A DNA stretch of 64,000 nt from Verrucomicrobiota bacterium (lineage in GTDB: Bacteria; Verrucomicrobiota; Lentisphaeria; JABSQK01; JAJFLO01), in NCBI GenBank assembly GCA_021772615.1, contig JAJFLQ010000070.1:29145-93144 (forward strand). The letters run 5' to 3'. Shown piece by piece: positions 1-64,000 of the stretch. The notes below the pieces were generated by a model. The model did not search any database and was not told the origin of the DNA. It saw only the letters and a program-made list of their open reading frames with translations. How positions within the stretch are numbered: the stretch's first letter is position 1; the number at the start of each line of letters is the position of its first letter. The translations under genes were made by a program, and so were the position numbers.

Positions 1-825
1 GATGAATTTACCTACCGAATTTCTGACGGCGCAGATACGTCTCTCGCGGCGACTGTCAATGTAATTGTCGATGATGTTGTTTTCATCCGCAACCACGAGT
101 CTCAGGTTGTAAACGACGACGGGCTAGATGTGGAGGTAACAGTATCATACGCTGTAGGCTTCAGCGGTGGGCCGATCACTCTGGAAGAAGTGCTGCCGCC
201 GATTGACGATGCAACCGCCTCATATACAGTTCCCTCTGGATCAGGTACGGACGGGTTCGATATCAGTGGTGAACAGCCGGAAACCGCTACGGAGTCTGGT
301 AACGTAATCAAATTCGTGTGGGGCGATTCTCAGGCGCTTCCGACCGCCAACCCGTTCACCTTTAATTATACGATCATCAACGCAGAGAACGCAGACGATG
401 TGATTGAGAAGCAGATCGTCGGCAGTATTAAGCACGGTATGAATACCGACGGCCCAAGCCTTGTTACTCGTTTTACCCCTGGAGCTTCAAGTTTCCATCC
501 TGCTGATTCCGATGAAAACGGTAGGATAAGCGCAATTGAATACTTGCTCTACGCCGGGCCGGCTGCTGATGCATTCCAAAAAGGCGCTAGCGGTCAATAT
601 TGCTTTGACGGCACGACGCTTCTTCCCGATGCCACCGGTTCCAGCTGTTCCGGACAACAGGTCACGCATCCCGCAGATACAAATGGCAATGCCAGAATCA
701 CTGCCATCGAATATCTCATTTTTGCAGGTCCCGCGGCTGACGTTTTCCAAAAAGGCGCTTCGGGTGCATACTGCTGGGACGGGATGACGCTCACGCCGGA
801 TACGGGCGGGGGCTGCGGAAACTGA
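1..825 (+). CDS. 3' end of a large secreted cadherin-like repeat protein, 5'-truncated by the window edge. It ends with two ~55-aa Ca-loop/Cys repeats.
   Basis: Frame 1 is open from nt 1 to the stop at 823-825; the ORF track shows only the part from the internal Met at 130. It begins DEFTYRISDGADTSLAATVNVIVDD, the end of a VNDAP-type repeat. C-terminal tandem repeat: HPADSDENGRISAIEYLLYAGPAADAFQKGASGQYCFDG / HPADTNGNARITAIEYLIFAGPAADVFQKGASGAYCWDG. Confidence 0.7.
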   Translation, partial: DEFTYRISDGADTSLAATVNVIVDDVVFIRNHESQVVNDDGLDVEVTVSYAVGFSGGPITLEEVLPPIDDATASYTVPSGSGTDGFDISGEQPETATESGNVIKFVWGDSQALPTANPFTFNYTIINAENADDVIEKQIVGSIKHGMNTDGPSLVTRFTPGASSFHPADSDENGRISAIEYLLYAGPAADAFQKGASGQYCFDGTTLLPDATGSSCSGQQVTHPADTNGNARITAIEYLIFAGPAADVFQKGASGAYCWDGMTLTPDTGGGCGN

Positions 826-916
826 ATTAGGCGCCGACGATACCCGACGTGCCAATCAGAGCCGCCAGATAATTCTGGGCAGCTCTTAAACCTAACTGAA
901 TCAGGAGACTGAAATC

Positions 917-3900
917 ATGACGATAGTTGCGAACAAAAAAGTTGTTTTTCTTTCCGTCCTTTCGACGATGTTGCTCCCCGGCCTACTTTTTGGTCAGATG
1001 TTCGACGGCACCCGAAGCGTAAGAGACGCATCGTCAGGGGATGTCGTAACCTGTTATACGTCAGGAAGTAATGTTGAGGTTACCATCGAAATTTCTGCTG
1101 CCACGGGTGATTCCAGTAATTTTGGATCATGGACGGTGGATGATGGCGTGCCGGACGGATGGTCGTTTGTAAGCGCGACCGATAACGGTCAATTTGATGC
1201 TGTCGGTGATCGTGTTAGCTGGACGGCTACCGGCAATCCGCCCAACGAACTCAGATACGTCCTTACTCCTGCGTCGACGGGTACCGCTGTTTTTTCCGTG
1301 AACGATATCGCAGGATTCAGCGGAGGCCTCATCGAGGGCACCATGGTCGACACAACCGTAGTTGAATGTGCCGATGCCGATTTGACGGCCAGCCTCGATA
1401 ACCCCGCCAACTCCGAACTGAACGTCGCCCAGAACACGCTGTCGCGCATGGTCAGTAACGGCAGCAACAGCGGTGATTTTACCGCGACGTTTAACGCGAT
1501 CGGTGCGCCTGGAAAGCCTGAGTTGGATCTGCTGTTTTTTCGTGTTGTAAAGGCGCAGGCCGGCGGACCACCATGGAATGTCAGCGACCCGATCGACGAG
1601 AGCAACAGTCCGACGTTCACTATGAGCAACGACGGCTGGCTACAGGTTGACGGCGAGCAGACAACAAGTACCAAGATAAATACCGCCAACAATTTTATGC
1701 ACACATTTAATATCGCGCTGGCTAATGCCGACTCCGACAGTCCGTCCGCGACAATCTCATGGGTCATCCCGACCGGGTTCATCGAATCAACGGTGGCCGA
1801 CGGAGAGGTGTACATCATGCAGATGCGGATCGTTGCATCAGGTGCCTTCGACACCAGCGGTCAATCCCTGGAACGTTTGTTGGGCGTGAATCAGCAAATG
1901 CCAGAAATCTTTCCAGTTGATCCTGCCGACGGCGGACTCGGGCCCGCGGTTGCATACTCGCAGGCAGGGACACACCAGGGCACGACCGGGCTCGCACGCC
2001 ATCCGGAAACCGGCTTGCTTTATGCCATTTTCCGGCCACAGGACCGGAATGCCACGCGTGTTCTGGGGCTCGTCAATCCCAATTCCGGTGAAATCGATAC
2101 CGTCGGCGATACCGGGCAGTCTATCGCGGATATCGCCTTTGGAGCCGATGGAACATTGTACGGCATCAGCGGCACGCGAGGACAAGGAGTATTCAGTGTT
2201 GCATCAGTATCAGCGGGTGACGTAAGTGAGCTTGACGGTGGCGATGTGCCGACCGTAGTTGAAACCGCTTTTTCAACCAATAGTCTTGCACTCAGTGGTA
2301 GCGAAACGGTCACGGTCCTGTTCGCTGGCGATGAATGGTTGATCGAGGACAATGACAGAGCCTTTGATTTGTCAATAGATTCCAGCACTCCCAACACTAT
2401 ACACGTATCGGAGGGCTCGAACACACTTTATTCAATCAGTCTCAATGACGGTAGCGTCACGGCATTGGTACGCATCGATGATTCCCCCGACGCCGCCGGA
2501 AAGGCTCTTGCATTCAATGACTCGGATGGCCTTCTTTATCATGCCTTCGGCTTCGATGCATCAGGATTTCAGGGGACGGGCATAGGCACGGGCTGCGGGT
2601 CGGGCGTTGGGTCTGGAAACAATCTCGACAATCGCAAATTCAAGAGTATCGATATCAGTGTGGATCCGCCAACGGTAACTGATATCAGTATTTCCGGTGA
2701 TGATTTCGATGAGCCGTTGGCTATGGCTTACGATACCGCCAACAACGATTTTATCCTTTCCGCAACCAACGAGAATTTGGAATTGACTTTTGTGTTTTCT
2801 GACACGCCGAACACGGCGACACCTTGTGCGACTTCAGTACAGCGTGCCGCGTGGTCCGGTGAGTCCGATGGTTTTGTCTCGGGAGCTAGTGTGATTACGG
2901 CGGGTGAAGTGACAGGGAACGCGGTGCGTTTGCAGGCCGATGTTCCAAATGTTTCCGGCGACCCACAGTTCATCGGAATACTTGAGTTTCCGGGTAAAGC
3001 GCCGGATGGCGGTCCCGCTTCTGGCGACAGCGACCTGAACGGAGGCAGTATTGGCGGCACGCTGATCGGTGGATCGATTTCTGTCGATGTCCGTCTTAGC
3101 TCGGTTAGGCCTGTGATCGTCCGCATATTGATCGGTAATGGCGAGGGCGACTTCTTCAAGGATTTCGAGGTTGACTCGACATCGTTTTCAACACTTTCGA
3201 TGAGCAACATACAGGCGAGTGACTTTACCGCGGAAGAGTCGGGTGCGGTGTTTAGCGGCGGAGTCTTTTCGTTTTCACTCGACATCCTTGCCGATGACGG
3301 ATTTGCGGCCGATAGCAATTTCTTCATTGATGTCGCCGATATCACGGTTGTGACAACTGGTGACGGCGGCGGAACACGGCAGGAAATTTTCAACGGTATC
3401 GCCGTTGGCGACGCGCTCGCCTTCGATGTGTTGGCAAGTGAGACCGCGCTCTTCAGGTTGTCTGCTTCTGGAGAGGCGACAATAATCACTGACGAACTTG
3501 ACAAGAAAGTCAAGGGGCTCGCGTTTTCGACGCAGTGGGAGGAAACCGTGTCATGGGCATTTAACGTGAATCCGTTTCAGCCTGTCGTTGCGAACGACGA
3601 CAACGATTCTGTCGACGCAGCCTTCTCCGTTGTCGAGGACTCAACAAACAATGTCCTGCCAATTCTGGCAAACGACCAAAATGGCGACGAAAACATCGAC
3701 CCGACGTCGATCGCGATCATTTCACAGCCGCGCTCGGACAGTACGCTGTCGATCGACGGCGGCGGCACGGTGCGATACTCGCCGGCACCGGATTTCTTTG
3801 GTACCGACACATTTACGTACACGGTAAACGATGCCGGTAGTCCGCCCGTTGCGTCAAACGAGGCCACGGTCATGATAACCGTCACGAACGTCAACGACGA

Positions 3901-6900
3901 TCCGATCGCATCCAACGACGATTTTGGGGATGGTGCTGACTCGGACGAGGATAGTGCTGTGACATTCAACGTGCTGACAAACGATTTTGATGTCGACGGC
4001 GATACGATTATTGTCATCGCTGTCGATGATAGCAGTGCCAGCGGCAGCGCAACATTCAATGCCAACGGTAACGTTACCTACAACCCGGATGACCTATTCG
4101 AATCGCTTGACGACGGCGAAAGCGACACCGACGTACTCACGTACACTATTAGCGACCAGGCCGGCGGCACGGCAATGGCGACAATCACAGTGACGATCAA
4201 TGGCGTCAATGACGCACCGGTAGCCGACGACGAAACCGCGTCGACAGACGAAGAAAGTGTCGTGACCACACCGGATGTCCTGGATGGCGACACAGACATC
4301 GAGGGCGATACGTTATCGATTGACAGCTTTGACAGTGTGAGCGCGGGCGGCGCCGCCGTGGCGCAAAACGGCAATGCATTCGATTACGATCCCAACGGTC
4401 AATTCGAGAGTCTCGCGCAGGGCGGTTCGACGCAGGACACCTTTAATTATCTGGTTAGCGACGGAGATCTCACCGACGAAGGACAGGTTACCGTCACCGT
4501 GTCGGGCGTCAATGATGCACCGACTGCGGTTGACCGCACGATTACTGTAACCACGGCCACCAGCACCGGCTCCCCCACAATTTTTGATCTTGAGGGTGAT
4601 GACGTTGATGACGGGCATGTCTTGACGATCGAGCAACTGTCGACACTAGTCCGTGTTGGCGGCAATGACGCATCGACAGCGACCACGCTGGACGCCACGC
4701 TTACCGGCCTCAGTGAGGTGCCGACACCGGTAGATACCGCTGCCACCGGGTCGGCGGCATTTAGCAACTGGAATCGCGCAAGCGATACGATTGATTTATC
4801 CGTGACGTTTTCAAATCTCTCCAGTCCGGTCGTTGGTGCGCACATACATGGCGCGGCAGGACCGACGGAAACCGCAAGTGTCGTGTTGAATCTGTTGGTG
4901 GACTCGCCGGCGCTTACCAATGCAGCTACCGATGTAACGTTGTCCACGAGTACCGGTGGCGCCATCACCGCTACGTGGGATTACAGCGGTTGCGACACGT
5001 CCGCATGCAATGGACTGGATGCTTCCGGAATCGAGGCGGCACTCGCGAGCGGTCAACTCTATGTCAACATCCATTCGCAGAATCATGCAGGCGGCGAGAT
5101 ACGCGGCCAGATTGGCCTGCCGTTGCGCGGCGGTGAGAGTTTTACCTTCAATGACGGCTCTGGCGTCGAGATGGAGCCGGGCGACCGTACTGCGGACGGC
5201 GCTGTGGATGGCGACGTCTACCAGTTCAGTTATCGCGTGGTCGATGAACATGATGCAGACTCGGGACAGCAACTGGTGACGATGAATGCAGTGGACAATC
5301 GCGTCCCGAACGCAGTTATCGACAATTTGACGTCGACGGATGAGGACACGGCTGTAGTGACCGAGAATGTACTGAGCAACGACTCGGACGACGACGGCGA
5401 CGACTTTACTATCGTTTCTCCGGTTGCGGATATCACCCTTGCCAGTGCGGGCGGCGGTATCGTTGTCCTCAACACCTCACCGGCGAATACGTTTACCTAT
5501 GATCCCAACGGACAATTCGAATTTCTCGCAGTCGGTGAGACGACGACGGACTCATTCACATATACCATCCGTGACGACAACAACGGTGAGGCGACAGGCA
5601 CGGTCGAGATTACGATCAACGGTGTGAATGACGATCCGATAGCCGCCGATGACGATTCCACCGACGGCGCCGAGAGCGATGAGGAAAACGAGGTGCTAAT
5701 CGATGTTCTTGCGAACGACAACGATCCGGATACATCGGACAATCCCAACTTAACCGTCACAGCGCTTGAAATTGCCGGACTTAAAGGCGATATCACGATC
5801 AGTAATAACGGTGACGACGTTACCTACAATCCCAATGGCCAGTTCGAATCGCTTGACGTCGGTGAGACGGACACCGACACCTTTGGCTACACGGTTTCCG
5901 ACGGCAATGGCGGCAGTGATACCGCGACCGTGACGGTCACGATAAATGGTGTGAACGATCTGCCGATAGCAGTAGATGATACCGACAGCACGGACGAAGA
6001 TACGCTGGTGTCGGTCAGCGTTCTTGGCAATGACGACGATCCCGATGACAGCGACCGGAATATCCTTGTGATTACGGCATTCGATTCAACCGGATCAACC
6101 GCCGGCATATCGATCAACGGAAGTGCGATTGATTACGATCCTTCAGGCCGTTTTGATGACCTGGATATCGGCGAGTCCGAAACGGTATCGTTCACTTATA
6201 CAATATCCGACGACAGCAACGCTGAGGCGACTGCTTCCGTCACGGTAACGATAAACGGTGTCAATGACGCCCCGACAGCTGTAGACGACGACGAATCGAC
6301 GACGGGAGATGCTGTGACCGACGAAGATACGGCGACCACGATTGATGTGCTGGAGAATGATCTTGATCCTGACGACCAGGGCATCCTCACGGCGTCGTTG
6401 CTCAGCGACGCGGGAATCAGCGGCGGTACGCTTACGGATAACGGAAACGGAACGTTCACGTTTGACCCGGCCGGTGACTTCGAGACGCTGGACGTGGACG
6501 AGTCGGACAGTGTCACCTTCACCTACACGGCTTCGGATGATAACGGCGCCACATCTACGGCGACCGTGACGATTACCATTGACGGCGTCAGCGACGCACC
6601 GGTTGCGTCAGCGTTCAATCTAAGTGTGAAGGCAAACAACTCCGACACCAATCCGAAAAACACAGTCGATGCCCCGTTATTCGCAACAGATATTGATGCC
6701 AGCGACACGGTTGACAGCGGCACCATTGTTTTCCGTGTCACGCGCCTGCCCGAGGATAAAGACGGCGGCAGCGCCGGTGATCTGCGTAAGCAGGGCGGCG
6801 GTTCCGTTGCGGAAGATGAGTCCATTACCGTTGTCGACCTGCCGTTGATCTTCGAGCCAGCCGCCGGGGCCCGTGGATTGATTACGTTCGATTATCTGGC

Positions 6901-9217
6901 TGAAGACGACAGTGGATTGCAATCCGCCGAGGTAACAATCAATATCACTGTGGGCGCGCCGCCGTGGTTTCCCTTTGTCACGCTGCCTGCAAGCGATACA
7001 ACGTTGGACAGCGAATTCTTTAATGTTCAGGTATACCAGGGAATTTCGGCGACACTGGATGCAAGCCTGGTGGTGTTGCCTGACGACGCCACTCCGCCGA
7101 GCGGCAGTGGAAGCACCGCGAGTGGCGATGTGTTTCTGATCGTTCGGGATACCGGCGATGACGGCGTATTTATCGACTTCGGCCTCGACGTCGACGGAAT
7201 CGATTACGGAGACCTCGATAATACGCATGGTGGAAACGGTACGGCGATTCATGTGCATAATGGCGGACCGTCGGAGCGTGGCCCGATCATCATTGACCTT
7301 CAGTGGTTCGGCGACAATCACGGGACGGTTTCGACCGGTACGGACAGCTTTTCGATTGATGTGCGGAATGCGGAGCTGACGCAGGTGCAGGGCAGTCATG
7401 ACACCGGGCTGACTCCCGCAGAAATTGTGGATCTGCTGAACACGAACAATACCTATGTCACCGTGCACGACGACGACTTCCCCACCGGGGCGTTACGGGC
7501 GAATCTGTGGGTGGATACTTTCTCAGGTCAATCTGTCGTGCTCGACGGTCCGACGGTCGTCGTTCCCAGCGATACGGATCCGCCATCCGGAAGCGGAAGT
7601 ACAGCGACGGGGGAGACCTCGCTATTGGTATATGACAATGGTGGAGGCGATATACGGTTCGACTTTGATCTGGCTGTCGACGGTATCGCATTCAATACAT
7701 TGGACATCACCGGCAACGGCGGTGTAGGCCATGGTGGAAACGGAACCGCGGTGCACATCCATCAAGGCGGTCCGACGGACCGCGGCGGTATCATTATCGA
7801 TGTCGAGTATTTCGCGACGGAAACGGTTTTCGGGTCGGTGACGGAAACCGATACCGGATTTGAATTCAGTGTAAAGGGCGCACCCGTCGATAGCGTACAG
7901 GGCGCACACAATACCGGGTTGACGCCGATTCGAATCCTGGATCTCGTTCGTCAGGGCCACAGTTATATCACCGTGCATGATTTGGATTTTCCGACGGGTG
8001 CGATTCGTGCGAATTTCGCAGCCGCTGTGAATTCGACCGGCGCGATCGAGGCGCCTGTTTTCGAAACGATCACGGATGAAACCGAAATCGCCGCCGAAAC
8101 GTACTTCCTCGCAGGTTTCACCGGCTTTCTGCCGAATGATTATCTCTTGTTTGCGCGTCCGGTGGATCTGGCATTGGGAATTAATAATCCTGCGGCATTT
8201 GGTGACTTCCTCAATGAGGTAGTGGACATCGAAGTAAACAGCTACGGCCGGGCCCGTGTCGGGGAATTTCCCGGGTCTGACATCGTTGATCAGGGTAACG
8301 GCGACGGTAGTTACGATTTATTTTTCAACGTCGAGAACGCACGTGGATTCGAAGTCATGGCGTCTGGAACGATAACGAATTTCGAGACAAGTCTGCGCAA
8401 GGTTTTTTCACCAGACGACAACGGCGATATCCCTCAAACACAGGAACAGGACGAACCCGAAACGATCGTGGTAACCGGAACGGATATGTTTGATGTGACG
8501 ATTTCTGCCTTCAATCCGATCGATGAACTGGTCCTGGGATTGCATCCTGTTGACTTCCCAGATTCCCCAATCGATCAGATGCAAAGCGCTAATCCTCCGG
8601 CGGTGACCCCGGGTAACCCCGGTGGGCTGCGGCCGCGTCGCGGCGATGTTATACAGGCGCCGCAGGGAACTGTGCCGGTAAACTTCAGTTGGAACCCAGT
8701 GGCCGGTGCGACGACGTACCGCGTGATCCTGTTTAACCTCGGAACCGGTAAGTTTATCATGAACATGACCGAATTCAGCAGCCTTGTCGCGCCGCCTGTA
8801 ACGCGGACGCTGGCGCCCGGCAAGTACAGCTGGTCGGTGCAGGCTGTCAATGCCGGAGGCGGTTCAACGTTGGCCAGCGCATGGACGAAACAACAGCAGT
8901 TTACAGTTATCGAAACATTATCGGTCCCAGTCATTGTCAACGTTGCCATTACATCGGCGCAACAACTTCAGCTTACGTTCGCGTCAGGGGGGCCGGGCAG
9001 TACTGGACAGCCCCCCGTGACTGTGGTAAACGCATTCTGGATCGATGCATCTAACATTGGATTAGGCTGGCAGCCATTAGATGGCTCTGATGTCGGCGGC
9101 GGCGTTTGGGACTTCGGCAATTCCGCAGATTTCGCAGCAGGAGATCTGGTAGAGATTCAGGGGCAGATTACGAATACCACTGGGATTGGTGAATTCTTTA
9201 AGTTCGATCTGGAGTAA
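917..9217 (+). CDS. Giant secreted adhesin-like protein (2766 aa): signal peptide, beta-propeller-like LY-repeat region, ~10 cadherin-like/VCBS-type repeats, three CHRD domains, Fn3-like domain, C-terminal GW/W.WD/DLE module.
   Basis: Single long ORF. N-terminal MTIVANKKVVFLSVLSTMLLPGLLFG signal. Repeated ...FTYTVSDGNGGSDTATVTVTINGVNDAP... units. CHRD signatures (LTGLSEVPTPVDTAATGSAAF ... GAHIHGAAGPTE ... YVNIHSQNHAGGEIRGQI). SWNPVAGATTYRV Fn3-like motif. Confidence 0.85.
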   Translation: MTIVANKKVVFLSVLSTMLLPGLLFGQMFDGTRSVRDASSGDVVTCYTSGSNVEVTIEISAATGDSSNFGSWTVDDGVPDGWSFVSATDNGQFDAVGDRVSWTATGNPPNELRYVLTPASTGTAVFSVNDIAGFSGGLIEGTMVDTTVVECADADLTASLDNPANSELNVAQNTLSRMVSNGSNSGDFTATFNAIGAPGKPELDLLFFRVVKAQAGGPPWNVSDPIDESNSPTFTMSNDGWLQVDGEQTTSTKINTANNFMHTFNIALANADSDSPSATISWVIPTGFIESTVADGEVYIMQMRIVASGAFDTSGQSLERLLGVNQQMPEIFPVDPADGGLGPAVAYSQAGTHQGTTGLARHPETGLLYAIFRPQDRNATRVLGLVNPNSGEIDTVGDTGQSIADIAFGADGTLYGISGTRGQGVFSVASVSAGDVSELDGGDVPTVVETAFSTNSLALSGSETVTVLFAGDEWLIEDNDRAFDLSIDSSTPNTIHVSEGSNTLYSISLNDGSVTALVRIDDSPDAAGKALAFNDSDGLLYHAFGFDASGFQGTGIGTGCGSGVGSGNNLDNRKFKSIDISVDPPTVTDISISGDDFDEPLAMAYDTANNDFILSATNENLELTFVFSDTPNTATPCATSVQRAAWSGESDGFVSGASVITAGEVTGNAVRLQADVPNVSGDPQFIGILEFPGKAPDGGPASGDSDLNGGSIGGTLIGGSISVDVRLSSVRPVIVRILIGNGEGDFFKDFEVDSTSFSTLSMSNIQASDFTAEESGAVFSGGVFSFSLDILADDGFAADSNFFIDVADITVVTTGDGGGTRQEIFNGIAVGDALAFDVLASETALFRLSASGEATIITDELDKKVKGLAFSTQWEETVSWAFNVNPFQPVVANDDNDSVDAAFSVVEDSTNNVLPILANDQNGDENIDPTSIAIISQPRSDSTLSIDGGGTVRYSPAPDFFGTDTFTYTVNDAGSPPVASNEATVMITVTNVNDDPIASNDDFGDGADSDEDSAVTFNVLTNDFDVDGDTIIVIAVDDSSASGSATFNANGNVTYNPDDLFESLDDGESDTDVLTYTISDQAGGTAMATITVTINGVNDAPVADDETASTDEESVVTTPDVLDGDTDIEGDTLSIDSFDSVSAGGAAVAQNGNAFDYDPNGQFESLAQGGSTQDTFNYLVSDGDLTDEGQVTVTVSGVNDAPTAVDRTITVTTATSTGSPTIFDLEGDDVDDGHVLTIEQLSTLVRVGGNDASTATTLDATLTGLSEVPTPVDTAATGSAAFSNWNRASDTIDLSVTFSNLSSPVVGAHIHGAAGPTETASVVLNLLVDSPALTNAATDVTLSTSTGGAITATWDYSGCDTSACNGLDASGIEAALASGQLYVNIHSQNHAGGEIRGQIGLPLRGGESFTFNDGSGVEMEPGDRTADGAVDGDVYQFSYRVVDEHDADSGQQLVTMNAVDNRVPNAVIDNLTSTDEDTAVVTENVLSNDSDDDGDDFTIVSPVADITLASAGGGIVVLNTSPANTFTYDPNGQFEFLAVGETTTDSFTYTIRDDNNGEATGTVEITINGVNDDPIAADDDSTDGAESDEENEVLIDVLANDNDPDTSDNPNLTVTALEIAGLKGDITISNNGDDVTYNPNGQFESLDVGETDTDTFGYTVSDGNGGSDTATVTVTINGVNDLPIAVDDTDSTDEDTLVSVSVLGNDDDPDDSDRNILVITAFDSTGSTAGISINGSAIDYDPSGRFDDLDIGESETVSFTYTISDDSNAEATASVTVTINGVNDAPTAVDDDESTTGDAVTDEDTATTIDVLENDLDPDDQGILTASLLSDAGISGGTLTDNGNGTFTFDPAGDFETLDVDESDSVTFTYTASDDNGATSTATVTITIDGVSDAPVASAFNLSVKANNSDTNPKNTVDAPLFATDIDASDTVDSGTIVFRVTRLPEDKDGGSAGDLRKQGGGSVAEDESITVVDLPLIFEPAAGARGLITFDYLAEDDSGLQSAEVTINITVGAPPWFPFVTLPASDTTLDSEFFNVQVYQGISATLDASLVVLPDDATPPSGSGSTASGDVFLIVRDTGDDGVFIDFGLDVDGIDYGDLDNTHGGNGTAIHVHNGGPSERGPIIIDLQWFGDNHGTVSTGTDSFSIDVRNAELTQVQGSHDTGLTPAEIVDLLNTNNTYVTVHDDDFPTGALRANLWVDTFSGQSVVLDGPTVVVPSDTDPPSGSGSTATGETSLLVYDNGGGDIRFDFDLAVDGIAFNTLDITGNGGVGHGGNGTAVHIHQGGPTDRGGIIIDVEYFATETVFGSVTETDTGFEFSVKGAPVDSVQGAHNTGLTPIRILDLVRQGHSYITVHDLDFPTGAIRANFAAAVNSTGAIEAPVFETITDETEIAAETYFLAGFTGFLPNDYLLFARPVDLALGINNPAAFGDFLNEVVDIEVNSYGRARVGEFPGSDIVDQGNGDGSYDLFFNVENARGFEVMASGTITNFETSLRKVFSPDDNGDIPQTQEQDEPETIVVTGTDMFDVTISAFNPIDELVLGLHPVDFPDSPIDQMQSANPPAVTPGNPGGLRPRRGDVIQAPQGTVPVNFSWNPVAGATTYRVILFNLGTGKFIMNMTEFSSLVAPPVTRTLAPGKYSWSVQAVNAGGGSTLASAWTKQQQFTVIETLSVPVIVNVAITSAQQLQLTFASGGPGSTGQPPVTVVNAFWIDASNIGLGWQPLDGSDVGGGVWDFGNSADFAAGDLVEIQGQITNTTGIGEFFKFDLE
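3557..4607 (+). repeat. Coding tandem repeats: cadherin-like/VCBS-type ~100-aa units (first block).
   Basis: Repeated VNDDP/VNDAP-terminated units with DxDGD and FTYTV motifs are visible in the translation. Confidence 0.6.
4690..5120 (+). other. CHRD domain 1 within the giant protein.
   Basis: LTGLSEVPTPVDTAATGSAAFSNW ... VGAHIHGAAGPTETASVV ... GQLYVNIHSQNHAGGEIRGQIG matches the CHRD consensus (EVPP ... AHIHxG ... YVNVHT ... GEIRGQI). Confidence 0.7.
5237..6722 (+). repeat. Coding tandem repeats: cadherin-like/VCBS-type ~100-aa units (second block, about 5 units).
   Basis: Units ending EITINGVNDDP, VTVTINGVNDLP, VTVTINGVNDAP, VTITIDGVSDAP. Confidence 0.6.
7070..8010 (+). other. CHRD domains 2 and 3 in tandem.
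   Basis: Two copies of the pattern ATPPSGSGSTASG / TDPPSGSGSTATG ... GNGTAIHVHNGGPSERGPIIID / GNGTAVHIHQGGPTDRGGIIID ... YVTVHDDDFPTGALRANL / YITVHDLDFPTGAIRANF. Confidence 0.6.
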
Positions 9218-9333
9218 CAGATCGGTGTTCATCTTGTCTGCGGTCCGATCATTCGGTTCGCTGACATCGCAACAGTCAGCATTGGACGTTTACATTGCGC
9301 AGTTACATCAAAATCATATTGAGGAGACAGTTG

Positions 9334-10215
9334 ATGAAATCTCGTAAGGTTAGTTTGGGTATATTTATTGCAACCATGCCGTTGTTGCTGGGGGCGGCTG
9401 AGATCTCGACGGAGGGAATGACGTTCCACATCGGCGCGAATTACCGGAATTTCGATGATGTCGAATTTCAGGGTTTCGCATTCGATAACTTCAATAATTC
9501 CGCGGTTGTCGGCGGACCATTTGGTGTTCAGGGTTTCGTTAATGTGGGGTCGAACCCGCCGCCCCAGATCCAGGCCGACTATGTCATGTTCGGTGGCTCC
9601 GAGGATGACACGGATGGCTGGGGACCGGGCTTCGGCATTGAGTTGCCGGTTGGTAACGAAGAGGAAGACATTGCCCTGAGTTTGGTCGGAAACTTCGGAT
9701 TTTTCAGTCTACAGGCTGGCGAAATCAGCTCGGACGGCCTGCTGACCGGATCTGCTCCTCACGATGTGCTAGGCGATGGAACGGTTGTTCCCATCAACCC
9801 GAATACGACACCGGACCCAACGCAGAATCTCACGCCAGGCGCGCCTACAGGGGTGCAAGTGGAAAATGACTTTGACATGGAGTTGTATGTACTGGATATC
9901 GGCCTTAAGGGCACTATCGGCGTAATGGATAATTTCGCTTTCGCTGTCGCAGCCGGGCCTACGCTGAGCATCGGCGACCTCGACACCTTTCAACGCGAGG
10001 TCGGTAGTGCCGGCGGACGGCGTACGAGTGATTCGGAAACAGACGTTGTTTTGGGACTGTATGTTAATCTTGAAGCCTCTTACCAGTTCAATGAATCGCT
10101 CGGAGTGTCTCTTGGGTATCGTTATGATTATGCTAGTGACGATGTCAGCACGGATCAGGCGGAGTTGGATTTGGATGGACATGGAGGTCAGATCCGCGTC
10201 AATATTGCTTTCTAG
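9334..10215 (+). CDS. Outer-membrane beta-barrel protein (OmpA-like/OMP_b-brl family), ~294 aa.
   Basis: GAGGAG RBS 7 nt upstream of the ATG at 9334. Signal peptide MKSRKVSLGIFIATMPLLLGAAE. Alternating hydrophobic beta-strand pattern. C-terminal ...GGQIRVNIAF ends in Phe. Upstream in-frame ATG at 9295 is less likely. Confidence 0.7.
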   Translation: MKSRKVSLGIFIATMPLLLGAAEISTEGMTFHIGANYRNFDDVEFQGFAFDNFNNSAVVGGPFGVQGFVNVGSNPPPQIQADYVMFGGSEDDTDGWGPGFGIELPVGNEEEDIALSLVGNFGFFSLQAGEISSDGLLTGSAPHDVLGDGTVVPINPNTTPDPTQNLTPGAPTGVQVENDFDMELYVLDIGLKGTIGVMDNFAFAVAAGPTLSIGDLDTFQREVGSAGGRRTSDSETDVVLGLYVNLEASYQFNESLGVSLGYRYDYASDDVSTDQAELDLDGHGGQIRVNIAF

Positions 10216-10263
10216 CATACATAACATCTCCATCACACGTTGCACCGATTATACGAGTTTATT

Positions 10264-13200
10264 ATGAACCGGTTTCCTCGGGAACCGGTTTTTTTATTTC
10301 GCAACATCAAGCCGTTGACCGCAGCGGTTCTGCTCTTGCTGGCAGCGTCGGGTCTTCGCGGCTATGGTGCGGTATCTACCCTGGTGTCGCGGGGTAGCGA
10401 CGGGCTGCCCGGAGTTGGGCATAGCGGACGCACCGATACCACGGCCGAAGGTATTGTTTACCGACGTGCGCACGTGGATGATAAGGGGGCTGTGTTCTTC
10501 CTGAGCCGTGCGCCGTTGGCGCCGGAGGACACAAACGGCGAAGTGAATGACCTGTATCGTTTTCGCGCCGCAACGGCTACCGTGATAGACTCACCTGTCG
10601 AAAGCGCATCTTTTCCCTCCGGGTGCACCGAGTTGTCGTCGGATATCTTCGATTTCGCAATATTCGGTGCATCGGACAATTGGTATGTCGCGCGGCAGAC
10701 ATCGCCGCTGCCTCCACCGCCTCCTCCTGAGTATCTGTTCTCCCTGACGATCGATGGGAGTAAGCGGGCGATTTTTTGCAGATCCGGCGTGAAACATATC
10801 GATTTTGCGAGTAGCGGAAATCTGGGCGTCTTTGATACGCAAATAGACGATTCGAGTATCCGCCATATTTGGCTGCACGAGGCGAATACGGATGGCGTTA
10901 CATCCATTACTGCAGATGCTGATGGAAACAGCTTCTGTCCTGTTATTTCTGATGACGGCAGTCATGTCTATTTCCTGTCCCAATCATCCAATCTGGCCGG
11001 CGCGCCCGGATTGCTGAAGTACGATGTGGCAGCGGATGTGACGACGTCTGTCGTATCGTTTCAAATCACGGAGCTGGACGCGGCTGTTGATGCGCCGCAT
11101 GTCAGTGAAAGCAGCGATGTCGTATGTTTTTCCTCGAAGAATACAGTCATCGTGAACAATGACACAAACGGAAAACGCGATGTGTTCGTATGCGATGCCG
11201 GCAATGTCGAGCGGATCACAGCGGACAATGGCGCACAGTCAAACGGCGATGACGATAGCCCTCGGCTGAGTCGTGACGGCCGTTATATCGTATTCAGATC
11301 GAATGCCGGTAACCTGATTCGTGACGGCGGTAACGGCCGCTATCAGATATACGTTCATGACCGATTCACACGGGTCATACAGTGTGTAAGCGTCACGAAC
11401 GATATCGCACCGGCGCTTGCAGATCGCGATTGTTACGCCCCCGAGATATCCCCGAACGGACGATATGTCACCTTTGTAACCGACGCCGTCAATCTTGCGG
11501 CACCGTACATGGCGGACGGACAGGTCAACGGTCATCAACAGGTTTATCTTGTTGACACCCGTCCGGCAGTCGCGGAGCATCACACGATCAGCGGTAGAAC
11601 GGGTAACGCGATCGAGTTCTACCTTCGCGGACAACATCCGGACGGACATGAATTGAGCTATGCGCTTCAATCGAGTCCATCTGATGGCGCTGTCAGGGAC
11701 AAAGACGGTACAGCGGTGGAAATCGGGATCCTTTTCGCGACCGATTCGTTCCCATGGTCGTACGAACCGAACAGTTCGTCAGTCTTGTCAGACTCGTTCG
11801 AGTTTCTGCTGCTATCGACAGATTCATTGCCTTCCCGTCCTGCTACCGTCAGCATGCGTTTGATCCCTACCGGCACGGGTTATATTCGACGCGTAAGTGT
11901 CAGTGAATCGGGTGGGGAGGGAACACAACATGCCTTCGATCGTACGGCACCAATTCCGTTGGGAAATGTGGATGTGAGTGACAGCGGGAATCGCATCGTC
12001 TTTGATTCTCGTTCAAGTGAATTGAATAGCGAGAATGTCAACACGAATTCTGATGTGTATGTGCATGACAGAATTGCAGGTCGTCTTTTTCAAATCAGTG
12101 CGATTCACGACCCGGCGAGCGGCATGGCGGCAATTTCAGGGGACGGAAGGTCTGTCGTCTATTTTACCGATGCTGGTCGACAATTGATCTGGCAGGCTGT
12201 GGCGTCGCGATCTGGTGTGGTGCTTGATACGTTCACTTTTCGCCCCGAGTCGGCGCCTGCCATATCTGATGATGGGACGCGCGTGGCGTTCCGTAACGGT
12301 GCCGCTCTGTATCTGTTCGACTTCAGCATCATGAATGCACCCGAGCTACTCATTGCGAATGGCGATGAACCCCAAATATCGGGCGATGGCAATGTAATAG
12401 CATACTCAAGCCTTGACGATGATATGATTCATTTGTTCTACGTAACTTCGCGAAGCTCGCCGTCGTTCTCAATTGCCGGCTCGGAGCCGCAACTCTCCGT
12501 AAGCGGAAGGTATCTGGCTTATCTTAATGAGAGCGGGCGGCCCGAAAGACGAAATCTTGTATCTGGAGAGGTCGTTGGTCCGGATGTTGGGGCGTCGACA
12601 AACACGTCGATTTCCGGCACTGGTCGTTTTGTTTACTACACTAAAGGAGGGCAGGGGTTTCGTTACGATGCTAATCTGGACATCGTTGAAGCCGTCAGCG
12701 CGACTGCGACCGAAGTTGGCGACGACACGACATTTGCCGGTGTCCTGTCCAGTTCCGGATCTGTCGCTGCGTTTGCGTCTGATGCCGGAAACTTGGTGAA
12801 CGGTGACGTGAATAATAAGCGTGATATATTTACAACAATTTTCCCATTGCCACAGAATTCATTGCCAGCCGCGGATGCACCGGATCTTATAGTGATGGAA
12901 GATTCAGAGTCGATATCAATTCCATTGAGCTATACCGATGCCGAGGGTGATGATGTCGAAACAATGGTTACAGAAGCTCCGTCACACGCGGGGATGTTTG
13001 TGCTCAGTCCGCCTGTATTCGGGTCCGCGTTCTGGACGGTTGCGTACAAGCCGGCGGCAGATTTTTTCGGAACGGATTCGTTTTCATATCGGCTTCGTGA
13101 TGGTTCCGGATTCTGGACAAAGTCGGCAAGCGTCGCGATTACGGTGACCAACGTCAACGACCAACCGTCGATCGACGCGATTGACGATATGACCGTCGTG

Positions 13201-14811
13201 GAGGGCGGCACGCTACGTTTCCCTGTGATAGCCACGGATCCGGATCTGGACGACCTGACATTTACGGTGACGTCAGGAGTCGGGTCGATCAGCGACGGCA
13301 TGTTCGTGTATGAGCCGATGCATGATGTGGTGAGCCATAACGGTGATCCGCCATATACCAGGGCGTTCTCGGTTTCCGTCATGGTAAGTGACGGTCTCCT
13401 TGACGACACGACAACCTTTACAGTTACTATCACCGATCAGGACCAGCCTCCGGTAATCGAGGGAGACGTGACCCTGGAGCCGTTGGCGCCGCGAACCAGC
13501 GACAACCTTACGGTTCGGGCGACGGCGGGTGATCCGGACGGTGATGCCGTTGCTCTGAGCTACGTATGGATGCGCGACGGTGATTCCGCGGGGTTACCTG
13601 ACTCTGATACCATCGTGTCAGATCTAACCGCGAAGAATCAGACATGGAGTGTCGCTGTAACGGCAACGGCCGGTAATGCATCAACGGTTGTCTCAGGCAA
13701 TGCTGTCACGATACAGAACACACCGCCTGTTGTGTCGTCGATGACCGTCACGGTTGCGGAGGACAGTACCGAGACAATCGACTTGATTGCGAGTGACGGC
13801 GATGCCGATTCGCCGCTGCGCTATACGGTTCTGAACGGGCCTGAGCACGGCAGGCTCGAGAACGCGCCGCCGTCTCTTGTCTATGTTCCTGATCCGGACT
13901 ACTTCGGCTCGGACGCATTTCGTGTGATTGCGAGTGATGATACCGATGATTCCGCCACAGCAACAATTACCATCAATGTGACGCCGCAACCGGACGCACC
14001 GGAATTGGTGGTGGAAGACCTTATCCTGCTGAGTGGTACACGAACCGCCACGGTGGGATTCTCGCAGTTGAAGGTTGAGGATGTGGACGAACCAGACGGC
14101 GTGGCGAACGCAGATGTAACCGTGATCATCAATCAGCTGCCTGTCATCGGAGGATTCACGCACGGCGGCAACCCCGTCAGTGCCGGCGAGCGGATCGTAC
14201 TTTCCGCGTTTCCAATTGTGTTCGTACTTGCGGATGCGCTTGAGGATGATGTGTTCGTGAGCGACAGTGCGGTACTGACCGTCGAGCACCGTGATGATCC
14301 TGAAGGTGTTGCTTCCATGCCGGTGGAAATGGGCATTTACGTGGGTGCCGATGAGATCTCCATTGCCCTCAAGCGCGGGTGGAATTTGATATCCTTCCAG
14401 CACCCGCCGTTGAATCGTAGTTCGAGCGATTTACGCCTTGTTTCAGGTCGGGGGCTTGAACAGATGTGGTGCTGGGATCCGTTGCTGCAGCGGCTGCGGG
14501 CAATAACACAACTGCAACCGGCGAAGGCGAAAGGGTACTGGCTGTTTGCTCTGGAGGATGACGTTATTGCGAACTTGCCGGTCGGCGTTAGGGACAACGG
14601 CATGGTCGCCATCGAGCCATTGTGGAATCTTGTCGGGCCCGTTGGCGCTGGTGAGTCCGTGGCCGTGCCCGCAGAAGTGGGCGGTTTCGCGTGGTCATGG
14701 CGGGGCGATAAAAACGGATTCATCTACACCGATGCAATGCAAGAAGGCGAGGGCTACTGGCTATTTTTCGAAGCCGATGGGACGTCCCAGGTTGACCTTG
14801 GACTCGAGTAA
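10264..14811 (+). CDS. Large secreted protein (~1516 aa): signal peptide, >=12 TolB-like PD40 beta-propeller repeats, cadherin-like VNDQP repeats, tandem C-terminal GW/W.WD/GYWLF/VDL module.
   Basis: MNRFPREPVFLFRNIKPLTAAVLLLLAASG signal. Repeats such as ISDDGSHVYFLSQSSNLAG, LSRDGRYIVFRSNAGNLI, ISPNGRYVTFVTDAVNLA. VTNVNDQPSIDAIDD. C-terminal GWNLISF ... MWCWD ... KGYWLFA ... LWNLVGP ... FAWSWRG ... GYWLFFEADGTSQVDLGLE. Alternative upstream start at 10240. Confidence 0.85.
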   Translation: MNRFPREPVFLFRNIKPLTAAVLLLLAASGLRGYGAVSTLVSRGSDGLPGVGHSGRTDTTAEGIVYRRAHVDDKGAVFFLSRAPLAPEDTNGEVNDLYRFRAATATVIDSPVESASFPSGCTELSSDIFDFAIFGASDNWYVARQTSPLPPPPPPEYLFSLTIDGSKRAIFCRSGVKHIDFASSGNLGVFDTQIDDSSIRHIWLHEANTDGVTSITADADGNSFCPVISDDGSHVYFLSQSSNLAGAPGLLKYDVAADVTTSVVSFQITELDAAVDAPHVSESSDVVCFSSKNTVIVNNDTNGKRDVFVCDAGNVERITADNGAQSNGDDDSPRLSRDGRYIVFRSNAGNLIRDGGNGRYQIYVHDRFTRVIQCVSVTNDIAPALADRDCYAPEISPNGRYVTFVTDAVNLAAPYMADGQVNGHQQVYLVDTRPAVAEHHTISGRTGNAIEFYLRGQHPDGHELSYALQSSPSDGAVRDKDGTAVEIGILFATDSFPWSYEPNSSSVLSDSFEFLLLSTDSLPSRPATVSMRLIPTGTGYIRRVSVSESGGEGTQHAFDRTAPIPLGNVDVSDSGNRIVFDSRSSELNSENVNTNSDVYVHDRIAGRLFQISAIHDPASGMAAISGDGRSVVYFTDAGRQLIWQAVASRSGVVLDTFTFRPESAPAISDDGTRVAFRNGAALYLFDFSIMNAPELLIANGDEPQISGDGNVIAYSSLDDDMIHLFYVTSRSSPSFSIAGSEPQLSVSGRYLAYLNESGRPERRNLVSGEVVGPDVGASTNTSISGTGRFVYYTKGGQGFRYDANLDIVEAVSATATEVGDDTTFAGVLSSSGSVAAFASDAGNLVNGDVNNKRDIFTTIFPLPQNSLPAADAPDLIVMEDSESISIPLSYTDAEGDDVETMVTEAPSHAGMFVLSPPVFGSAFWTVAYKPAADFFGTDSFSYRLRDGSGFWTKSASVAITVTNVNDQPSIDAIDDMTVVEGGTLRFPVIATDPDLDDLTFTVTSGVGSISDGMFVYEPMHDVVSHNGDPPYTRAFSVSVMVSDGLLDDTTTFTVTITDQDQPPVIEGDVTLEPLAPRTSDNLTVRATAGDPDGDAVALSYVWMRDGDSAGLPDSDTIVSDLTAKNQTWSVAVTATAGNASTVVSGNAVTIQNTPPVVSSMTVTVAEDSTETIDLIASDGDADSPLRYTVLNGPEHGRLENAPPSLVYVPDPDYFGSDAFRVIASDDTDDSATATITINVTPQPDAPELVVEDLILLSGTRTATVGFSQLKVEDVDEPDGVANADVTVIINQLPVIGGFTHGGNPVSAGERIVLSAFPIVFVLADALEDDVFVSDSAVLTVEHRDDPEGVASMPVEMGIYVGADEISIALKRGWNLISFQHPPLNRSSSDLRLVSGRGLEQMWCWDPLLQRLRAITQLQPAKAKGYWLFALEDDVIANLPVGVRDNGMVAIEPLWNLVGPVGAGESVAVPAEVGGFAWSWRGDKNGFIYTDAMQEGEGYWLFFEADGTSQVDLGLE

Positions 14812-14867
14812 TTTACGGGCAGATCCTTGATGATTGGTTTGAGGGGAAATGATTCCATAAACCAATG

Positions 14868-15057
14868 TCGAAGAGGGTGTGAAAAATCTTGCTACGGCCA
14901 TTTACAGAACTGGAGAGGGTCTCGCACAAAGACACCAAGTCACAAGGAAGAAAGTTTGATCACGTCCGTGTCGAAGACCTTTGCGCCTTTGCGTGCGACG
15001 ATAAGTTTTGCTACGGCCACTGTATTGGAGAGGGTGTCGCGCAAAGGCGCAAAGAAA
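14868..15057. repeat. Non-coding degenerate direct repeats (~46 nt, two copies, plus shorter GTCGAAGA / GAGGGTGT motif copies) with an embedded perfect 15-nt inverted repeat.
   Basis: Copy 1 at 14889-14934 (ttgctacggccatttacagaactggagagggtctcgcacaaagac). Copy 2 at 15008-15054 (ttgctacggccactgtattggagagggtgtcgcgcaaaggcgcaaag). Inverted repeat ctttgcgcctttgcg (14979-14993) / cgcaaaggcgcaaag (15040-15054). Confidence 0.6.
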
Positions 15058-15245
15058 AATGGGATGGTTTTGTAACCCACATTTCCACACCCTAATATTC
15101 GGTGTGCCGGATAATTCTGGCCCTCAAGACTTGATCTCTCGCTGAAAACACAGCGGCGCACGGAGGATAAGCTACAAATATTGTCTTTCTCCCGATGCCC
15201 AGCGTTCTCAGCGAGAGCGACAGTCGTCTTATGCTCGATACGGAA

Positions 15246-15515
15246 TTACTTACCGGATATCGCGCCGTGCGTCCGAAACGAGCGGGTTGGAGAAAACTCT
15301 CCCAGCCGATGACCAACCATGTTCTCGGTGACAAACACCTGTATGAATGTTCGACCGTTGTGGACCTGGAAGGTGTGCCCAACGAAATCCGGCATGATCA
15401 TTGAACGCCGCGACCATGTCTTGATTGGTCGCTTTTCTCCACGTGCGTCGAGCCGACGAACTTTCTTCATCACATGCTCGTCGTAGAACGGTCCCTTTTT
15501 GACAGATCTGCCCAT
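15246..15515 (-). CDS. rpsS: 30S ribosomal protein S19.
   Basis: [19 protein letters not shown] ... [27 protein letters not shown] ... [17 protein letters not shown] matches the S19 hallmarks. Start is the internal Met of ORF 15246..15644, 1 nt after the rplB stop. Confidence 0.93.
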
Positions 15516-15516
15516 G

Positions 15517-16347
15517 CTATTTCTTTCTCCGTTCGATAATGAATTTATTGGACGTCTTGCGTTTATTCCGGGTGCGATAGCCTTTTGCAAGCTGCCCCCA
15601 GGGAGATACAGGATGACTGCCGCCACTTGACCGGCCCTCACCACCGCCCATTGGGTGGTCGACTGGATTCATCGCCACACCACGCGTCGTCGGACGGACA
15701 CCGAGATACCGCTTCTTGCCGGCCTTGCCAAGCGATATTTTCATGTGCTCGCCGTTACCGACCTGCCCTATTGTCGCCATGCATTTCACATGAATCTGGC
15801 GAATCTCCCCGCTTGGCAGACGCACCTGAGCGTATTTTCCTTCCTTGGCGCGAATGATGGCCTGCTGGCCGGCGGCCCGAACCAAAGCGCCGCCCTTTCC
15901 GGGAGTCAGTTCGATATTGTGGATGGCTATGCCCGGCGGAATCTTGCCTAGCGGCAAGGCGTTGCCAACCTTGAATGGTGCGTCGGCCTCGCTGCTTACG
16001 ATCGTCATTCCTACGGTTAGTCCGTTGGGGGCAAGAATATACAGTTTCTCACCATCAAGATAATGGAGCAACGCGATATTGGCACTGCGATTGGGATCGT
16101 ATTCGATTGCTGCGACTTTTGCCGGAATATCGAATTTCTTGCGCTTAAAGTCGATCTGGCGATACGAGCGCTTTACGCCGCCACCGCGATGACGCACCGT
16201 CATTTTTCCCTGGTTATTGCGGCCGCCGGTAGATTTCTTTCCTCTTACCAGACGCTTTTCCGGTGTCGCACGAGTAAGCTCGGCAAAGCCGGATACCGTC
16301 ATGTGCCGCCGGGACGGTGTGGTTGGTTTATATTGCTTTAACGCCAT
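15517..16347 (-). CDS. rplB: 50S ribosomal protein L2.
   Basis: [18 protein letters not shown] ... conserved L2 sequence, 276 aa. Confidence 0.97.
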
Positions 16348-16416
16348 GATATCCCCTGTGTCGGTTCAAAAGTCTAGATGCGTTCATGCCGTGTCGGCCT
16401 GGACGCACAAGGATTG

Positions 16417-16698
16417 CTAGAATAAGTCGATCGCCTCTTCGCCGTCACGCAATGTGACAATTGCCTTCTTCCAATCGGCGCGCTTGCCGACACCATAACG
16501 ATTTCGTTTCGTCTTGCCCTTGCAGTTAATGATGTTGACAGACTTGACGTGTCGGTCGAACAACTTATGAACCGCGAACTTGACATCGTATTTGTTGGCT
16601 CGACGATGGATGATAAATGTGTACTGATTGTGTTCGATCAATTCGTTGCTTTTCTCGGTCATCGCGACCGTATTTATAATCTGATAAGGATCATTCAT
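16417..16698 (-). CDS. rplW: 50S ribosomal protein L23.
   Basis: 93 aa at the correct operon position between L4 and L2. KLFDRHVKSVNIINCKGKTKR is L23-like. Confidence 0.9.
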   Translation of the reverse strand: MNDPYQIINTVAMTEKSNELIEHNQYTFIIHRRANKYDVKFAVHKLFDRHVKSVNIINCKGKTKRNRYGVGKRADWKKAIVTLRDGEEAIDLF

Positions 16699-16819
16699 TT
16701 TATGTTGTCACTCCGCTCAATGATTCGCCAACCGGCGTGTCTTTCCGTGTCTCGCATTGTCCCTGGAATAATAATGATTGTCAGGTCTGCGATCGCGTGA
16801 TCTTGCGTTCGAGAACAGC

Positions 16820-17800
16820 CTATGTCAGCCTGCTGCCAAATATATCGAGTGCGTCCTTTGTGAATATGATGCGGTCGTACAACAGAATTTGGTATACATT
16901 TGCACAATTGGCCTGGATAAGCTCCACATAAGGTAAATTTGAGGCGGCCAGGATGACATTAACATTTTCGTAGTCCTTCACGACAACAAGGCAGTGTTCG
17001 CCGGCGCCGACCGTGTCAAGGTACTGTACCATCTTCTTCGTCTTTGGTTCACTCAACAGGATCGTATCGGCAATGATGACCGCTTCTTCATCAATCTTCG
17101 AAGTGAATGCGCGGCGCAACGCCAGTTGCCGCACCTTCTTGTTGGTCTTCTTACTGTAATCCCGTGGCGACGGACCGAATGCTACACCGCCGCCGCGCCA
17201 GATTGGACTTTTTCGTGATCCTGCGCGGGCACGACCGGTGCCTTTTTGCCGCCATGGTTTGGCGCCAGAGCCGCGAACACGAGCACGGTTTTTGGTGGCC
17301 GCCGTTCCTTCGCGCTGGCCAGCCAAGTATGCTACGACAGTGTCATGGACAGCCTGTTTGCCGCGGCATCTTTCGATCCAGGTGACGTCAATGTCATAGT
17401 CACCCACTTTCTTACCATTGGTGTCGATGATAGGAAGTGTTACCGGGACGTTGTCATCTGCGTCTTGGTCTATCGCTGGAAGAGAACCTGTCTCTTCGTC
17501 CGTCACGACAGTGTCGGCAACGTGTTCGACGGCAGTTATGTCGGCCGCCATCGCGGCGTCAGCTACGTCCACGTCATCCGTCTCTGCGTCAACTTCCGCC
17601 ACTGCCAGGTCGGGCGTGTCCGCATTCTCAGGCTCAGTCCCAGTAGCGGCGATGGCTTCCTCAGACTTGGCATTGTCGGACGCCTTCGCTTCTTTGGACG
17701 CAACGTCGGCGTCGACAGGCATTTCGTGTGCTGATTCAGTTACCGCGTCGTCTGCAACAGCGGGTTCCTCAGATTCATTCTTAAATTCTTTATCCGCCAC
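16820..17800 (-). CDS. rplD: 50S ribosomal protein L4 with a ~115-aa acidic low-complexity N-terminal extension.
   Basis: L4 core (PIIDTNGKKVGDYDIDVTWIE ... ARVRGSGAKPWRQKGTGRARAGSRKSPIWRGGGVAFGP ...) preceded by a D/E/A-rich segment. Only 77 nt separate this ORF start from rplC. Confidence 0.88.
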   Translation of the reverse strand: MADKEFKNESEEPAVADDAVTESAHEMPVDADVASKEAKASDNAKSEEAIAATGTEPENADTPDLAVAEVDAETDDVDVADAAMAADITAVEHVADTVVTDEETGSLPAIDQDADDNVPVTLPIIDTNGKKVGDYDIDVTWIERCRGKQAVHDTVVAYLAGQREGTAATKNRARVRGSGAKPWRQKGTGRARAGSRKSPIWRGGGVAFGPSPRDYSKKTNKKVRQLALRRAFTSKIDEEAVIIADTILLSEPKTKKMVQYLDTVGAGEHCLVVVKDYENVNVILAASNLPYVELIQANCANVYQILLYDRIIFTKDALDIFGSRLT

Positions 17801-17877
17801 GGGATACAGGTCCTTCGATTATAGGTGATCGCGTTATGAACGGTTTACGTCGTTTGCGCCTGTGTGTGTCTACAGTG

Positions 17878-18510
17878 TTATTTTTTTCTGGCTTGTCTAA
17901 TAATGATCCAACCGCCGTTCGGTCCAGGGACCGCCCCTTTAATAAGCAACGCGTTGTCTTCTTTCCGAACTTGGACTACCTGCAAGTTTTGTACGGTTTT
18001 ACGACGGTTCCCCATTTGCCCCGGCATCTTGCGTCCCCGATAAACCTTCCCGGGCGACTCACACATACCGATCGAACCACCGCGGCGTTCCCAGTCTCCA
18101 CCGTGGCTCGCGCGTCCACCGCGAAAACCGTAGCGCTTAATGACGCCCTGAAACCCGCGACCCTTAGTGGTTCCGACGACATCGATAAAGTCGCCTTGCT
18201 GAAATATATCCGCGGCCAAAGTGGATCCAACCGCTTCAGATGGATCGTCTGTGAGGCGGATCTCCCGGACCCAGGCGGGGCCGGCCTTGGTATAGGCAGC
18301 CGGCTTGAACTGTTCGCGCTGTGGCTTGTTGATGCGTTCCAATCGTCGTTCGCCGTAACCCAACTGCACGGCCGAATATCCGTCGACTTCCTGCGTTCGG
18401 TTTGCAATGACAGTGCAGGGACCAGCTTCCACGACGGTGACAGGGATCATTCGCCCGTTGTCATCGTATATGTGCGTCATTCCGACTTTTTTTCCCAGTA
18501 ATCCCTTCAT
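17878..18510 (-). CDS. rplC: 50S ribosomal protein L3.
   Basis: MKGLLGKKVGMTHIYDDNGRMIPVTVVEAGPC ... 210 aa. Confidence 0.96.
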   Translation of the reverse strand: MKGLLGKKVGMTHIYDDNGRMIPVTVVEAGPCTVIANRTQEVDGYSAVQLGYGERRLERINKPQREQFKPAAYTKAGPAWVREIRLTDDPSEAVGSTLAADIFQQGDFIDVVGTTKGRGFQGVIKRYGFRGGRASHGGDWERRGGSIGMCESPGKVYRGRKMPGQMGNRRKTVQNLQVVQVRKEDNALLIKGAVPGPNGGWIIIRQARKK

Positions 18511-18600
18511 AGTCTACCGCTCACAATATCTCTTTAGGTTAATTTGAACTGCCGTCAACCGGGCCGCGCCTGGCGGACGGCATCAACGACGCGTCGTCAG

Positions 18601-18909
18601 TCAGATTTTTATGCTAATGTCAACGCCGGCAGGTAGGTTGAGTTTCTTCAAGTCATCTACGGTTTTTGCTGTTGGATCGATAATATCCAACAAGCGTTTG
18701 TGCGTTCGAATTTCAAATTGCTCCATCGACTTTTTGTCAACAAACGGCGAACGATTCACCGTGTAACGCTCGATACGGGTCGGGAGCGGAATGGGCCCGG
18801 CAACACGCGCACCTGTGCGACGCGCTGTATTTACGATTTCACCTGCGGACTTGTCAAGGACCCGATGGTCATATGCCTGAAGCCGTATGCGTATAGTCTG
18901 TTTGCTCAT
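18601..18909 (-). CDS. rpsJ: 30S ribosomal protein S10.
   Basis: [21 protein letters not shown] ... 102 aa. Confidence 0.96.
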
Positions 18910-18922
18910 GATTGATCTCAGC

Positions 18923-21025
18923 TTATTTCTTCAAAACGTTTTTTTCAAGTTGCTCGGGTAACGGCTCGAAGTGCGACGGTTCCATCGAGTTGGATGCTCG
19001 GCCCCGGGTGAGTGAACGCAGTGCGGTGGTATATCCAAATAGCTCGGATAGTGGCACCTGTGCGTGTATCCTGACGAAATCCGGTTGCGCATCAACCTCG
19101 ACAATGTAGCCGCGCCGACTGGATACGTCGCCGATGACATCGCCCATATGCTCTTCCGGGGTTGTGATCTCAAGTTTCATAATTGGCTCCAGAAGCACCA
19201 GGCCAGCCTTCTTGGCCGCTTCCTTGAATGCCATGGAGGCAGCGATCTTAAACGCGATTTCCGACGAATCCACCGCGTGATACGAGCCATCGAGTATGTC
19301 GATGTGCAGGTCCACAACCGGATATCCAGCGAGCACGCCGGTCGTGGCAGCTTCGCGCAGTCCTGTTTCGACGGGACGAATATATTCTTTAGGTATATTA
19401 CCGCCCGTTACCTTATTATCTATCGTAATGCCATGTCCCGTATCTCTCGGTTCCATGGCAATGATGACATGGCCATATTGACCGCGGCCACCAGTCTGCC
19501 GTATAAATTTTGAGTCGGCTGTCGCGATTTTTGTAATCGCCTCGCGATAGGCGACTTCGGGTGCTCCTGTATTGGCCGCGACTTTGAACTCACGCAACAG
19601 GCGATCGCGAATAATTTCAAGATGCAACTCACCCATTCCGGATATGATACTTTGTCCTGTCTCCGGGTCCGTTCTCATCTGAAACGTTGGATCTTCTTCA
19701 GCGAGCTGATTCACGGCTTCATAAAGTTTATCCCGCTCCGCTGCAGTCTTGGGCTCGATTGCAATGGATATCACCGGATCGGGAAAGCTCATGGATTCGA
19801 GTACGATCGGGTGGGCAATGTCGCTGAGTGTATCGCCCGTTGTAATCGTTTTAATACCTACTGCCGCTGCGATATCGCCACTGTACACACTGTCCCGTTC
19901 CTCCCGGGTGTTGGCATGCATCTGGAGGATGCGCCCAATACGTTCGTTCTTTCCGGTGCGTGGATTGAATACCCTCATTCCCTTGCGTAGAACACCTGAG
20001 TAAACCCGAAAGAAAACCAGTTTGCCGACAAAGGGATCGATCATCAGCTTGAATGCCAGCGCCGCAAATGGCTCATCGTCGCCGACCATGCGCGTAATAC
20101 GTTCCTCCGAATTCAGTCGAAAACCTTCGATGGCTTTGACATCGGAAGGGCAGGGGAGATAGTCATTTACCGCGTCAAGGAGATTTTGCACGCCTTTGTT
20201 CTTAAAGGCTGTACCACAAAAAACCGGTACGATCGTTGCTGTTATGACACACCGGCGAACCGCCTGCCGGAGGTGTTCTGCAGTTGGCCGCACATCACCA
20301 AGAAACATCTCCATAATTTCTTCGTCAATCTCAGCCAGGCACTCGATGATATGCGCTCGTGCGCTGTGTACATCGTTCTGCATGGCTTCGGGAACGTCCT
20401 TTTCCACGACTTCGGTGCCAAGCTCACCCTGGTAATAATACGCCCGGTTGGAAATCACATCAACAACGCCGCTGAAGTCACCTTCACATCCAATGGGCAA
20501 CTGCAATGGAATAGCGGTTGCGCGCAGTTTGTCGCGGATGCTTTGGACAGCGGCAGTAAAATTGGCCCCGGTTCGGTCCATCTTGTTGATGAATGCGATA
20601 ACCGGCACCTGGTATTTTTTAGCCTGACGCCAGACCGTCTCCGACTGCGGCTGCACGCCGGCCACGCCGCAGAAGACGGCAACGGCACCATCCAGAACGC
20701 GGAGCGAGCGTTCCACTTCGGCGGTAAAGTCAACGTGCCCCGGCGTATCAATGATGTTTATCTGGTGTTCTTGCCAGAAACATGTCGTTGCGGCGCTGGT
20801 GATTGTGATGCCGCGTTCCTGTTCCTGCACCATCCAATCCATCGTTGCATTGCCTTCGTGCACTTCACCGACTTTGTAGTTCACACCAGTGTAATACAGG
20901 ATGCGTTCTGTAATGGTCGTCTTGCCTGCGTCGATGTGAGCCATGATCCCGATATTCCGCACCTGCTCAATTGGAACAGCCCGGCTCGGATGCGGGTTGT
21001 TCTGCTGTGCTTTGTTCGACTCCAT
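18923..21025 (-). CDS. fusA: Elongation factor G.
   Basis: [42 protein letters not shown] ... full-length EF-G. The ORF extends to 21067; the Met at 21025 (MESNKAQQ ...) fits EF-G length better. The start is ambiguous between the two. Confidence 0.95.
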
Positions 21026-21252
21026 AGTGATCCTGGCGCAATCGGTTGTGCTTGCCAATCCTGTCATAATACCTGTTTACTGCGTGCTGTTCGCTGGTTA
21101 AAATAGAAATAATGAATTGTGCAGAATGCGTGGACACGACCTTGCGGAAATGATCTCGCAGTCGGTGGTGCGGCAGGAAAGACGGTTGTAGCCTATTATG
21201 AGCGACGACCCTCCGGCGCGTTAGCATACCACGCGAATATCGCCGATATCAC

Positions 21253-21723
21253 TCACCAACGATAATGAGCGAAAGCCTTATTGGCTTGTGCCATCTTGTG
21301 AGTGTCGTCCTTCTTCTTTACGGCTGAGCCGGTATTGTTGTAGGCGTCCAATATTTCAGCTGCTAGCGCATCTCGCATGGATTTACCTTTTCTTCCGCGA
21401 GCATAGGTCACCATCCAACGCAATCCGATGCCGATCTGACGTGACGTTTCAAGCTCGATCGGAATCTGGTAGTTCGCTCCACCGACACGTCGACTTTTCA
21501 ACTCAAGCAAGGGCTTTACATTGTCTAGCGCCTGCATAAATACCTCAAGCGGGTCACGACCTTCCTGCTTGTCGGCAATTATCCCCATCGCGCCGTAGAC
21601 TATATTCTGTGCTCGGGATTTCTTTCCGCGTTCCAAAACGATGTTGATTAACTTGGCAACCAACTCGCTATTGTATTTTACGTCCGGTGTCAGCTGCCGG
21701 CGTTCCGCCCGTCGTCGTCTCAT
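21253..21723 (-). CDS. rpsG: 30S ribosomal protein S7.
   Basis: [36 protein letters not shown] ... 156 aa. Confidence 0.96.
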
Positions 21724-21759
21724 TCTTTATCGCCTGTCTGTATTATAATAAATCGCCGG

Positions 21760-22131
21760 TTAACTGGCACGTTTTGTGCCGTATTTGGAACGGCCCTGCT
21801 TTCTATTGTCCACGCCGAGACTATCCAATGCACCACGAATAATGTGGTACCGTACGCCCGGCAGGTCAGGTACGCGTCCGCCACGTACCAGAACGATTGA
21901 GTGCTCCTGGAGGTTGTGTCCCTCTCCGCCTATGTATGCGGTGACCTCTTCGCCGTTGCTCAGGCGTACACGAGCTACTTTGCGCAACGCTGAATTCGGC
22001 TTCTTGGGTGTTCTGGTAGTAACCTGGAGACATACCCCACGTCGCTGCGGACACCGGGCCAAGGCGCGTGATTTACTTTTGAATTTCTTTCTCTTGCGAC
22101 CCTTGCGGACCAACTGATTGATGGTGGGCAT
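21760..22131 (-). CDS. rpsL: 30S ribosomal protein S12.
   Basis: [57 protein letters not shown] ... 123 aa. Confidence 0.97.
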
Positions 22132-22317
22132 AGTTATGAACTCCGTGAAATCTTATGAACAAAAGTCGGATACCGTATCCTGCGATTCAGCACTTTCAAC
22201 AATGAATAAAACAAAATCGGAAAATTTATCCCGAACGGTTCGATCGCTTCCTGAATCCGCAGCGGCAGTGCGTCGCTCTGCGGTGTCGGCGCGGGTCCCG
22301 GGACGGCGGCGTCGGCG

Positions 22318-25300
22318 CTACAAGCCGATGCCGCTACCGTCCAATCCCAGCGCGTTTATCGCAGCCTGCGTGCTGGGTGCAGCTACAGCGACACTGGCGG
22401 CTTCACCGCCGGCATCGTTGTCGTCAGGGCCGTCTCCGAAAATTTTCGGCAATACCTCACGACCGACTTTCTTGAGCTTCACCTTGAGGTTCTTCTTGTA
22501 TCCCGTGCCGGCCGGAATCAGATGTCCCATGATAATGTTCTCTTTGAAGCCTTCCAGGGGGTCAACTTTCCCGAGCGTAGCCGCGTCTGTCAAAATACGG
22601 GTAGTGTCCTGAAAAGACGCAGCAGAAATGAAACTGTCTGTTTCAAGCGACGCTTTGGTGATACCGAGGAGTATCGGTTGTGCCTCGGCCGGCTTGCCGC
22701 CCTCTGCCATCACACTGGCATTTTCCTTGATGAATTCAGATTTTTCAATTTGCTCACCGTAAAGCATGTCTGTGCTGCCGGCATCTGTGATACGCACCTT
22801 CTGCAACATCTGGCGGACGATGACCTCGATGTGTTTGTCATTGATTTCAACGCCCTGCAGACGATAAACAGCCTGAATCTCATTAACGAGATACTCCTGC
22901 AGATCCTGCGGGCCGCAGACTTCGAGGATCTCATGCGGCACAACGGATCCGTCGGTCAACGGCTGACCTTTCTTGACAAACTCACCGTCGAATACGACGA
23001 TGTGTTTGTTCGCCGGCAGGAGGTGCTCTTCCACGGTATTGCTTTCCGGATCCCGAATCATGAGGAGCCGTTTGCCCTTCGAGAGTTTGCCCAACTCAAC
23101 CGAGCCGTCGATTTTCGCGATCTCCGCTGCGTCCTTCGGACGGCGCGCCTCGAAGAGTTCCGCCACACGTGGCAACCCGCCGGTGATGTCCTTGGTACGT
23201 GCAACCTGCCGCGGTGTTCGGGCAATCGTATCGCCAGGTGATACATCGGCGTTGTTATCTACCATGATATGGGCGCCGGCCGGAATGCTGTAATGCCCGA
23301 TCATGACGTCGTTTTTGTCCTTGATCAGGATCTGCGGAAAAAGATCCTCACGATGCTCGAGGACAGAGATCTCCCGTACGCCCGTGGATTCGTTGATCTC
23401 TTCTTTCATCGTGATACCCTCGACGAGATCAACGAATTTCATGATTCCGCCGTGTTCCGTGATGATCGGGATGTTGTAAGGATCCCAACGCACGAAGATT
23501 TCGTCCTTCTTGATGAACTCGCGTTCGTTCTTGAGTATCGACGCGCCGGCGATCAACTGGTGCCGTTCCTGTTCGAAGCCTTTCTCGTCACACAACGCGA
23601 TAGCGCCGGTTTTGTTCAACACGATCATGGCGCCTTCCTTCGACCGTACGGTGCGGGCGTCGACCAGCTTGATGAACCCACCTTCACGCGCCTTGATTGC
23701 AGGCTGCTTAAAAGACGACGAAGCTGTACCTCCGTAATGGAACGTACGCATGGTCAGCTGCGTTCCCGGCTCACCAATCGACTGAGCGGCGATAATACCA
23801 ATGGCCTCGCCCTCTTTGATCTGGCCGTCCGTCGCGAGATTGCGGCCGTAACATTTGCCGCATATCCCGTCATCACTCTTACACGTAAGCACCGAACGGA
23901 TCAGCACACGATCAATTCCGAAATCGATGATCTTATCGGCAACGGTTTTGGTGATTTCCTCTCCGGCGCCGACGATCAATTTGTTCTCTTCGGACAGTGG
24001 ATCACGGATATCGTCGACACTGTACCGGCCGACGATGCGATCGCGCAACGGTAGCATGTCTTCATCGCCTTCACGAATAGCGCTGACCCAGATTCCCTGG
24101 GTCGTCATGCAATCCTGTTCAATGCAGATGACGTCGTGGGCCACGTCGACGAGCTTTCTCGTCATATACCCGGAGTCGGCTGTCTTCAACGCCGTATCTG
24201 CTAATCCTTTCCGCGCACCGTGGGAGCTGATGAAAAACTCGAGGACGCTCAGGCCTTCACGGAAATTGGCCAGAATCGGCCGCTCGATGATTTCGCCCGA
24301 TGGCTTTGCCATGAGTCCGCGCATGCCGGCAAGTTGTCGAATCTGGTCTTTACTGCCGCGAGCGCCGGAATCAAGCATCGCGTGAACCGGATTGATTTCC
24401 TCAAGGTCATTGTTTCGTTCCAGAGCCCTGAATAATACCGTGGCAACACGATTGTTCGCCTGCGTCCAGATGTCGATATACTTGTTGTACCGTTCGCCTT
24501 CCGTAATGACGCCGCGTTGATACTGCTTGCGGACCTCGTCGATCTCCCCCTGGGCGCCGTCTACGATCTTCTGCTTTTCATCCGGTATAATCATATCCGT
24601 AATACCGATCGAAAAACCTGCTTTGGTCGCGTATTCGTAGCCAAGTGCCTTGAGCCTGTCGAGAATCGTTACTGTTTCCTCGCGGCCAAGCTGCATGTAC
24701 GCGCTGGTGATCAGATCACCCATGGTCGATTTCTTGGCGACCATGTTGAAAAATCCCACTTTCTCCGGCCATATATCGTTGAAAATGCATCGCCCGGCCG
24801 TGGTCTTGATGAATTTATCGCTTTTGTTGCCCCAGATCGTGTCCTTGCCGCGGTCCGGGTTGGTCAGGAGGATGACCTGATGCAACTCAATACAGTCTGT
24901 ATCCAGAGCGGTCATGATCTCGAAAGAATCATTGAATGCCTTCGGTGACGTCGTCCGTTCGAACGAACCCGGCTGCTCGTACGTCAGGTAGTAAGCGCCC
25001 AGTGTGATGTCCTGCGAGGGTGTGCAAATTGGCTTTCCGCTCGAAGGATAAAAAATATTGTTCGGCGCGAGCATGAGCAATTTCGTCTCAAGTTGCGCCT
25101 CGTCCGACAACGGGATATGAACGGCCATTTGATCGCCGTCGAAGTCCGCGTTGTAAGCCGCGCAAACCAGCGGGTGAACGCGAATCGCCTGACCCTCGAT
25201 CAATACCGGATCGAACGCCTGGATACTGAGTCGGTGCAGCGTTGGCGCACGATTCAGCATGATCGGATGCCCTTTGATTACATCCTCAAGGATGTCCCAA

Positions 25301-26580
25301 ACCTGCGGGTCGCCGCGTTCGATCATTTTCTTCGCACTGCGTACGGTGTGGACGAATCCAAGCTCCTTCAACCGGCGGATGATAAACGGTTCGAACAGCG
25401 TCAATGCCATCTTCTTCGGAAGACCGCACTGGTTCAGTTTTAATTCCGGGCCGACGACGATAACAGAGCGTCCGGAATAGTCGACGCGTTTACCCAGGAG
25501 GTTCTGCCGGAATCGTCCCTGTTTCCCTTTGAGCATATCGCTGAGCGACTTCAGCTGGCGATTGCTTGCACCGGTAACCGCGCGTCCGTGCCGCCCGTTG
25601 TCAAGGAGGGCGTCGACCGCTTCCTGAAGCATTCGCTTTTCGTTGCGAATAATGACCTCCGGTGTGCGCAGGCTCAATAGGTTCTTTAACCGGTTATTGC
25701 GGTTGATCACGCGTCTGTAGAGATCGTTCAGATCCGATGTCGCGAAGCGGCCGCCCTCGAGCGGCACCAGCGGCCGGAGATCCGGCGGGATGACGGGGAG
25801 TTCTGTAAGGATCATCCATTCCGGACGCATGTCAGCCGTCAGAAATCCCTCAACGAGCCGCAACCGTTTCGCCAGTTTCTTGCGATCGGCTTTGCTGCGC
25901 GTGTTCTCCATCAGCTCGACGAGTTCAACGCGTAGGTCGTCAAGTTTGATCTTACTCAGCAATTCTCGAATCGCCTCGGCACCCATTCCCGCCTTAAATG
26001 CGTCGCCGTAGGTTTCTTTGGCGTCGCGATATTCGTCTTCGGTGAGCAGCTGTTTCTCGGTAAACGGCGTATCGCCCTTGTCGATGACAATCCAGCATTC
26101 GTAGTAAATCACACGCTCAAGGTTTCGTGACGTCATATTAAGCATCAGGCCAAGACGACTGGGCATGCATTTGAAAAACCAGATATGCGATACCGGTACC
26201 GCCAACTCAATGTGGGCCATGCGCTCCCGGCGAACGCGGGAATGGGTTACCTCTACACCGCAACGGTCGCACACGATGCCTTTGTGTTTGATCCGCTTGT
26301 ATTTACCGCAGTTGCATTCCCAGTCGCGCGTCGGACCAAAGATCTTTTCACAAAAGAGACCGCCTTTTTCAGGCTTGAAGGTACGATAGTTGAGGGTTTC
26401 CGGATTCTTCACTTCTCCGCGGCTCCAGGACCGGATGGTATCAGGAGAAGCGACGGTTATACTTACAGAACTGAACTTGTCAGCCGTATCCATGCCAAGG
26501 ATTTCTCGGACTGCTGAATTATCGCTATTCACCTTGGTTTCCTCCGTCTTGCGTTTTTGATGTTCACTGATCGACCGCAT
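22318..26580 (-). CDS. rpoC: DNA-directed RNA polymerase subunit beta' (1420 aa).
   Basis: [67 protein letters not shown] zinc-binding N-terminus and the NADFDGD catalytic motif. Confidence 0.97.
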
Positions 26581-26678
26581 ATGCGGTCATGATTCTTTCC
26601 CGTCTTTACCATTGCGCGCGGCCTGTCTGCCTTGGTTTACGTATGGCGCCGCGAGGTTTCATGTTCCATTGCGTCCCG

Positions 26679-29600
26679 TTATACCATGGATCCTTTCAGG
26701 GGACGAATATCAAGACATAGGCTCTTCATTTCATTCATTAACACGTTGAATGATTCGGGAACATCGGCCTGCAGCGAATTATCGCCGCGTACGATGGACT
26801 CGTAAATTCGTGTCCGGCCCGTGACATCATCGCTCTTCACCGTTAGCATTTCCTGCAACGTGTACGCTGCGCCATAAGCCTCAAGCGCCCACACCTCCAT
26901 CTCGCCGAAACGCTGGCCACCATGTTGCGCCTTACCGCCGAGCGGCTGTTGTGTCACGAGCGAATATGGGCCCACGGAACGGGAATGGATCTTGTTTACT
27001 ACCAGGTGGTCGAGCTTGAGCATGTAGATTTGACCGACTACAACCCGTTGTTTGAAACGATCGCCGGTGCGGCCGTCATACAAATTAGTCTTGCCGTCGT
27101 CGTCGACGAAAAAGTCTTTTCGCAAGCGACCTTCGCGATCGTAGACGTTGCCATCGTCGTCGATACGCCATTTCGGGCGCTGCGACACCAACTCTTTCTT
27201 GGCGTCACGGAGCAGTTCATGGATTTTCGATTCGGGAATACCGTCGAATACCGGTGTAGCGACCTTCATGCCAAGCACCTTTGCAGCGTAACCCAAATGG
27301 GTCTCAAGTACCTGTCCTACATTCATTCGACTCGGTACGCCGAGGGGGTTGAGCAGGATGTCGACCGGCGTGCCGTCGGCCATAAAAGGCATGTCTTCCC
27401 ACGGTACCAGCTTCGCGACAATGCCCTTATTGCCGTGGCGACCGGCCATCTTGTCGCCGACCGAGAGTTTGCGCTTGCTGGCAACGTAGACCTTGACCTG
27501 TTTGATCACGCCCGGATCCTCGCCGTCCTCGCTCTGATAGCGCTCGATAATTTCGTCACGGCGCATTTCGAGATCACGGGCGCGGATATTGTACACCTTC
27601 ATAATCTCCTCAACCTGGTCATTGGTCGGACCACTTGGGATCTTGTAGGTACCATGCGCTGCCGCAAGTTTACGCAACAGCACTTTTGTAATCTTACGGT
27701 TTGCGGGAATAATCGGGACCGACGCGCCTTCTGTGCGATTCACGACGTCGAAAGGCAACTTTGCTCCGAGAAGGACCGAACCCAGTTTTTCAGTCAATTC
27801 CTCAAGCAATTCCGAATACTGCGCCTTGAATGTCTGCAGCGTTTCCTTGATCTGACGATTGCGTTCCGCCTGAGTCAATTTCGCTCTATTCGGATCGACT
27901 TTTCTTTCGATCTCCACATCCATGACGATGCCGTTGGTACCGCTCGGTACGGTGAGTGAACTGTCTTTCACATCAGCGGCCTTTTCCCCGAAAATCGCTC
28001 GCAGCAAACGTTCCTCGGGGTCGAGTTCCGTTTCGCTTTTTGGCGTGATCTTGCCCACTAGAATGTCGTTTGGCTTGACCTCGGCCCCAATCCGGATGAT
28101 TCCCTCCGGCCCCAGCTGTCGCAGAGCCTCCTCGCTCACATTCGGTATGTCGCGCGTGATTTCTTCCGGACCAAGCTTGGTGTCTCGAGCGGTGATATCA
28201 AACTCGCCGATATGAATGCTCGTGTACACGTCTACCTTCACGAGATTCTCGCAGATGATGATCGCATCTTCAAAGTTGTAACCGCACCATGGCATGAACG
28301 CTACGGTCACATTGCAGCCGAGCGCCAGTTCGCCGTTCTCGGTAGCCGCCCCGTCCGCAATCACCTGGCCTTGACGAATCTTATCGCCCGACCGAACAAT
28401 CGGCGATTGATTTATGCATGTGCTGCTGTTCGAGCGCATGTATTTGTAGAATTCATAACAATCTACGGATTCGGGTGGAGTCTTGTCTGTCGGCAGCTTA
28501 CCGTTCGGTGTGATGACCACTTCCCGTGCCGAGGCACTGGCGACGATACCGGCGCGGTGTGCGCAGACAACCGCGCGGGAATCCCGCGCCACCACCGCCT
28601 CCAATCCCGTGCCGACATATGGCGAATCCGTGATCATCAACGGTACGGACTGACGTTGCATGTTGGATCCCATCAATGCACGGTTGGCATCGTCATGCTC
28701 CAGGAAGGGAATGAGTCCCGCCGCGGCGCTCACCAGCTGCTTCGGCGACACATCGATAAGATCCACATCCTTCGACGGCGCCTCTCGGGTATCGCCGGCC
28801 TGTCGCGTGTTGATATACTCATGAATGAACTCGCCTTTGTCATTCACTTCCGCATTCGCCTGGGCGATGACGTATTTTTCTTCTTTGTCCGCCGTCAAGT
28901 AAACTATTTCATTCAAAACCCTGCCCTTCTTTACCTTGCGGTAGGGCGTTTCGATAAATCCGTATTCATTGATCCGGGCGTACAATGCGAGCGAAGTAAT
29001 CAATCCGATATTTGGTCCTTCTGGTGTTTCAACCGGACAGATACGACCATAATGGCTCGAATGTACGTCGCGAACTTCGAATCCGGCGCGTTCTCGGCTC
29101 AAGCCTCCAGGGCCAAGTGCACTGAGTCGGCGCTTATTGGTGAGCTCCGACAACGGATTAGTCTGATCCATGAACTGAGACAATTGTCCGCGGCCAAAGA
29201 AGTCGCGTATTACGCCAACCAGTGCTTTCGCATTTACCAGTTTGTGGGGCGTTACGTTCTCGTTCTCCATATCGATGAGCGTCATCCGCTCGCGCACCAG
29301 CCGCTCTGTTCGGGCAAGGCCGACACGCAATTGATTCTGTATGAGTTCGCCGACTGTTCGAATACGGCGACTGCCGAGGTGGTCGATATCGTCCACGGAC
29401 CCTGTACCCGAACGCAGTTTCATCAGGTAGACTGACGCGGCGACAAGATCCTCTTTTTCGAGAGTGCGGACGTCCTTTTCGATTTCGAGACCAAGTTTCT
29501 GGTTGATCTTATGCCGGCCCACGCTTCCGAGATCGTATCGCTTTTTGTCAAAAAACAACCGTTTCAGTAACAATTTCGCATTGTTTGCACTGGGGGGATC

Positions 29601-30554
29601 GCCGGGGCGCATGCGTTTGTAAATATCCTTCAACGCCTCTTCCTGATTGGTACAGGGATCCTGCTCAAGGCATTTGATGAAATAATCGCCGACTTCAGCC
29701 GTATTGACGACATCGACGCTCTTGATCTTGGAATTCGTGAGCCAAAGAAGGATGTCGTCGTTGAGCGATTCAAGTTCCTTGCCGAGTTCGTTTTCCTTAT
29801 CATCGCAAATCGGGTTGCCGTCCTGGTCAACGCAGGTCTCGGCGAGATAGTACTGCGACAACTCGTCCGGCTCCAGTGCTGACAGCTTTTTCACGGACAT
29901 CGAGGAAACGCCGTATATGATCTCCAGCAGTTCCCGGGTACTGCTGTAACCGACTGCCCGCAGGAACGTGCTGATCAAAAACTTGCGTCGGCGGCGACGG
30001 CGGTCCAGAAAAATGTAAATCAAGTCATTGATGTCGAACTGCACCTCAAGCCATGATCCGCGATCCGGAATGATGCGGTACGAGTACAATACGCGACCGC
30101 TGGTGTGTTTGCCTTTCTCGAAGCATATACCCGGTGTACGATGTAATTGGCTGATGATGACACGTTCAACGCCGTTAATGACGAATGTCGCACTGTCGGT
30201 CATCAGCGGAATATCGCCGAGAAATACACGCTCTTCCTTTATTTCCTCTTTTTTGCGATTCTCGAAGCGAAGCGTGGTGTATATTGGCGCCGCATAAGTT
30301 TTTCCGGATCTCAGGCACTGCACTTTAGACAGTTTCGGTTCGCCGATTTCGTACGACAGGAACTCAAGGCGGCAGGATTCGTCAAAACTGTCGATTGGAA
30401 AAACTTCGTGGAAAACTTCCTGGAACCCTTGGAGATTGCGTTTCTCTGGTGGCGTCTCGATTTGTAAAAATTCGGAATACGATTTCAATTGGATCTGAAT
30501 CAGATCCGGAATATCCAGGACATCTTGCAGTTTTCCATAGTTCTTACGAGTCAT
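26679..30554 (-). CDS. rpoB: DNA-directed RNA polymerase subunit beta (1291 aa).
   Basis: Conserved rpoB blocks along the full length. Located upstream of rpoC. Confidence 0.97.
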   Translation of the reverse strand: MTRKNYGKLQDVLDIPDLIQIQLKSYSEFLQIETPPEKRNLQGFQEVFHEVFPIDSFDESCRLEFLSYEIGEPKLSKVQCLRSGKTYAAPIYTTLRFENRKKEEIKEERVFLGDIPLMTDSATFVINGVERVIISQLHRTPGICFEKGKHTSGRVLYSYRIIPDRGSWLEVQFDINDLIYIFLDRRRRRRKFLISTFLRAVGYSSTRELLEIIYGVSSMSVKKLSALEPDELSQYYLAETCVDQDGNPICDDKENELGKELESLNDDILLWLTNSKIKSVDVVNTAEVGDYFIKCLEQDPCTNQEEALKDIYKRMRPGDPPSANNAKLLLKRLFFDKKRYDLGSVGRHKINQKLGLEIEKDVRTLEKEDLVAASVYLMKLRSGTGSVDDIDHLGSRRIRTVGELIQNQLRVGLARTERLVRERMTLIDMENENVTPHKLVNAKALVGVIRDFFGRGQLSQFMDQTNPLSELTNKRRLSALGPGGLSRERAGFEVRDVHSSHYGRICPVETPEGPNIGLITSLALYARINEYGFIETPYRKVKKGRVLNEIVYLTADKEEKYVIAQANAEVNDKGEFIHEYINTRQAGDTREAPSKDVDLIDVSPKQLVSAAAGLIPFLEHDDANRALMGSNMQRQSVPLMITDSPYVGTGLEAVVARDSRAVVCAHRAGIVASASAREVVITPNGKLPTDKTPPESVDCYEFYKYMRSNSSTCINQSPIVRSGDKIRQGQVIADGAATENGELALGCNVTVAFMPWCGYNFEDAIIICENLVKVDVYTSIHIGEFDITARDTKLGPEEITRDIPNVSEEALRQLGPEGIIRIGAEVKPNDILVGKITPKSETELDPEERLLRAIFGEKAADVKDSSLTVPSGTNGIVMDVEIERKVDPNRAKLTQAERNRQIKETLQTFKAQYSELLEELTEKLGSVLLGAKLPFDVVNRTEGASVPIIPANRKITKVLLRKLAAAHGTYKIPSGPTNDQVEEIMKVYNIRARDLEMRRDEIIERYQSEDGEDPGVIKQVKVYVASKRKLSVGDKMAGRHGNKGIVAKLVPWEDMPFMADGTPVDILLNPLGVPSRMNVGQVLETHLGYAAKVLGMKVATPVFDGIPESKIHELLRDAKKELVSQRPKWRIDDDGNVYDREGRLRKDFFVDDDGKTNLYDGRTGDRFKQRVVVGQIYMLKLDHLVVNKIHSRSVGPYSLVTQQPLGGKAQHGGQRFGEMEVWALEAYGAAYTLQEMLTVKSDDVTGRTRIYESIVRGDNSLQADVPESFNVLMNEMKSLCLDIRPLKGSMV

Positions 30555-30795
30555 AGTCCACCCTAAGCATTTGATAAGCAGAGCTGCTTAATTTCGTTGT
30601 AAAAAGCCGACAACCGGCAGGTGTCGGGTTCGTCAATTGACGGGAATAAGGGAAAAAGCAAAGGGCGAACGGAAGGTCCGTTCGCCTCGATATATTACCG
30701 GTGTGACAACTCTTTCGGTCTCAGTTGCGACCGGGTATGACCCCGCCGCAACGTGCGTCTCTTGTTGGTAATCTGGCGCGTGAATGCGTCGCTTC

Positions 30796-31203
30796 CTACT
30801 TCAACTCCACTGTTGCACCGGCTGCCTCCAGTTTGGTCTTGATCTCCTCGGCTTCGTCTTTTGACACGCCCTCTTTGACTGCTTTCGGGGCGCTTTCAAC
30901 CAATTCCTTCGCTTCTTTCAGACCCAGGCTTGTGATCGCACGCACTTCCTTAATCACCGCAATTTTCTTGTCGCCAATTCCAGTAAGCATGACGTCAAAC
31001 TCAGTCTTTTCCTCCGCTGGCTCAGCCGTGTCCGCTACTGCCGGCCCAGCTGCAGCGACCGCCATGGGCGCGGCGGCCGTAACGCCGAGACGGTCCTCGA
31101 GTGCCTTCACGAGTTTCGACAGGTCCAGGACTGTCATGTTTTCGATGTAGGAAATGAACTTGTCCATATCCTCGCTAACTTCTACCGTTGCTTCTTCAGC
31201 CAT
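30796..31203 (-). CDS. rplL: 50S ribosomal protein L7/L12.
   Basis: 135 aa with Ala-rich hinge and the conserved C-terminal domain ([56 protein letters not shown]). Confidence 0.96.
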
Positions 31204-31215
31204 TTTAATCCTCCG

Positions 31216-31740
31216 CTAAGATGAGTTTTCCGTTTTGTCATGATATGCCTTCAGAACGTGAACAATGCTTGATAGTTTGGCATTGAACACGCGTGCCAGA
31301 TTTGTCATAGGCGCCTGCAGCACGCCGAGGAGCTGCGACTGTACAATCTCTTTCGGCGGGAGGTCCGCCAGCAACACCGTATCATCCGGTGACAGTACGT
31401 CTCTATCGACGATAGCCCCCTTAAATTGTACGATGTCGACGCCCTTTGAAAACGTCTTGATTGCCTTTGCTGTCGGTCCCGGATCGCCTGCACCAAACAC
31501 AACGGCTGTATCCCCGGTAAGTTTGATCGTTGCGTTCGGCTCGATGCCGTTATTACGAAACCCCAATGACAGCAGCGTGTTCTTGTGCACCTGACACGTG
31601 GCATTGAATGCACGCAATTGGAGCCGAAACTCATCAAACTGGGCAACCGTCAACCCTTTGTATGTAATCAGAAACATAAACGACGACTGTTCTACCAGTG
31701 CGGTAATGTTCTGGGCTAATTGGATCTTTTCAACGCGCAT
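31216..31740 (-). CDS. rplJ: 50S ribosomal protein L10.
   Basis: 174 aa. Lies between rplA and rplL. Sequence is L10-like. Confidence 0.92.
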   Translation of the reverse strand: MRVEKIQLAQNITALVEQSSFMFLITYKGLTVAQFDEFRLQLRAFNATCQVHKNTLLSLGFRNNGIEPNATIKLTGDTAVVFGAGDPGPTAKAIKTFSKGVDIVQFKGAIVDRDVLSPDDTVLLADLPPKEIVQSQLLGVLQAPMTNLARVFNAKLSSIVHVLKAYHDKTENSS

Positions 31741-31741
31741 T

Positions 31742-32437
31742 TCAGGTCCTCGCCATTTCCCGGGTACTCACCTTGACTCCCGGACTCATTGTGGTGGACA
31801 ACGTACAGCTGAGCACGTAGATCCCCTTGGTCGCCGGTGGTCGGCTCCGTATGATGGCCTGAATAACAGCATTGCTGTTTTCAGCCAATGCAGTCTCAGT
31901 GAATGATATTTTACCCACAGGTACATGAACGCATCCGGTGCGATCGGCCCGGAATTCTACACGTCCTGCCTTGGCCGCTGCCACTGCCTCACCCGTATTT
32001 TCGGTGACCGTTCCCGTCTTGGGATTCGGCATCAGGCCGCGAGGTCCGAGAAGGCGTCCCAGCGTACGAACTTTCTGCATCGCAGCCGGCGTCGCGATCA
32101 TGGTATCAAATTCGAGCCATCCGCCCTTAATTCGCTCAATCAAATCCTCGAATCCGACGTGGTCGGCTCCGGCCGTCTTCGCCTGTTCTGCCGCATCGCC
32201 GGTGGCGACCACGACAACGGTAACCTGTTTGCCGGTGCCGTGCGGCAATGACAGTGCGCCCCGGACATTCTGGTCGGATTGGCGTGGGTCGACGCCAAGT
32301 CTCATTGTAGTCTCGACCGTTTCGTCAAATTTCATGGTCGGGAATTTCTTCAATATCGCTATAGCTTCATCCAACGAGTAGATCTGCTCGCGATCATATT
32401 GTTCCGCACGTGCGGTATATCCTTTGCTCCTACGCAT
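31742..32437 (-). CDS. rplA: 50S ribosomal protein L1.
   Basis: 231 aa. ... [27 protein letters not shown] ... [17 protein letters not shown] is L1-like. Confidence 0.95.
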
Positions 32438-32858
32438 CTGCCACCTCGATTCCCATGCTTCGTGCCGTGCCGGCGATAATCCGAATTGCTGCGTCTTCGC
32501 TGCCCGTATTAAGGTCGTCTTTTTTTGTTCTCACGATTTCCAACAGCTGCTCCCGGGTTACTCGACCGACTTTTTCCCGACCAGGCGTGTTGGCGCCGCT
32601 GGCGAGTCCCGCTGCCTTCTTCAACAGAATTGCAGCAGGGGGCGATTTCGTAATAAACGAAAACGAGCGGTCGGCGTATACCGTGATCACCACCGGGATG
32701 ATCATGCCTGCACTGTTTTGGGTCGCCGCGTTGAATTGCTTGCAAAACTCCATGATATTCACGCCGGCCTGGCCCAAAGCCGGCCCGACAGGCGGTGCCG
32801 GATTTGCCGCGCCTGCGGGTATCTGGAGCCGGATAGTACCTGTCACTTTCTTTGCCAC
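32430..32858 (-). CDS. rplK: 50S ribosomal protein L11.
   Basis: [43 protein letters not shown] ... 142 aa. Overlaps the rplA start by 8 nt. Confidence 0.96.
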
Positions 32859-32930
32859 AAGAATAATTCCTTATTACAGACGTCTCGTTTATGAACGGTT
32901 CCGGATCACTGACGTGTTGCGGAAAGCGGT

Positions 32931-33485
32931 CTATCCGCGCTCAACCTGCCAGTATTCAACCTCGACCGGAGTGAAGCGGCCGAATATGCTGACTGATAAT
33001 TTCAGCTTGCCACGATCCGGATCAATGTTCTCAATTTTGCCCTCGAAGTTCTCAAATGCACCGTCTCGAATTTTGACTGTCTCGCCAATGTCAAAATCAA
33101 TCCGCGGCTTTGTTCCCTTATCGCCCTTGTTAAGCTGGTCCAGAATATCATTTACTTCGTCCTCGCTCAGCGGAGTAGGCCGATCCCCGCCAACGAATCC
33201 AATCGTTCCATTTGTATTCTGGATGTATGTCCATATGCGATCGTCTACCTGGTTGTCCTCGTTATAGAGAACCGCATTCAATAGGATATAACCGGGGAAA
33301 AATTTTCGGTTGATCGTTGTCTTGCGCCCGAGCTTAACCTCGGTTACTCGTTCCATCGGAATGAGCGCCTCGAAAATCAATTCGGTCATTTCCTCAAGTT
33401 CAAGGCGCTTGTCGATACTGTCCTTGACCTTCATTTCGTGACCGGATAGCGTTTGGACGACAAACCATTGTCCTTGTGTTTCCAT
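32931..33485 (-). CDS. nusG: Transcription termination/antitermination factor NusG.
   Basis: WFVVQTLSGHEMKVKDSI ... NGN and KOW regions (GETVKIRDGAFENFEGKIENID). 184 aa. Confidence 0.93.
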   Translation of the reverse strand: METQGQWFVVQTLSGHEMKVKDSIDKRLELEEMTELIFEALIPMERVTEVKLGRKTTINRKFFPGYILLNAVLYNEDNQVDDRIWTYIQNTNGTIGFVGGDRPTPLSEDEVNDILDQLNKGDKGTKPRIDFDIGETVKIRDGAFENFEGKIENIDPDRGKLKLSVSIFGRFTPVEVEYWQVERG

Positions 33486-33554
33486 CGATTGACCTTCCAG
33501 CAGGCTGAAACCTGTGCGCGGGTTACAAATGATAATTCGGTTCGTTTTGTGGAG

Positions 33555-33752
33555 CTACGAGAGAATGAAAAATCGTATCAGCTTCTGCGTCACCATATCG
33601 ACACTCCAGATGAATGCCGTCAGCATCAACAATGAGACGATGACAATCGCGGTCGATTCCAATAATTCATTGGTTGTCGGCCACGTGCATTTTTTGACTT
33701 CGCTTACGGTTTCGTCGTAAAACTGTCTGATTCTTGGAATTGGATTGACCAT
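33555..33752 (-). CDS. secE: Preprotein translocase subunit SecE.
   Basis: 65 aa with a single TM helix (TAIVIVSLLMLTAFIWSVD). Sits at the canonical position between tRNA-Trp and nusG. Confidence 0.85.
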   Translation of the reverse strand: MVNPIPRIRQFYDETVSEVKKCTWPTTNELLESTAIVIVSLLMLTAFIWSVDMVTQKLIRFFILS

Positions 33753-33848
33753 ACGTAACTAATGACCAGATTAAATTGGAGGTTGGCGCAGATGCCGCGA
33801 TAGGTCGGCATTTCGGCGCAGTCTCAGATGAAAGCGGCTGTCCCGGAG

Positions 33849-33924
33849 TGGCAGGTGAGACAGGGTTCGAACCTGCGACCTGCGGTTTTGGAGACCGCTG
33901 CTCTACCAGCTGAGCTACTCACCT
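33849..33924 (-). tRNA. tRNA-Trp (anticodon CCA), CCA end encoded.
   Basis: The reverse complement folds as a cloverleaf: AGGTGAG-TA-GCTC-AGCTGGTA-GAGC-A-GCGGT-CTCCAAA-ACCGC-AGGTC-GCAGG-TTCGAAC-CCTGT-CTCACCT-G-CCA. Confidence 0.9.
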
Positions 33925-34284
33925 ATCATTTGGCTGCAGTAATCCGGATTGATAAGGCGCCAGCTGGCTTGATGTCAGCGCGTGTTCTCCACCACGATCG
34001 AACGCAGTCCCATGTGCCGTTTTTAGCGCGTTTCTCTGTGAAGCGTGTGCTTCCGCTCAAATCTACAGTATTTCTTGAGTTCGATCCGACCCGGAGTCTT
34101 CCGCTTATTCTTTGTTGTTGAGTAATTTCGCCGTTTACACTCGGTGCATGCGAGGGTTATTATATCGCGAGGCATTCGGGAACCTGTAGGTACTGTTCAA
34201 TAAAAAGTAAGATACCCGGGCACGGAGCGTAACTCGCATCTCCGGGCTCGGGTAAAAAATGCTATACGGTTTTTGAGATGGATG

Positions 34285-35481
34285 CTATTCGATGATGTCC
34301 GTGACGCGACCTGCACCGACAGTGCGACCACCTTCACGTATCGCGAAGCGCAAGGTTTTCTCCATCGCAATAGGGGCAATCAGCTCCACGTCAAGCGCGA
34401 CGTTGTCGCCTGGCATGACCATTTCCGTGCCCTCCGGCAGGGATGCGACGCCGGTCACATCAGTTGTGCGAAAATAGAACTGCGGCCGATAGCCATTGAA
34501 AAACGGCGTGTGCCTGCCGCCTTCCTCTTTGCTGAGAACATACACCTCGCCCTTGAATTTGGTGTGCGGCGTGATTGTGCCGGGCTTGGCGAGTACCTGC
34601 CCGCGCTCGACGTCGTCTTTTTTCGTTCCACGCAACAGGCAGCCTATGTTGTCTCCCGCCTCGCCGCGGTCAAGGATCTTGCGGAACATTTCAACGCCGG
34701 TGACGGTGGTTTTCTTCGTGTTGTGTATGCCCACGATTTCGACTTCTTCGCCGGTTTTGATAATACCGCGCTCACAGCGTCCGGTGACGACCGTTCCGCG
34801 TCCCTCGATTGAGAATACATCCTCGATCGGCATGAGAAATGCCTTGTCCAAATCGCGGACCGGTTCGGGAATGTACTCATCGACAGCCGACATGAGGTCG
34901 ACAATAGCCTTGCAATTCTCATGGGTGGCATCGCCTCCCGCTTCCATTGCTTTCAAGGCAGATCCGAATATAATAGGAATGTCGTCGCCGGGGAACTCAT
35001 ATTTCGACAGCAACTCGCGAACTTCGAGTTCGACTAACTCAAGCAGCTCGTCATCGTCTACCTGGTCGACTTTGTTTACAAAAACAACCATTGCCGGTAC
35101 GCCGACCTGACGAGCGAGGAGAATGTGTTCGCGCGTTTGTGCCATGGGGCCGTCGGTGGCCGCGATCACCAGGATGGCGCCGTCCATTTGGGCGGCACCG
35201 GTAATCATGTTCTTCACATAGTCAGCGTGGCCCGGACAGTCGACATGCGCGTAGTGACGTTTCTCCGTCTGGTACTCTACGTGTGCTGTATTGATGGTAA
35301 TACCGCGTTCGCGCTCTTCCGGTGCGTTGTCGATTTCGGCATATGATTTCGCATCGCCGCCGAATGATTGGGAAAGCGTCATGGTGATAGCGGCTGTCAA
35401 TGTGGTCTTGCCGTGATCGACGTGGCCAATCGTGCCGATATTCAAGTGCGGTTTGTTGCGTTCAAAAACTGCTTTAGCCAT
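34285..35481 (-). CDS. tuf: Elongation factor Tu.
   Basis: [33 protein letters not shown] ... 398 aa full-length EF-Tu. Confidence 0.98.
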
Positions 35482-35642
35482 TTTTTTCCTCCGAAATGGA
35501 TGTCTCTCTACTGTTGCGGTGCAAAATGCATGTCGGCCGATAGCCGCTGCATTCGTGATTTCTATTGAATTTGCCTATCGCCTTTATGTCCTGCTCAACC
35601 ATATCAATTGTGGATTATCAAGATGAGCGGGAAAAGGCGGAA

Positions 35643-35715
<73 letters not shown>

Positions 35716-35799
35716 AAATCAAAATTAAGCGTATAAGTTACGCTCGGTTCACACGCTTTCAAATCATTAATTTGACAATTTACAAAGAAAATCAAATGA

Positions 35800-37563
35800 T
35801 TATTTGTCATTGTTTCCATCGTCGCTTTCGTTTTCACTCGCTTCGATAGCGATGTCGAATACATCACCTACATCAACCATCTGATCGCCCGGCTTGAGGT
35901 TGGTGGTCTTTGCGGCCGGGTCACCGATTACAGGTATGTCCCTGACTGTCTTTGTGCTCAGGCCGATGCGGCGCTCGTTCTTGTCAATCTTGATTACCTG
36001 AGCCTCGATGGTTTCACCGATTTTCAGGAAGTCCTTCACTTTTTCGACGCGCTCGTCGCTAATTTGGGAGATGTGAATCAATCCGTCGATGTCGTGATCC
36101 AACTTTATGAAAGCACCGAAGTTTGTGAGTTTCCTGACTACGCCGTCAACAGGTGTACCCACCTGAAAGTAGGAGTCAATATTTTCCCACGGATCTTCCA
36201 TGAGCTGTTTTATGCCAAGGGAAATACGCTGCTGCTCGGGGTCAATGACGAGAACGACGGCATCAACCTCGTCGCCCTTCTTCAATATTTCCGACGGATT
36301 ATTAATTTTGCGTGTCCACGACATGTCAGACACATGGACCATGCCGTCGATGTCTTCCTCGATCTCGACAAATGCACCGTAGGTGGTAAGATTCCGCACA
36401 CGTCCCGAAACGCGCGTTCCGGGCGGGTATTTTTCGGCAGCAAGAACCCACGGATTCTCCATGGTCTGGCGTAGCCCCAGGGAGATCTTTTTTGAGTTAC
36501 GTTGAATGTCCAATACGACTGCCTCAACCTCCTGGCCGGATTGCAGGACGTCGCTGGCTCGTGTTACCCGCTTGGTCCAGGACATTTCGGAGATATGAAT
36601 CAAGCCTTCGACGCCAACCTCGATTTCAACAAAGGCACCATACGGCATGACGTTGACGACGTGGCCCTTTATCCGTGACTCCACCGGGTAATGTTCCTCG
36701 ACGCTCTCCCAGGGATCCGGCGTCTTCTGCTTCAGCCCCAGCGATACGCGTTCCTTTTCCCGGTCTACATCGAGAATGACGGCCTCGACATCCTCGTTCA
36801 GCGACAGCATTTCCGACGGATGCGAGATGCGGCCCCATGACATGTCGGTAATATGCAACAGGCCGTCTATGCCGTTGAGGTCGATAAACGCTCCGAAATC
36901 CGTGATGTTCTTGACGAAACCCTTGCGCAATTGGCCGGGAAGTATTTCCGCCATGATCGAAGCTCGCCGACGGGCCTTTGCCTCTTCCAGCAACTCGCGC
37001 CTTGAGACAACGATATTGCGGCGCTCCGCGTTGATTTTCAGGATCTTGAAATCGAATTCCTGGCCGACCAGCTCGTCGAGATTTTTTACCGGCACAATAT
37101 CAACCTGCGAACCGGGAAGAAATGCATCTACGCCGATATCAATGATAAATCCGCCGCGGACCCGATGCTTCACCGTACCTTTTACTACCGTGCCTTCTTC
37201 GTGATTCTTGAAAAAATGCTCCCACGCCTCCTGCGCTACCGCTTTCTGTATGCTCAGTAGCGGCATGTTATTGACTTCATCCTCAATGGACTCGAGGATG
37301 GCGCGAATCTCATCGCCGGGATTTATCGCCTTCCAATCCACCACTTCGTCCTTGGGGACGAAGCCTTCCGCTTTGTAGCCGATGTCTACGATGACGCCGC
37401 TGTCGCGCTTTTCGACGACTTTGCCGTTCACAATGGATCCTTCGCCGAATGTGGTTCCGCTGTCGTCACCCAGTAATTCGTCCATGCTCGGCATGTTGGA
37501 GAAATCAAATAGGTCGGGAAAGTTGATAGCGCCGGTGTCTTTGGTTGATGATTTTTCGGTCAT
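35800..37563 (-). CDS. rpsA: 30S ribosomal protein S1 (six S1 domains).
   Basis: 587 aa with repeated S1-domain motifs (G.V.G.V..I...GAFV.I..G..GL.HIS). Confidence 0.95.
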   Translation of the reverse strand: MTEKSSTKDTGAINFPDLFDFSNMPSMDELLGDDSGTTFGEGSIVNGKVVEKRDSGVIVDIGYKAEGFVPKDEVVDWKAINPGDEIRAILESIEDEVNNMPLLSIQKAVAQEAWEHFFKNHEEGTVVKGTVKHRVRGGFIIDIGVDAFLPGSQVDIVPVKNLDELVGQEFDFKILKINAERRNIVVSRRELLEEAKARRRASIMAEILPGQLRKGFVKNITDFGAFIDLNGIDGLLHITDMSWGRISHPSEMLSLNEDVEAVILDVDREKERVSLGLKQKTPDPWESVEEHYPVESRIKGHVVNVMPYGAFVEIEVGVEGLIHISEMSWTKRVTRASDVLQSGQEVEAVVLDIQRNSKKISLGLRQTMENPWVLAAEKYPPGTRVSGRVRNLTTYGAFVEIEEDIDGMVHVSDMSWTRKINNPSEILKKGDEVDAVVLVIDPEQQRISLGIKQLMEDPWENIDSYFQVGTPVDGVVRKLTNFGAFIKLDHDIDGLIHISQISDERVEKVKDFLKIGETIEAQVIKIDKNERRIGLSTKTVRDIPVIGDPAAKTTNLKPGDQMVDVGDVFDIAIEASENESDDGNNDK

Positions 37564-37753
37564 AAATGCGGGTACACTCGTTTTATTTACGTTCGTTAAT
37601 ATTGAATGTGGATGTGAAACGCGAGGCGGAAAAAAAGTCGGGTACTATGCTCTGGTAACATGGCGTCGTCAACTGGGATTTTGCAAAAAGCCATGGAACC
37701 GCTTGAACCCCGACTAAAGTTGGGGATGTAACCTATCGTCATCCCGAGGTATA

Positions 37754-38500
37754 TCAACGTGCCAGAAAAACGGCGACGAATTCGATATTCCCTTTCGCAC
37801 CTTTAAGGGGTGATTGGCACACAGCCAACGTGTGCCAACCAAGCGTGGATTCAGCGAATTCACGAATCTTGCATACGGCGCGTTGCCGTGTTTCATCCGA
37901 TCGTACCACGCCGCCCTTGCCAACTTCGTTGCGTTCGGCCTCAAACTGTGGCTTGATCAACAGCATGATCACGGCGTCGGGCGCGAGTAGCGGCGGGATG
38001 GCAGGGAGTACTTTCGTCAGTGAAATAAACGACAGGTCTGCGGTAACCAGATGAACGGGATCGGGGACGATTGCTGTGGTGATGTAACGGGCATTGACTT
38101 TTTCAAGACATACCACGCGGGGATCACGACGTAGCCGATAATGCAGTTGCCCGTGTCCAACGTCTACCGCGAAGACCCGTGCAGCGCCTCGTTGCAGCAT
38201 GAGATCCGTAAAGCCGCCGGTCGACGCGCCCAGATCGAGGGCTGTACATCCCTCGGCTGAACCGACGTGAGCGTCAAATGCCTCAATGAGTTTTTGGGCG
38301 CCGCGACTGACAAACTGGTGTCGGTGGGTGACCGTAAATTGCGTGTTGCAATCCCAGGTCTCGGCCGGTTTGGCCACAATTCTGTCCGCGCCCACCCGGA
38401 CTTCGCCCGCCATAATCGATTTTCGAGCGCGTTCCCTGCTGTCGAAGTGGCCGTGTTCGACAAGCAGAATATCGGCACGTTGCCTGGATGTCCGCGTCAT
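37754..38500 (-). CDS. tlyA: TlyA-family rRNA 2'-O-methyltransferase (S4-like domain + FtsJ fold).
   Basis: N-terminal S4-like segment (RADILLVEHGHFDSRERARKSIMAGEVRV) and an SAM-binding GASTGGFTD motif. 248 aa. Confidence 0.85.
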   Translation of the reverse strand: MTRTSRQRADILLVEHGHFDSRERARKSIMAGEVRVGADRIVAKPAETWDCNTQFTVTHRHQFVSRGAQKLIEAFDAHVGSAEGCTALDLGASTGGFTDLMLQRGAARVFAVDVGHGQLHYRLRRDPRVVCLEKVNARYITTAIVPDPVHLVTADLSFISLTKVLPAIPPLLAPDAVIMLLIKPQFEAERNEVGKGGVVRSDETRQRAVCKIREFAESTLGWHTLAVCQSPLKGAKGNIEFVAVFLAR

Positions 38501-38613
38501 ATTTCCAGCTCGGGCGTCAGATTATTCCTGGCACTGCGATAGTGATTTGACATTGCCGGAAATCTCTGCGAACGCACATTGCTCCCGGACCGAACTTCGG
38601 TTCGGCACGCGAA

Positions 38614-39870
38614 TTATTCGCGGATCTGGCCGGTTCCCAGCACCACATATTTGTAGGTCGTCAGTTCCTCGAGGCCCATCGGTCCACGCGCATGGATCCG
38701 ATCGGTACTTATTCCGATTTCTGCGCCCATGCCGAATTGGCCGCCGTCCGTGAATCGCGTAGAGGCATTCACATATACCGCAGCTGAATCCACCTCGCGC
38801 AGGAAGCGGTCGCAGGCTGTTTCGTCGTCGCTTACAATCGCGTCGCTGTGCCCGGATCCGTAGGTTGCAATATGGTCGATCGCGGCACCGATGTCAGGAA
38901 CAATCTTTACCGACAGAATCTTATCCAGATATTCCTCATGCCAGTCGTCTTCGGTCGCCGGCACCGCGTCCTTCACTAGGTCGAGGAAGCCCGGATCTCC
39001 ACGGAGTTCAACATCCGACGCACGCAGGCGTTGCGCCATCGCCGTAGCGAAGTGATCGGCCACCGCTTCGTGAATCAACACCGTCTCGACGGCATTGCAT
39101 ACACCGGGTCGCTGGCACTTTGCGTTTTCGATAATTGCAAGCGCCATGTCCGCGTTCACAATCTGATCGACATAGATATGGCAAACGCCTTTATAGTGTT
39201 TGATGACCGGCACGGTCGCGTTCTCGGCAACGAACCGGATTAACCCTTCGCCGCCGCGCGGGATGATCAGATCGATGTGGTCGTTCATTTTTACCATCAC
39301 CGACACCGCTTCCCGGTCTGTCCACGGCAGGATCTGGATGGTCTTGTCATTCACATTCGCACGCCGCAGGCCAGCCGTCATCGACCTCGCCAGAGCGAGA
39401 TTGGAATTGGCCGACTCCGACCCGCCGCGTAGTACCACCGCGTTGCCGGCTTTGAGGCAAAGGGCGGCGGCATCCACCGTCACATTCGGTCGCGATTCGT
39501 AGATGATCCCGATTACTCCGATCGGCACGCGGACCTTCCGTACTTTGAGCCCGTTTTGCAAGGTGAATTCACGGTCGACCTTGCCTGCCGGATCGGACAG
39601 ATCGGTAATGTCGTGCAGGCTCTGGATCACAGACGACAGGCGATCGTTCGTAAGTTCCAGCCGATCCAGCATGGCACCGTTCAGTCGATTCTTTTTTCCG
39701 TTTTTGAGATCAATAATATTGGCATCTGCGATCTTTTTCCGATCCATCTCAAGCTGGTCGGCAATAGCCTCAAGGCAACGGTTCTTTTTCTGATCGGTCA
39801 TGATCGCCGCCTGCCTGGCCGCAAGTACCGCCAACTCGCCGATCTTGTTCATTTCATTGAGAAAATCCAT
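38614..39870 (-). CDS. proA: Gamma-glutamyl phosphate reductase.
   Basis: 418 aa with ProA hallmarks (... RVPIGVIGIIYESRPNVTVDAAALCLKAGNAVVLRGGSE ...). Confidence 0.93.
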   Translation of the reverse strand: MDFLNEMNKIGELAVLAARQAAIMTDQKKNRCLEAIADQLEMDRKKIADANIIDLKNGKKNRLNGAMLDRLELTNDRLSSVIQSLHDITDLSDPAGKVDREFTLQNGLKVRKVRVPIGVIGIIYESRPNVTVDAAALCLKAGNAVVLRGGSESANSNLALARSMTAGLRRANVNDKTIQILPWTDREAVSVMVKMNDHIDLIIPRGGEGLIRFVAENATVPVIKHYKGVCHIYVDQIVNADMALAIIENAKCQRPGVCNAVETVLIHEAVADHFATAMAQRLRASDVELRGDPGFLDLVKDAVPATEDDWHEEYLDKILSVKIVPDIGAAIDHIATYGSGHSDAIVSDDETACDRFLREVDSAAVYVNASTRFTDGGQFGMGAEIGISTDRIHARGPMGLEELTTYKYVVLGTGQIRE

Positions 39871-39981
39871 GGCACTGATTCCACAGTAATGTGTCCGGTT
39901 TTATTGTGCCGGCATGGTTGGACTTTGCCTTTCGACGCGCGTGCGCGCCACAGCGGTCACGCCGAGTCGGCGTATTCCTGG

Positions 39982-40608
39982 TTACCAGCCCACCCGTGCC
40001 TTTTTGCCCATTTTTACGATTTGCACCTCGTCCTCCCAAATCGCCAACCCGTTTTTCAGATCTGTTAACGTCATCTGAAAGGCGAAAGCAGACTGCTTGT
40101 GACGGCCGGCACGGGTGTCGAGCTGAATGATCTTTCCCGACAGGCTGTAGCGAGGCGCGACCAGGTTTCCCTGGGACTGTGTTGTGCTCTGATCGAATTC
40201 CGCCGAATCTCTCAATTCGCGAACAGCCATGCTTGCTTCGTCTTCGGGGCCCCCAGCGCCGACCGCCGTTGTTGTCAGGACTTTTCCACTGCGATTCAGC
40301 GCGACACGAATCTTCTTTGTCAGCAGGTCGGTGTCGATGTGTTCGCTGGTACTGTTACGGACGTGGCTGATCATGATAATGTTCTTGCCGCTGTCATTGG
40401 ATGTAAGGGTTCCCGACGAAAGCAGGGATTGGATGACCTGCTCAGCGGCTGCACCCCAGTCGTGAACATCAATGGTTCCGATCGTGGTGATTCCTTCGTT
40501 ACCCTCTGGATCGACGTAGGTTACTTTTCCTGTCTGACACCCCTGTAAGGCCAGAGACATCACCATTAAGCACAACGCCGTCCTGTTGTTCATGATTGAT
40601 TTTTTCAT
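39982..40608 (-). CDS. Lipoprotein, LpoB-like (COG3417-type penicillin-binding-protein activator family), tentative.
   Basis: Lipobox LALQGC. Similar in length and pattern to E. coli LpoB as I recall it (DW ... LL ... NRS ... IWEDEV vs YDWNGA ... IIWSGKG). Immediately followed by a YcfL-like gene, as in E. coli. Confidence 0.55.
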   Translation of the reverse strand: MKKSIMNNRTALCLMVMSLALQGCQTGKVTYVDPEGNEGITTIGTIDVHDWGAAAEQVIQSLLSSGTLTSNDSGKNIIMISHVRNSTSEHIDTDLLTKKIRVALNRSGKVLTTTAVGAGGPEDEASMAVRELRDSAEFDQSTTQSQGNLVAPRYSLSGKIIQLDTRAGRHKQSAFAFQMTLTDLKNGLAIWEDEVQIVKMGKKARVGW

Positions 40609-40625
40609 GTATCGCTCCTTATGAT

Positions 40626-41057
40626 TTACATCATTTTATATTTGAATCGTACATTGCGGACATGCGCCGCGGGAGCGACCGACGTAACCGACAGGCGGTC
40701 GCCGGCCGGTATGCGTACGATGGTCCAGCGATACGCCGCCGGGTTTGCAATCATGGCATCATCATCGAACCATTCGAACCGATATTCAATGGTTCTGGTA
40801 CGGCGCGTGGTGTTGGCCAGGACGGCCTGTGCGGTGAGGAAATTTTTCACCATGCCGGACGTGGTGATCGATTCCAGGTGTATCTTCCGTGCCAACGCTG
40901 CGCTGGAGGTATCGCGTGTTTCATTATAGACGCTGGAATAGACCGGTCGTGTGAGCGTCACGCTATTTACCGGTCGCGTTGCGCACCCTGCGATTACCAA
41001 AATAATCGCAAGCAGCGCCACAAGGCGTCGGTGTTTTGGCATGCATATATTCTTCAT
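40626..41057 (-). CDS. Lipoprotein, YcfL-like (DUF1425 family).
   Basis: Lipobox VIAGC. IEYRFEWFDDDAMI ... YRWTIVRIPAGDRLSVTSVAPAAH ... resembles the YcfL pattern (HYRLYWYD ... SVTIPAHSAVTL). Overlaps the upstream gene by 4 nt. Confidence 0.55.
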   Translation of the reverse strand: MKNICMPKHRRLVALLAIILVIAGCATRPVNSVTLTRPVYSSVYNETRDTSSAALARKIHLESITTSGMVKNFLTAQAVLANTTRRTRTIEYRFEWFDDDAMIANPAAYRWTIVRIPAGDRLSVTSVAPAAHVRNVRFKYKMM

Positions 41058-42442
41058 CGCAGCACCATGATGTGGGTGAACATAATAGTATGATCCTCAA
41101 GTATCCGCACGTACACAAGCACGGCCTCTGCTTCCGGTATCGTGACCGTTGTTTTTTTCGCGCCGCCAGGACCGTGGATGGCTATTGCGCCACGATCCGG
41201 TTTCGTGAATCTGGCCACGTGAAACGCCTTCGGCAGTGTCAGCCAGCTGCGCTGGTCGGCGCGGTTCATTAGTATTGAAAATAACGTCGCGCCAATCTGT
41301 CCGAGCGCGCCGGCTTGTCGTTCCATTTCGATCTGGGCCGCTACCTTTGCCGCTGTGGCGGCAACTGTCCGTGCCGTAGCGATGCGCATCCATTGCTCGA
41401 ATTCAGCAGAAATAATGGAATCCATATCGGATACCATTGTTGTCCGCGCGAGTTCACGATCCCCGCTCAGCACCACCAGAGGCATATGCGGTGATCGCGA
41501 AAAGTGCAGTTTCGGGAATGCGACGCCGACGTGACTCACGTTATGCGCCGGCACCGGTACATCAATTCGCACCTCCTCCCGGCGCGGCGCCGATCCGACT
41601 TCTGCAATCAGGTAAACGACCGGATCAAGCGGCGCGCCCGAGAGCCTCGCCGCGGTGGCCTCAATATCCTGGTCGATATGGGTGTTGCTGCCGATCATCG
41701 CCGCGACGCGGTCAAAGTCAATGCGCGCACGCTCTATATCGGATGGGTCACTCGATGTTGTTGAAAACACGACACCGTCGAGATAGACGGTAAACGGGTT
41801 GACGAAGTCGGCGAATGCCGTCAGTTCCGTTGGAGACCTTTTGAGTCCCAATTGTTCCCGATAATTCGGGTTTTTCATTATCGTTGGTGCGACATGTTGC
41901 TGGTCCGCAGCGTCGGATTCCGCGCCGTGAATCGCGGACTGGTACCGATCGACCGCATCTTTCTGCCGTTGGTAGGCGCGTCGCAGTTCGACCCGGGCCC
42001 CGTCAGGCTGTCCCAGGCAGAGGTAGTTGAGGGCCTTGTACGTGTGGAGCATGATGCGATCATAAGCGTAGCCCTGGTACGGAATGGCGTTGGGATTGGT
42101 CATGATCCCGGCAAGGTTATTGCCGAGATCCCGCACACTCACCGACGCGCGGTCATCAAAGCTGTCAATTAGGGCCGCTGCCTGCTCGAATGCGGCATTG
42201 CTGCCCTCGAAATCACCGGCAGCGCGTCGAGATGCACCGCATTCGAGCCACCACAGCGCAGCATCCGTCGAATTCGCACGGCGTTTCGTCATCTTGCCAA
42301 GGTACCGGTTGGCGGCGTCAAGCCGTCCGTGTTGGTAATCCGGATAAAATCCGGCCGCCTGCGACGGGTAATCTCTGATGGTTGAGCATCCGGCAAGCAG
42401 CGCACCGGCGACGACGAAAAACGTGGCTGTAATACGATTCAT
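41054..42442 (-). CDS. Large lipoprotein of unknown function (~462 aa), third member of the lipoprotein cluster.
   Basis: Start chosen at MNRITATFFVVAGALLAGCST (lipobox LAGC). The ORF extends upstream to 42517. No recognisable catalytic motifs. Confidence 0.6.
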   Translation of the reverse strand: MNRITATFFVVAGALLAGCSTIRDYPSQAAGFYPDYQHGRLDAANRYLGKMTKRRANSTDAALWWLECGASRRAAGDFEGSNAAFEQAAALIDSFDDRASVSVRDLGNNLAGIMTNPNAIPYQGYAYDRIMLHTYKALNYLCLGQPDGARVELRRAYQRQKDAVDRYQSAIHGAESDAADQQHVAPTIMKNPNYREQLGLKRSPTELTAFADFVNPFTVYLDGVVFSTTSSDPSDIERARIDFDRVAAMIGSNTHIDQDIEATAARLSGAPLDPVVYLIAEVGSAPRREEVRIDVPVPAHNVSHVGVAFPKLHFSRSPHMPLVVLSGDRELARTTMVSDMDSIISAEFEQWMRIATARTVAATAAKVAAQIEMERQAGALGQIGATLFSILMNRADQRSWLTLPKAFHVARFTKPDRGAIAIHGPGGAKKTTVTIPEAEAVLVYVRILEDHTIMFTHIMVLR

Positions 42443-42715
42443 GGTACCGCTATCGACTACATGGTCCGCAGGAATGTTCCGTAATCTCATGTCTTGCCTC
42501 TGGTCTGCTTCATTCATACAACCTCGTCGCGAGGTTGCTTAGCGTGCTTCAGGTGAATGTGTTGCGGAGGTTTTGAGGTTGAAATGGTAGTGAATTGCCT
42601 TGATATCTCAAATCTTGATTTGAGCTGGCTTGCCAGTCCCGCGCCTGTGGGATTCTTCATAACGCGTTTAGATAATGTGCGATCTATAGCCGCAGCAGAG
42701 GTTGTATCAATGCAC

Positions 42716-45700
42716 TCAGGTTAGTTGCTGCAGGACCCGCAGAAGCTCGGTTACGCCCCAGGCCTGTGCTGTGCATCCGCGTTCGGTGTGCGGCGCGTTG
42801 CCGTCGAGGATCTCCGGTACATGTCCGATGCAGCCGCTGTTGATGATCACGGTGCTGCTGCCGAGAATGGCGAGAGCGGTATCCCGGCCGGCCTCTCCGT
42901 ACACAAGGTGCCATGCTTCGGCAAATGACGGAAACATCCAGGTCCAGGCCGTACCGTTATGGTAGGCAGGCTTTCGGCGCGTATCTTCGTCACCCGTGTA
43001 CGAGCCCCAGTATGGATTGCGGGGGTCGTTGAGGAGGGCTCCGTCGCGGTATACCGGGAGAGGTATGCGCACCGGGCGATCGGCAAGGCTACGAATAGCC
43101 CCGGGCACGATCAGCGTTTCGCACGCCGAAAGCATCTGCCGGCACAACGCAGCATCGCGCACGGCACCAAGCGTGATCGCCAACAGCTGATTCGGTCGCA
43201 GCGCGTCATCCTGCGTCGCTGCTGCCGCAGCAGTGTCGCGATTTCCGTGGAGGCAGTCGGACAAATAGCCGTTCTCGCCGGCATATAGTCGTATTATTGA
43301 GGCTCCCACCTGATCCGCCAACGATCGGAAGCGATCCAGTGCCAACCATTCAGCGGCAGCGTTCAATGCAGCGTACCACAGCGCCTGTATTTCGATCGGA
43401 TAGCCCTGGCGCGGTGTCCCTGCCGGATGGTTGGTGTCCATCCACGTGAAATGCGACGGGCTGTATATCAACCCGCTGTCCGGATCCATGCGGATGCCGT
43501 TCGGCGTACCTTCCATATATGACATGATGATCGAGCGGATAACCACGCGGAGCGGCCGACCGTTACAGGGGCGATCAAGCAGGTCGCTTGTGCCGTCGGC
43601 CTGGATCAGGTCGCGGCACGCCACGATAAACCACAGCGGCGCATCGGATGTATCGCGGTCACCGGTGTCCGCTCCATGAATCATATTCGGGAGGGTTCCG
43701 CGATCCTCGAATCCACCAAATTCGACGAGGATAGATCGGACATCTTCTTTGAGCCCTGCGGTAATCATACCTCGCGTGCAGATCAACGTGTCCCGGCCCC
43801 AGTCCAGAAACCATGGGTATCCCGCAATGACCGTTGCGTTCGCACCACGGGATACGACATACTGCGACGTCGCACGTTTCATGGTTTCGAGAATCGAATC
43901 GTCCGGCCACGATTCGACATGTTCATCGAGCACGACGGTGTCCGCCGGCGCCTCATTCGCCGCGCTTTCGGAATCATTCGCTCCGTGAATGACAGCACTC
44001 ACGACCGTCCGTCCGTCGTTGTCCAGATCGCATTTGAAGTAGCCGGGACTGAAGATGTCGGTATGCGTTTCGAGTCCGCGTGACGCTTCTGTCGGAAGGA
44101 AGACGTCGTACTGCCATTCCGGCGTCGGCTTGTACGTGCCGTTTGTGATGCGGATGGTCAGGCGACGATCGGGAGACGGCGCAAACACGACCTGCGTCCG
44201 GCCGATCGAGATGGCGCCGGGCCATCGTTGTTCCGGACCAGCCGAAGCCCTGGTTACCGCGTGAAAATTTCGATCATCAATGTCTGGACGGATTATCAGC
44301 GTCACTGGTTCGTTGTCCCATACCAGCTTGCGATTGTCGCCGGGCGGTGATTTCCGCTGAACAACCATGTGCAGCTGGTTGGTGGTTTCTGCCAGTCTCA
44401 ATCGTATCGACAGGCGCACCAGCTTTCCGTTCGCGCCGGGTATGGTATAGGTCCAGTGCGATGACATGTCGTTGAGCAGGTAGAGGCGGTCGAGACAGTC
44501 GATCCCGATTGCATGCGAAAAATTCCGCGAAACAACCCACATCCGATACCGCGTCAGCATTACCTGTCGCTCGTCCGGATAGTGGCGGTTGAGATTGCCG
44601 GCGAGCAATGCGTCGTACTTGCTCCGAATCTCGCCCAACGGTGCATTGGCCATGAGCATGGTTGCCCGCTGGTTGGCGGTCAGCACACGGAGGTTTCCGG
44701 CAGCCACGTCGGACTTGTCAAATGCCAGGCGTGCGACCGCAGCCCGGGCCGGCGCAAGGTAGAGCAGGCCTGCCCGTTCCCGACGGCAACCGTGCGCGCC
44801 ATATAGCGTCAGTTGTATGCCTATATTCTGATGCGTGTCGGGTGTCGTTCGGGGCGGAAGTAACACGAAATGCCGTCCGTTTTGCTGCGGCAGACTGGTC
44901 TCGCGGCCGGTTACGCGGTCGTGCTCCATCAGTTGCACGTGAAAGGGGGCATCGGCGATCATATAAACAGCGAAGCCGGGCGGCACCATCACCACGCGGT
45001 GAAGATCGACGGGCCAGGTCCATGACACATGTACGCGTTCGCCGCCCCGCGAGCAGATCGACTCGCAAAACGATACCGGATCGGCAAACAAGCGCTTGCC
45101 GGCCGCGACCGGGTCTGCATCATCGCAGCCGCTTAATCCCGTCACCCGGTAGATCAGCTCAAGCGCTTTGTGGCGCAATCGCTGGTGCACGATCCGGTGC
45201 GTTTTCGCCAATTCATCGATCACAACGCCGGACGGTGCTGCGGACGGTACTGGCGTAGTGAGGCACATGACGTCGCCGCTCTGAAGCATCACGCGGATGG
45301 TCCCGTCACGAACCGTTGTCGTCACCGGCTCCTTGGTGATGAGATCGATCACCTCCGCCGCTGTTCCGGTCGCATCGGCAAGCAGCCAACTCACAGGATT
45401 CGGCGTGTCGTGATCGAGATTTACCAGCACCAGCAGCCATTCCCCCGATTCGGGTGCGTAGCGGTAGAAGGCGATGCTGTTGCCGTCGCCCCGCTGTATC
45501 ATCCGGAGCTCGGCGTCGTCATGAAACGTGGCGTTGGTTGCCAGGATGTGATTCAATGTGGCGATAAACGCCACCTGGTTATTGGCCGAACCCCAATTCA
45601 GTGCGTTTGCTTCGTGCACATCGATCTTTTCGGCTGCATACCATTCGACGCCGTTGGCAAAGCCGTAGGCGCCCCGAACCGATGTGAGCGCCGCAAGCGC

Positions 45701-46993
45701 TGTACGCAACCTGGCAAAGGCTGGCGACACCGATGCCAGGCGGTTGTTGTCATGGGTCTCGGCGAAGTTCAGCATGATGCCCTCATGCAGTGAGATGTCT
45801 ATGGCTTTCGGCAGATAGCTCTCAATCGCGTCACGATGATAATTCTGGAAAAGTTCCGAATACGCCCAGTTCAAGTTTGCGTCAATGAGCAAGTCGCGTG
45901 TCACGCTCACCTTGCCTCCCAGGCCCTCAAGGAGGAACACGGTGTCCGGAAATTCGCCACGGACCGCGGCCACGATATACTCCCACGCCTTTACCGGAAC
46001 CTTATAACCGGCGTCGCACCGAAACCCGTCGACACCGCGTCTGCACCACGACAACATAACATCCGCCATGTACTGCCACAGGTCGTGGTGGCTGTAGTCC
46101 AATTTTATGAGATCCTCCCAGACGACGCCCCACGCTCCGGGAGAGGTGTAGGATCCGTCGTCGTTGCGAACGAACCATTCGGGATGATGCGCCTGTAATG
46201 TCGATGCCCAGCCAGTGTGGTTGATCGCAATGTCGAGAAAGATTTTTGCCTGACGTGCGTGCACTTCATCGACCAGTTCCGCGAATTGCGCCATCGGCGA
46301 TGCACCGCGATCGAAGTCTGCCAGACCCGCATCGACGTCGTGGAAGTCGAGGGCCGCGAACGGGCTTCCGAACCGTCCCATGCGGCCGTACACAGTCGGC
46401 GTCGGGTGGATCGGCAGCAATTGTATGATACGGCAGCCCAGCGTACCGACAATAAAATCAAGCTCGGCTATGAGGTCACGAAATGTGCCTGACGGCGGAA
46501 TGGCGGTGTAGTGTTGGCTGTCGAGCGTATCAAGGTCATCCCGGAACGTGTGGCTGGATGCCGCTGCATGCCTGGCCTGGCCAAATTGACGGATAAACGC
46601 ATTGTAGACGATGTTGCTGCAATAGTAATCGGCCGATTCGACTTTAATGTGAGTATTCTCCCCGTCGGGCCAGGCGGCTTCTATGTGTTTGTCGGGAAGA
46701 AAAAAGGCTTTGGCCTGGAAATGGCCGGGTTCCAGCATCGGGAGCACGAGGCGATAGGACGTCGGCGACGTGCGCAACATGGGGATGTCATGCCAATCCC
46801 GATTCTGTCGAGGAATGCCGGATATCGCCTCGGTCAATATCTCGCGTCGCGTCGTCGATGCGCGATCCCAGTTGGTACGCAACCACGCGTTGCCCGCGGC
46901 CGCACCCGAAAGATGCAGTTGAAAGGCTACCAGTTGCCCCTGGTATGCAATACGGCATGTCCCCGGCGGCGGTGTTTGCTGAACAGTAATCAC
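42716..46993 (-). CDS. Bifunctional-type glycogen debranching enzyme-like protein (1425 aa): GH13 alpha-amylase-family domain + C-terminal amylo-alpha-1,6-glucosidase (GDE_C) domain.
   Basis: GH13 regions (FLDIAINHTGW; GVDGFRCDAGYKVP). C-terminal AGYPWFLDWGRDT GDE hallmark plus a long (alpha/alpha)6-like tail. No signal peptide. Confidence 0.85.
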   Translation of the reverse strand: MITVQQTPPPGTCRIAYQGQLVAFQLHLSGAAAGNAWLRTNWDRASTTRREILTEAISGIPRQNRDWHDIPMLRTSPTSYRLVLPMLEPGHFQAKAFFLPDKHIEAAWPDGENTHIKVESADYYCSNIVYNAFIRQFGQARHAAASSHTFRDDLDTLDSQHYTAIPPSGTFRDLIAELDFIVGTLGCRIIQLLPIHPTPTVYGRMGRFGSPFAALDFHDVDAGLADFDRGASPMAQFAELVDEVHARQAKIFLDIAINHTGWASTLQAHHPEWFVRNDDGSYTSPGAWGVVWEDLIKLDYSHHDLWQYMADVMLSWCRRGVDGFRCDAGYKVPVKAWEYIVAAVRGEFPDTVFLLEGLGGKVSVTRDLLIDANLNWAYSELFQNYHRDAIESYLPKAIDISLHEGIMLNFAETHDNNRLASVSPAFARLRTALAALTSVRGAYGFANGVEWYAAEKIDVHEANALNWGSANNQVAFIATLNHILATNATFHDDAELRMIQRGDGNSIAFYRYAPESGEWLLVLVNLDHDTPNPVSWLLADATGTAAEVIDLITKEPVTTTVRDGTIRVMLQSGDVMCLTTPVPSAAPSGVVIDELAKTHRIVHQRLRHKALELIYRVTGLSGCDDADPVAAGKRLFADPVSFCESICSRGGERVHVSWTWPVDLHRVVMVPPGFAVYMIADAPFHVQLMEHDRVTGRETSLPQQNGRHFVLLPPRTTPDTHQNIGIQLTLYGAHGCRRERAGLLYLAPARAAVARLAFDKSDVAAGNLRVLTANQRATMLMANAPLGEIRSKYDALLAGNLNRHYPDERQVMLTRYRMWVVSRNFSHAIGIDCLDRLYLLNDMSSHWTYTIPGANGKLVRLSIRLRLAETTNQLHMVVQRKSPPGDNRKLVWDNEPVTLIIRPDIDDRNFHAVTRASAGPEQRWPGAISIGRTQVVFAPSPDRRLTIRITNGTYKPTPEWQYDVFLPTEASRGLETHTDIFSPGYFKCDLDNDGRTVVSAVIHGANDSESAANEAPADTVVLDEHVESWPDDSILETMKRATSQYVVSRGANATVIAGYPWFLDWGRDTLICTRGMITAGLKEDVRSILVEFGGFEDRGTLPNMIHGADTGDRDTSDAPLWFIVACRDLIQADGTSDLLDRPCNGRPLRVVIRSIIMSYMEGTPNGIRMDPDSGLIYSPSHFTWMDTNHPAGTPRQGYPIEIQALWYAALNAAAEWLALDRFRSLADQVGASIIRLYAGENGYLSDCLHGNRDTAAAAATQDDALRPNQLLAITLGAVRDAALCRQMLSACETLIVPGAIRSLADRPVRIPLPVYRDGALLNDPRNPYWGSYTGDEDTRRKPAYHNGTAWTWMFPSFAEAWHLVYGEAGRDTALAILGSSTVIINSGCIGHVPEILDGNAPHTERGCTAQAWGVTELLRVLQQLT

Positions 46994-47162
46994 GATGTAT
47001 CAGGGGGCCCTGGTTTAAAAACTAACCGCGCCGCCGCGAAAAATCGGCAGCAGGCGGCATATTGTCAGCGCGTGTTTTGTGGGTCATACTATACGTGCGC
47101 CTATAGTGAAAAAACAGGCGCAGTAACCAAACGGAACAAACCAGGACTTAAGGTAAAATATC

Positions 47163-48032
47163 ATGAAAGGAATTATTCTCGCCGGCGGCTCCGGTACGCG
47201 TCTGCACCCGCTCACCCTGTCAATCAGTAAACAGTTGCTGCCGGTATACGACAAGCCGATGATCTATTATCCGCTGTCGACCCTCATGCTGGCCGGCATC
47301 CGCGATATATTAATCATCTCCACGCCCACCGACTTACCGGCCTACCGCCATTTGCTTGGTGACGGCAGCGACCTCAATATCTCCCTCACCTATGCCGAGC
47401 AGCCGCGTCCGGAGGGGCTCGCGCAGGCATTCATTATCGGCGCGGACTTCATCGGCGACTCGACCGTCGTTCTTATTCTCGGCGACAATATTTTTTATGG
47501 ACACGATTTCCGCCGTATTCTTCAACGTTCCGCCGAACTCACTGAAGGCGGTCTGGTGTACGCTTATCATGTGCACGATCCGGAGCGTTACGGCGTCGTC
47601 GAATTCGATGACGAAAAGCGAGCGATAGGATTGGAAGAGAAGCCGCGTCAGCCCAAGTCCCATTACGCCGTAACAGGCCTGTATTTCTACGATAACGACG
47701 TTGTCGACATTGCGCGAAATCTCAAACCGTCGGCACGTGGTGAGCTCGAAATTACCGATGTCAACAAAGTGTATCTCACGCAGGGCCGGCTGCAGGTCGA
47801 GATCCTCAAACGCGGCATGGCATGGCTCGATACCGGTACGCATTCAGCGCTGCAGGAGGCATCAAACTTCATCGAGGCGGTGGAAAAACGTCAGGGACTC
47901 AAGATCGCGTGTATCGAAGAGGTTGCCTTTCGCATGGGCTTCATTGATGTAGATGGATTGTTGCGTCGGGCCAAAGCGTTTAAGAACAGCGACTACGGGC
48001 ACTATCTCCGCCATGTCGCTACGATGCAATGA
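47163..48032 (+). CDS. rfbA: Glucose-1-phosphate thymidylyltransferase.
   Basis: [54 protein letters not shown] ... 289 aa. Confidence 0.96.
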
Positions 48033-48742
48033 TCGTATACGGCGTGAATCCCGTCCTGGAATCATTGCGGTCACCGCACTTGCCCGCAGAGATTTTTATC
48101 CGGCAGAATAAGGACACTGATGCCGTTAAGCGTATTACGGCTGCCGCGGCGCGACATAGTATTCCAGTTCGGCGCGTAGATGATGTTGACAAACGCTGCG
48201 GATCACGCGAGCACCAGGGGGTCTGTGCGCTCATCGATCACGAGCTGTCGCTGCCCTTGCCTCAGGAGCCGCTTTTGTTCGATCGTGTAGTGGTATTGGA
48301 CGGTATTCAGGATCCACATAATTTCGGCGCTGCGTTGCGCGTTTGCGAAGTGTTTGGCTGGCAACATGTCGTCTACCACAAAGGCAATTCGTGCGGGCTC
48401 ACACCCGCCGCGGTCAAGGCGTCTACGGGCGCCGTTTTTCACCTGAACGTATACCGCTCGAACCTGAATGCCGCAATTAAGAAGTTCAAAAGCGCATTGT
48501 TCACAATTATGGTTCTCGACGGTAGCGGCCCTGTAGATATCACCGATGCGGGGCCCGCCGAGCGCCTTTGTCTGGTCATTGGTTCCGAGGGCACCGGCGT
48601 GCGGCACGCCATACGGCGCCAGGCTGATATTCTGGTGGCTATTCCGACTCGCGGCAAGATCGGATCGCTCAATGTGTCGTGTGCGCTTGCCACTGCATTG
48701 CATGAACGAACGCGCGCACTCCCCTTGACTACGTCCGGATAA
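48029..48742 (+). CDS. SpoU/TrmH-family RNA 2'-O-methyltransferase (RlmB-like).
   Basis: SpoU motifs ([21 protein letters not shown] ... [10 protein letters not shown] ... [17 protein letters not shown]). ATGA start/stop overlap with rfbA. Confidence 0.85.
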
Positions 48743-48778
48743 TGCCCGTTAGAAAATCGCCGACCGAAATCTCACCAC

Positions 48779-50959
48779 ATGTGTAGGATTGCCAAGACTG
48801 CCGTGCATCTGCTACCGGTGCTGTTGCCGGTTGTCATTATCATCGTGTACTACCGCGCTCTGTCGTTTCCGTTCACGAATTGGGACGACATTCAGTTCAT
48901 CCTCGATAATCCATGCCTCCGCTCTGCGTCACGTGAGAATCTCCGCCGCATCTTTACGCCCGGTGGTATCGACGGCGAGATGCTCTACATCCCGTTAACG
49001 TATTTCACGTACCTGGTCGAAGCATCGTTGTCCAGGCTGGACCCGATGGTCGTACATATCGACAACGTTATTCTGCACGTCATCAATTCATGGCTGGTCT
49101 TGCAGTTGCTGCGCCGCGTGAGCGCCGATTATTTCTGGAGTCTGCTTGGCGCCGCGGTGTTCGCTGTACATCCGCTTATGGTCGAGCCCGTTGCCTGGGC
49201 AATGGGCAGGAAAGACTTGCTTTCGACGTTGTTCGCGTTGGTCGCGGTCCTTGGATACGACCATTTCGCGGCGACAGGCCGCGAAAAGTATTACTGGCTC
49301 AGTATCGTTGCGTTTTGCGCCGGGCTTCTGGCCAAGCCGTCGCTGGTGACGCTGCCATTCGCAATCGCCGTCCTTATAGGCCGTCGGCCGGGCGGTGGTT
49401 TTAGGCCGAGCATCGCTCGGCTGGCAATCTTTTCCTTACCGGCAGTTGCGGCGCTCGCCGTCGATACGATGATGCCATCGGGATCGTCGGGTCCGTCGCT
49501 TCCGGATACCGGCCCGGCATTTGTCGCGTGCAGCTTTGCCCACGTTGTCACCGGTTGGTTTCTTCGGCTAACGTTGCTGCAGACGCCGAGTCCGTTCTAT
49601 TGCTGGCCGGACGCCGGCGCCGGCATTGGCGTGCTTCTGCCGGCGGTGTTGATCGTAGTGATTGGTGTCGCGGTTATGATCGGCCTCCGTCGGACCGGTC
49701 AGGATCTGGCGGTTCGCGGCATTCTGTTTTTCCTCGCTGCTGCCGTCCCAGGTGTCGCGATCCTTGTTAATCCCCGCGAGTTCATGACCGCGGACCGGTA
49801 TGTGTATTTGCCGATGATCGGGCTGCTCATCGCGTTCGCAGCCATCGCTCAACGCCTGCCGCAGGGCCGGATCCGAGCGGCATATGGTGCCGCCGCAGCG
49901 TTATGGCTCGCTTGTGCCGGATTCAGCGCATATCGCCAGGTGAATGTTTGGAGCAGCAGCCTCACGTTGTGGCTGCGTGCGGTGGAGCACTGCCCGAATG
50001 TCGCATTGGTCCGGAACAACCTGGGAATGGCTTACCGTGCCGCTGGTCAAATGGACGCTGCCGAACGTGAGCTGCAGGCCGGGCTTGCCATCGAACCGGC
50101 GAATCGATCGATCAAGGCCAACCTGGGACGCCTCTACCTTGATCAGGGCAGGGCAAACGAGGCCATCATGGTGTTATCTGCGGTAGCCGCCAATGACGTT
50201 GGCAATACCACGCTTCTCATGAACCTGGCGGATGCCTATGCGCAAATCGATCGGCATGAACCGGCGACGAAGCTGTATCAGAACGTGTTGTTGCGCACGC
50301 CGAATCATGTGAGTGCACGCATCGGACTCGGGGCCGTTTATCAGAAACTCGGTCGTTATGAGGACGCTACCACGGAGTATACGGCGGTGCTGCAGCTATC
50401 GCCTACGCTTGCCGACGTACATTTTAACCTGGGCACGGTTTACGAGCTACGCCAACTTCCGGATCTGGCGGAGGCAGCGTATCGACAGGCTATCGCGCTA
50501 AACCCCAACCTGGCGGATGCCTATTTCAATCTCGGCAATCTCTACAGTGGCCGACAGCGATTGTCAGAGGCAGTAGAGGCATATGCCGCGACGCTTCGAC
50601 TGCGTCCGGGAGACGCGGCGGCATCCATTAACCTGGGAAATGTGTATTATCGCGCGGGCAGGCTGACAGAGGCCTCGGCGTTATATCAGCGTGTCCTCGA
50701 TTCAGGAGCGGAGTCGGTTGTCGGCGTGTTGTACAACCTTGGATTGATCCGGATTCAGCAGGCAGAGTACGACGCGGCGCAGGCGTATTTCGAACGGGCC
50801 GTGGCGGATGATCCGTTATTCGGCCCCGCCTGTTACGAACTCGCCAAGCTACATAATCGCAGCGGAAATCTGGAGCTGGCGAAGGAATATCTCGAACGCG
50901 CGGCAGCTGCGGGTGTACCCATTGACGCCGCATTGCGCAAGCAGCTCGGAATCGAGTGA
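48779..50959 (+). CDS. TMTC/PMT-like multi-pass membrane protein with C-terminal TPR repeats (DUF1736 + TPR architecture).
   Basis: N-terminal ~400 aa with many TM helices and the YRALSFPFTNWDD motif. C-terminal ~300 aa of 34-aa TPR units (AYRAAGQMDAAERELQAGLAIEPAN ...). Confidence 0.8.
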   Translation: MCRIAKTAVHLLPVLLPVVIIIVYYRALSFPFTNWDDIQFILDNPCLRSASRENLRRIFTPGGIDGEMLYIPLTYFTYLVEASLSRLDPMVVHIDNVILHVINSWLVLQLLRRVSADYFWSLLGAAVFAVHPLMVEPVAWAMGRKDLLSTLFALVAVLGYDHFAATGREKYYWLSIVAFCAGLLAKPSLVTLPFAIAVLIGRRPGGGFRPSIARLAIFSLPAVAALAVDTMMPSGSSGPSLPDTGPAFVACSFAHVVTGWFLRLTLLQTPSPFYCWPDAGAGIGVLLPAVLIVVIGVAVMIGLRRTGQDLAVRGILFFLAAAVPGVAILVNPREFMTADRYVYLPMIGLLIAFAAIAQRLPQGRIRAAYGAAAALWLACAGFSAYRQVNVWSSSLTLWLRAVEHCPNVALVRNNLGMAYRAAGQMDAAERELQAGLAIEPANRSIKANLGRLYLDQGRANEAIMVLSAVAANDVGNTTLLMNLADAYAQIDRHEPATKLYQNVLLRTPNHVSARIGLGAVYQKLGRYEDATTEYTAVLQLSPTLADVHFNLGTVYELRQLPDLAEAAYRQAIALNPNLADAYFNLGNLYSGRQRLSEAVEAYAATLRLRPGDAAASINLGNVYYRAGRLTEASALYQRVLDSGAESVVGVLYNLGLIRIQQAEYDAAQAYFERAVADDPLFGPACYELAKLHNRSGNLELAKEYLERAAAAGVPIDAALRKQLGIE

Positions 50960-51303
50960 TACACCATTTCCCGCGCGAATTTCCGACACGGTTCATGAGC
51001 CGCTCGATCACGTTTGCGCAGTAGCGGTGGAGCGCAGCGGGCTGCCTGCGACGGCTGACGCGCACGCTCGGCTGACACGGCAGTGATACTCGCTGGCAGC
51101 CAGACGTTCCCCCCGCTGGTGTCGTACGTTGGGGCGCCACGTCACTCGATTTGTCTGTCGCGTTAAATCCAGACCTTCTCAGCTATTTGTGTGCATTGGC
51201 GGCCATTCGTGGTTCCCCCCCCACGCAGGCTTGCCGCCGCTGTGATATCGCCCATATCGCGCGTCTGCGCCCCCGCCCGACCGCTCTTGCAGGCACCGTT
51301 ATA

Positions 51304-51915
51304 TTACTTGCTGCGTTTGATCGAACAGCCGATCGATTTCGTCGCTGCCGGATCGATCACCTTGCCTGTGGCGAGGTTGGTGATTGCATCGCTCAGGTAG
51401 GTCTTGGTCACCTGCGATTCGTCCATGACACTGTCGTCCACGGCGCCGCGGTAGACCAGGTTCAGCGATTTGTTCAACAGAAAAACATGTGGTGTTCGCG
51501 TGGCGCCGAAGGCGTTGGCCAAAACAGCATCGGTGTCGAGTACATACGGAAAATCGTATTTGTTTTTCTTCGCGTGAGCCTTCATTGCGTCCATGGAATC
51601 AACCGTGTCATGCTGTGCTTCATTTGAGTTTACCAACACCATACCGACCTTGTTCTCGCGGCAGACCTTGCTGATCGCCAGGTATCGTTTTTCGCTGGCA
51701 ACCACATAAGGGCAGGTATTGCACGAAAAGACAACCAGCAATCCGTTCTCGCCGGCGACAGAGGCGAGCGCCACCGGCTTGCCCGAAACATCGGTTAACT
51801 TGATATCGGCCTTCGGCGCCTTCGCGCCTATTGCTAGTTCGTCGGCGACCTTGGCGCTGGCGGTTAAGGTCATTGCGGCACACAAGGCAGCGAGAAATAC
51901 GGATTTACTATTCAT
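51304..51915 (-). CDS. Secreted thioredoxin-fold protein (redoxin/AhpC-TSA family) with CNTC active site.
   Basis: Signal peptide. VVFSCNTCPYV. Redoxin-like length (203 aa). Confidence 0.75.
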   Translation of the reverse strand: MNSKSVFLAALCAAMTLTASAKVADELAIGAKAPKADIKLTDVSGKPVALASVAGENGLLVVFSCNTCPYVVASEKRYLAISKVCRENKVGMVLVNSNEAQHDTVDSMDAMKAHAKKNKYDFPYVLDTDAVLANAFGATRTPHVFLLNKSLNLVYRGAVDDSVMDESQVTKTYLSDAITNLATGKVIDPAATKSIGCSIKRSK

Positions 51916-51967
51916 GACAATGTCTCCTGTTGGTTGATGTATGACAGCGTTTTTGGCTGACTGTTTG

Positions 51968-52498
51968 TTATTTGGCGGTCGGCGCCATTGCTTTTCTTAC
52001 CAGCGTATCAAATTCCTCGTAGGTCGACATGCCTTCGAGAAATGTAACAGTATCGCCCGATACGTTCACAATCCGAGTTGCCGGAATTGCGCCGGTCCAT
52101 GCCGCGGATACCGCCGCAATAAAGGGCTCGTCTTTGCCGGTCTTCATATAGGTCGGCCAGTCAACGCCCTGCTTTTCGAGAAAGCGAATCACACTCGATT
52201 CCGCTCCCGGGAAGTCGACCGATACAAACACGACCTGCAGCCGATCGCCGTATGATTTCTGCAGCTTAACGATATCGGGGAACTCTTTTACACAAGGCGG
52301 ACACCACGTGGCCCAGACATTCACCAGGACAGCCTTCTTGCCCGCATACCCATTGACGACCTGCGCCAGCTCGTTGCCGGTCACCGTCTTTAATTGCGGC
52401 ACCCCGAATTCCGCGGCACCGCCATTGAAGACGGTCATCAGCAAAAGCAGGATCACGGATATCTGCCGTTTTTGAAAAATCGATCGCGTGTCGGTCAT
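51968..52498 (-). CDS. TlpA/ResA-like thiol:disulfide oxidoreductase.
   Basis: N-terminal TM/signal segment. VLVNVWATWCPPCVKEFPDI. Confidence 0.85.
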   Translation of the reverse strand: MTDTRSIFQKRQISVILLLLMTVFNGGAAEFGVPQLKTVTGNELAQVVNGYAGKKAVLVNVWATWCPPCVKEFPDIVKLQKSYGDRLQVVFVSVDFPGAESSVIRFLEKQGVDWPTYMKTGKDEPFIAAVSAAWTGAIPATRIVNVSGDTVTFLEGMSTYEEFDTLVRKAMAPTAK

Positions 52499-52805
52499 GT
52501 CAGGGAATCCTCAAGATAGCTGCCAACTCAGTTGATGGTGCGGCTTGCTGCTGCTGAAACATCAGCGGCGTATTATGCCTGTGAGAACCCTATGGCCTGA
52601 AAAAGTTGCGTTTCGACGTGCGAAAAATGCTTTTCGGTCCATGCATATACCTAATGTCCGGTCCGTCCAAGCTTCCTGAGTCTCGGACAAGATCCACTGG
52701 AGGGTCGCAGTCCTCTGCGACTACCCGTAACGTACGGCCGTTACGGCACGGCTCATAGACCCGTGGCTACAGAACCTGAGTAGGTAACATCCTGACGTTG
52801 AGGTC

Positions 52806-54419
52806 CTATTTGATTATCCCAGCCGAGGTCAACTCACGGTAACGACGGCTGATCTCTTTCTCGAATACGTCCTTTATGCCCGGAATATTTCCGATCAGCG
52901 ATTCGAAATCGCTGCGGCTGATAGACATGACATCAACCGTCGTGACCGTTCGTACGGATGCGCTGCGGGAGGTGCCGGTAAACAATGCCATCTCGCCAAA
53001 GTACTGTTTTGCGTACAGTCGGGCGACAGCGCGTTCTGTGGCAGTGCCCTCGTCAATAATTACCTCGACCTCACCGCCGACGATGACGTACATGCGATCA
53101 CCGGGATCGCCCTGACGAAAGATAAAATCGCCGGCCTCATAGTGTTCCAGCGAAAAACTTTCACTGGGATCGATCTTTAACTGCACCAGATCTCGCGGCA
53201 GAATCAGGTCGAGCGCCCAGTCGACGCCGACACGAATCTTGCGATCGAGACCCGGCATCTTCCACCAGTACAGCGTGCGCCAGAAGAACCACGCCGGTAA
53301 TCCCGAAACCGCAAATCCCATCACCTCGACAACGGCGGAGCGGCGACCGAGCGCACCCGCTTTGCCCAGACCGGAAAAACCGAATCGGCGGCGTCCTGTG
53401 GCGCCGCGATGGGATGCGACAACGTTCGCCGCTGCCACGGCCGCCTGCCGAACTGCGAACTGCGCCGTCGGCGGCGATGGCGTACCGTCCGGCTGGATGA
53501 TCTGCGCGCAGTCGCCGACGGCCCAGTGATGTTCCAGATTCGGCATGGCCAGGGTCGGGTCGGTGATGATGCGGCCGTTCTCTTTCGCACATTGCAGCGC
53601 GGTGACCAGTGGATGCGGCGCCGATGGCACCGTGGAAATCAGTGTTCGTGCGTCGATCTTGCGGCCGCTCTTTAGGACTACCGTATCGGCCGTGGCTTCC
53701 GTAACCCGGTCGTCCAGGAAAAACTCCACACCGCGGCGCTCCAGAATCCGCCGGGCATAGTCCCCGAGACGCGGCGTAAGTTCCGGCAGAATTCGGTCGC
53801 GCGAATGGACCAGGATCACGCGAAACTTCTCATCAGACCGCAGGCGTATGACTTTACGAACTTCGTAAATAAAATCATTAATCTCCGCGGCCACCTCGAC
53901 GCCCGAGAAGCCGCCGCCGGTGACTACGAAAGATAAGAGACTGCGCCGAATCTCCGGGTCCTGTTCCACGGCGGCCTCTTCCAGTACTTGAATTATGCGG
54001 TTGCGTACCAGCAGTGCATCGGCCATATTCTTGAAAGGAAGGGCGTGTTCCTTGAGTCCCGGCATCGACGAGAAATCGTTCACGGTTCCGAGGGCAACGA
54101 TGAGGTAATCGTAAGGAACCTCCAGCGGCCGCGGTCCGAATCCCGGCGCCGTAGTCACCACCTTTCGCTGGAGGTCTATTTCTTCGATCTCCCGGCTGAT
54201 AAGCTGGGCGCCGGGGCACAGCCGCCGAATCGGCGTGATGCAGTGCAACAGATCGATACTGCCGGATATTACCTCCGGCAGCAGCGGCTGGAAAACCATG
54301 TAGTTTTCGCGATTGATCACTGTGACGTCAAGGGCGTCAACGGACCTGAGCAGCTTGCCAAGATGCATTGCTGCGTACACGCCGCCGAATCCGCCTCCGG
54401 CTATTACGACATGTTTCAT
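52806..54419 (-). CDS. Type II NADH dehydrogenase (NDH-2)-like flavoprotein fused to a C-terminal cyclic-nucleotide-binding domain.
   Basis: VVIAGGGFGGVYAA dinucleotide-binding motif and a second GGGFSGVE motif. C-terminal ~120 aa with FGEMALFTGTSRSASVRTVTTVDV cNMP-binding signature. Confidence 0.85.
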   Translation of the reverse strand: MKHVVIAGGGFGGVYAAMHLGKLLRSVDALDVTVINRENYMVFQPLLPEVISGSIDLLHCITPIRRLCPGAQLISREIEEIDLQRKVVTTAPGFGPRPLEVPYDYLIVALGTVNDFSSMPGLKEHALPFKNMADALLVRNRIIQVLEEAAVEQDPEIRRSLLSFVVTGGGFSGVEVAAEINDFIYEVRKVIRLRSDEKFRVILVHSRDRILPELTPRLGDYARRILERRGVEFFLDDRVTEATADTVVLKSGRKIDARTLISTVPSAPHPLVTALQCAKENGRIITDPTLAMPNLEHHWAVGDCAQIIQPDGTPSPPTAQFAVRQAAVAAANVVASHRGATGRRRFGFSGLGKAGALGRRSAVVEVMGFAVSGLPAWFFWRTLYWWKMPGLDRKIRVGVDWALDLILPRDLVQLKIDPSESFSLEHYEAGDFIFRQGDPGDRMYVIVGGEVEVIIDEGTATERAVARLYAKQYFGEMALFTGTSRSASVRTVTTVDVMSISRSDFESLIGNIPGIKDVFEKEISRRYRELTSAGIIK

Positions 54420-54469
54420 GCCGGAAGCGTAACGTAATTTTCGCCGAAATCAATGTGGCGCCGAAGCGC

Positions 54470-55582
54470 ATGAATTTCGTGCGACTGGTCAATCTCTTAC
54501 AGCAGGTCCTGAAAATTATGTTTGTTCTCCTTCTCGTTGCAGGCCTGCTGCTGCTGGTCGCGGGCGCCGAGGCGCTGGTTCGCGGCGCCTCGCGTCTGGC
54601 TGCCGTTGCCGGTATTTCGCCGTTGATCATCGGGCTTTCGGTCGTCGCTTTCGGCACCAGCGCACCCGAACTTGCGGTCAGCATCAAGGCCGGCCTGTCC
54701 GGTCAGGCCGGTATCGCCGTCGGCAACGTCATTGGCAGCAATATCTTCAATATCCTGCTGATCCTTGGTCTGTCGGCTGTAATCGCGCCCCTGACCGTCT
54801 CGCAGCAACTGATCCGCTCCGACGTGCCCGTGATGGTCGCGGCATCGTTCGCGATGTACGCTCTCGCGTGCGACGCCCGTTTCAGCAGGGCCGACGGTCT
54901 ATTGCTTGTCACCGGCCTGCTGGTCTATACCGCGGTCCTGTTCCGCCTCAGCCGCAACGCGTCGGAGACGGGTGCCGAAGATCCACCGTCGGCTCCGGTG
55001 CAATCGACCTGGCGCCGTGATCTAATGCTCGTGGCAGGTGGGCTGGTATTGCTGGTCATCGGCTCGAATTGGCTGGTCAATGCCGCAGTGGCGATTGCCA
55101 GGCTGATGGGCGTGAGTGACGTCATTATCGGGCTCACGATTGTTTCGGCCGGCACGTCGTTGCCGGAACTGGTCACGTCCGTGGTGGCGAGCTTTCGTGG
55201 GGAACGCGATATCGCCGTCGGCAACGTGGTCGGCAGCAATCTGTTCAATATTCTCGGCGTGCTCGGGATCTCGTCCGTGCTGGCGCCGGCCGGGATCGCG
55301 GTGGCGCCGGGCGTTATCGGCTTCGACCTGCCGGTGATGTGCGCGGTTGCGTTTGCGTGTCTGCCGATTTTCTTCACCGACGGCATGATCTCCCGGTGGG
55401 AGGGCAGTCTGCTGGTCGGCTATTATCTGGCGTATACCGCCTTTCTCATTCTGGCTGCCGGGCCGGGCGGCGGTCTGGCCCCGGTCTATGGTGCGGCGAT
55501 GCGGTATTTTGTGATCCCGCTGACGCTGATAACGCTCTTGTTGCTAGCCGCCATTGCGGCCCGGAAACATCGTCAACGATGA
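54470..55582 (+). CDS. Ca2+/cation antiporter (CaCA, YrbG-type).
   Basis: Two alpha-repeat motifs, GTSAPELAVSI and GTSLPELVTSV. ~10 TM helices. The ORF extends upstream to 54368 but would then overlap the converging NDH-2 gene. Confidence 0.85.
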   Translation: MNFVRLVNLLQQVLKIMFVLLLVAGLLLLVAGAEALVRGASRLAAVAGISPLIIGLSVVAFGTSAPELAVSIKAGLSGQAGIAVGNVIGSNIFNILLILGLSAVIAPLTVSQQLIRSDVPVMVAASFAMYALACDARFSRADGLLLVTGLLVYTAVLFRLSRNASETGAEDPPSAPVQSTWRRDLMLVAGGLVLLVIGSNWLVNAAVAIARLMGVSDVIIGLTIVSAGTSLPELVTSVVASFRGERDIAVGNVVGSNLFNILGVLGISSVLAPAGIAVAPGVIGFDLPVMCAVAFACLPIFFTDGMISRWEGSLLVGYYLAYTAFLILAAGPGGGLAPVYGAAMRYFVIPLTLITLLLLAAIAARKHRQR

Positions 55583-57120
55583 AGGCCCAAAAAAGGATGT
55601 GCCGGCAAGGTCAAGTGCCCGGATTGGATCCGGTCGCGACGGACCAAAACACGTGTCTTTGCCACACGCCCGGCAGGCGACCGATTGTGGCTATCTGCGT
55701 GGCGGCCTGGTATATGGCGGGTGTGGTCGGCGCGGCCCTTGCCGATGGTGTGGCGACAGTCGGCGCACATGAGGGGCATGCGGCCGGGGTCGCGGCCGGC
55801 ACGGCTGCTGCTGCGGGCCCCGCAGATGAGCCTGCTGCTGCCGAGACCGGCACTACCGATGCCGCCGATCACTTCTGGCCGCAGTGGCGCGGGCCGCGAT
55901 TTACCGGGGTAGCGCCGTATGCCGATCCGCCGCTCGAATGGAGTAACGACCGGAACATCCGCTGGAAAGTCGCCTTGCCTGGACGCGGGCATTCCTCGCC
56001 TGTGGTCTGGGGCGACCGCGTGTATCTCACCGCAGCCGTGCCCTACGGAAATCCGCTGGAACCGCGCTACAGCGGTGCTCCCGGCGCCCATGACAATGTT
56101 TCGGTTCGCCATCGTTATGAATTCGTTGTCTTCGCCGTGAATCGGGTCGACGGATCGATCATCTGGCAGCGTACCGTGCACCGGGATCTACCACATGAGG
56201 GTGGACACTACAGCGGCAGTCTGGCATCGGCGTCGCCGATTACCGACGGTGAACATGTGTTTGCCTTTTTTGGTTCGCGCGGACTCTATTGCCTCGGTCG
56301 CGACGGCGAGGTTATCTGGCAGAAGGATCTTGGCAGGATGCAGACCAAACACGGCCACGGCGAAGGCAGTTCGCCCGTGTTGTACGGCGATACGTTGGTC
56401 GTCAGCTGGGACCACGAGGGACCATCGTTCCTCGTCGCATTCGACCGGGAAACGGGCCGGGAACTGTGGAAGATCCCTCGCGACGAGCCGAGTTCCTGGG
56501 CCACACCTGTTGTGATCGCACACGGCGACCGACGCCAGCTCATCGTGCCGGGTACAAATCGGATGCGCGGTTATGACCTCGCCGACGGCCGCGTGATTTG
56601 GGCGTGCGGTGGGTTGGCGGCCAATATCGTCGCCTCGCCGGTCGCGGGCGGCGGCATGGCCTTTGCCGGCAGCAGTTATGACAAGCGCGCCATGATCGCG
56701 GTCCGCCTCGGCGACGCCGCAGGCGACATTACCGCCACCGATCACGTTGCCTGGCGCCGGGTCCGCGGCGTGCCGTATGTGCCGTCGCTATTGCTATATG
56801 ACGACATCCTGTATTTTCTTGCTCACTACCAAGGGGTTATGACCCGGCTGCATGCGCCGACCGGCAGCGACCGGCCCGGCGCCTTTCGCCTGCCCGATAT
56901 CGGCGACGTTTACGCCTCGCCGGTCGCCGCTGCGGGTCGCGTCTATGTTACCGATCGCGCCGGCTCTACGTTGGTCATCGCCCACGACGATGAATCCCGT
57001 TTTCTGGCGTCAAACCAGCTCAATGACACCTTCAACGCTTCAGCCGCTCTGGCCGGCTGCGAATTGTTCCTGAGAGGACAGGACTACCTCTATTGCATTG
57101 CTGAAGACGGAACCGATTGA
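55579..57120 (+). CDS. PQQ-like beta-propeller repeat protein (BamB-like fold), secreted.
   Basis: Repeated ... W ... G ... SPVV.GD.VY motifs (IRWKVALPGRGHSSPVVWGDRVYLTA; IIWQRTVHRD ...; VIWQKDLGRM ...). ATGA overlap with the antiporter stop. The longer ORF from 55339 is rejected. Confidence 0.75.
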   Translation: MKAQKRMCRQGQVPGLDPVATDQNTCLCHTPGRRPIVAICVAAWYMAGVVGAALADGVATVGAHEGHAAGVAAGTAAAAGPADEPAAAETGTTDAADHFWPQWRGPRFTGVAPYADPPLEWSNDRNIRWKVALPGRGHSSPVVWGDRVYLTAAVPYGNPLEPRYSGAPGAHDNVSVRHRYEFVVFAVNRVDGSIIWQRTVHRDLPHEGGHYSGSLASASPITDGEHVFAFFGSRGLYCLGRDGEVIWQKDLGRMQTKHGHGEGSSPVLYGDTLVVSWDHEGPSFLVAFDRETGRELWKIPRDEPSSWATPVVIAHGDRRQLIVPGTNRMRGYDLADGRVIWACGGLAANIVASPVAGGGMAFAGSSYDKRAMIAVRLGDAAGDITATDHVAWRRVRGVPYVPSLLLYDDILYFLAHYQGVMTRLHAPTGSDRPGAFRLPDIGDVYASPVAAAGRVYVTDRAGSTLVIAHDDESRFLASNQLNDTFNASAALAGCELFLRGQDYLYCIAEDGTD

Positions 57121-57568
57121 CTGCCGATGCCAAAGTTTTCGTTCGTCCTGCCACGTCCGTTCTATGTTGCACCCTCCGCCATGTTGCGCGCAGTGCTTTG
57201 GAGTGCGGCGGGTTGACGCCGCTTTGAAACTCGCCGAAGGCGAGTCGTCGCCTCGTGCTGCGCGCTGGAGCGCGACACGACTCGATCTGTCCGCCATTCT
57301 CCATCCTTACCCTGTCTGTTATTCGTGTCCGTTGGCGTCCATTCTACTGGTTTCCCTCTACAGCTTACATGTCGGCACGTCTTGATCCGGCGGTGTCTTT
57401 GGCTTCGCGCCGCGGCTGCAGTAAATTCTGATTTGGTCATTGAAAATATCTGGTAATTTTGAACGTGGCCATTTATTGTAGTTGGCAACGCTCGCCTTGT
57501 TTCTATAACAAAGTAACTCGGGGCGAGCGTGATCAGTCACTCAGTGGTTTGGGGAGAAACACGACGTT

Positions 57569-58021
57569 ATGGCAGTAAGCCTGCAGGAGTTGCAAAATTA
57601 CAGCATGTTCGGCGGCGTCTCCGACGCGGCCATCGAATTCATTCTCGAACATGTCAGGCTGGTCGAGTTCGCGAGTGATGAGGTGATTTTTCGATCCGGC
57701 GACAACGGCGACGAGATCTGCTTTATCCTCGATGGCGAAGTCAGTATTAGGTTGGATGGCGTCGAATTGGCAGCGTTGCAGAAAGGCGAGCAATTTGGTG
57801 AAATGCATCTCATCGATGTCATGCCGCGCAGCGCCAATGTGATCGGCACCCGCGCCGGTCGCCTTCTGATCCTGACCAACAAGGATCTCCTGAAACTCCG
57901 GCAGTTTGATCACGAAGCGTTTGTGCTGCTGCTGATGAACTGCAGCCGCGACATCAGTCGTCGTCTTCGCATCATGAGCCAGAAATACGCCAAACTCGCC
58001 GTGAATCCGACCGACGGTTGA
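57569..58021 (+). CDS. Stand-alone cyclic-nucleotide-binding domain protein (150 aa, no DNA-binding domain).
   Basis: FGEMHLIDVMPRSANVIGTRAGRLLIL cNMP-binding signature. Confidence 0.8.
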   Translation: MAVSLQELQNYSMFGGVSDAAIEFILEHVRLVEFASDEVIFRSGDNGDEICFILDGEVSIRLDGVELAALQKGEQFGEMHLIDVMPRSANVIGTRAGRLLILTNKDLLKLRQFDHEAFVLLLMNCSRDISRRLRIMSQKYAKLAVNPTDG

Positions 58022-58303
58022 ATCCGCATCCCGTCGTCGTCGCGGAGCGTTCGTCACACTGACACCAATGAGATTGCCGCTGCGTCAGTTATGCTTGCAT
58101 CCCGCCACACGGTCAATGCCGTATATGCAAGGAGGTCCGTTGGTGCTCACAACTTCTGTCGTGTCGTCGATCCGTAATGTACGCACATCTAAAGCCGTGA
58201 ACGCCAACTAACGCGACACTGAACACTCCTAAAATAAGTGGTATTGGCTGGCCGCCTGGCCGCGACGAGAAGCGAACCGCTACTTCCACCAATAAACTGG
58301 CGA

Positions 58304-59890
58304 CTACAGATCGCCGGCGGTGTTCACGCTCTGGATCGTAATCGGATCGGTCGATACATCGCCAAATCCGCTGCGTACGGCGTCTACGCGCAGCACCGGG
58401 TTGGCGCCGGATGCATCAACCGTCATGTCGGCAGTGACGGCCGCCGAATCAAAGTTGGTGATATCATTCACGCGTTGCGCGGGCACCACGACACGAAGCA
58501 CATCTCCTTGTGCAAAGGCATTGAACCCGGGAGAATCCAGATACATCGTCATCGGCGCGGTTGGCGGCAACATGCTTGTGTCAGCCTGTGACGGCACCGA
58601 CAGACCCGCTATTGATCCGCCGTCGGCGACAAGGACAACCCAGTGCACGTGGTACACGGCGCCGTCTGCAGCATCATCGTACACGCCATTGAAATTCTCG
58701 TCCCATAACGGAGTGTCGTCGAAATCCGGATGCGTCGTAACAGCCAGAGCCAACGTCCCGGCCTGTCCCTTAAATCCCACCGTCTCGGGAGTTAACGATG
58801 TGAGAAACACATAGCCGAGCACAGGTGCTCCGTCGACGCTGCCGTTTGCTACTGGAGTCTGTACCGCGACCTGTGCACCGGCCACGTCGATTGCGAACAC
58901 CAGCGTGTCGATCGATTGAACGTAGCTGACGGTAGCAGATTCGATAATGAGCGAATCGCTGTTTTCGGCGGTTGACGTCGCCGGCCACGCATTGTCCGGC
59001 GCTGTGCTCAAATTCGTAATCGGCGTGCCCGACAATGCTTCGCTGTCATAGATTTTCTCGACCGTAAGCAACGGCGTAGCGGCGGATGCATCGACCTGCA
59101 TGAATGCGGTAACGGCGGCGCTCACTTCGAAGGTCTTGTTGCGGCGCACCCGATCCAGCGGCACGATGACACTGATCGTGTTGCCGTCTTCGATAACCGC
59201 GAAGCCGGGCGAGTCGAGGTACATGGCCATTGGCGCTGTTGGCGGCAGCGGGTCGGCCGCGGTGTTCTGCAATACAGCCAGTCCTGTCGGTGCACGGTCG
59301 TCCTCGCCTAGCACAACCCAGTGCGAATGGTAGACCACTCCGTCGTCATCGTACGCCTGATTGTTGTCCTCATCCCACAATGGTGTGTCGTCAAAGTCCG
59401 GATGCGATGTAATCGCGAGCCCGACCGTGCCCGTCACACTGCCGAATCCAACCTCCTCCGGCGTCAATGTCGTCAGAAACACATAACCCAGCACCGGGGC
59501 GCCGTCGACGCTGCCCGCGGGCAGCGGCTTGACTGAGCCGGCGTCCGCCAATGCTTCTACCGAGAACACGATCGAATCGAGATTCGGTTCGTACACGGCC
59601 GCAGCCGAATTGATCTGGAAGGCGTCGTTGTCCACGTACAATTCACCTTGTACGAGATTCGCCTCGCGCAGGCCGTCACGGAGCGTGTCAATCTCGCATT
59701 GCAGCCCGTTAATAAAGTCAACTATCGCGTCGAAGTTCGCGTTTACTTCCGACGCCTTGGCCGGCGTCCCGGCAACGAATTCGTGCGGGATCGTTATCGA
59801 GTCCTGGCAATCGCCCTGACCAGCAGCCTGCTGTATGCCGATCACCTGTGCCAGCGACGTTAAGGCGACCGCAACAAGAGCATGACGCAT
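58304..59890 (-). CDS. Secreted protein of unknown function built from two tandem ~235-aa homologous units.
   Basis: Signal peptide MRHALVAVALTSLAQVIGIQQAAG. Each unit contains GSVDGAPVLGYVFLT[ST]LTPE[ET]VGF, HPDFDDTPLWDE, VYH[SV]HWVVL and LPPTAPM[AT]MYLDSPGF. The ORF extends to 59974. Confidence 0.75.
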   Translation of the reverse strand: MRHALVAVALTSLAQVIGIQQAAGQGDCQDSITIPHEFVAGTPAKASEVNANFDAIVDFINGLQCEIDTLRDGLREANLVQGELYVDNDAFQINSAAAVYEPNLDSIVFSVEALADAGSVKPLPAGSVDGAPVLGYVFLTTLTPEEVGFGSVTGTVGLAITSHPDFDDTPLWDEDNNQAYDDDGVVYHSHWVVLGEDDRAPTGLAVLQNTAADPLPPTAPMAMYLDSPGFAVIEDGNTISVIVPLDRVRRNKTFEVSAAVTAFMQVDASAATPLLTVEKIYDSEALSGTPITNLSTAPDNAWPATSTAENSDSLIIESATVSYVQSIDTLVFAIDVAGAQVAVQTPVANGSVDGAPVLGYVFLTSLTPETVGFKGQAGTLALAVTTHPDFDDTPLWDENFNGVYDDAADGAVYHVHWVVLVADGGSIAGLSVPSQADTSMLPPTAPMTMYLDSPGFNAFAQGDVLRVVVPAQRVNDITNFDSAAVTADMTVDASGANPVLRVDAVRSGFGDVSTDPITIQSVNTAGDL

Positions 59891-60019
59891 GCGGTTGGTC
59901 CACCATACACTACTCACAGATGCATGTAAGGCGTTGACTTCGGGATTGGATGAATCTTTTGATATGCTCAACATGATAGTACTCCGGTTGTTTGGTTTTA
60001 ATCTAAGTTGGTTAGTGCC

Positions 60020-60796
60020 TCAGGGATTCGACGCCTCAAGATCGACGGGGACACTTGAATCGCTCCCTGAGAATACCCAATGCCCCCGAGACGGAAGTAA
60101 CTCGTCGGTCGTGACAAATTTGGTTGCGTCCCACACCCATACAACGCCGGATATCGTGTTTCCGAGCATATTGCCTATGGTGTTGTTGTCTGGAATTCTC
60201 GCAACCGACAACAGGTTCCAGCCGCTGGTTAATGTAATGTCGTATTGCGTCGGGTCTCTACCGCGGTCGAGCTCCTGTTGATCCGTCAGACCGTCACCGT
60301 CCTTGTCGACTATGGCCAGGTCGACGGCCTCATCTTCGTTGGTCACGACGTCGACCAGATTCACCAGAATGTAACCGGTTTGATCATTCATATTTCTGAA
60401 ATCCGATACTTCCTGGCGCAATTCTGCGCTCGATAATACGGATTCGAATTCAATAAACCACTTATCATCTGTCCATGTCATCGTGTTCCACAGGCTTTGT
60501 GCGGCGTGTGGAAAGGCCAATACGGTGTCGTTCAGGCGGTCGATCACGGTATCCTGATTGCGAATGACATCATCTCGTTCGGCAATCACAACGTCCCGTG
60601 CCGCTTCCGCTACGGTCACAGCGTCGGCTACGATCTGATCTACTTCACTTTGGGTAAAAAGTACCTCGAACCAATTATCCCAGTCCCAGGACATCCGATC
60701 CCAATTGCTGCTTGCACCGCCAATCGTCGGCAACATGAATGCGATGAGTATTACACATCCCGTCCATTTCATCGTGATCGCCATTATGATCCTCAA
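60020..60796 (-). CDS. Small secreted Ca-binding protein (DKDGDGLTD loop) carrying the shared C-terminal GWNLLS / VWVWD / GHWVF / VDLE module.
   Basis: N-terminal hydrophobic segment. DxDxDG loop. C-terminus aligns with the C-termini of the 10264..14811 and 917..9217 proteins. Confidence 0.7.
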   Translation of the reverse strand: MRIIMAITMKWTGCVILIAFMLPTIGGASSNWDRMSWDWDNWFEVLFTQSEVDQIVADAVTVAEAARDVVIAERDDVIRNQDTVIDRLNDTVLAFPHAAQSLWNTMTWTDDKWFIEFESVLSSAELRQEVSDFRNMNDQTGYILVNLVDVVTNEDEAVDLAIVDKDGDGLTDQQELDRGRDPTQYDITLTSGWNLLSVARIPDNNTIGNMLGNTISGVVWVWDATKFVTTDELLPSRGHWVFSGSDSSVPVDLEASNP

Positions 60797-61208
60797 ATTA
60801 TCCTGATTTCCGCGTAGTGCGTTTGCTATATTTCCCGCGCCAATCTATGACACCCATACCGTTCTCTGTTCACGCTCCCGACCTTATTCTTCATCAGTGA
60901 TGAAAATGCGAACCACGTTGGAGCTGTCACAGCTTCAGGTGCGGCTTTTCCCGCGCATCGCTGCTGAAACGCAAACAATCTCGCATACGGCGACTGTGAA
61001 CGCCAACACAGATCCTCAGAGCAACGACATCAAAACGCGACATTATCACTCACTGCGATCACTTTCCAATTGAATAATGACATGTTTGAAGATTTTTGAT
61101 CGGACACAGATCGATTGAGAATGAAAAGCGGCTTGATATCGTTTCGAGAGGGTGTTAGAATTTTCCCTATGAATCGCCACATCGTTGCCTTACGGAAAGG
61201 ATCTGGAT

Positions 61209-61895
61209 ATGAACACGATGATCAGATTGTTGATTTTTATGATGTATGTTCCGGGTGTTCAAGCAGAATTCATCACATTCACGGATAAGGCGGATTTTTT
61301 ATTCATCACGGGAGCGACGAATGTGACTGGGATGTTGCCGGACATAGGCGCTATATCGGGAGGTGCGAATGGCGTGCAGTCAGTCGGCTCCGTCATATTT
61401 AGTGTAGCTGCACCAAGCTTGGGCTTTTTCATGGGGACGAATGAGGTGGCGGGAGTCACGAACAATGATTGGACATTACGTCTGCCAGGTCCGGACATCG
61501 CCATAAGCGCCGGCGAGAATCTGAATATGACGTTAAGCGGCCCCGCTTTTTCAGTGGGTTTTGACATTGCGGAACCGGAAAACGATCCCAATGTTGACTC
61601 TTTCGTCGACTCGACGTTTATGGTCACCCTGAAAAATGATGAATTGTTTGTTGATTCTTTTATGTTTAACCCCCCGAATGACACCGCCGCGTTTTTCGGA
61701 GTGTGGGGAGATATAGTGTTTGATCGGATTGAGATACGCGAAACCATCGGCGGCAATGACGATGAGTTTTTCGGTCAAGTCTATGCGGGATCGTCGGCCA
61801 TTCCGGAACCGTCGACATACATGCTTTTTTTAACCCTTCTTACCGGTCTTGTCTTCCTCCGGCACAAGCGTTGGGAATCGATCGCCGAGATGTAA
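61209..61895 (+). CDS. PEP-CTERM sorting-domain protein (exosortase substrate).
   Basis: Signal peptide MNTMIRLLIFMMYVPGVQAE. C-terminal IPEPSTYMLFLTLLTGLVFLRHKRW has the PEP motif, a TM helix and a basic tail. The ORF is open from 61185. Confidence 0.8.
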   Translation: MNTMIRLLIFMMYVPGVQAEFITFTDKADFLFITGATNVTGMLPDIGAISGGANGVQSVGSVIFSVAAPSLGFFMGTNEVAGVTNNDWTLRLPGPDIAISAGENLNMTLSGPAFSVGFDIAEPENDPNVDSFVDSTFMVTLKNDELFVDSFMFNPPNDTAAFFGVWGDIVFDRIEIRETIGGNDDEFFGQVYAGSSAIPEPSTYMLFLTLLTGLVFLRHKRWESIAEM

Positions 61896-62191
61896 TTACA
61901 TCTCGACGACATGGTCATCATGCTGCTCGCCATATCTATCGGGATCAACTGCACAACGCCTAACGAATTAAGAGTTTTTGCGGCGTAACGCCGCCGACAA
62001 AGCTAGAATTGAGCTGAGTCGTGGAGCGGATCGCGTATGGACTTTGCTCTAAATCTCCTAACTTGGTTCATTTATGCGTGATCGTCGTGAGGATGCTGGA
62101 ATTTATCCGTTAATTTTCTGCCCGCGCTTCATGATCTGGATATTCATTACTGTCTGCCATCGTCGCCGTGTAGCACCGTAGTCCAAGATCG

Positions 62192-63089
62192 TTGGTTTTT
62201 ACGTCTGCAGCCGTCATCGGCGGAATCGTTTTCGGTGTACTTGGCGTTGGACTGCTGCTGCTGCGGGCGCTATTCGCCTGCGGTTGGCCCGACAGCAATC
62301 ATGAATTCTATGTTTTTCTGCGCCGGATTGAAGACCGGCGGTCATCTTCCGCGACGAATCCGATTTTTCATCGGCCAAAGAATTCGAGTTTCCCTGTCGA
62401 GTTGATCCCCGGAAGCAGTCGTGACCACATTCGCATTCACTCCGGGGGATTTCGCGGACCGGATTACGCGCGGCGCCCGGTTGAAGGCACCCGACGCGTC
62501 GCTGTCATCGGCGACTCCGAATGTTTTGCCGCTCTCCTGCCGGTGTTCCAGACCCTGCCGGCCGTTCTCGAAACGGAGCTAGGCCGGCGGACAAAACTGA
62601 ATTTTCAGGTGATGAACTTCGGTGTACCCGGCTATAACACCGCCCATGAATTCCGGGTTCTCCGCGACAAGGCTCTCGCTTACCAACCGTCCGTTGTCAT
62701 ACTCTATTACGTATTCAACGATCCCGACTTTCGAAGACTATCCCTACCATGCCATTCATCGCAGGATGCATACGCTGACAGACGCTGGAATAGAGATCGC
62801 GGACCCGCTTGACCGATTCGTGGAATCCGGAGAATTGCCCAGGGCGTATTGGTCGAGCCCTGACGACTGTCACAAGAATTACGAGGCCCACAGGATCATC
62901 GCCGGTGTCGTCGCAGACGTCATTCTATCGACGTCCGGTGAACGTTTACTCGATTGGCCGAGCTCATTTCCTATGGATTTCGAAGCAGCCACCGTCGTCG
63001 GGACCGCCGACTCTCCAGGTGCACGCCTGCAATGCGGTGATAGTCTTCGCGTTCGGAACCGCTTCGCACGCTCCATTCCGCACTTCTGA
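62192..63089 (+). pseudogene. SGNH/GDSL-family hydrolase with an N-terminal TM anchor, interrupted by a +1/-1 frameshift near 62729-62735.
   Basis: Block I VAVIGDSE and block III YYVFNDPDF lie in frame 2 (ORF 62192..62812). Block V DDCHKNYEAHRIIAGV (DxxH) lies in frame 0 (ORF 62622..63089). The frames meet at a ttt homopolymer after gac. Confidence 0.55.
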
Positions 63090-63133
63090 TCGGACTTGAT
63101 GAATCTTGCTTTCCAGCATAGCTTGCTGGCGTG

Positions 63134-64000
63134 ATGAATTTAACCAACGACGAAAACGAACGGTATCAGCGACACCTGATTCTGCCGGAAATCGGTGAAG
63201 TCGGGCAGTTGAAGCTGAAGAACGCCAAAGTGCTTCTTGTCGGGGCAGGGGGGCTCGGCTCTCCTTTGGCCATTTATCTTTCTGCCGTTGGCGTCGGTAC
63301 TATCGGTGTGGTCGATTTTGACCACGTCGACGTTTCGAACCTGCAGCGACAGGTCATCCACGACACCGACGACGTCGGCAGGCCAAAAGTGCAATCGGCC
63401 AAAGAAAAAATGACGCGGATCAACCCCGGGATCGAGGTCGTAGCCCACGAGACTGCGATCCATGCCGGGAATGCTTTCGGCATCATCGAGCCTTATGATA
63501 TCGTCATCGACGGAAGCGATAATTTTCCCACCCGCTATCTCGTCAACGATGCGTGCGTACTGTCCGGAAAACCCACAGTGTACGGCGCCATTTATCGTTT
63601 CGAAGGACAATGCAGTGTTTTTGGAATGTACGGCGGGCCGTGTTACCGCTGTCTGTTTCCGGAACCCCCTTCCGGCAATGAGATTCCGTCCTGTGCGGAG
63701 GCCGGTGTCTTGGGCGTTCTCCCCGGAATGATCGGTTTGCTTCAGGCCAATGAAGCCATCAAGCTAATTTGCGATATCGGCGTGTCGCTCAGCGGCAGGC
63801 TGCTGATTCTTGATGCGCTCAATACCCGTTTCCGCGAGCTTGCGATCGCAAAAGACCCGCAGTGCCCGATCTGCGGGGAGCATCGCACCATTTTCACACT
63901 GACCGATTACGAGCAGGGCTGCGCGGATCAACACGATCCGACGGGCGCGACGGCAATCACGGCCGTTGACGTGCGACGGATGATGGAGCAGGACCCCAAC
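63134..64000 (+). CDS. moeB: Molybdopterin-synthase/sulfur-carrier adenylyltransferase (MoeB/ThiF E1-like), 3'-truncated by the window edge. CxxC motif, then the start of a rhodanese-like domain (MoeZ-type).
   Basis: MNLTNDENERYQRHLILPEIGEVGQLKLKNAKVLLVGAGGLGSPLAIYLSAVGVGTIGVVDFDHVDVSNLQRQ ... CYRCLFPEPP ... CPICG. Absent from the ORF track because no stop codon falls in the window. A GTG at 63131 is an alternative start. Confidence 0.9.
   Translation, partial: MNLTNDENERYQRHLILPEIGEVGQLKLKNAKVLLVGAGGLGSPLAIYLSAVGVGTIGVVDFDHVDVSNLQRQVIHDTDDVGRPKVQSAKEKMTRINPGIEVVAHETAIHAGNAFGIIEPYDIVIDGSDNFPTRYLVNDACVLSGKPTVYGAIYRFEGQCSVFGMYGGPCYRCLFPEPPSGNEIPSCAEAGVLGVLPGMIGLLQANEAIKLICDIGVSLSGRLLILDALNTRFRELAIAKDPQCPICGEHRTIFTLTDYEQGCADQHDPTGATAITAVDVRRMMEQDPN

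Follow-up and report, generated by a model that had tools for sequence, protein, structure and literature searches.

A conserved family of bacterial NDH-2-type flavoproteins with a fused C-terminal cyclic-nucleotide-binding domain

NDH-2 enzymes offer the simplest route by which electrons enter bacterial respiratory chains. They pump no protons, and hence respiratory efficiency is determined by how flux is divided between NDH-2 and complex I. Most described control of bacterial NDH-2 acts on transcription. Direct allostery by a cyclic nucleotide is established elsewhere, e.g., in the mycobacterial acetyltransferase Pat, in which a cyclic-nucleotide-binding (CNB) domain is joined to a catalytic domain and regulation by cAMP has been demonstrated.

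A ligand-binding regulatory element within an NDH-2 polypeptide has a precedent in plants and fungi, whose NDH-2s contain an EF-hand insertion and are regulated by Ca2+; this eukaryotic EF-hand form is the only fused ligand sensor on NDH-2 found in the literature searched (PMC5299459). The EF-hand is a Ca2+ sensor inserted behind the GD motif, whereas in the protein described here the additional module is appended past the membrane anchor and carries a cyclic-nucleotide signature. No precedent was found in the literature searched for a cyclic nucleotide that directly controls the input of respiratory or redox electrons in bacteria. Both constituent domains, NDH-2 and CNB, are well known; their fusion appears to be unstudied, and its function is something that we infer.

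The fusion gene lies within a 64,000-nucleotide stretch of DNA (hereafter, the window) from an uncultured Lentisphaerota bacterium. It encodes 537 amino acids in one open reading frame that begins with ATG, ends with a stop codon at 52806–52808, and contains neither in-frame stops nor frameshifts. An earlier note on this DNA had proposed that a complete NDH-2-like part with two Rossmann folds and a C-terminal cyclic-nucleotide-binding domain are read in a single frame. Both parts of this proposal were borne out: the NDH-2-like part occupies residues 1–406, including the anchor helices, the CNB domain occupies residues 422–532, and the two are collinear in every homologue examined. The domain scan that the note had called for assigns Pyr_redox_2 to residues 3–326 (E = 8.9e-38; 130.8 bits against a cut-off of 26.1), Pyr_redox to residues 164–246 (42.7 bits), and cNMP_binding (PF00027) to residues 425–509 (E = 1.7e-22; 79.6 bits, i.e., about 50 bits above its cut-off of 27.5). 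The scores of Pyr_redox_2 and cNMP_binding are far above chance.

The reading that an assembly or frameshift artefact has fused two separate genes, of which the same note had raised the frameshift, is rejected as having next to no probability. Besides the uninterrupted frame, the identical 537-aa protein was recorded twice from independent sources (a 135-kb NCBI contig and a Logan contig), and the junction between the domains is free of indels. A survey of databases found the same collinear architecture in all of the 120 best homologues and in all 80 loci from GTDB species genomes, belonging to many phyla. The features of the gene are listed in Table 1.

Table 1. Features of the fusion gene and its product (positions are those of the window).
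Feature	Residues	Position	Strand	Basis
NDH-2-type flavoprotein with C-terminal CNB domain, full gene	537 aa	52806..54419	(-)	ORF list, Pfam
Catalytic core: FAD- and NAD(P)H-binding Rossmann domains and C-terminal beta-sheet	1–373	53301..54419	(-)	Pfam, HMMER, Foldseek
GGGFGG, FAD-binding GxGxxG motif	8–13	54381..54398	(-)	G8, G10 and G13 invariant in alignment A1
GGGFSGVE, NAD(P)H-site GxGxxGxE motif with catalytic Glu175	168–175	53895..53918	(-)	motif per PMC5299459
His205-Ser206, end of beta-strand 2 of the second Rossmann fold	205–206	53802..53807	(-)	HMMER alignments, family frequencies
S-T-V-P in place of the NDH-2 WxxG motif	262–265	53625..53636	(-)	alignments to 9mqy (WSAG) and 4nwz (WTGG)
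AQFAVR, quinone-site motif of the AQxAxR variant	319–324	53448..53465	(-)	motif per PMC5299459
Two membrane-anchor helices	374–406	53202..53300	(-)	AF2 helices 374–387 and 391–406, NDH2_C match
Conserved junction LPRDLVQLKIDPSES, no alphaA/N3A helix predicted	407–421	53157..53201	(-)	AF2 coil, pLDDT ~65
CNB domain: beta-roll, PBC helix, alphaB, long alphaC	422–532	52824..53156	(-)	Pfam, PDB matches, AF2
Phosphate-binding cassette FGEMALFTGTSRSASVRTVT	474–493	52941..53000	(-)	Gly475-Glu476, Arg485-Ser486-Ala487

The best PDB sequence matches of the protein, spanning residues 3–422, are to NDH-2s (9mqy, 4nwz, 9pxk, and 5na1; HMMER). The AlphaFold (AF2) model of the 537-aa protein (pLDDT 88.6, pTM 0.80) superimposes in Foldseek on the NDH-2 of C. 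thermarum (4nwz/5kmp) with a target TM-score of 0.90–0.91 and an rmsd of 2.3 Å, followed by the mycobacterial, S. aureus, yeast, and Plasmodium NDH-2s. With the solved NDH-2s the fusion protein shares the fold (TM 0.83–0.91) at 24–29% identity, and it retains both GxGxxG motifs, the catalytic Glu, the GD motif, AQxAx[QR], three C-terminal glycines, and two anchor helices. It differs from them in the additional 130-residue C-terminal CNB domain, as well as in having STVP for WxxG and His205 for an acidic residue.

Motif definitions were taken from a published analysis of NDH-2s (PMC5299459). Both GxGxxG motifs are invariant or nearly so across the fusion family. Glu175 is the counterpart of E172 of S. 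aureus, and the carboxylate wire is present (E175/E179/D182/E186). The GD motif (G302-D303) is invariant, as are G352, G358, and G373, which correspond to the three C-terminal glycines of NDH-2. The AQxAxR variant of the quinone-site motif occurs in 15% of NDH-2s (PMC5299459).

Other flavoenzyme families were considered and rejected. For sulfide:quinone oxidoreductase (SQR), the type III NCBIfam model yields 38 bits against a cut-off of 525 and covers only the N-terminus, the Foldseek TM-score is 0.73–0.75 with an rmsd of 4–7 Å, and the cysteine pattern is not conserved. Taken together, SQR and FSP1 structures have TM-scores of 0.73–0.76 and CoADR/persulfide-reductase entries about 0.5, in all cases with a larger rmsd than NDH-2s. 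Matches to the NCBIfam models of CoADR, lipoamide dehydrogenase, and MerA fall far under their cut-offs. The only cysteines of the 537-aa protein are C60, C68, C277, and C304; no CxxC is present, which argues against a CNB-fused thioredoxin reductase or another disulfide reductase.

Within the catalytic module, the protein departs from canonical NDH-2s at the dinucleotide site. In the aligned NDH-2 structures, position 205 is Asp (9mqy) or Glu (4nwz), whereas among 199 members of the fusion family it is His in 165, Gln in 32, a gap in two, and acidic in none. NADH-specific characterized NDH-2s carry Glu or Asp at this position, e.g., E272 of Ndi1, and the acidic residue has been proposed to exclude NADPH, although NAD(P)H specificity is not reliably predicted from one residue (PMC11670749). 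The second deviation concerns the WxxG motif, which is conserved in 99–100% of 1762 NDH-2s and has been hypothesized to orient NAD(P)H (PMC5299459). Its Trp is absent from 199/199 family members, and only the long forms described below retain its Gly.

As the near-universal WxxG is absent, though it has no proven catalytic role, we classify the protein as divergent but of the NDH-2 type, rather than as a canonical NDH-2. Since His205 replaces the acidic residue and the Trp of WxxG is missing, the enzyme may take its electrons from NADPH or from both dinucleotides. For the same reasons, the role of a respiratory NADH dehydrogenase, and even quinone reduction, is not assured, and the atypical site raises the question of donor specificity.

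The catalytic core is followed by two putative membrane-anchor helices. The first, LPAWFFWRTLYWWK, is aromatic-rich, and the second, LDRKIRVGVDWALDLI, is amphipathic, with a hydrophobic moment of 0.59. The Pfam domain NDH2_C matches residues 357–410 with 22.8 bits, under its cut-off of 27.7, and scores 42–48 bits in long-form relatives. Within the junction that leads to the CNB domain, P408, V412, and Q413 are conserved in at least 90% of sequences (alignment A1). The segment from W401 in the second anchor helix to G437 in the CNB beta-roll is exactly 37 residues long in 200/200 sequences that share 37–70% identity. This invariant length argues for a rigid coupling of the NDH-2 anchor and the CNB domain. 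A contact between the CNB domain and the anchor helices is a further step, which we infer only from the order of these elements and the constant length of the junction.

The C-terminal domain shares the beta-roll, the cassette FGE.AL....R[ST]A[ST], and, in the predicted structure, the lid helices alphaB and alphaC with the CNB domains of MloK1, PKA regulatory subunits (PKA-R), and PKG. These proteins are also its best PDB matches, and the CNB domains of Crp were matched too. The AF2 model places the beta-strands between residues 422 and 501, alphaB at 502–511, and alphaC at 513–532. Unlike MloK1, PKA-R, and PKG, the fusion protein is predicted to lack the N-terminal alphaA/N3A helix; in the predicted structure, the roll is preceded instead by an NDH-2 anchor helix and a conserved 15-residue linker. 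The output domain also differs, being a flavoenzyme and not a kinase or a channel. With Pat, the fusion protein has in common the joining of a CNB domain to a catalytic domain and the logic of direct cAMP allostery, whereas the catalytic domain itself and the domain order are different, and the regulation demonstrated in Pat is only proposed here.

In the phosphate-binding cassette, the Glu is the ribose-binding residue (2'-OH) and the Arg the phosphate-binding one. The signature FGE..AL..R.A is nearly invariant among the 168 short-form members of the family (F474 in 166, G475 in 167, E476 and R485 in 164 each, A487 in 161). The cassette is canonical and under strong purifying selection. Identity to MloK1 is 41% across the domain, with a closely similar cassette, which agrees with the PDB matches. 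The residue R526 of the lid is invariant in alignment A1 and aligns with the arginine in the lid of MloK1.

A transcription factor of the CRP/FNR family was rejected as an identification: no HTH domain is found by Pfam, the protein stops five residues past alphaC, and the CRP match in NCBIfam is confined to the CNB domain with 52 bits against a cut-off of 266. Other sub-threshold NCBIfam matches include NtcA and, across the CNB region, Pat.

The fusion constitutes a conserved family and is no peculiarity of one genome, since it is common in environmental bacteria. The 120 homologues and the GTDB loci represent at least eight phyla and span Verrucomicrobiota, Planctomycetota, Methylomirabilota, Solirubrobacterales, Dadabacteria, Thermodesulfobacteriota, Spirochaetia, and Acidobacteriota. 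Complete genomes that contain the gene include OY970379.1 and CP121322.1. A search with residues 345–537, dominated by multi-CNB proteins, yielded at least about 26 full-length clusters at 50% identity among the 150 matches listed. The statement of the earlier note that the fusion is not the standard NDH-2 architecture thus stands in comparison with characterized NDH-2s, and no solved structure with both the NDH-2 and CNB modules was found in the PDB or by Foldseek; it does not extend to environmental bacteria, in which the architecture is common. A description of the fusion was not found in the literature searched, outside which most subscription journals lie, and this absence is no proof; a candidate report (PMC13332983) concerned a hydrogenase cluster.

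Long forms of the protein have about 150 extra residues with a CBS pair after the CNB domain and were found in Dadabacteria, Thermodesulfobacteriota, Bryobacterales, Spirochaetia, and Opitutales. They are homologous to the Lentisphaerota protein across all 537 residues, at 37–41% identity and with a junction of equal length, and differ from it in the added CBS pair, which gives the scaffold a putative further module for nucleotide sensing. In one long-form subgroup of Verrucomicrobiota, the cassette is non-canonical (FGERALL..W-R-[YF]), with Trp at the position of Arg. This subgroup shows that the CNB domain is able to drift from classical cyclic-nucleotide (cNMP) binding.

Given these observations, we consider it fairly probable that the protein is a monotopic, cytoplasm-facing NAD(P)H:quinone oxidoreductase of the NDH-2 fold, whose activity or membrane engagement would be under allosteric control by cAMP or cGMP through the CNB domain. 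Direct control by these nucleotides is favoured by the near-invariant cassette and the indel-free 37-residue junction. Binding of cAMP or cGMP at the cassette would reposition the alphaB/alphaC helices, and their shift would move the anchor helices via the rigid junction. As the anchor helices of NDH-2 form the membrane interface beside the quinone site, their displacement would control the access of quinone or the docking of the enzyme to the membrane. By analogy with PKA, PKG, Epac, and mycobacterial Pat, our guess is that the nucleotide most likely relieves autoinhibition. The second messenger would then set, post-translationally, the electron input to the quinone pool by a non-proton-pumping route.

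If true, a cyclic nucleotide would control the input of respiratory or redox electrons in bacteria directly and post-translationally, and the known outputs of bacterial cAMP/cGMP signalling would gain a new class. The family would also provide a natural ligand-switchable NDH-2 scaffold and a testable case of second-messenger control. A bolder extension is rather unlikely, namely, that the entire widespread clade provides second-messenger-gated entry to the quinone pool, with the cNMP signal passing via the junction to the anchor helices and turning quinone access or membrane docking on or off, NADPH rather than NADH as the donor, and the CBS pairs of the long forms sensing adenylates or energy charge.

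Several rival readings accept the fusion and differ in what its parts do. On the catalytic side, the enzyme might be a cNMP-controlled, NADPH-dependent reductase of quinone or another acceptor whose role, like that of FSP1/AIF-type enzymes, lies in redox or oxidative-stress defence, and not a respiratory NADH dehydrogenase. This is possible, albeit doubtful. The family-wide replacement of the acidic NADPH-excluding residue by His or Gln and the loss of the adenine-side Trp of WxxG are in its favour, but the specificity for NAD(P)H is not reliably read from a single residue (PMC11670749), and structural likeness to FSP1 and SQR is clearly below that to NDH-2. Also in its favour, thiol/peroxide redox genes adjoin the fusion gene in several lineages (TlpA-like here, OsmC in locus L085, and DsbD_N); yet the neighbours are not conserved family-wide, and those of one relative are cytochrome oxidase genes.

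On the sensor side, the CNB domain might have lost its ligand and act only as a structural, dimerization, or localization module, as could be suggested by the altered cassette of some long-form Verrucomicrobiota relatives and by the lack of a cyclase among the window ORFs scanned. We consider this improbable, given that the cassette residues that bind ribose (Glu) and phosphate (Arg) are kept here and in 164/168 short forms each, that the cassette Gly and Ala are kept likewise (167/168 and 161/168), and that the cassette is close to that of MloK1, with 41% identity over the domain. Even less probable is that the domain senses something other than cyclic mononucleotides. The CNB fold does serve other ligands within the CRP/FNR family, and CRP and NtcA are among the sub-threshold matches of the domain. 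Nevertheless, its top matches are the bona fide cNMP binders PKG, PKA-R, and MloK1, and the cNMP-specific signature FGE...R[ST]A is intact and conserved. Allosteric control by cAMP or cGMP is the reading that we retain.

Clustering of ORFs from the 80 loci and the window revealed no conserved operon partner, and the neighbours found in the window never recur. Recurring neighbours are lineage-specific: Planctomycetota and Bryobacter have a sulfatase, Opitutales have a GlcD-like FAD oxidase, and Dadabacteria, Thermodesulfobacteriota, and Spirochaetia have DsbD_N upstream of the fusion gene. The OsmC gene of locus L085 is also situated upstream. In three closer relatives (59–70% identity) the neighbours are unrelated, and the 59%-identical one adjoins the cytochrome oxidase cluster COX2/CtaA/CtaB/SCO1.

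Around the gene itself, no promoter, terminator, or CRP-like site was detected above shuffled expectation, and among the window ORFs scanned Pfam found no cyclase. A divergent gene for a Na+/Ca2+ exchanger is separated from the fusion gene by an intergenic gap of about 50 bp according to the gene calls of the contig, and two TlpA-like redoxins are encoded downstream. Another CNB protein, which stands alone and has its cassette intact, is encoded 3 kb from the fusion gene, and hence the organism probably employs cNMP signalling.

The earlier note had read this gene as an NDH-2-like module followed in-frame by a cNMP-binding domain, and both Pfam matches indeed fall within one uninterrupted ORF. 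The domain scan that it proposed placed Pyr_redox_2 at residues 3–326 (130.8 bits, E 8.9e-38), Pyr_redox at residues 164–246 and cNMP_binding at residues 425–509 (79.6 bits, E 1.7e-22); NDH2_C matches residues 357–410 with 22.8 bits, under its 27.7 cut-off. Neither a cyclic-nucleotide-binding (CNB) domain below threshold nor a frameshift separating two genes was found. The fusion is nonstandard for NDH-2, as the note had said, and no solved structure contains both modules (Foldseek against the PDB). The component families are well known; their combination is visible in databases, and no published description of it was found in the literature searched.

Features of the fusion protein, of the window and of related loci
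Feature	Position	Strand	Remark
Fusion gene	52806..54419	-	single ORF, 537 codons, ATG start
GGGFGG	residues 8-13		NDH-2 element present
GGGFSGVE	residues 168-175		NDH-2 element present, includes catalytic glutamate
His205	within 53802..53807	-	acidic-residue position of NDH-2
S262-T-V-P265	53625..53636	-	WxxG position of NDH-2
G302-D303	residues 302-303		NDH-2 element present
A319-Q-F-A-V-R324	residues 319-324		quinone-site motif (AQxAxR type) present
G352, G358, G373			C-terminal glycines present, invariant across fusion family
Phosphate-binding cassette FGEMALFTGTSRSASVRTVT	52941..53000 (residues 474-493)	-	motif quoted in the earlier note
Two tandem TlpA/Redoxin-type proteins	51304..51915, 51968..52498	-	downstream of fusion gene
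Na+/Ca2+ exchanger gene	54470..55582	+	upstream, divergent
Stand-alone CNB protein, 150 aa	57569..58021	+	cNMP_binding 54.6 bits; 3 kb from fusion gene
rpoC	22318..26580		named from ORF size and order
rpoB	26679..30554		RpoB confirmed by search
Core gene cluster	18923..35481		EF-G, EF-Tu, ribosomal-protein names from ORF size and order
Two tRNAs	33852-33924, 35643-35715		Rfam
Giant repeat protein, 2766 aa	917..9217	+
Giant repeat protein, 1523 aa	10240..14811	+
Glycogen-debranching-type protein, 1425 aa	42716..46993	-
487-aa ORF	41054..42517	-	no Pfam match
556-aa ORF	58304..59974	-	no Pfam match
258-aa ORF	60020..60796	-	no Pfam match
236-aa ORF	61185..61895	+	no Pfam match
Ser/Thr kinase (Pkinase/ABC1), 822 aa	L082:8637-11105		begins 1 bp after the fusion gene of this relative
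Long-form relatives	L048-L081		e.g., L055:5292-7319, L063:5593-7662, L066:4705-6753

Type II NADH:quinone oxidoreductases give the best PDB sequence matches, at E values of about 1e-38 to 1e-29: mycobacterial NDH2 (9mqy, covering residues 3–422), C. thermarum 4nwz, B. subtilis YjlD, and S. aureus 5na1. With a mean pLDDT of 88.6 and a pTM of 0.80, the AlphaFold2 model from a 119-sequence alignment is confident, and NDH-2 entries occupy all top ranks of its Foldseek comparison with the PDB, the C. thermarum enzyme aligning with TM 0.90–0.91 and rmsd 2.3 Å over ~405 columns at 29% identity. SQR, FSP1, and CoA-disulfide/persulfide reductases score clearly below NDH-2. Judged by the elements that Marreiros et al. 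established on 1762 NDH-2s (PMC5299459) and by the model, the predicted NDH-2-type catalytic and membrane-anchor module is complete. Together with the carboxylates E179, D182, and E186 that come after it, the catalytic glutamate matches the proton wire of S. aureus (E172/E176/D179/E183). Two helices of the model, at residues 374–387 (LPAWFFWRTLYWWK, aromatic-rich) and 391–406 (hydrophobic moment 0.59), are the counterpart of the amphipathic NDH-2 membrane anchor.

Two elements depart from the canonical enzyme. The WxxG motif, 99–100% conserved in NDH-2s (PMC5299459) and present as WSAG in 9mqy and WTGG in 4nwz, aligns by HMMER with S262-T-V-P265; its tryptophan is replaced family-wide by Ser, Ala, or Cys and occurs in none of 199 relatives. 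Where the NAD(H) domain of both structures ends its beta-strand 2 with an acidic residue (Asp for 9mqy and Glu for 4nwz; E272 in yeast Ndi1), the alignments place His205. Among the same relatives this position is His (165) or Gln (32) and never acidic. The acidic residue has been proposed to exclude NADPH, although a single residue does not predict the donor reliably (PMC11670749). These family-wide changes suggest altered dinucleotide binding. With the tryptophan missing and position 205 never acidic, the fusion family appears to be a divergent clade of the NDH-2 type that may take its electrons from NADPH or from both dinucleotides.

The predicted cNMP-binding site is canonical and conserved. 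In the model, residues 422–532 comprise a beta-roll, with a short helix (476–481) within the cassette, followed by alphaB (502–511) and a long alphaC (513–532). This domain finds its best matches among genuine cNMP binders (apicomplexan PKG, PKA regulatory subunits, MloK1, Epac, and mycobacterial Crp), and the cassette is near-invariant in 168 relatives of the short form, which lacks the CBS pair described below (F474 in 166, G475 in 167, E476 in 164, R485 in 164, A487 in 161). R526 in alphaC, invariant in the 119-sequence alignment, aligns with the lid arginine R348 of MloK1, which is consistent with where MloK1 matches in the PDB search. Arg485 is followed by a variable residue (S, N, T, M), which leaves cAMP and cGMP indistinguishable as ligands. 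A CRP/FNR regulator was ruled out, as no helix-turn-helix follows the CNB domain (Pfam, NCBIfam).

The main argument for coupling between the modules is the length of their junction. A conserved 15-residue linker (P408, V412, and Q413 each at least 90% conserved) leads on from the second anchor helix, the model contains no alphaA/N3A helix ahead of the beta-roll, and the stretch from invariant W401 to G437 measures exactly 37 residues in 200 of 200 family sequences of 37–70% identity from many phyla. Indels would be expected in a flexible tether; from the invariant length we infer an interface between the CNB domain and the anchor region, and mechanical coupling of the sensor to the membrane-anchor/quinone-site region. 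Nucleotide binding would shift the cassette and the alphaB/alphaC helices, the movement would pass via the junction to the anchor helices bordering the quinone site, and quinone access or membrane docking would be altered. To judge from analogous cases (PKA, PKG, Epac, and mycobacterial Pat), the nucleotide would most likely relieve autoinhibition. The closest precedent for a built-in ligand sensor is the EF-hand insertion of eukaryotic NDH-2 (PMC5299459).

The architecture and conservation of the fusion are solid. The identical protein is on record in a 135-kb NCBI contig and a Logan contig, the database survey proposed earlier found Pyr_redox_2 with cNMP_binding in all 120 best homologues (50–70% identity; named only 'FAD-dependent oxidoreductase' or 'NADH dehydrogenase'), and an artefactual fusion is scarcely conceivable. 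Regulation of the enzyme by cyclic nucleotides is a plausible prediction. An NADPH-dependent role in redox defence, which the substitutions at positions 205 and 262 would fit, is rather unlikely. Degeneracy of the CNB domain is improbable beside its near-invariant cassette, and a non-cNMP ligand, against which the matches to genuine cNMP binders speak, is slightly more improbable still.

A GTDB scan with one genome per species returned 80 loci with matches reaching into the CNB region, from Verrucomicrobiota, Planctomycetota, Methylomirabilota, Solirubrobacterales, Dadabacteria, Thermodesulfobacteriota, Spirochaetia, and Acidobacteriota. About 31 of them encode long forms of roughly 680 aa, in which the CNB domain is followed by a CBS pair that suggests added adenylate sensing. 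In the Verrucomicrobiota subgroup of these long forms the cassette is non-canonical and reads FGERALL..W-R-[YF]: Trp takes the place of the phosphate-binding Arg, and the Arg is displaced by one residue. Among the 150 matches listed in an exhaustive search with residues 345–537, at least ~26 full-length 50%-identity cluster representatives had a single junction-spanning match; some are 755–1465 aa long, hence further architectures exist.

Judging from the core genes of the window and the relatives of RpoB (best named ones Lentisphaeria/Lentisphaerae MAGs at 64–71% identity, others up to 79%), the host is an uncultured Lentisphaerota bacterium and the fusion gene is chromosomal. By the gene calls of the contig, ~50 bp (54420..54469) separate the starts of the fusion and exchanger genes, and the two promoters must therefore overlap; the longest ORF in the exchanger frame begins earlier, at TTG 54368. 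A divergent PQQ_2 beta-propeller gene also lies upstream. A promoter/terminator scan around the fusion gene gave nothing above shuffled expectation, and Rfam found only the two tRNAs in the window. A gap of 307 bp separates the fusion gene from the TlpA-like redoxin genes downstream, which share its strand; both products have N-terminal signal or anchor sequences, and one has WCPPC. Thiol-redox genes (DsbD_N, OsmC) adjoin fusion relatives in other lineages too, inconsistently. The stand-alone CNB protein has an intact cassette (FGEMHLIDVMPRSANV), 30% identity to the fused domain and no output domain. The window ORFs scanned with Pfam yielded no cyclase, and no window neighbour of the fusion gene reappears in the 80 related loci or in three closer relatives. 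In L082, the locus of a 59%-identical relative, a COX2/CtaA/CtaB/SCO1/DUF420 cluster (L082:1-4001) lies 3–7 kb upstream of the fusion gene, with PhoX and S-methyl_trans genes in between, and a PAS-GAF histidine kinase and response regulators lie downstream of the Ser/Thr kinase.

Four further ORFs of the window have no Pfam match at a threshold of E 1e-3 or 1e-4. The 1425-aa protein combines an alpha-amylase catalytic domain with the glycogen-debranching domains GDE_N and GDE_C. The two giant repeat proteins carry Big_9, Cadherin_4/5, and CHRD, the shorter one PD40 as well, and are presumably surface adhesins.
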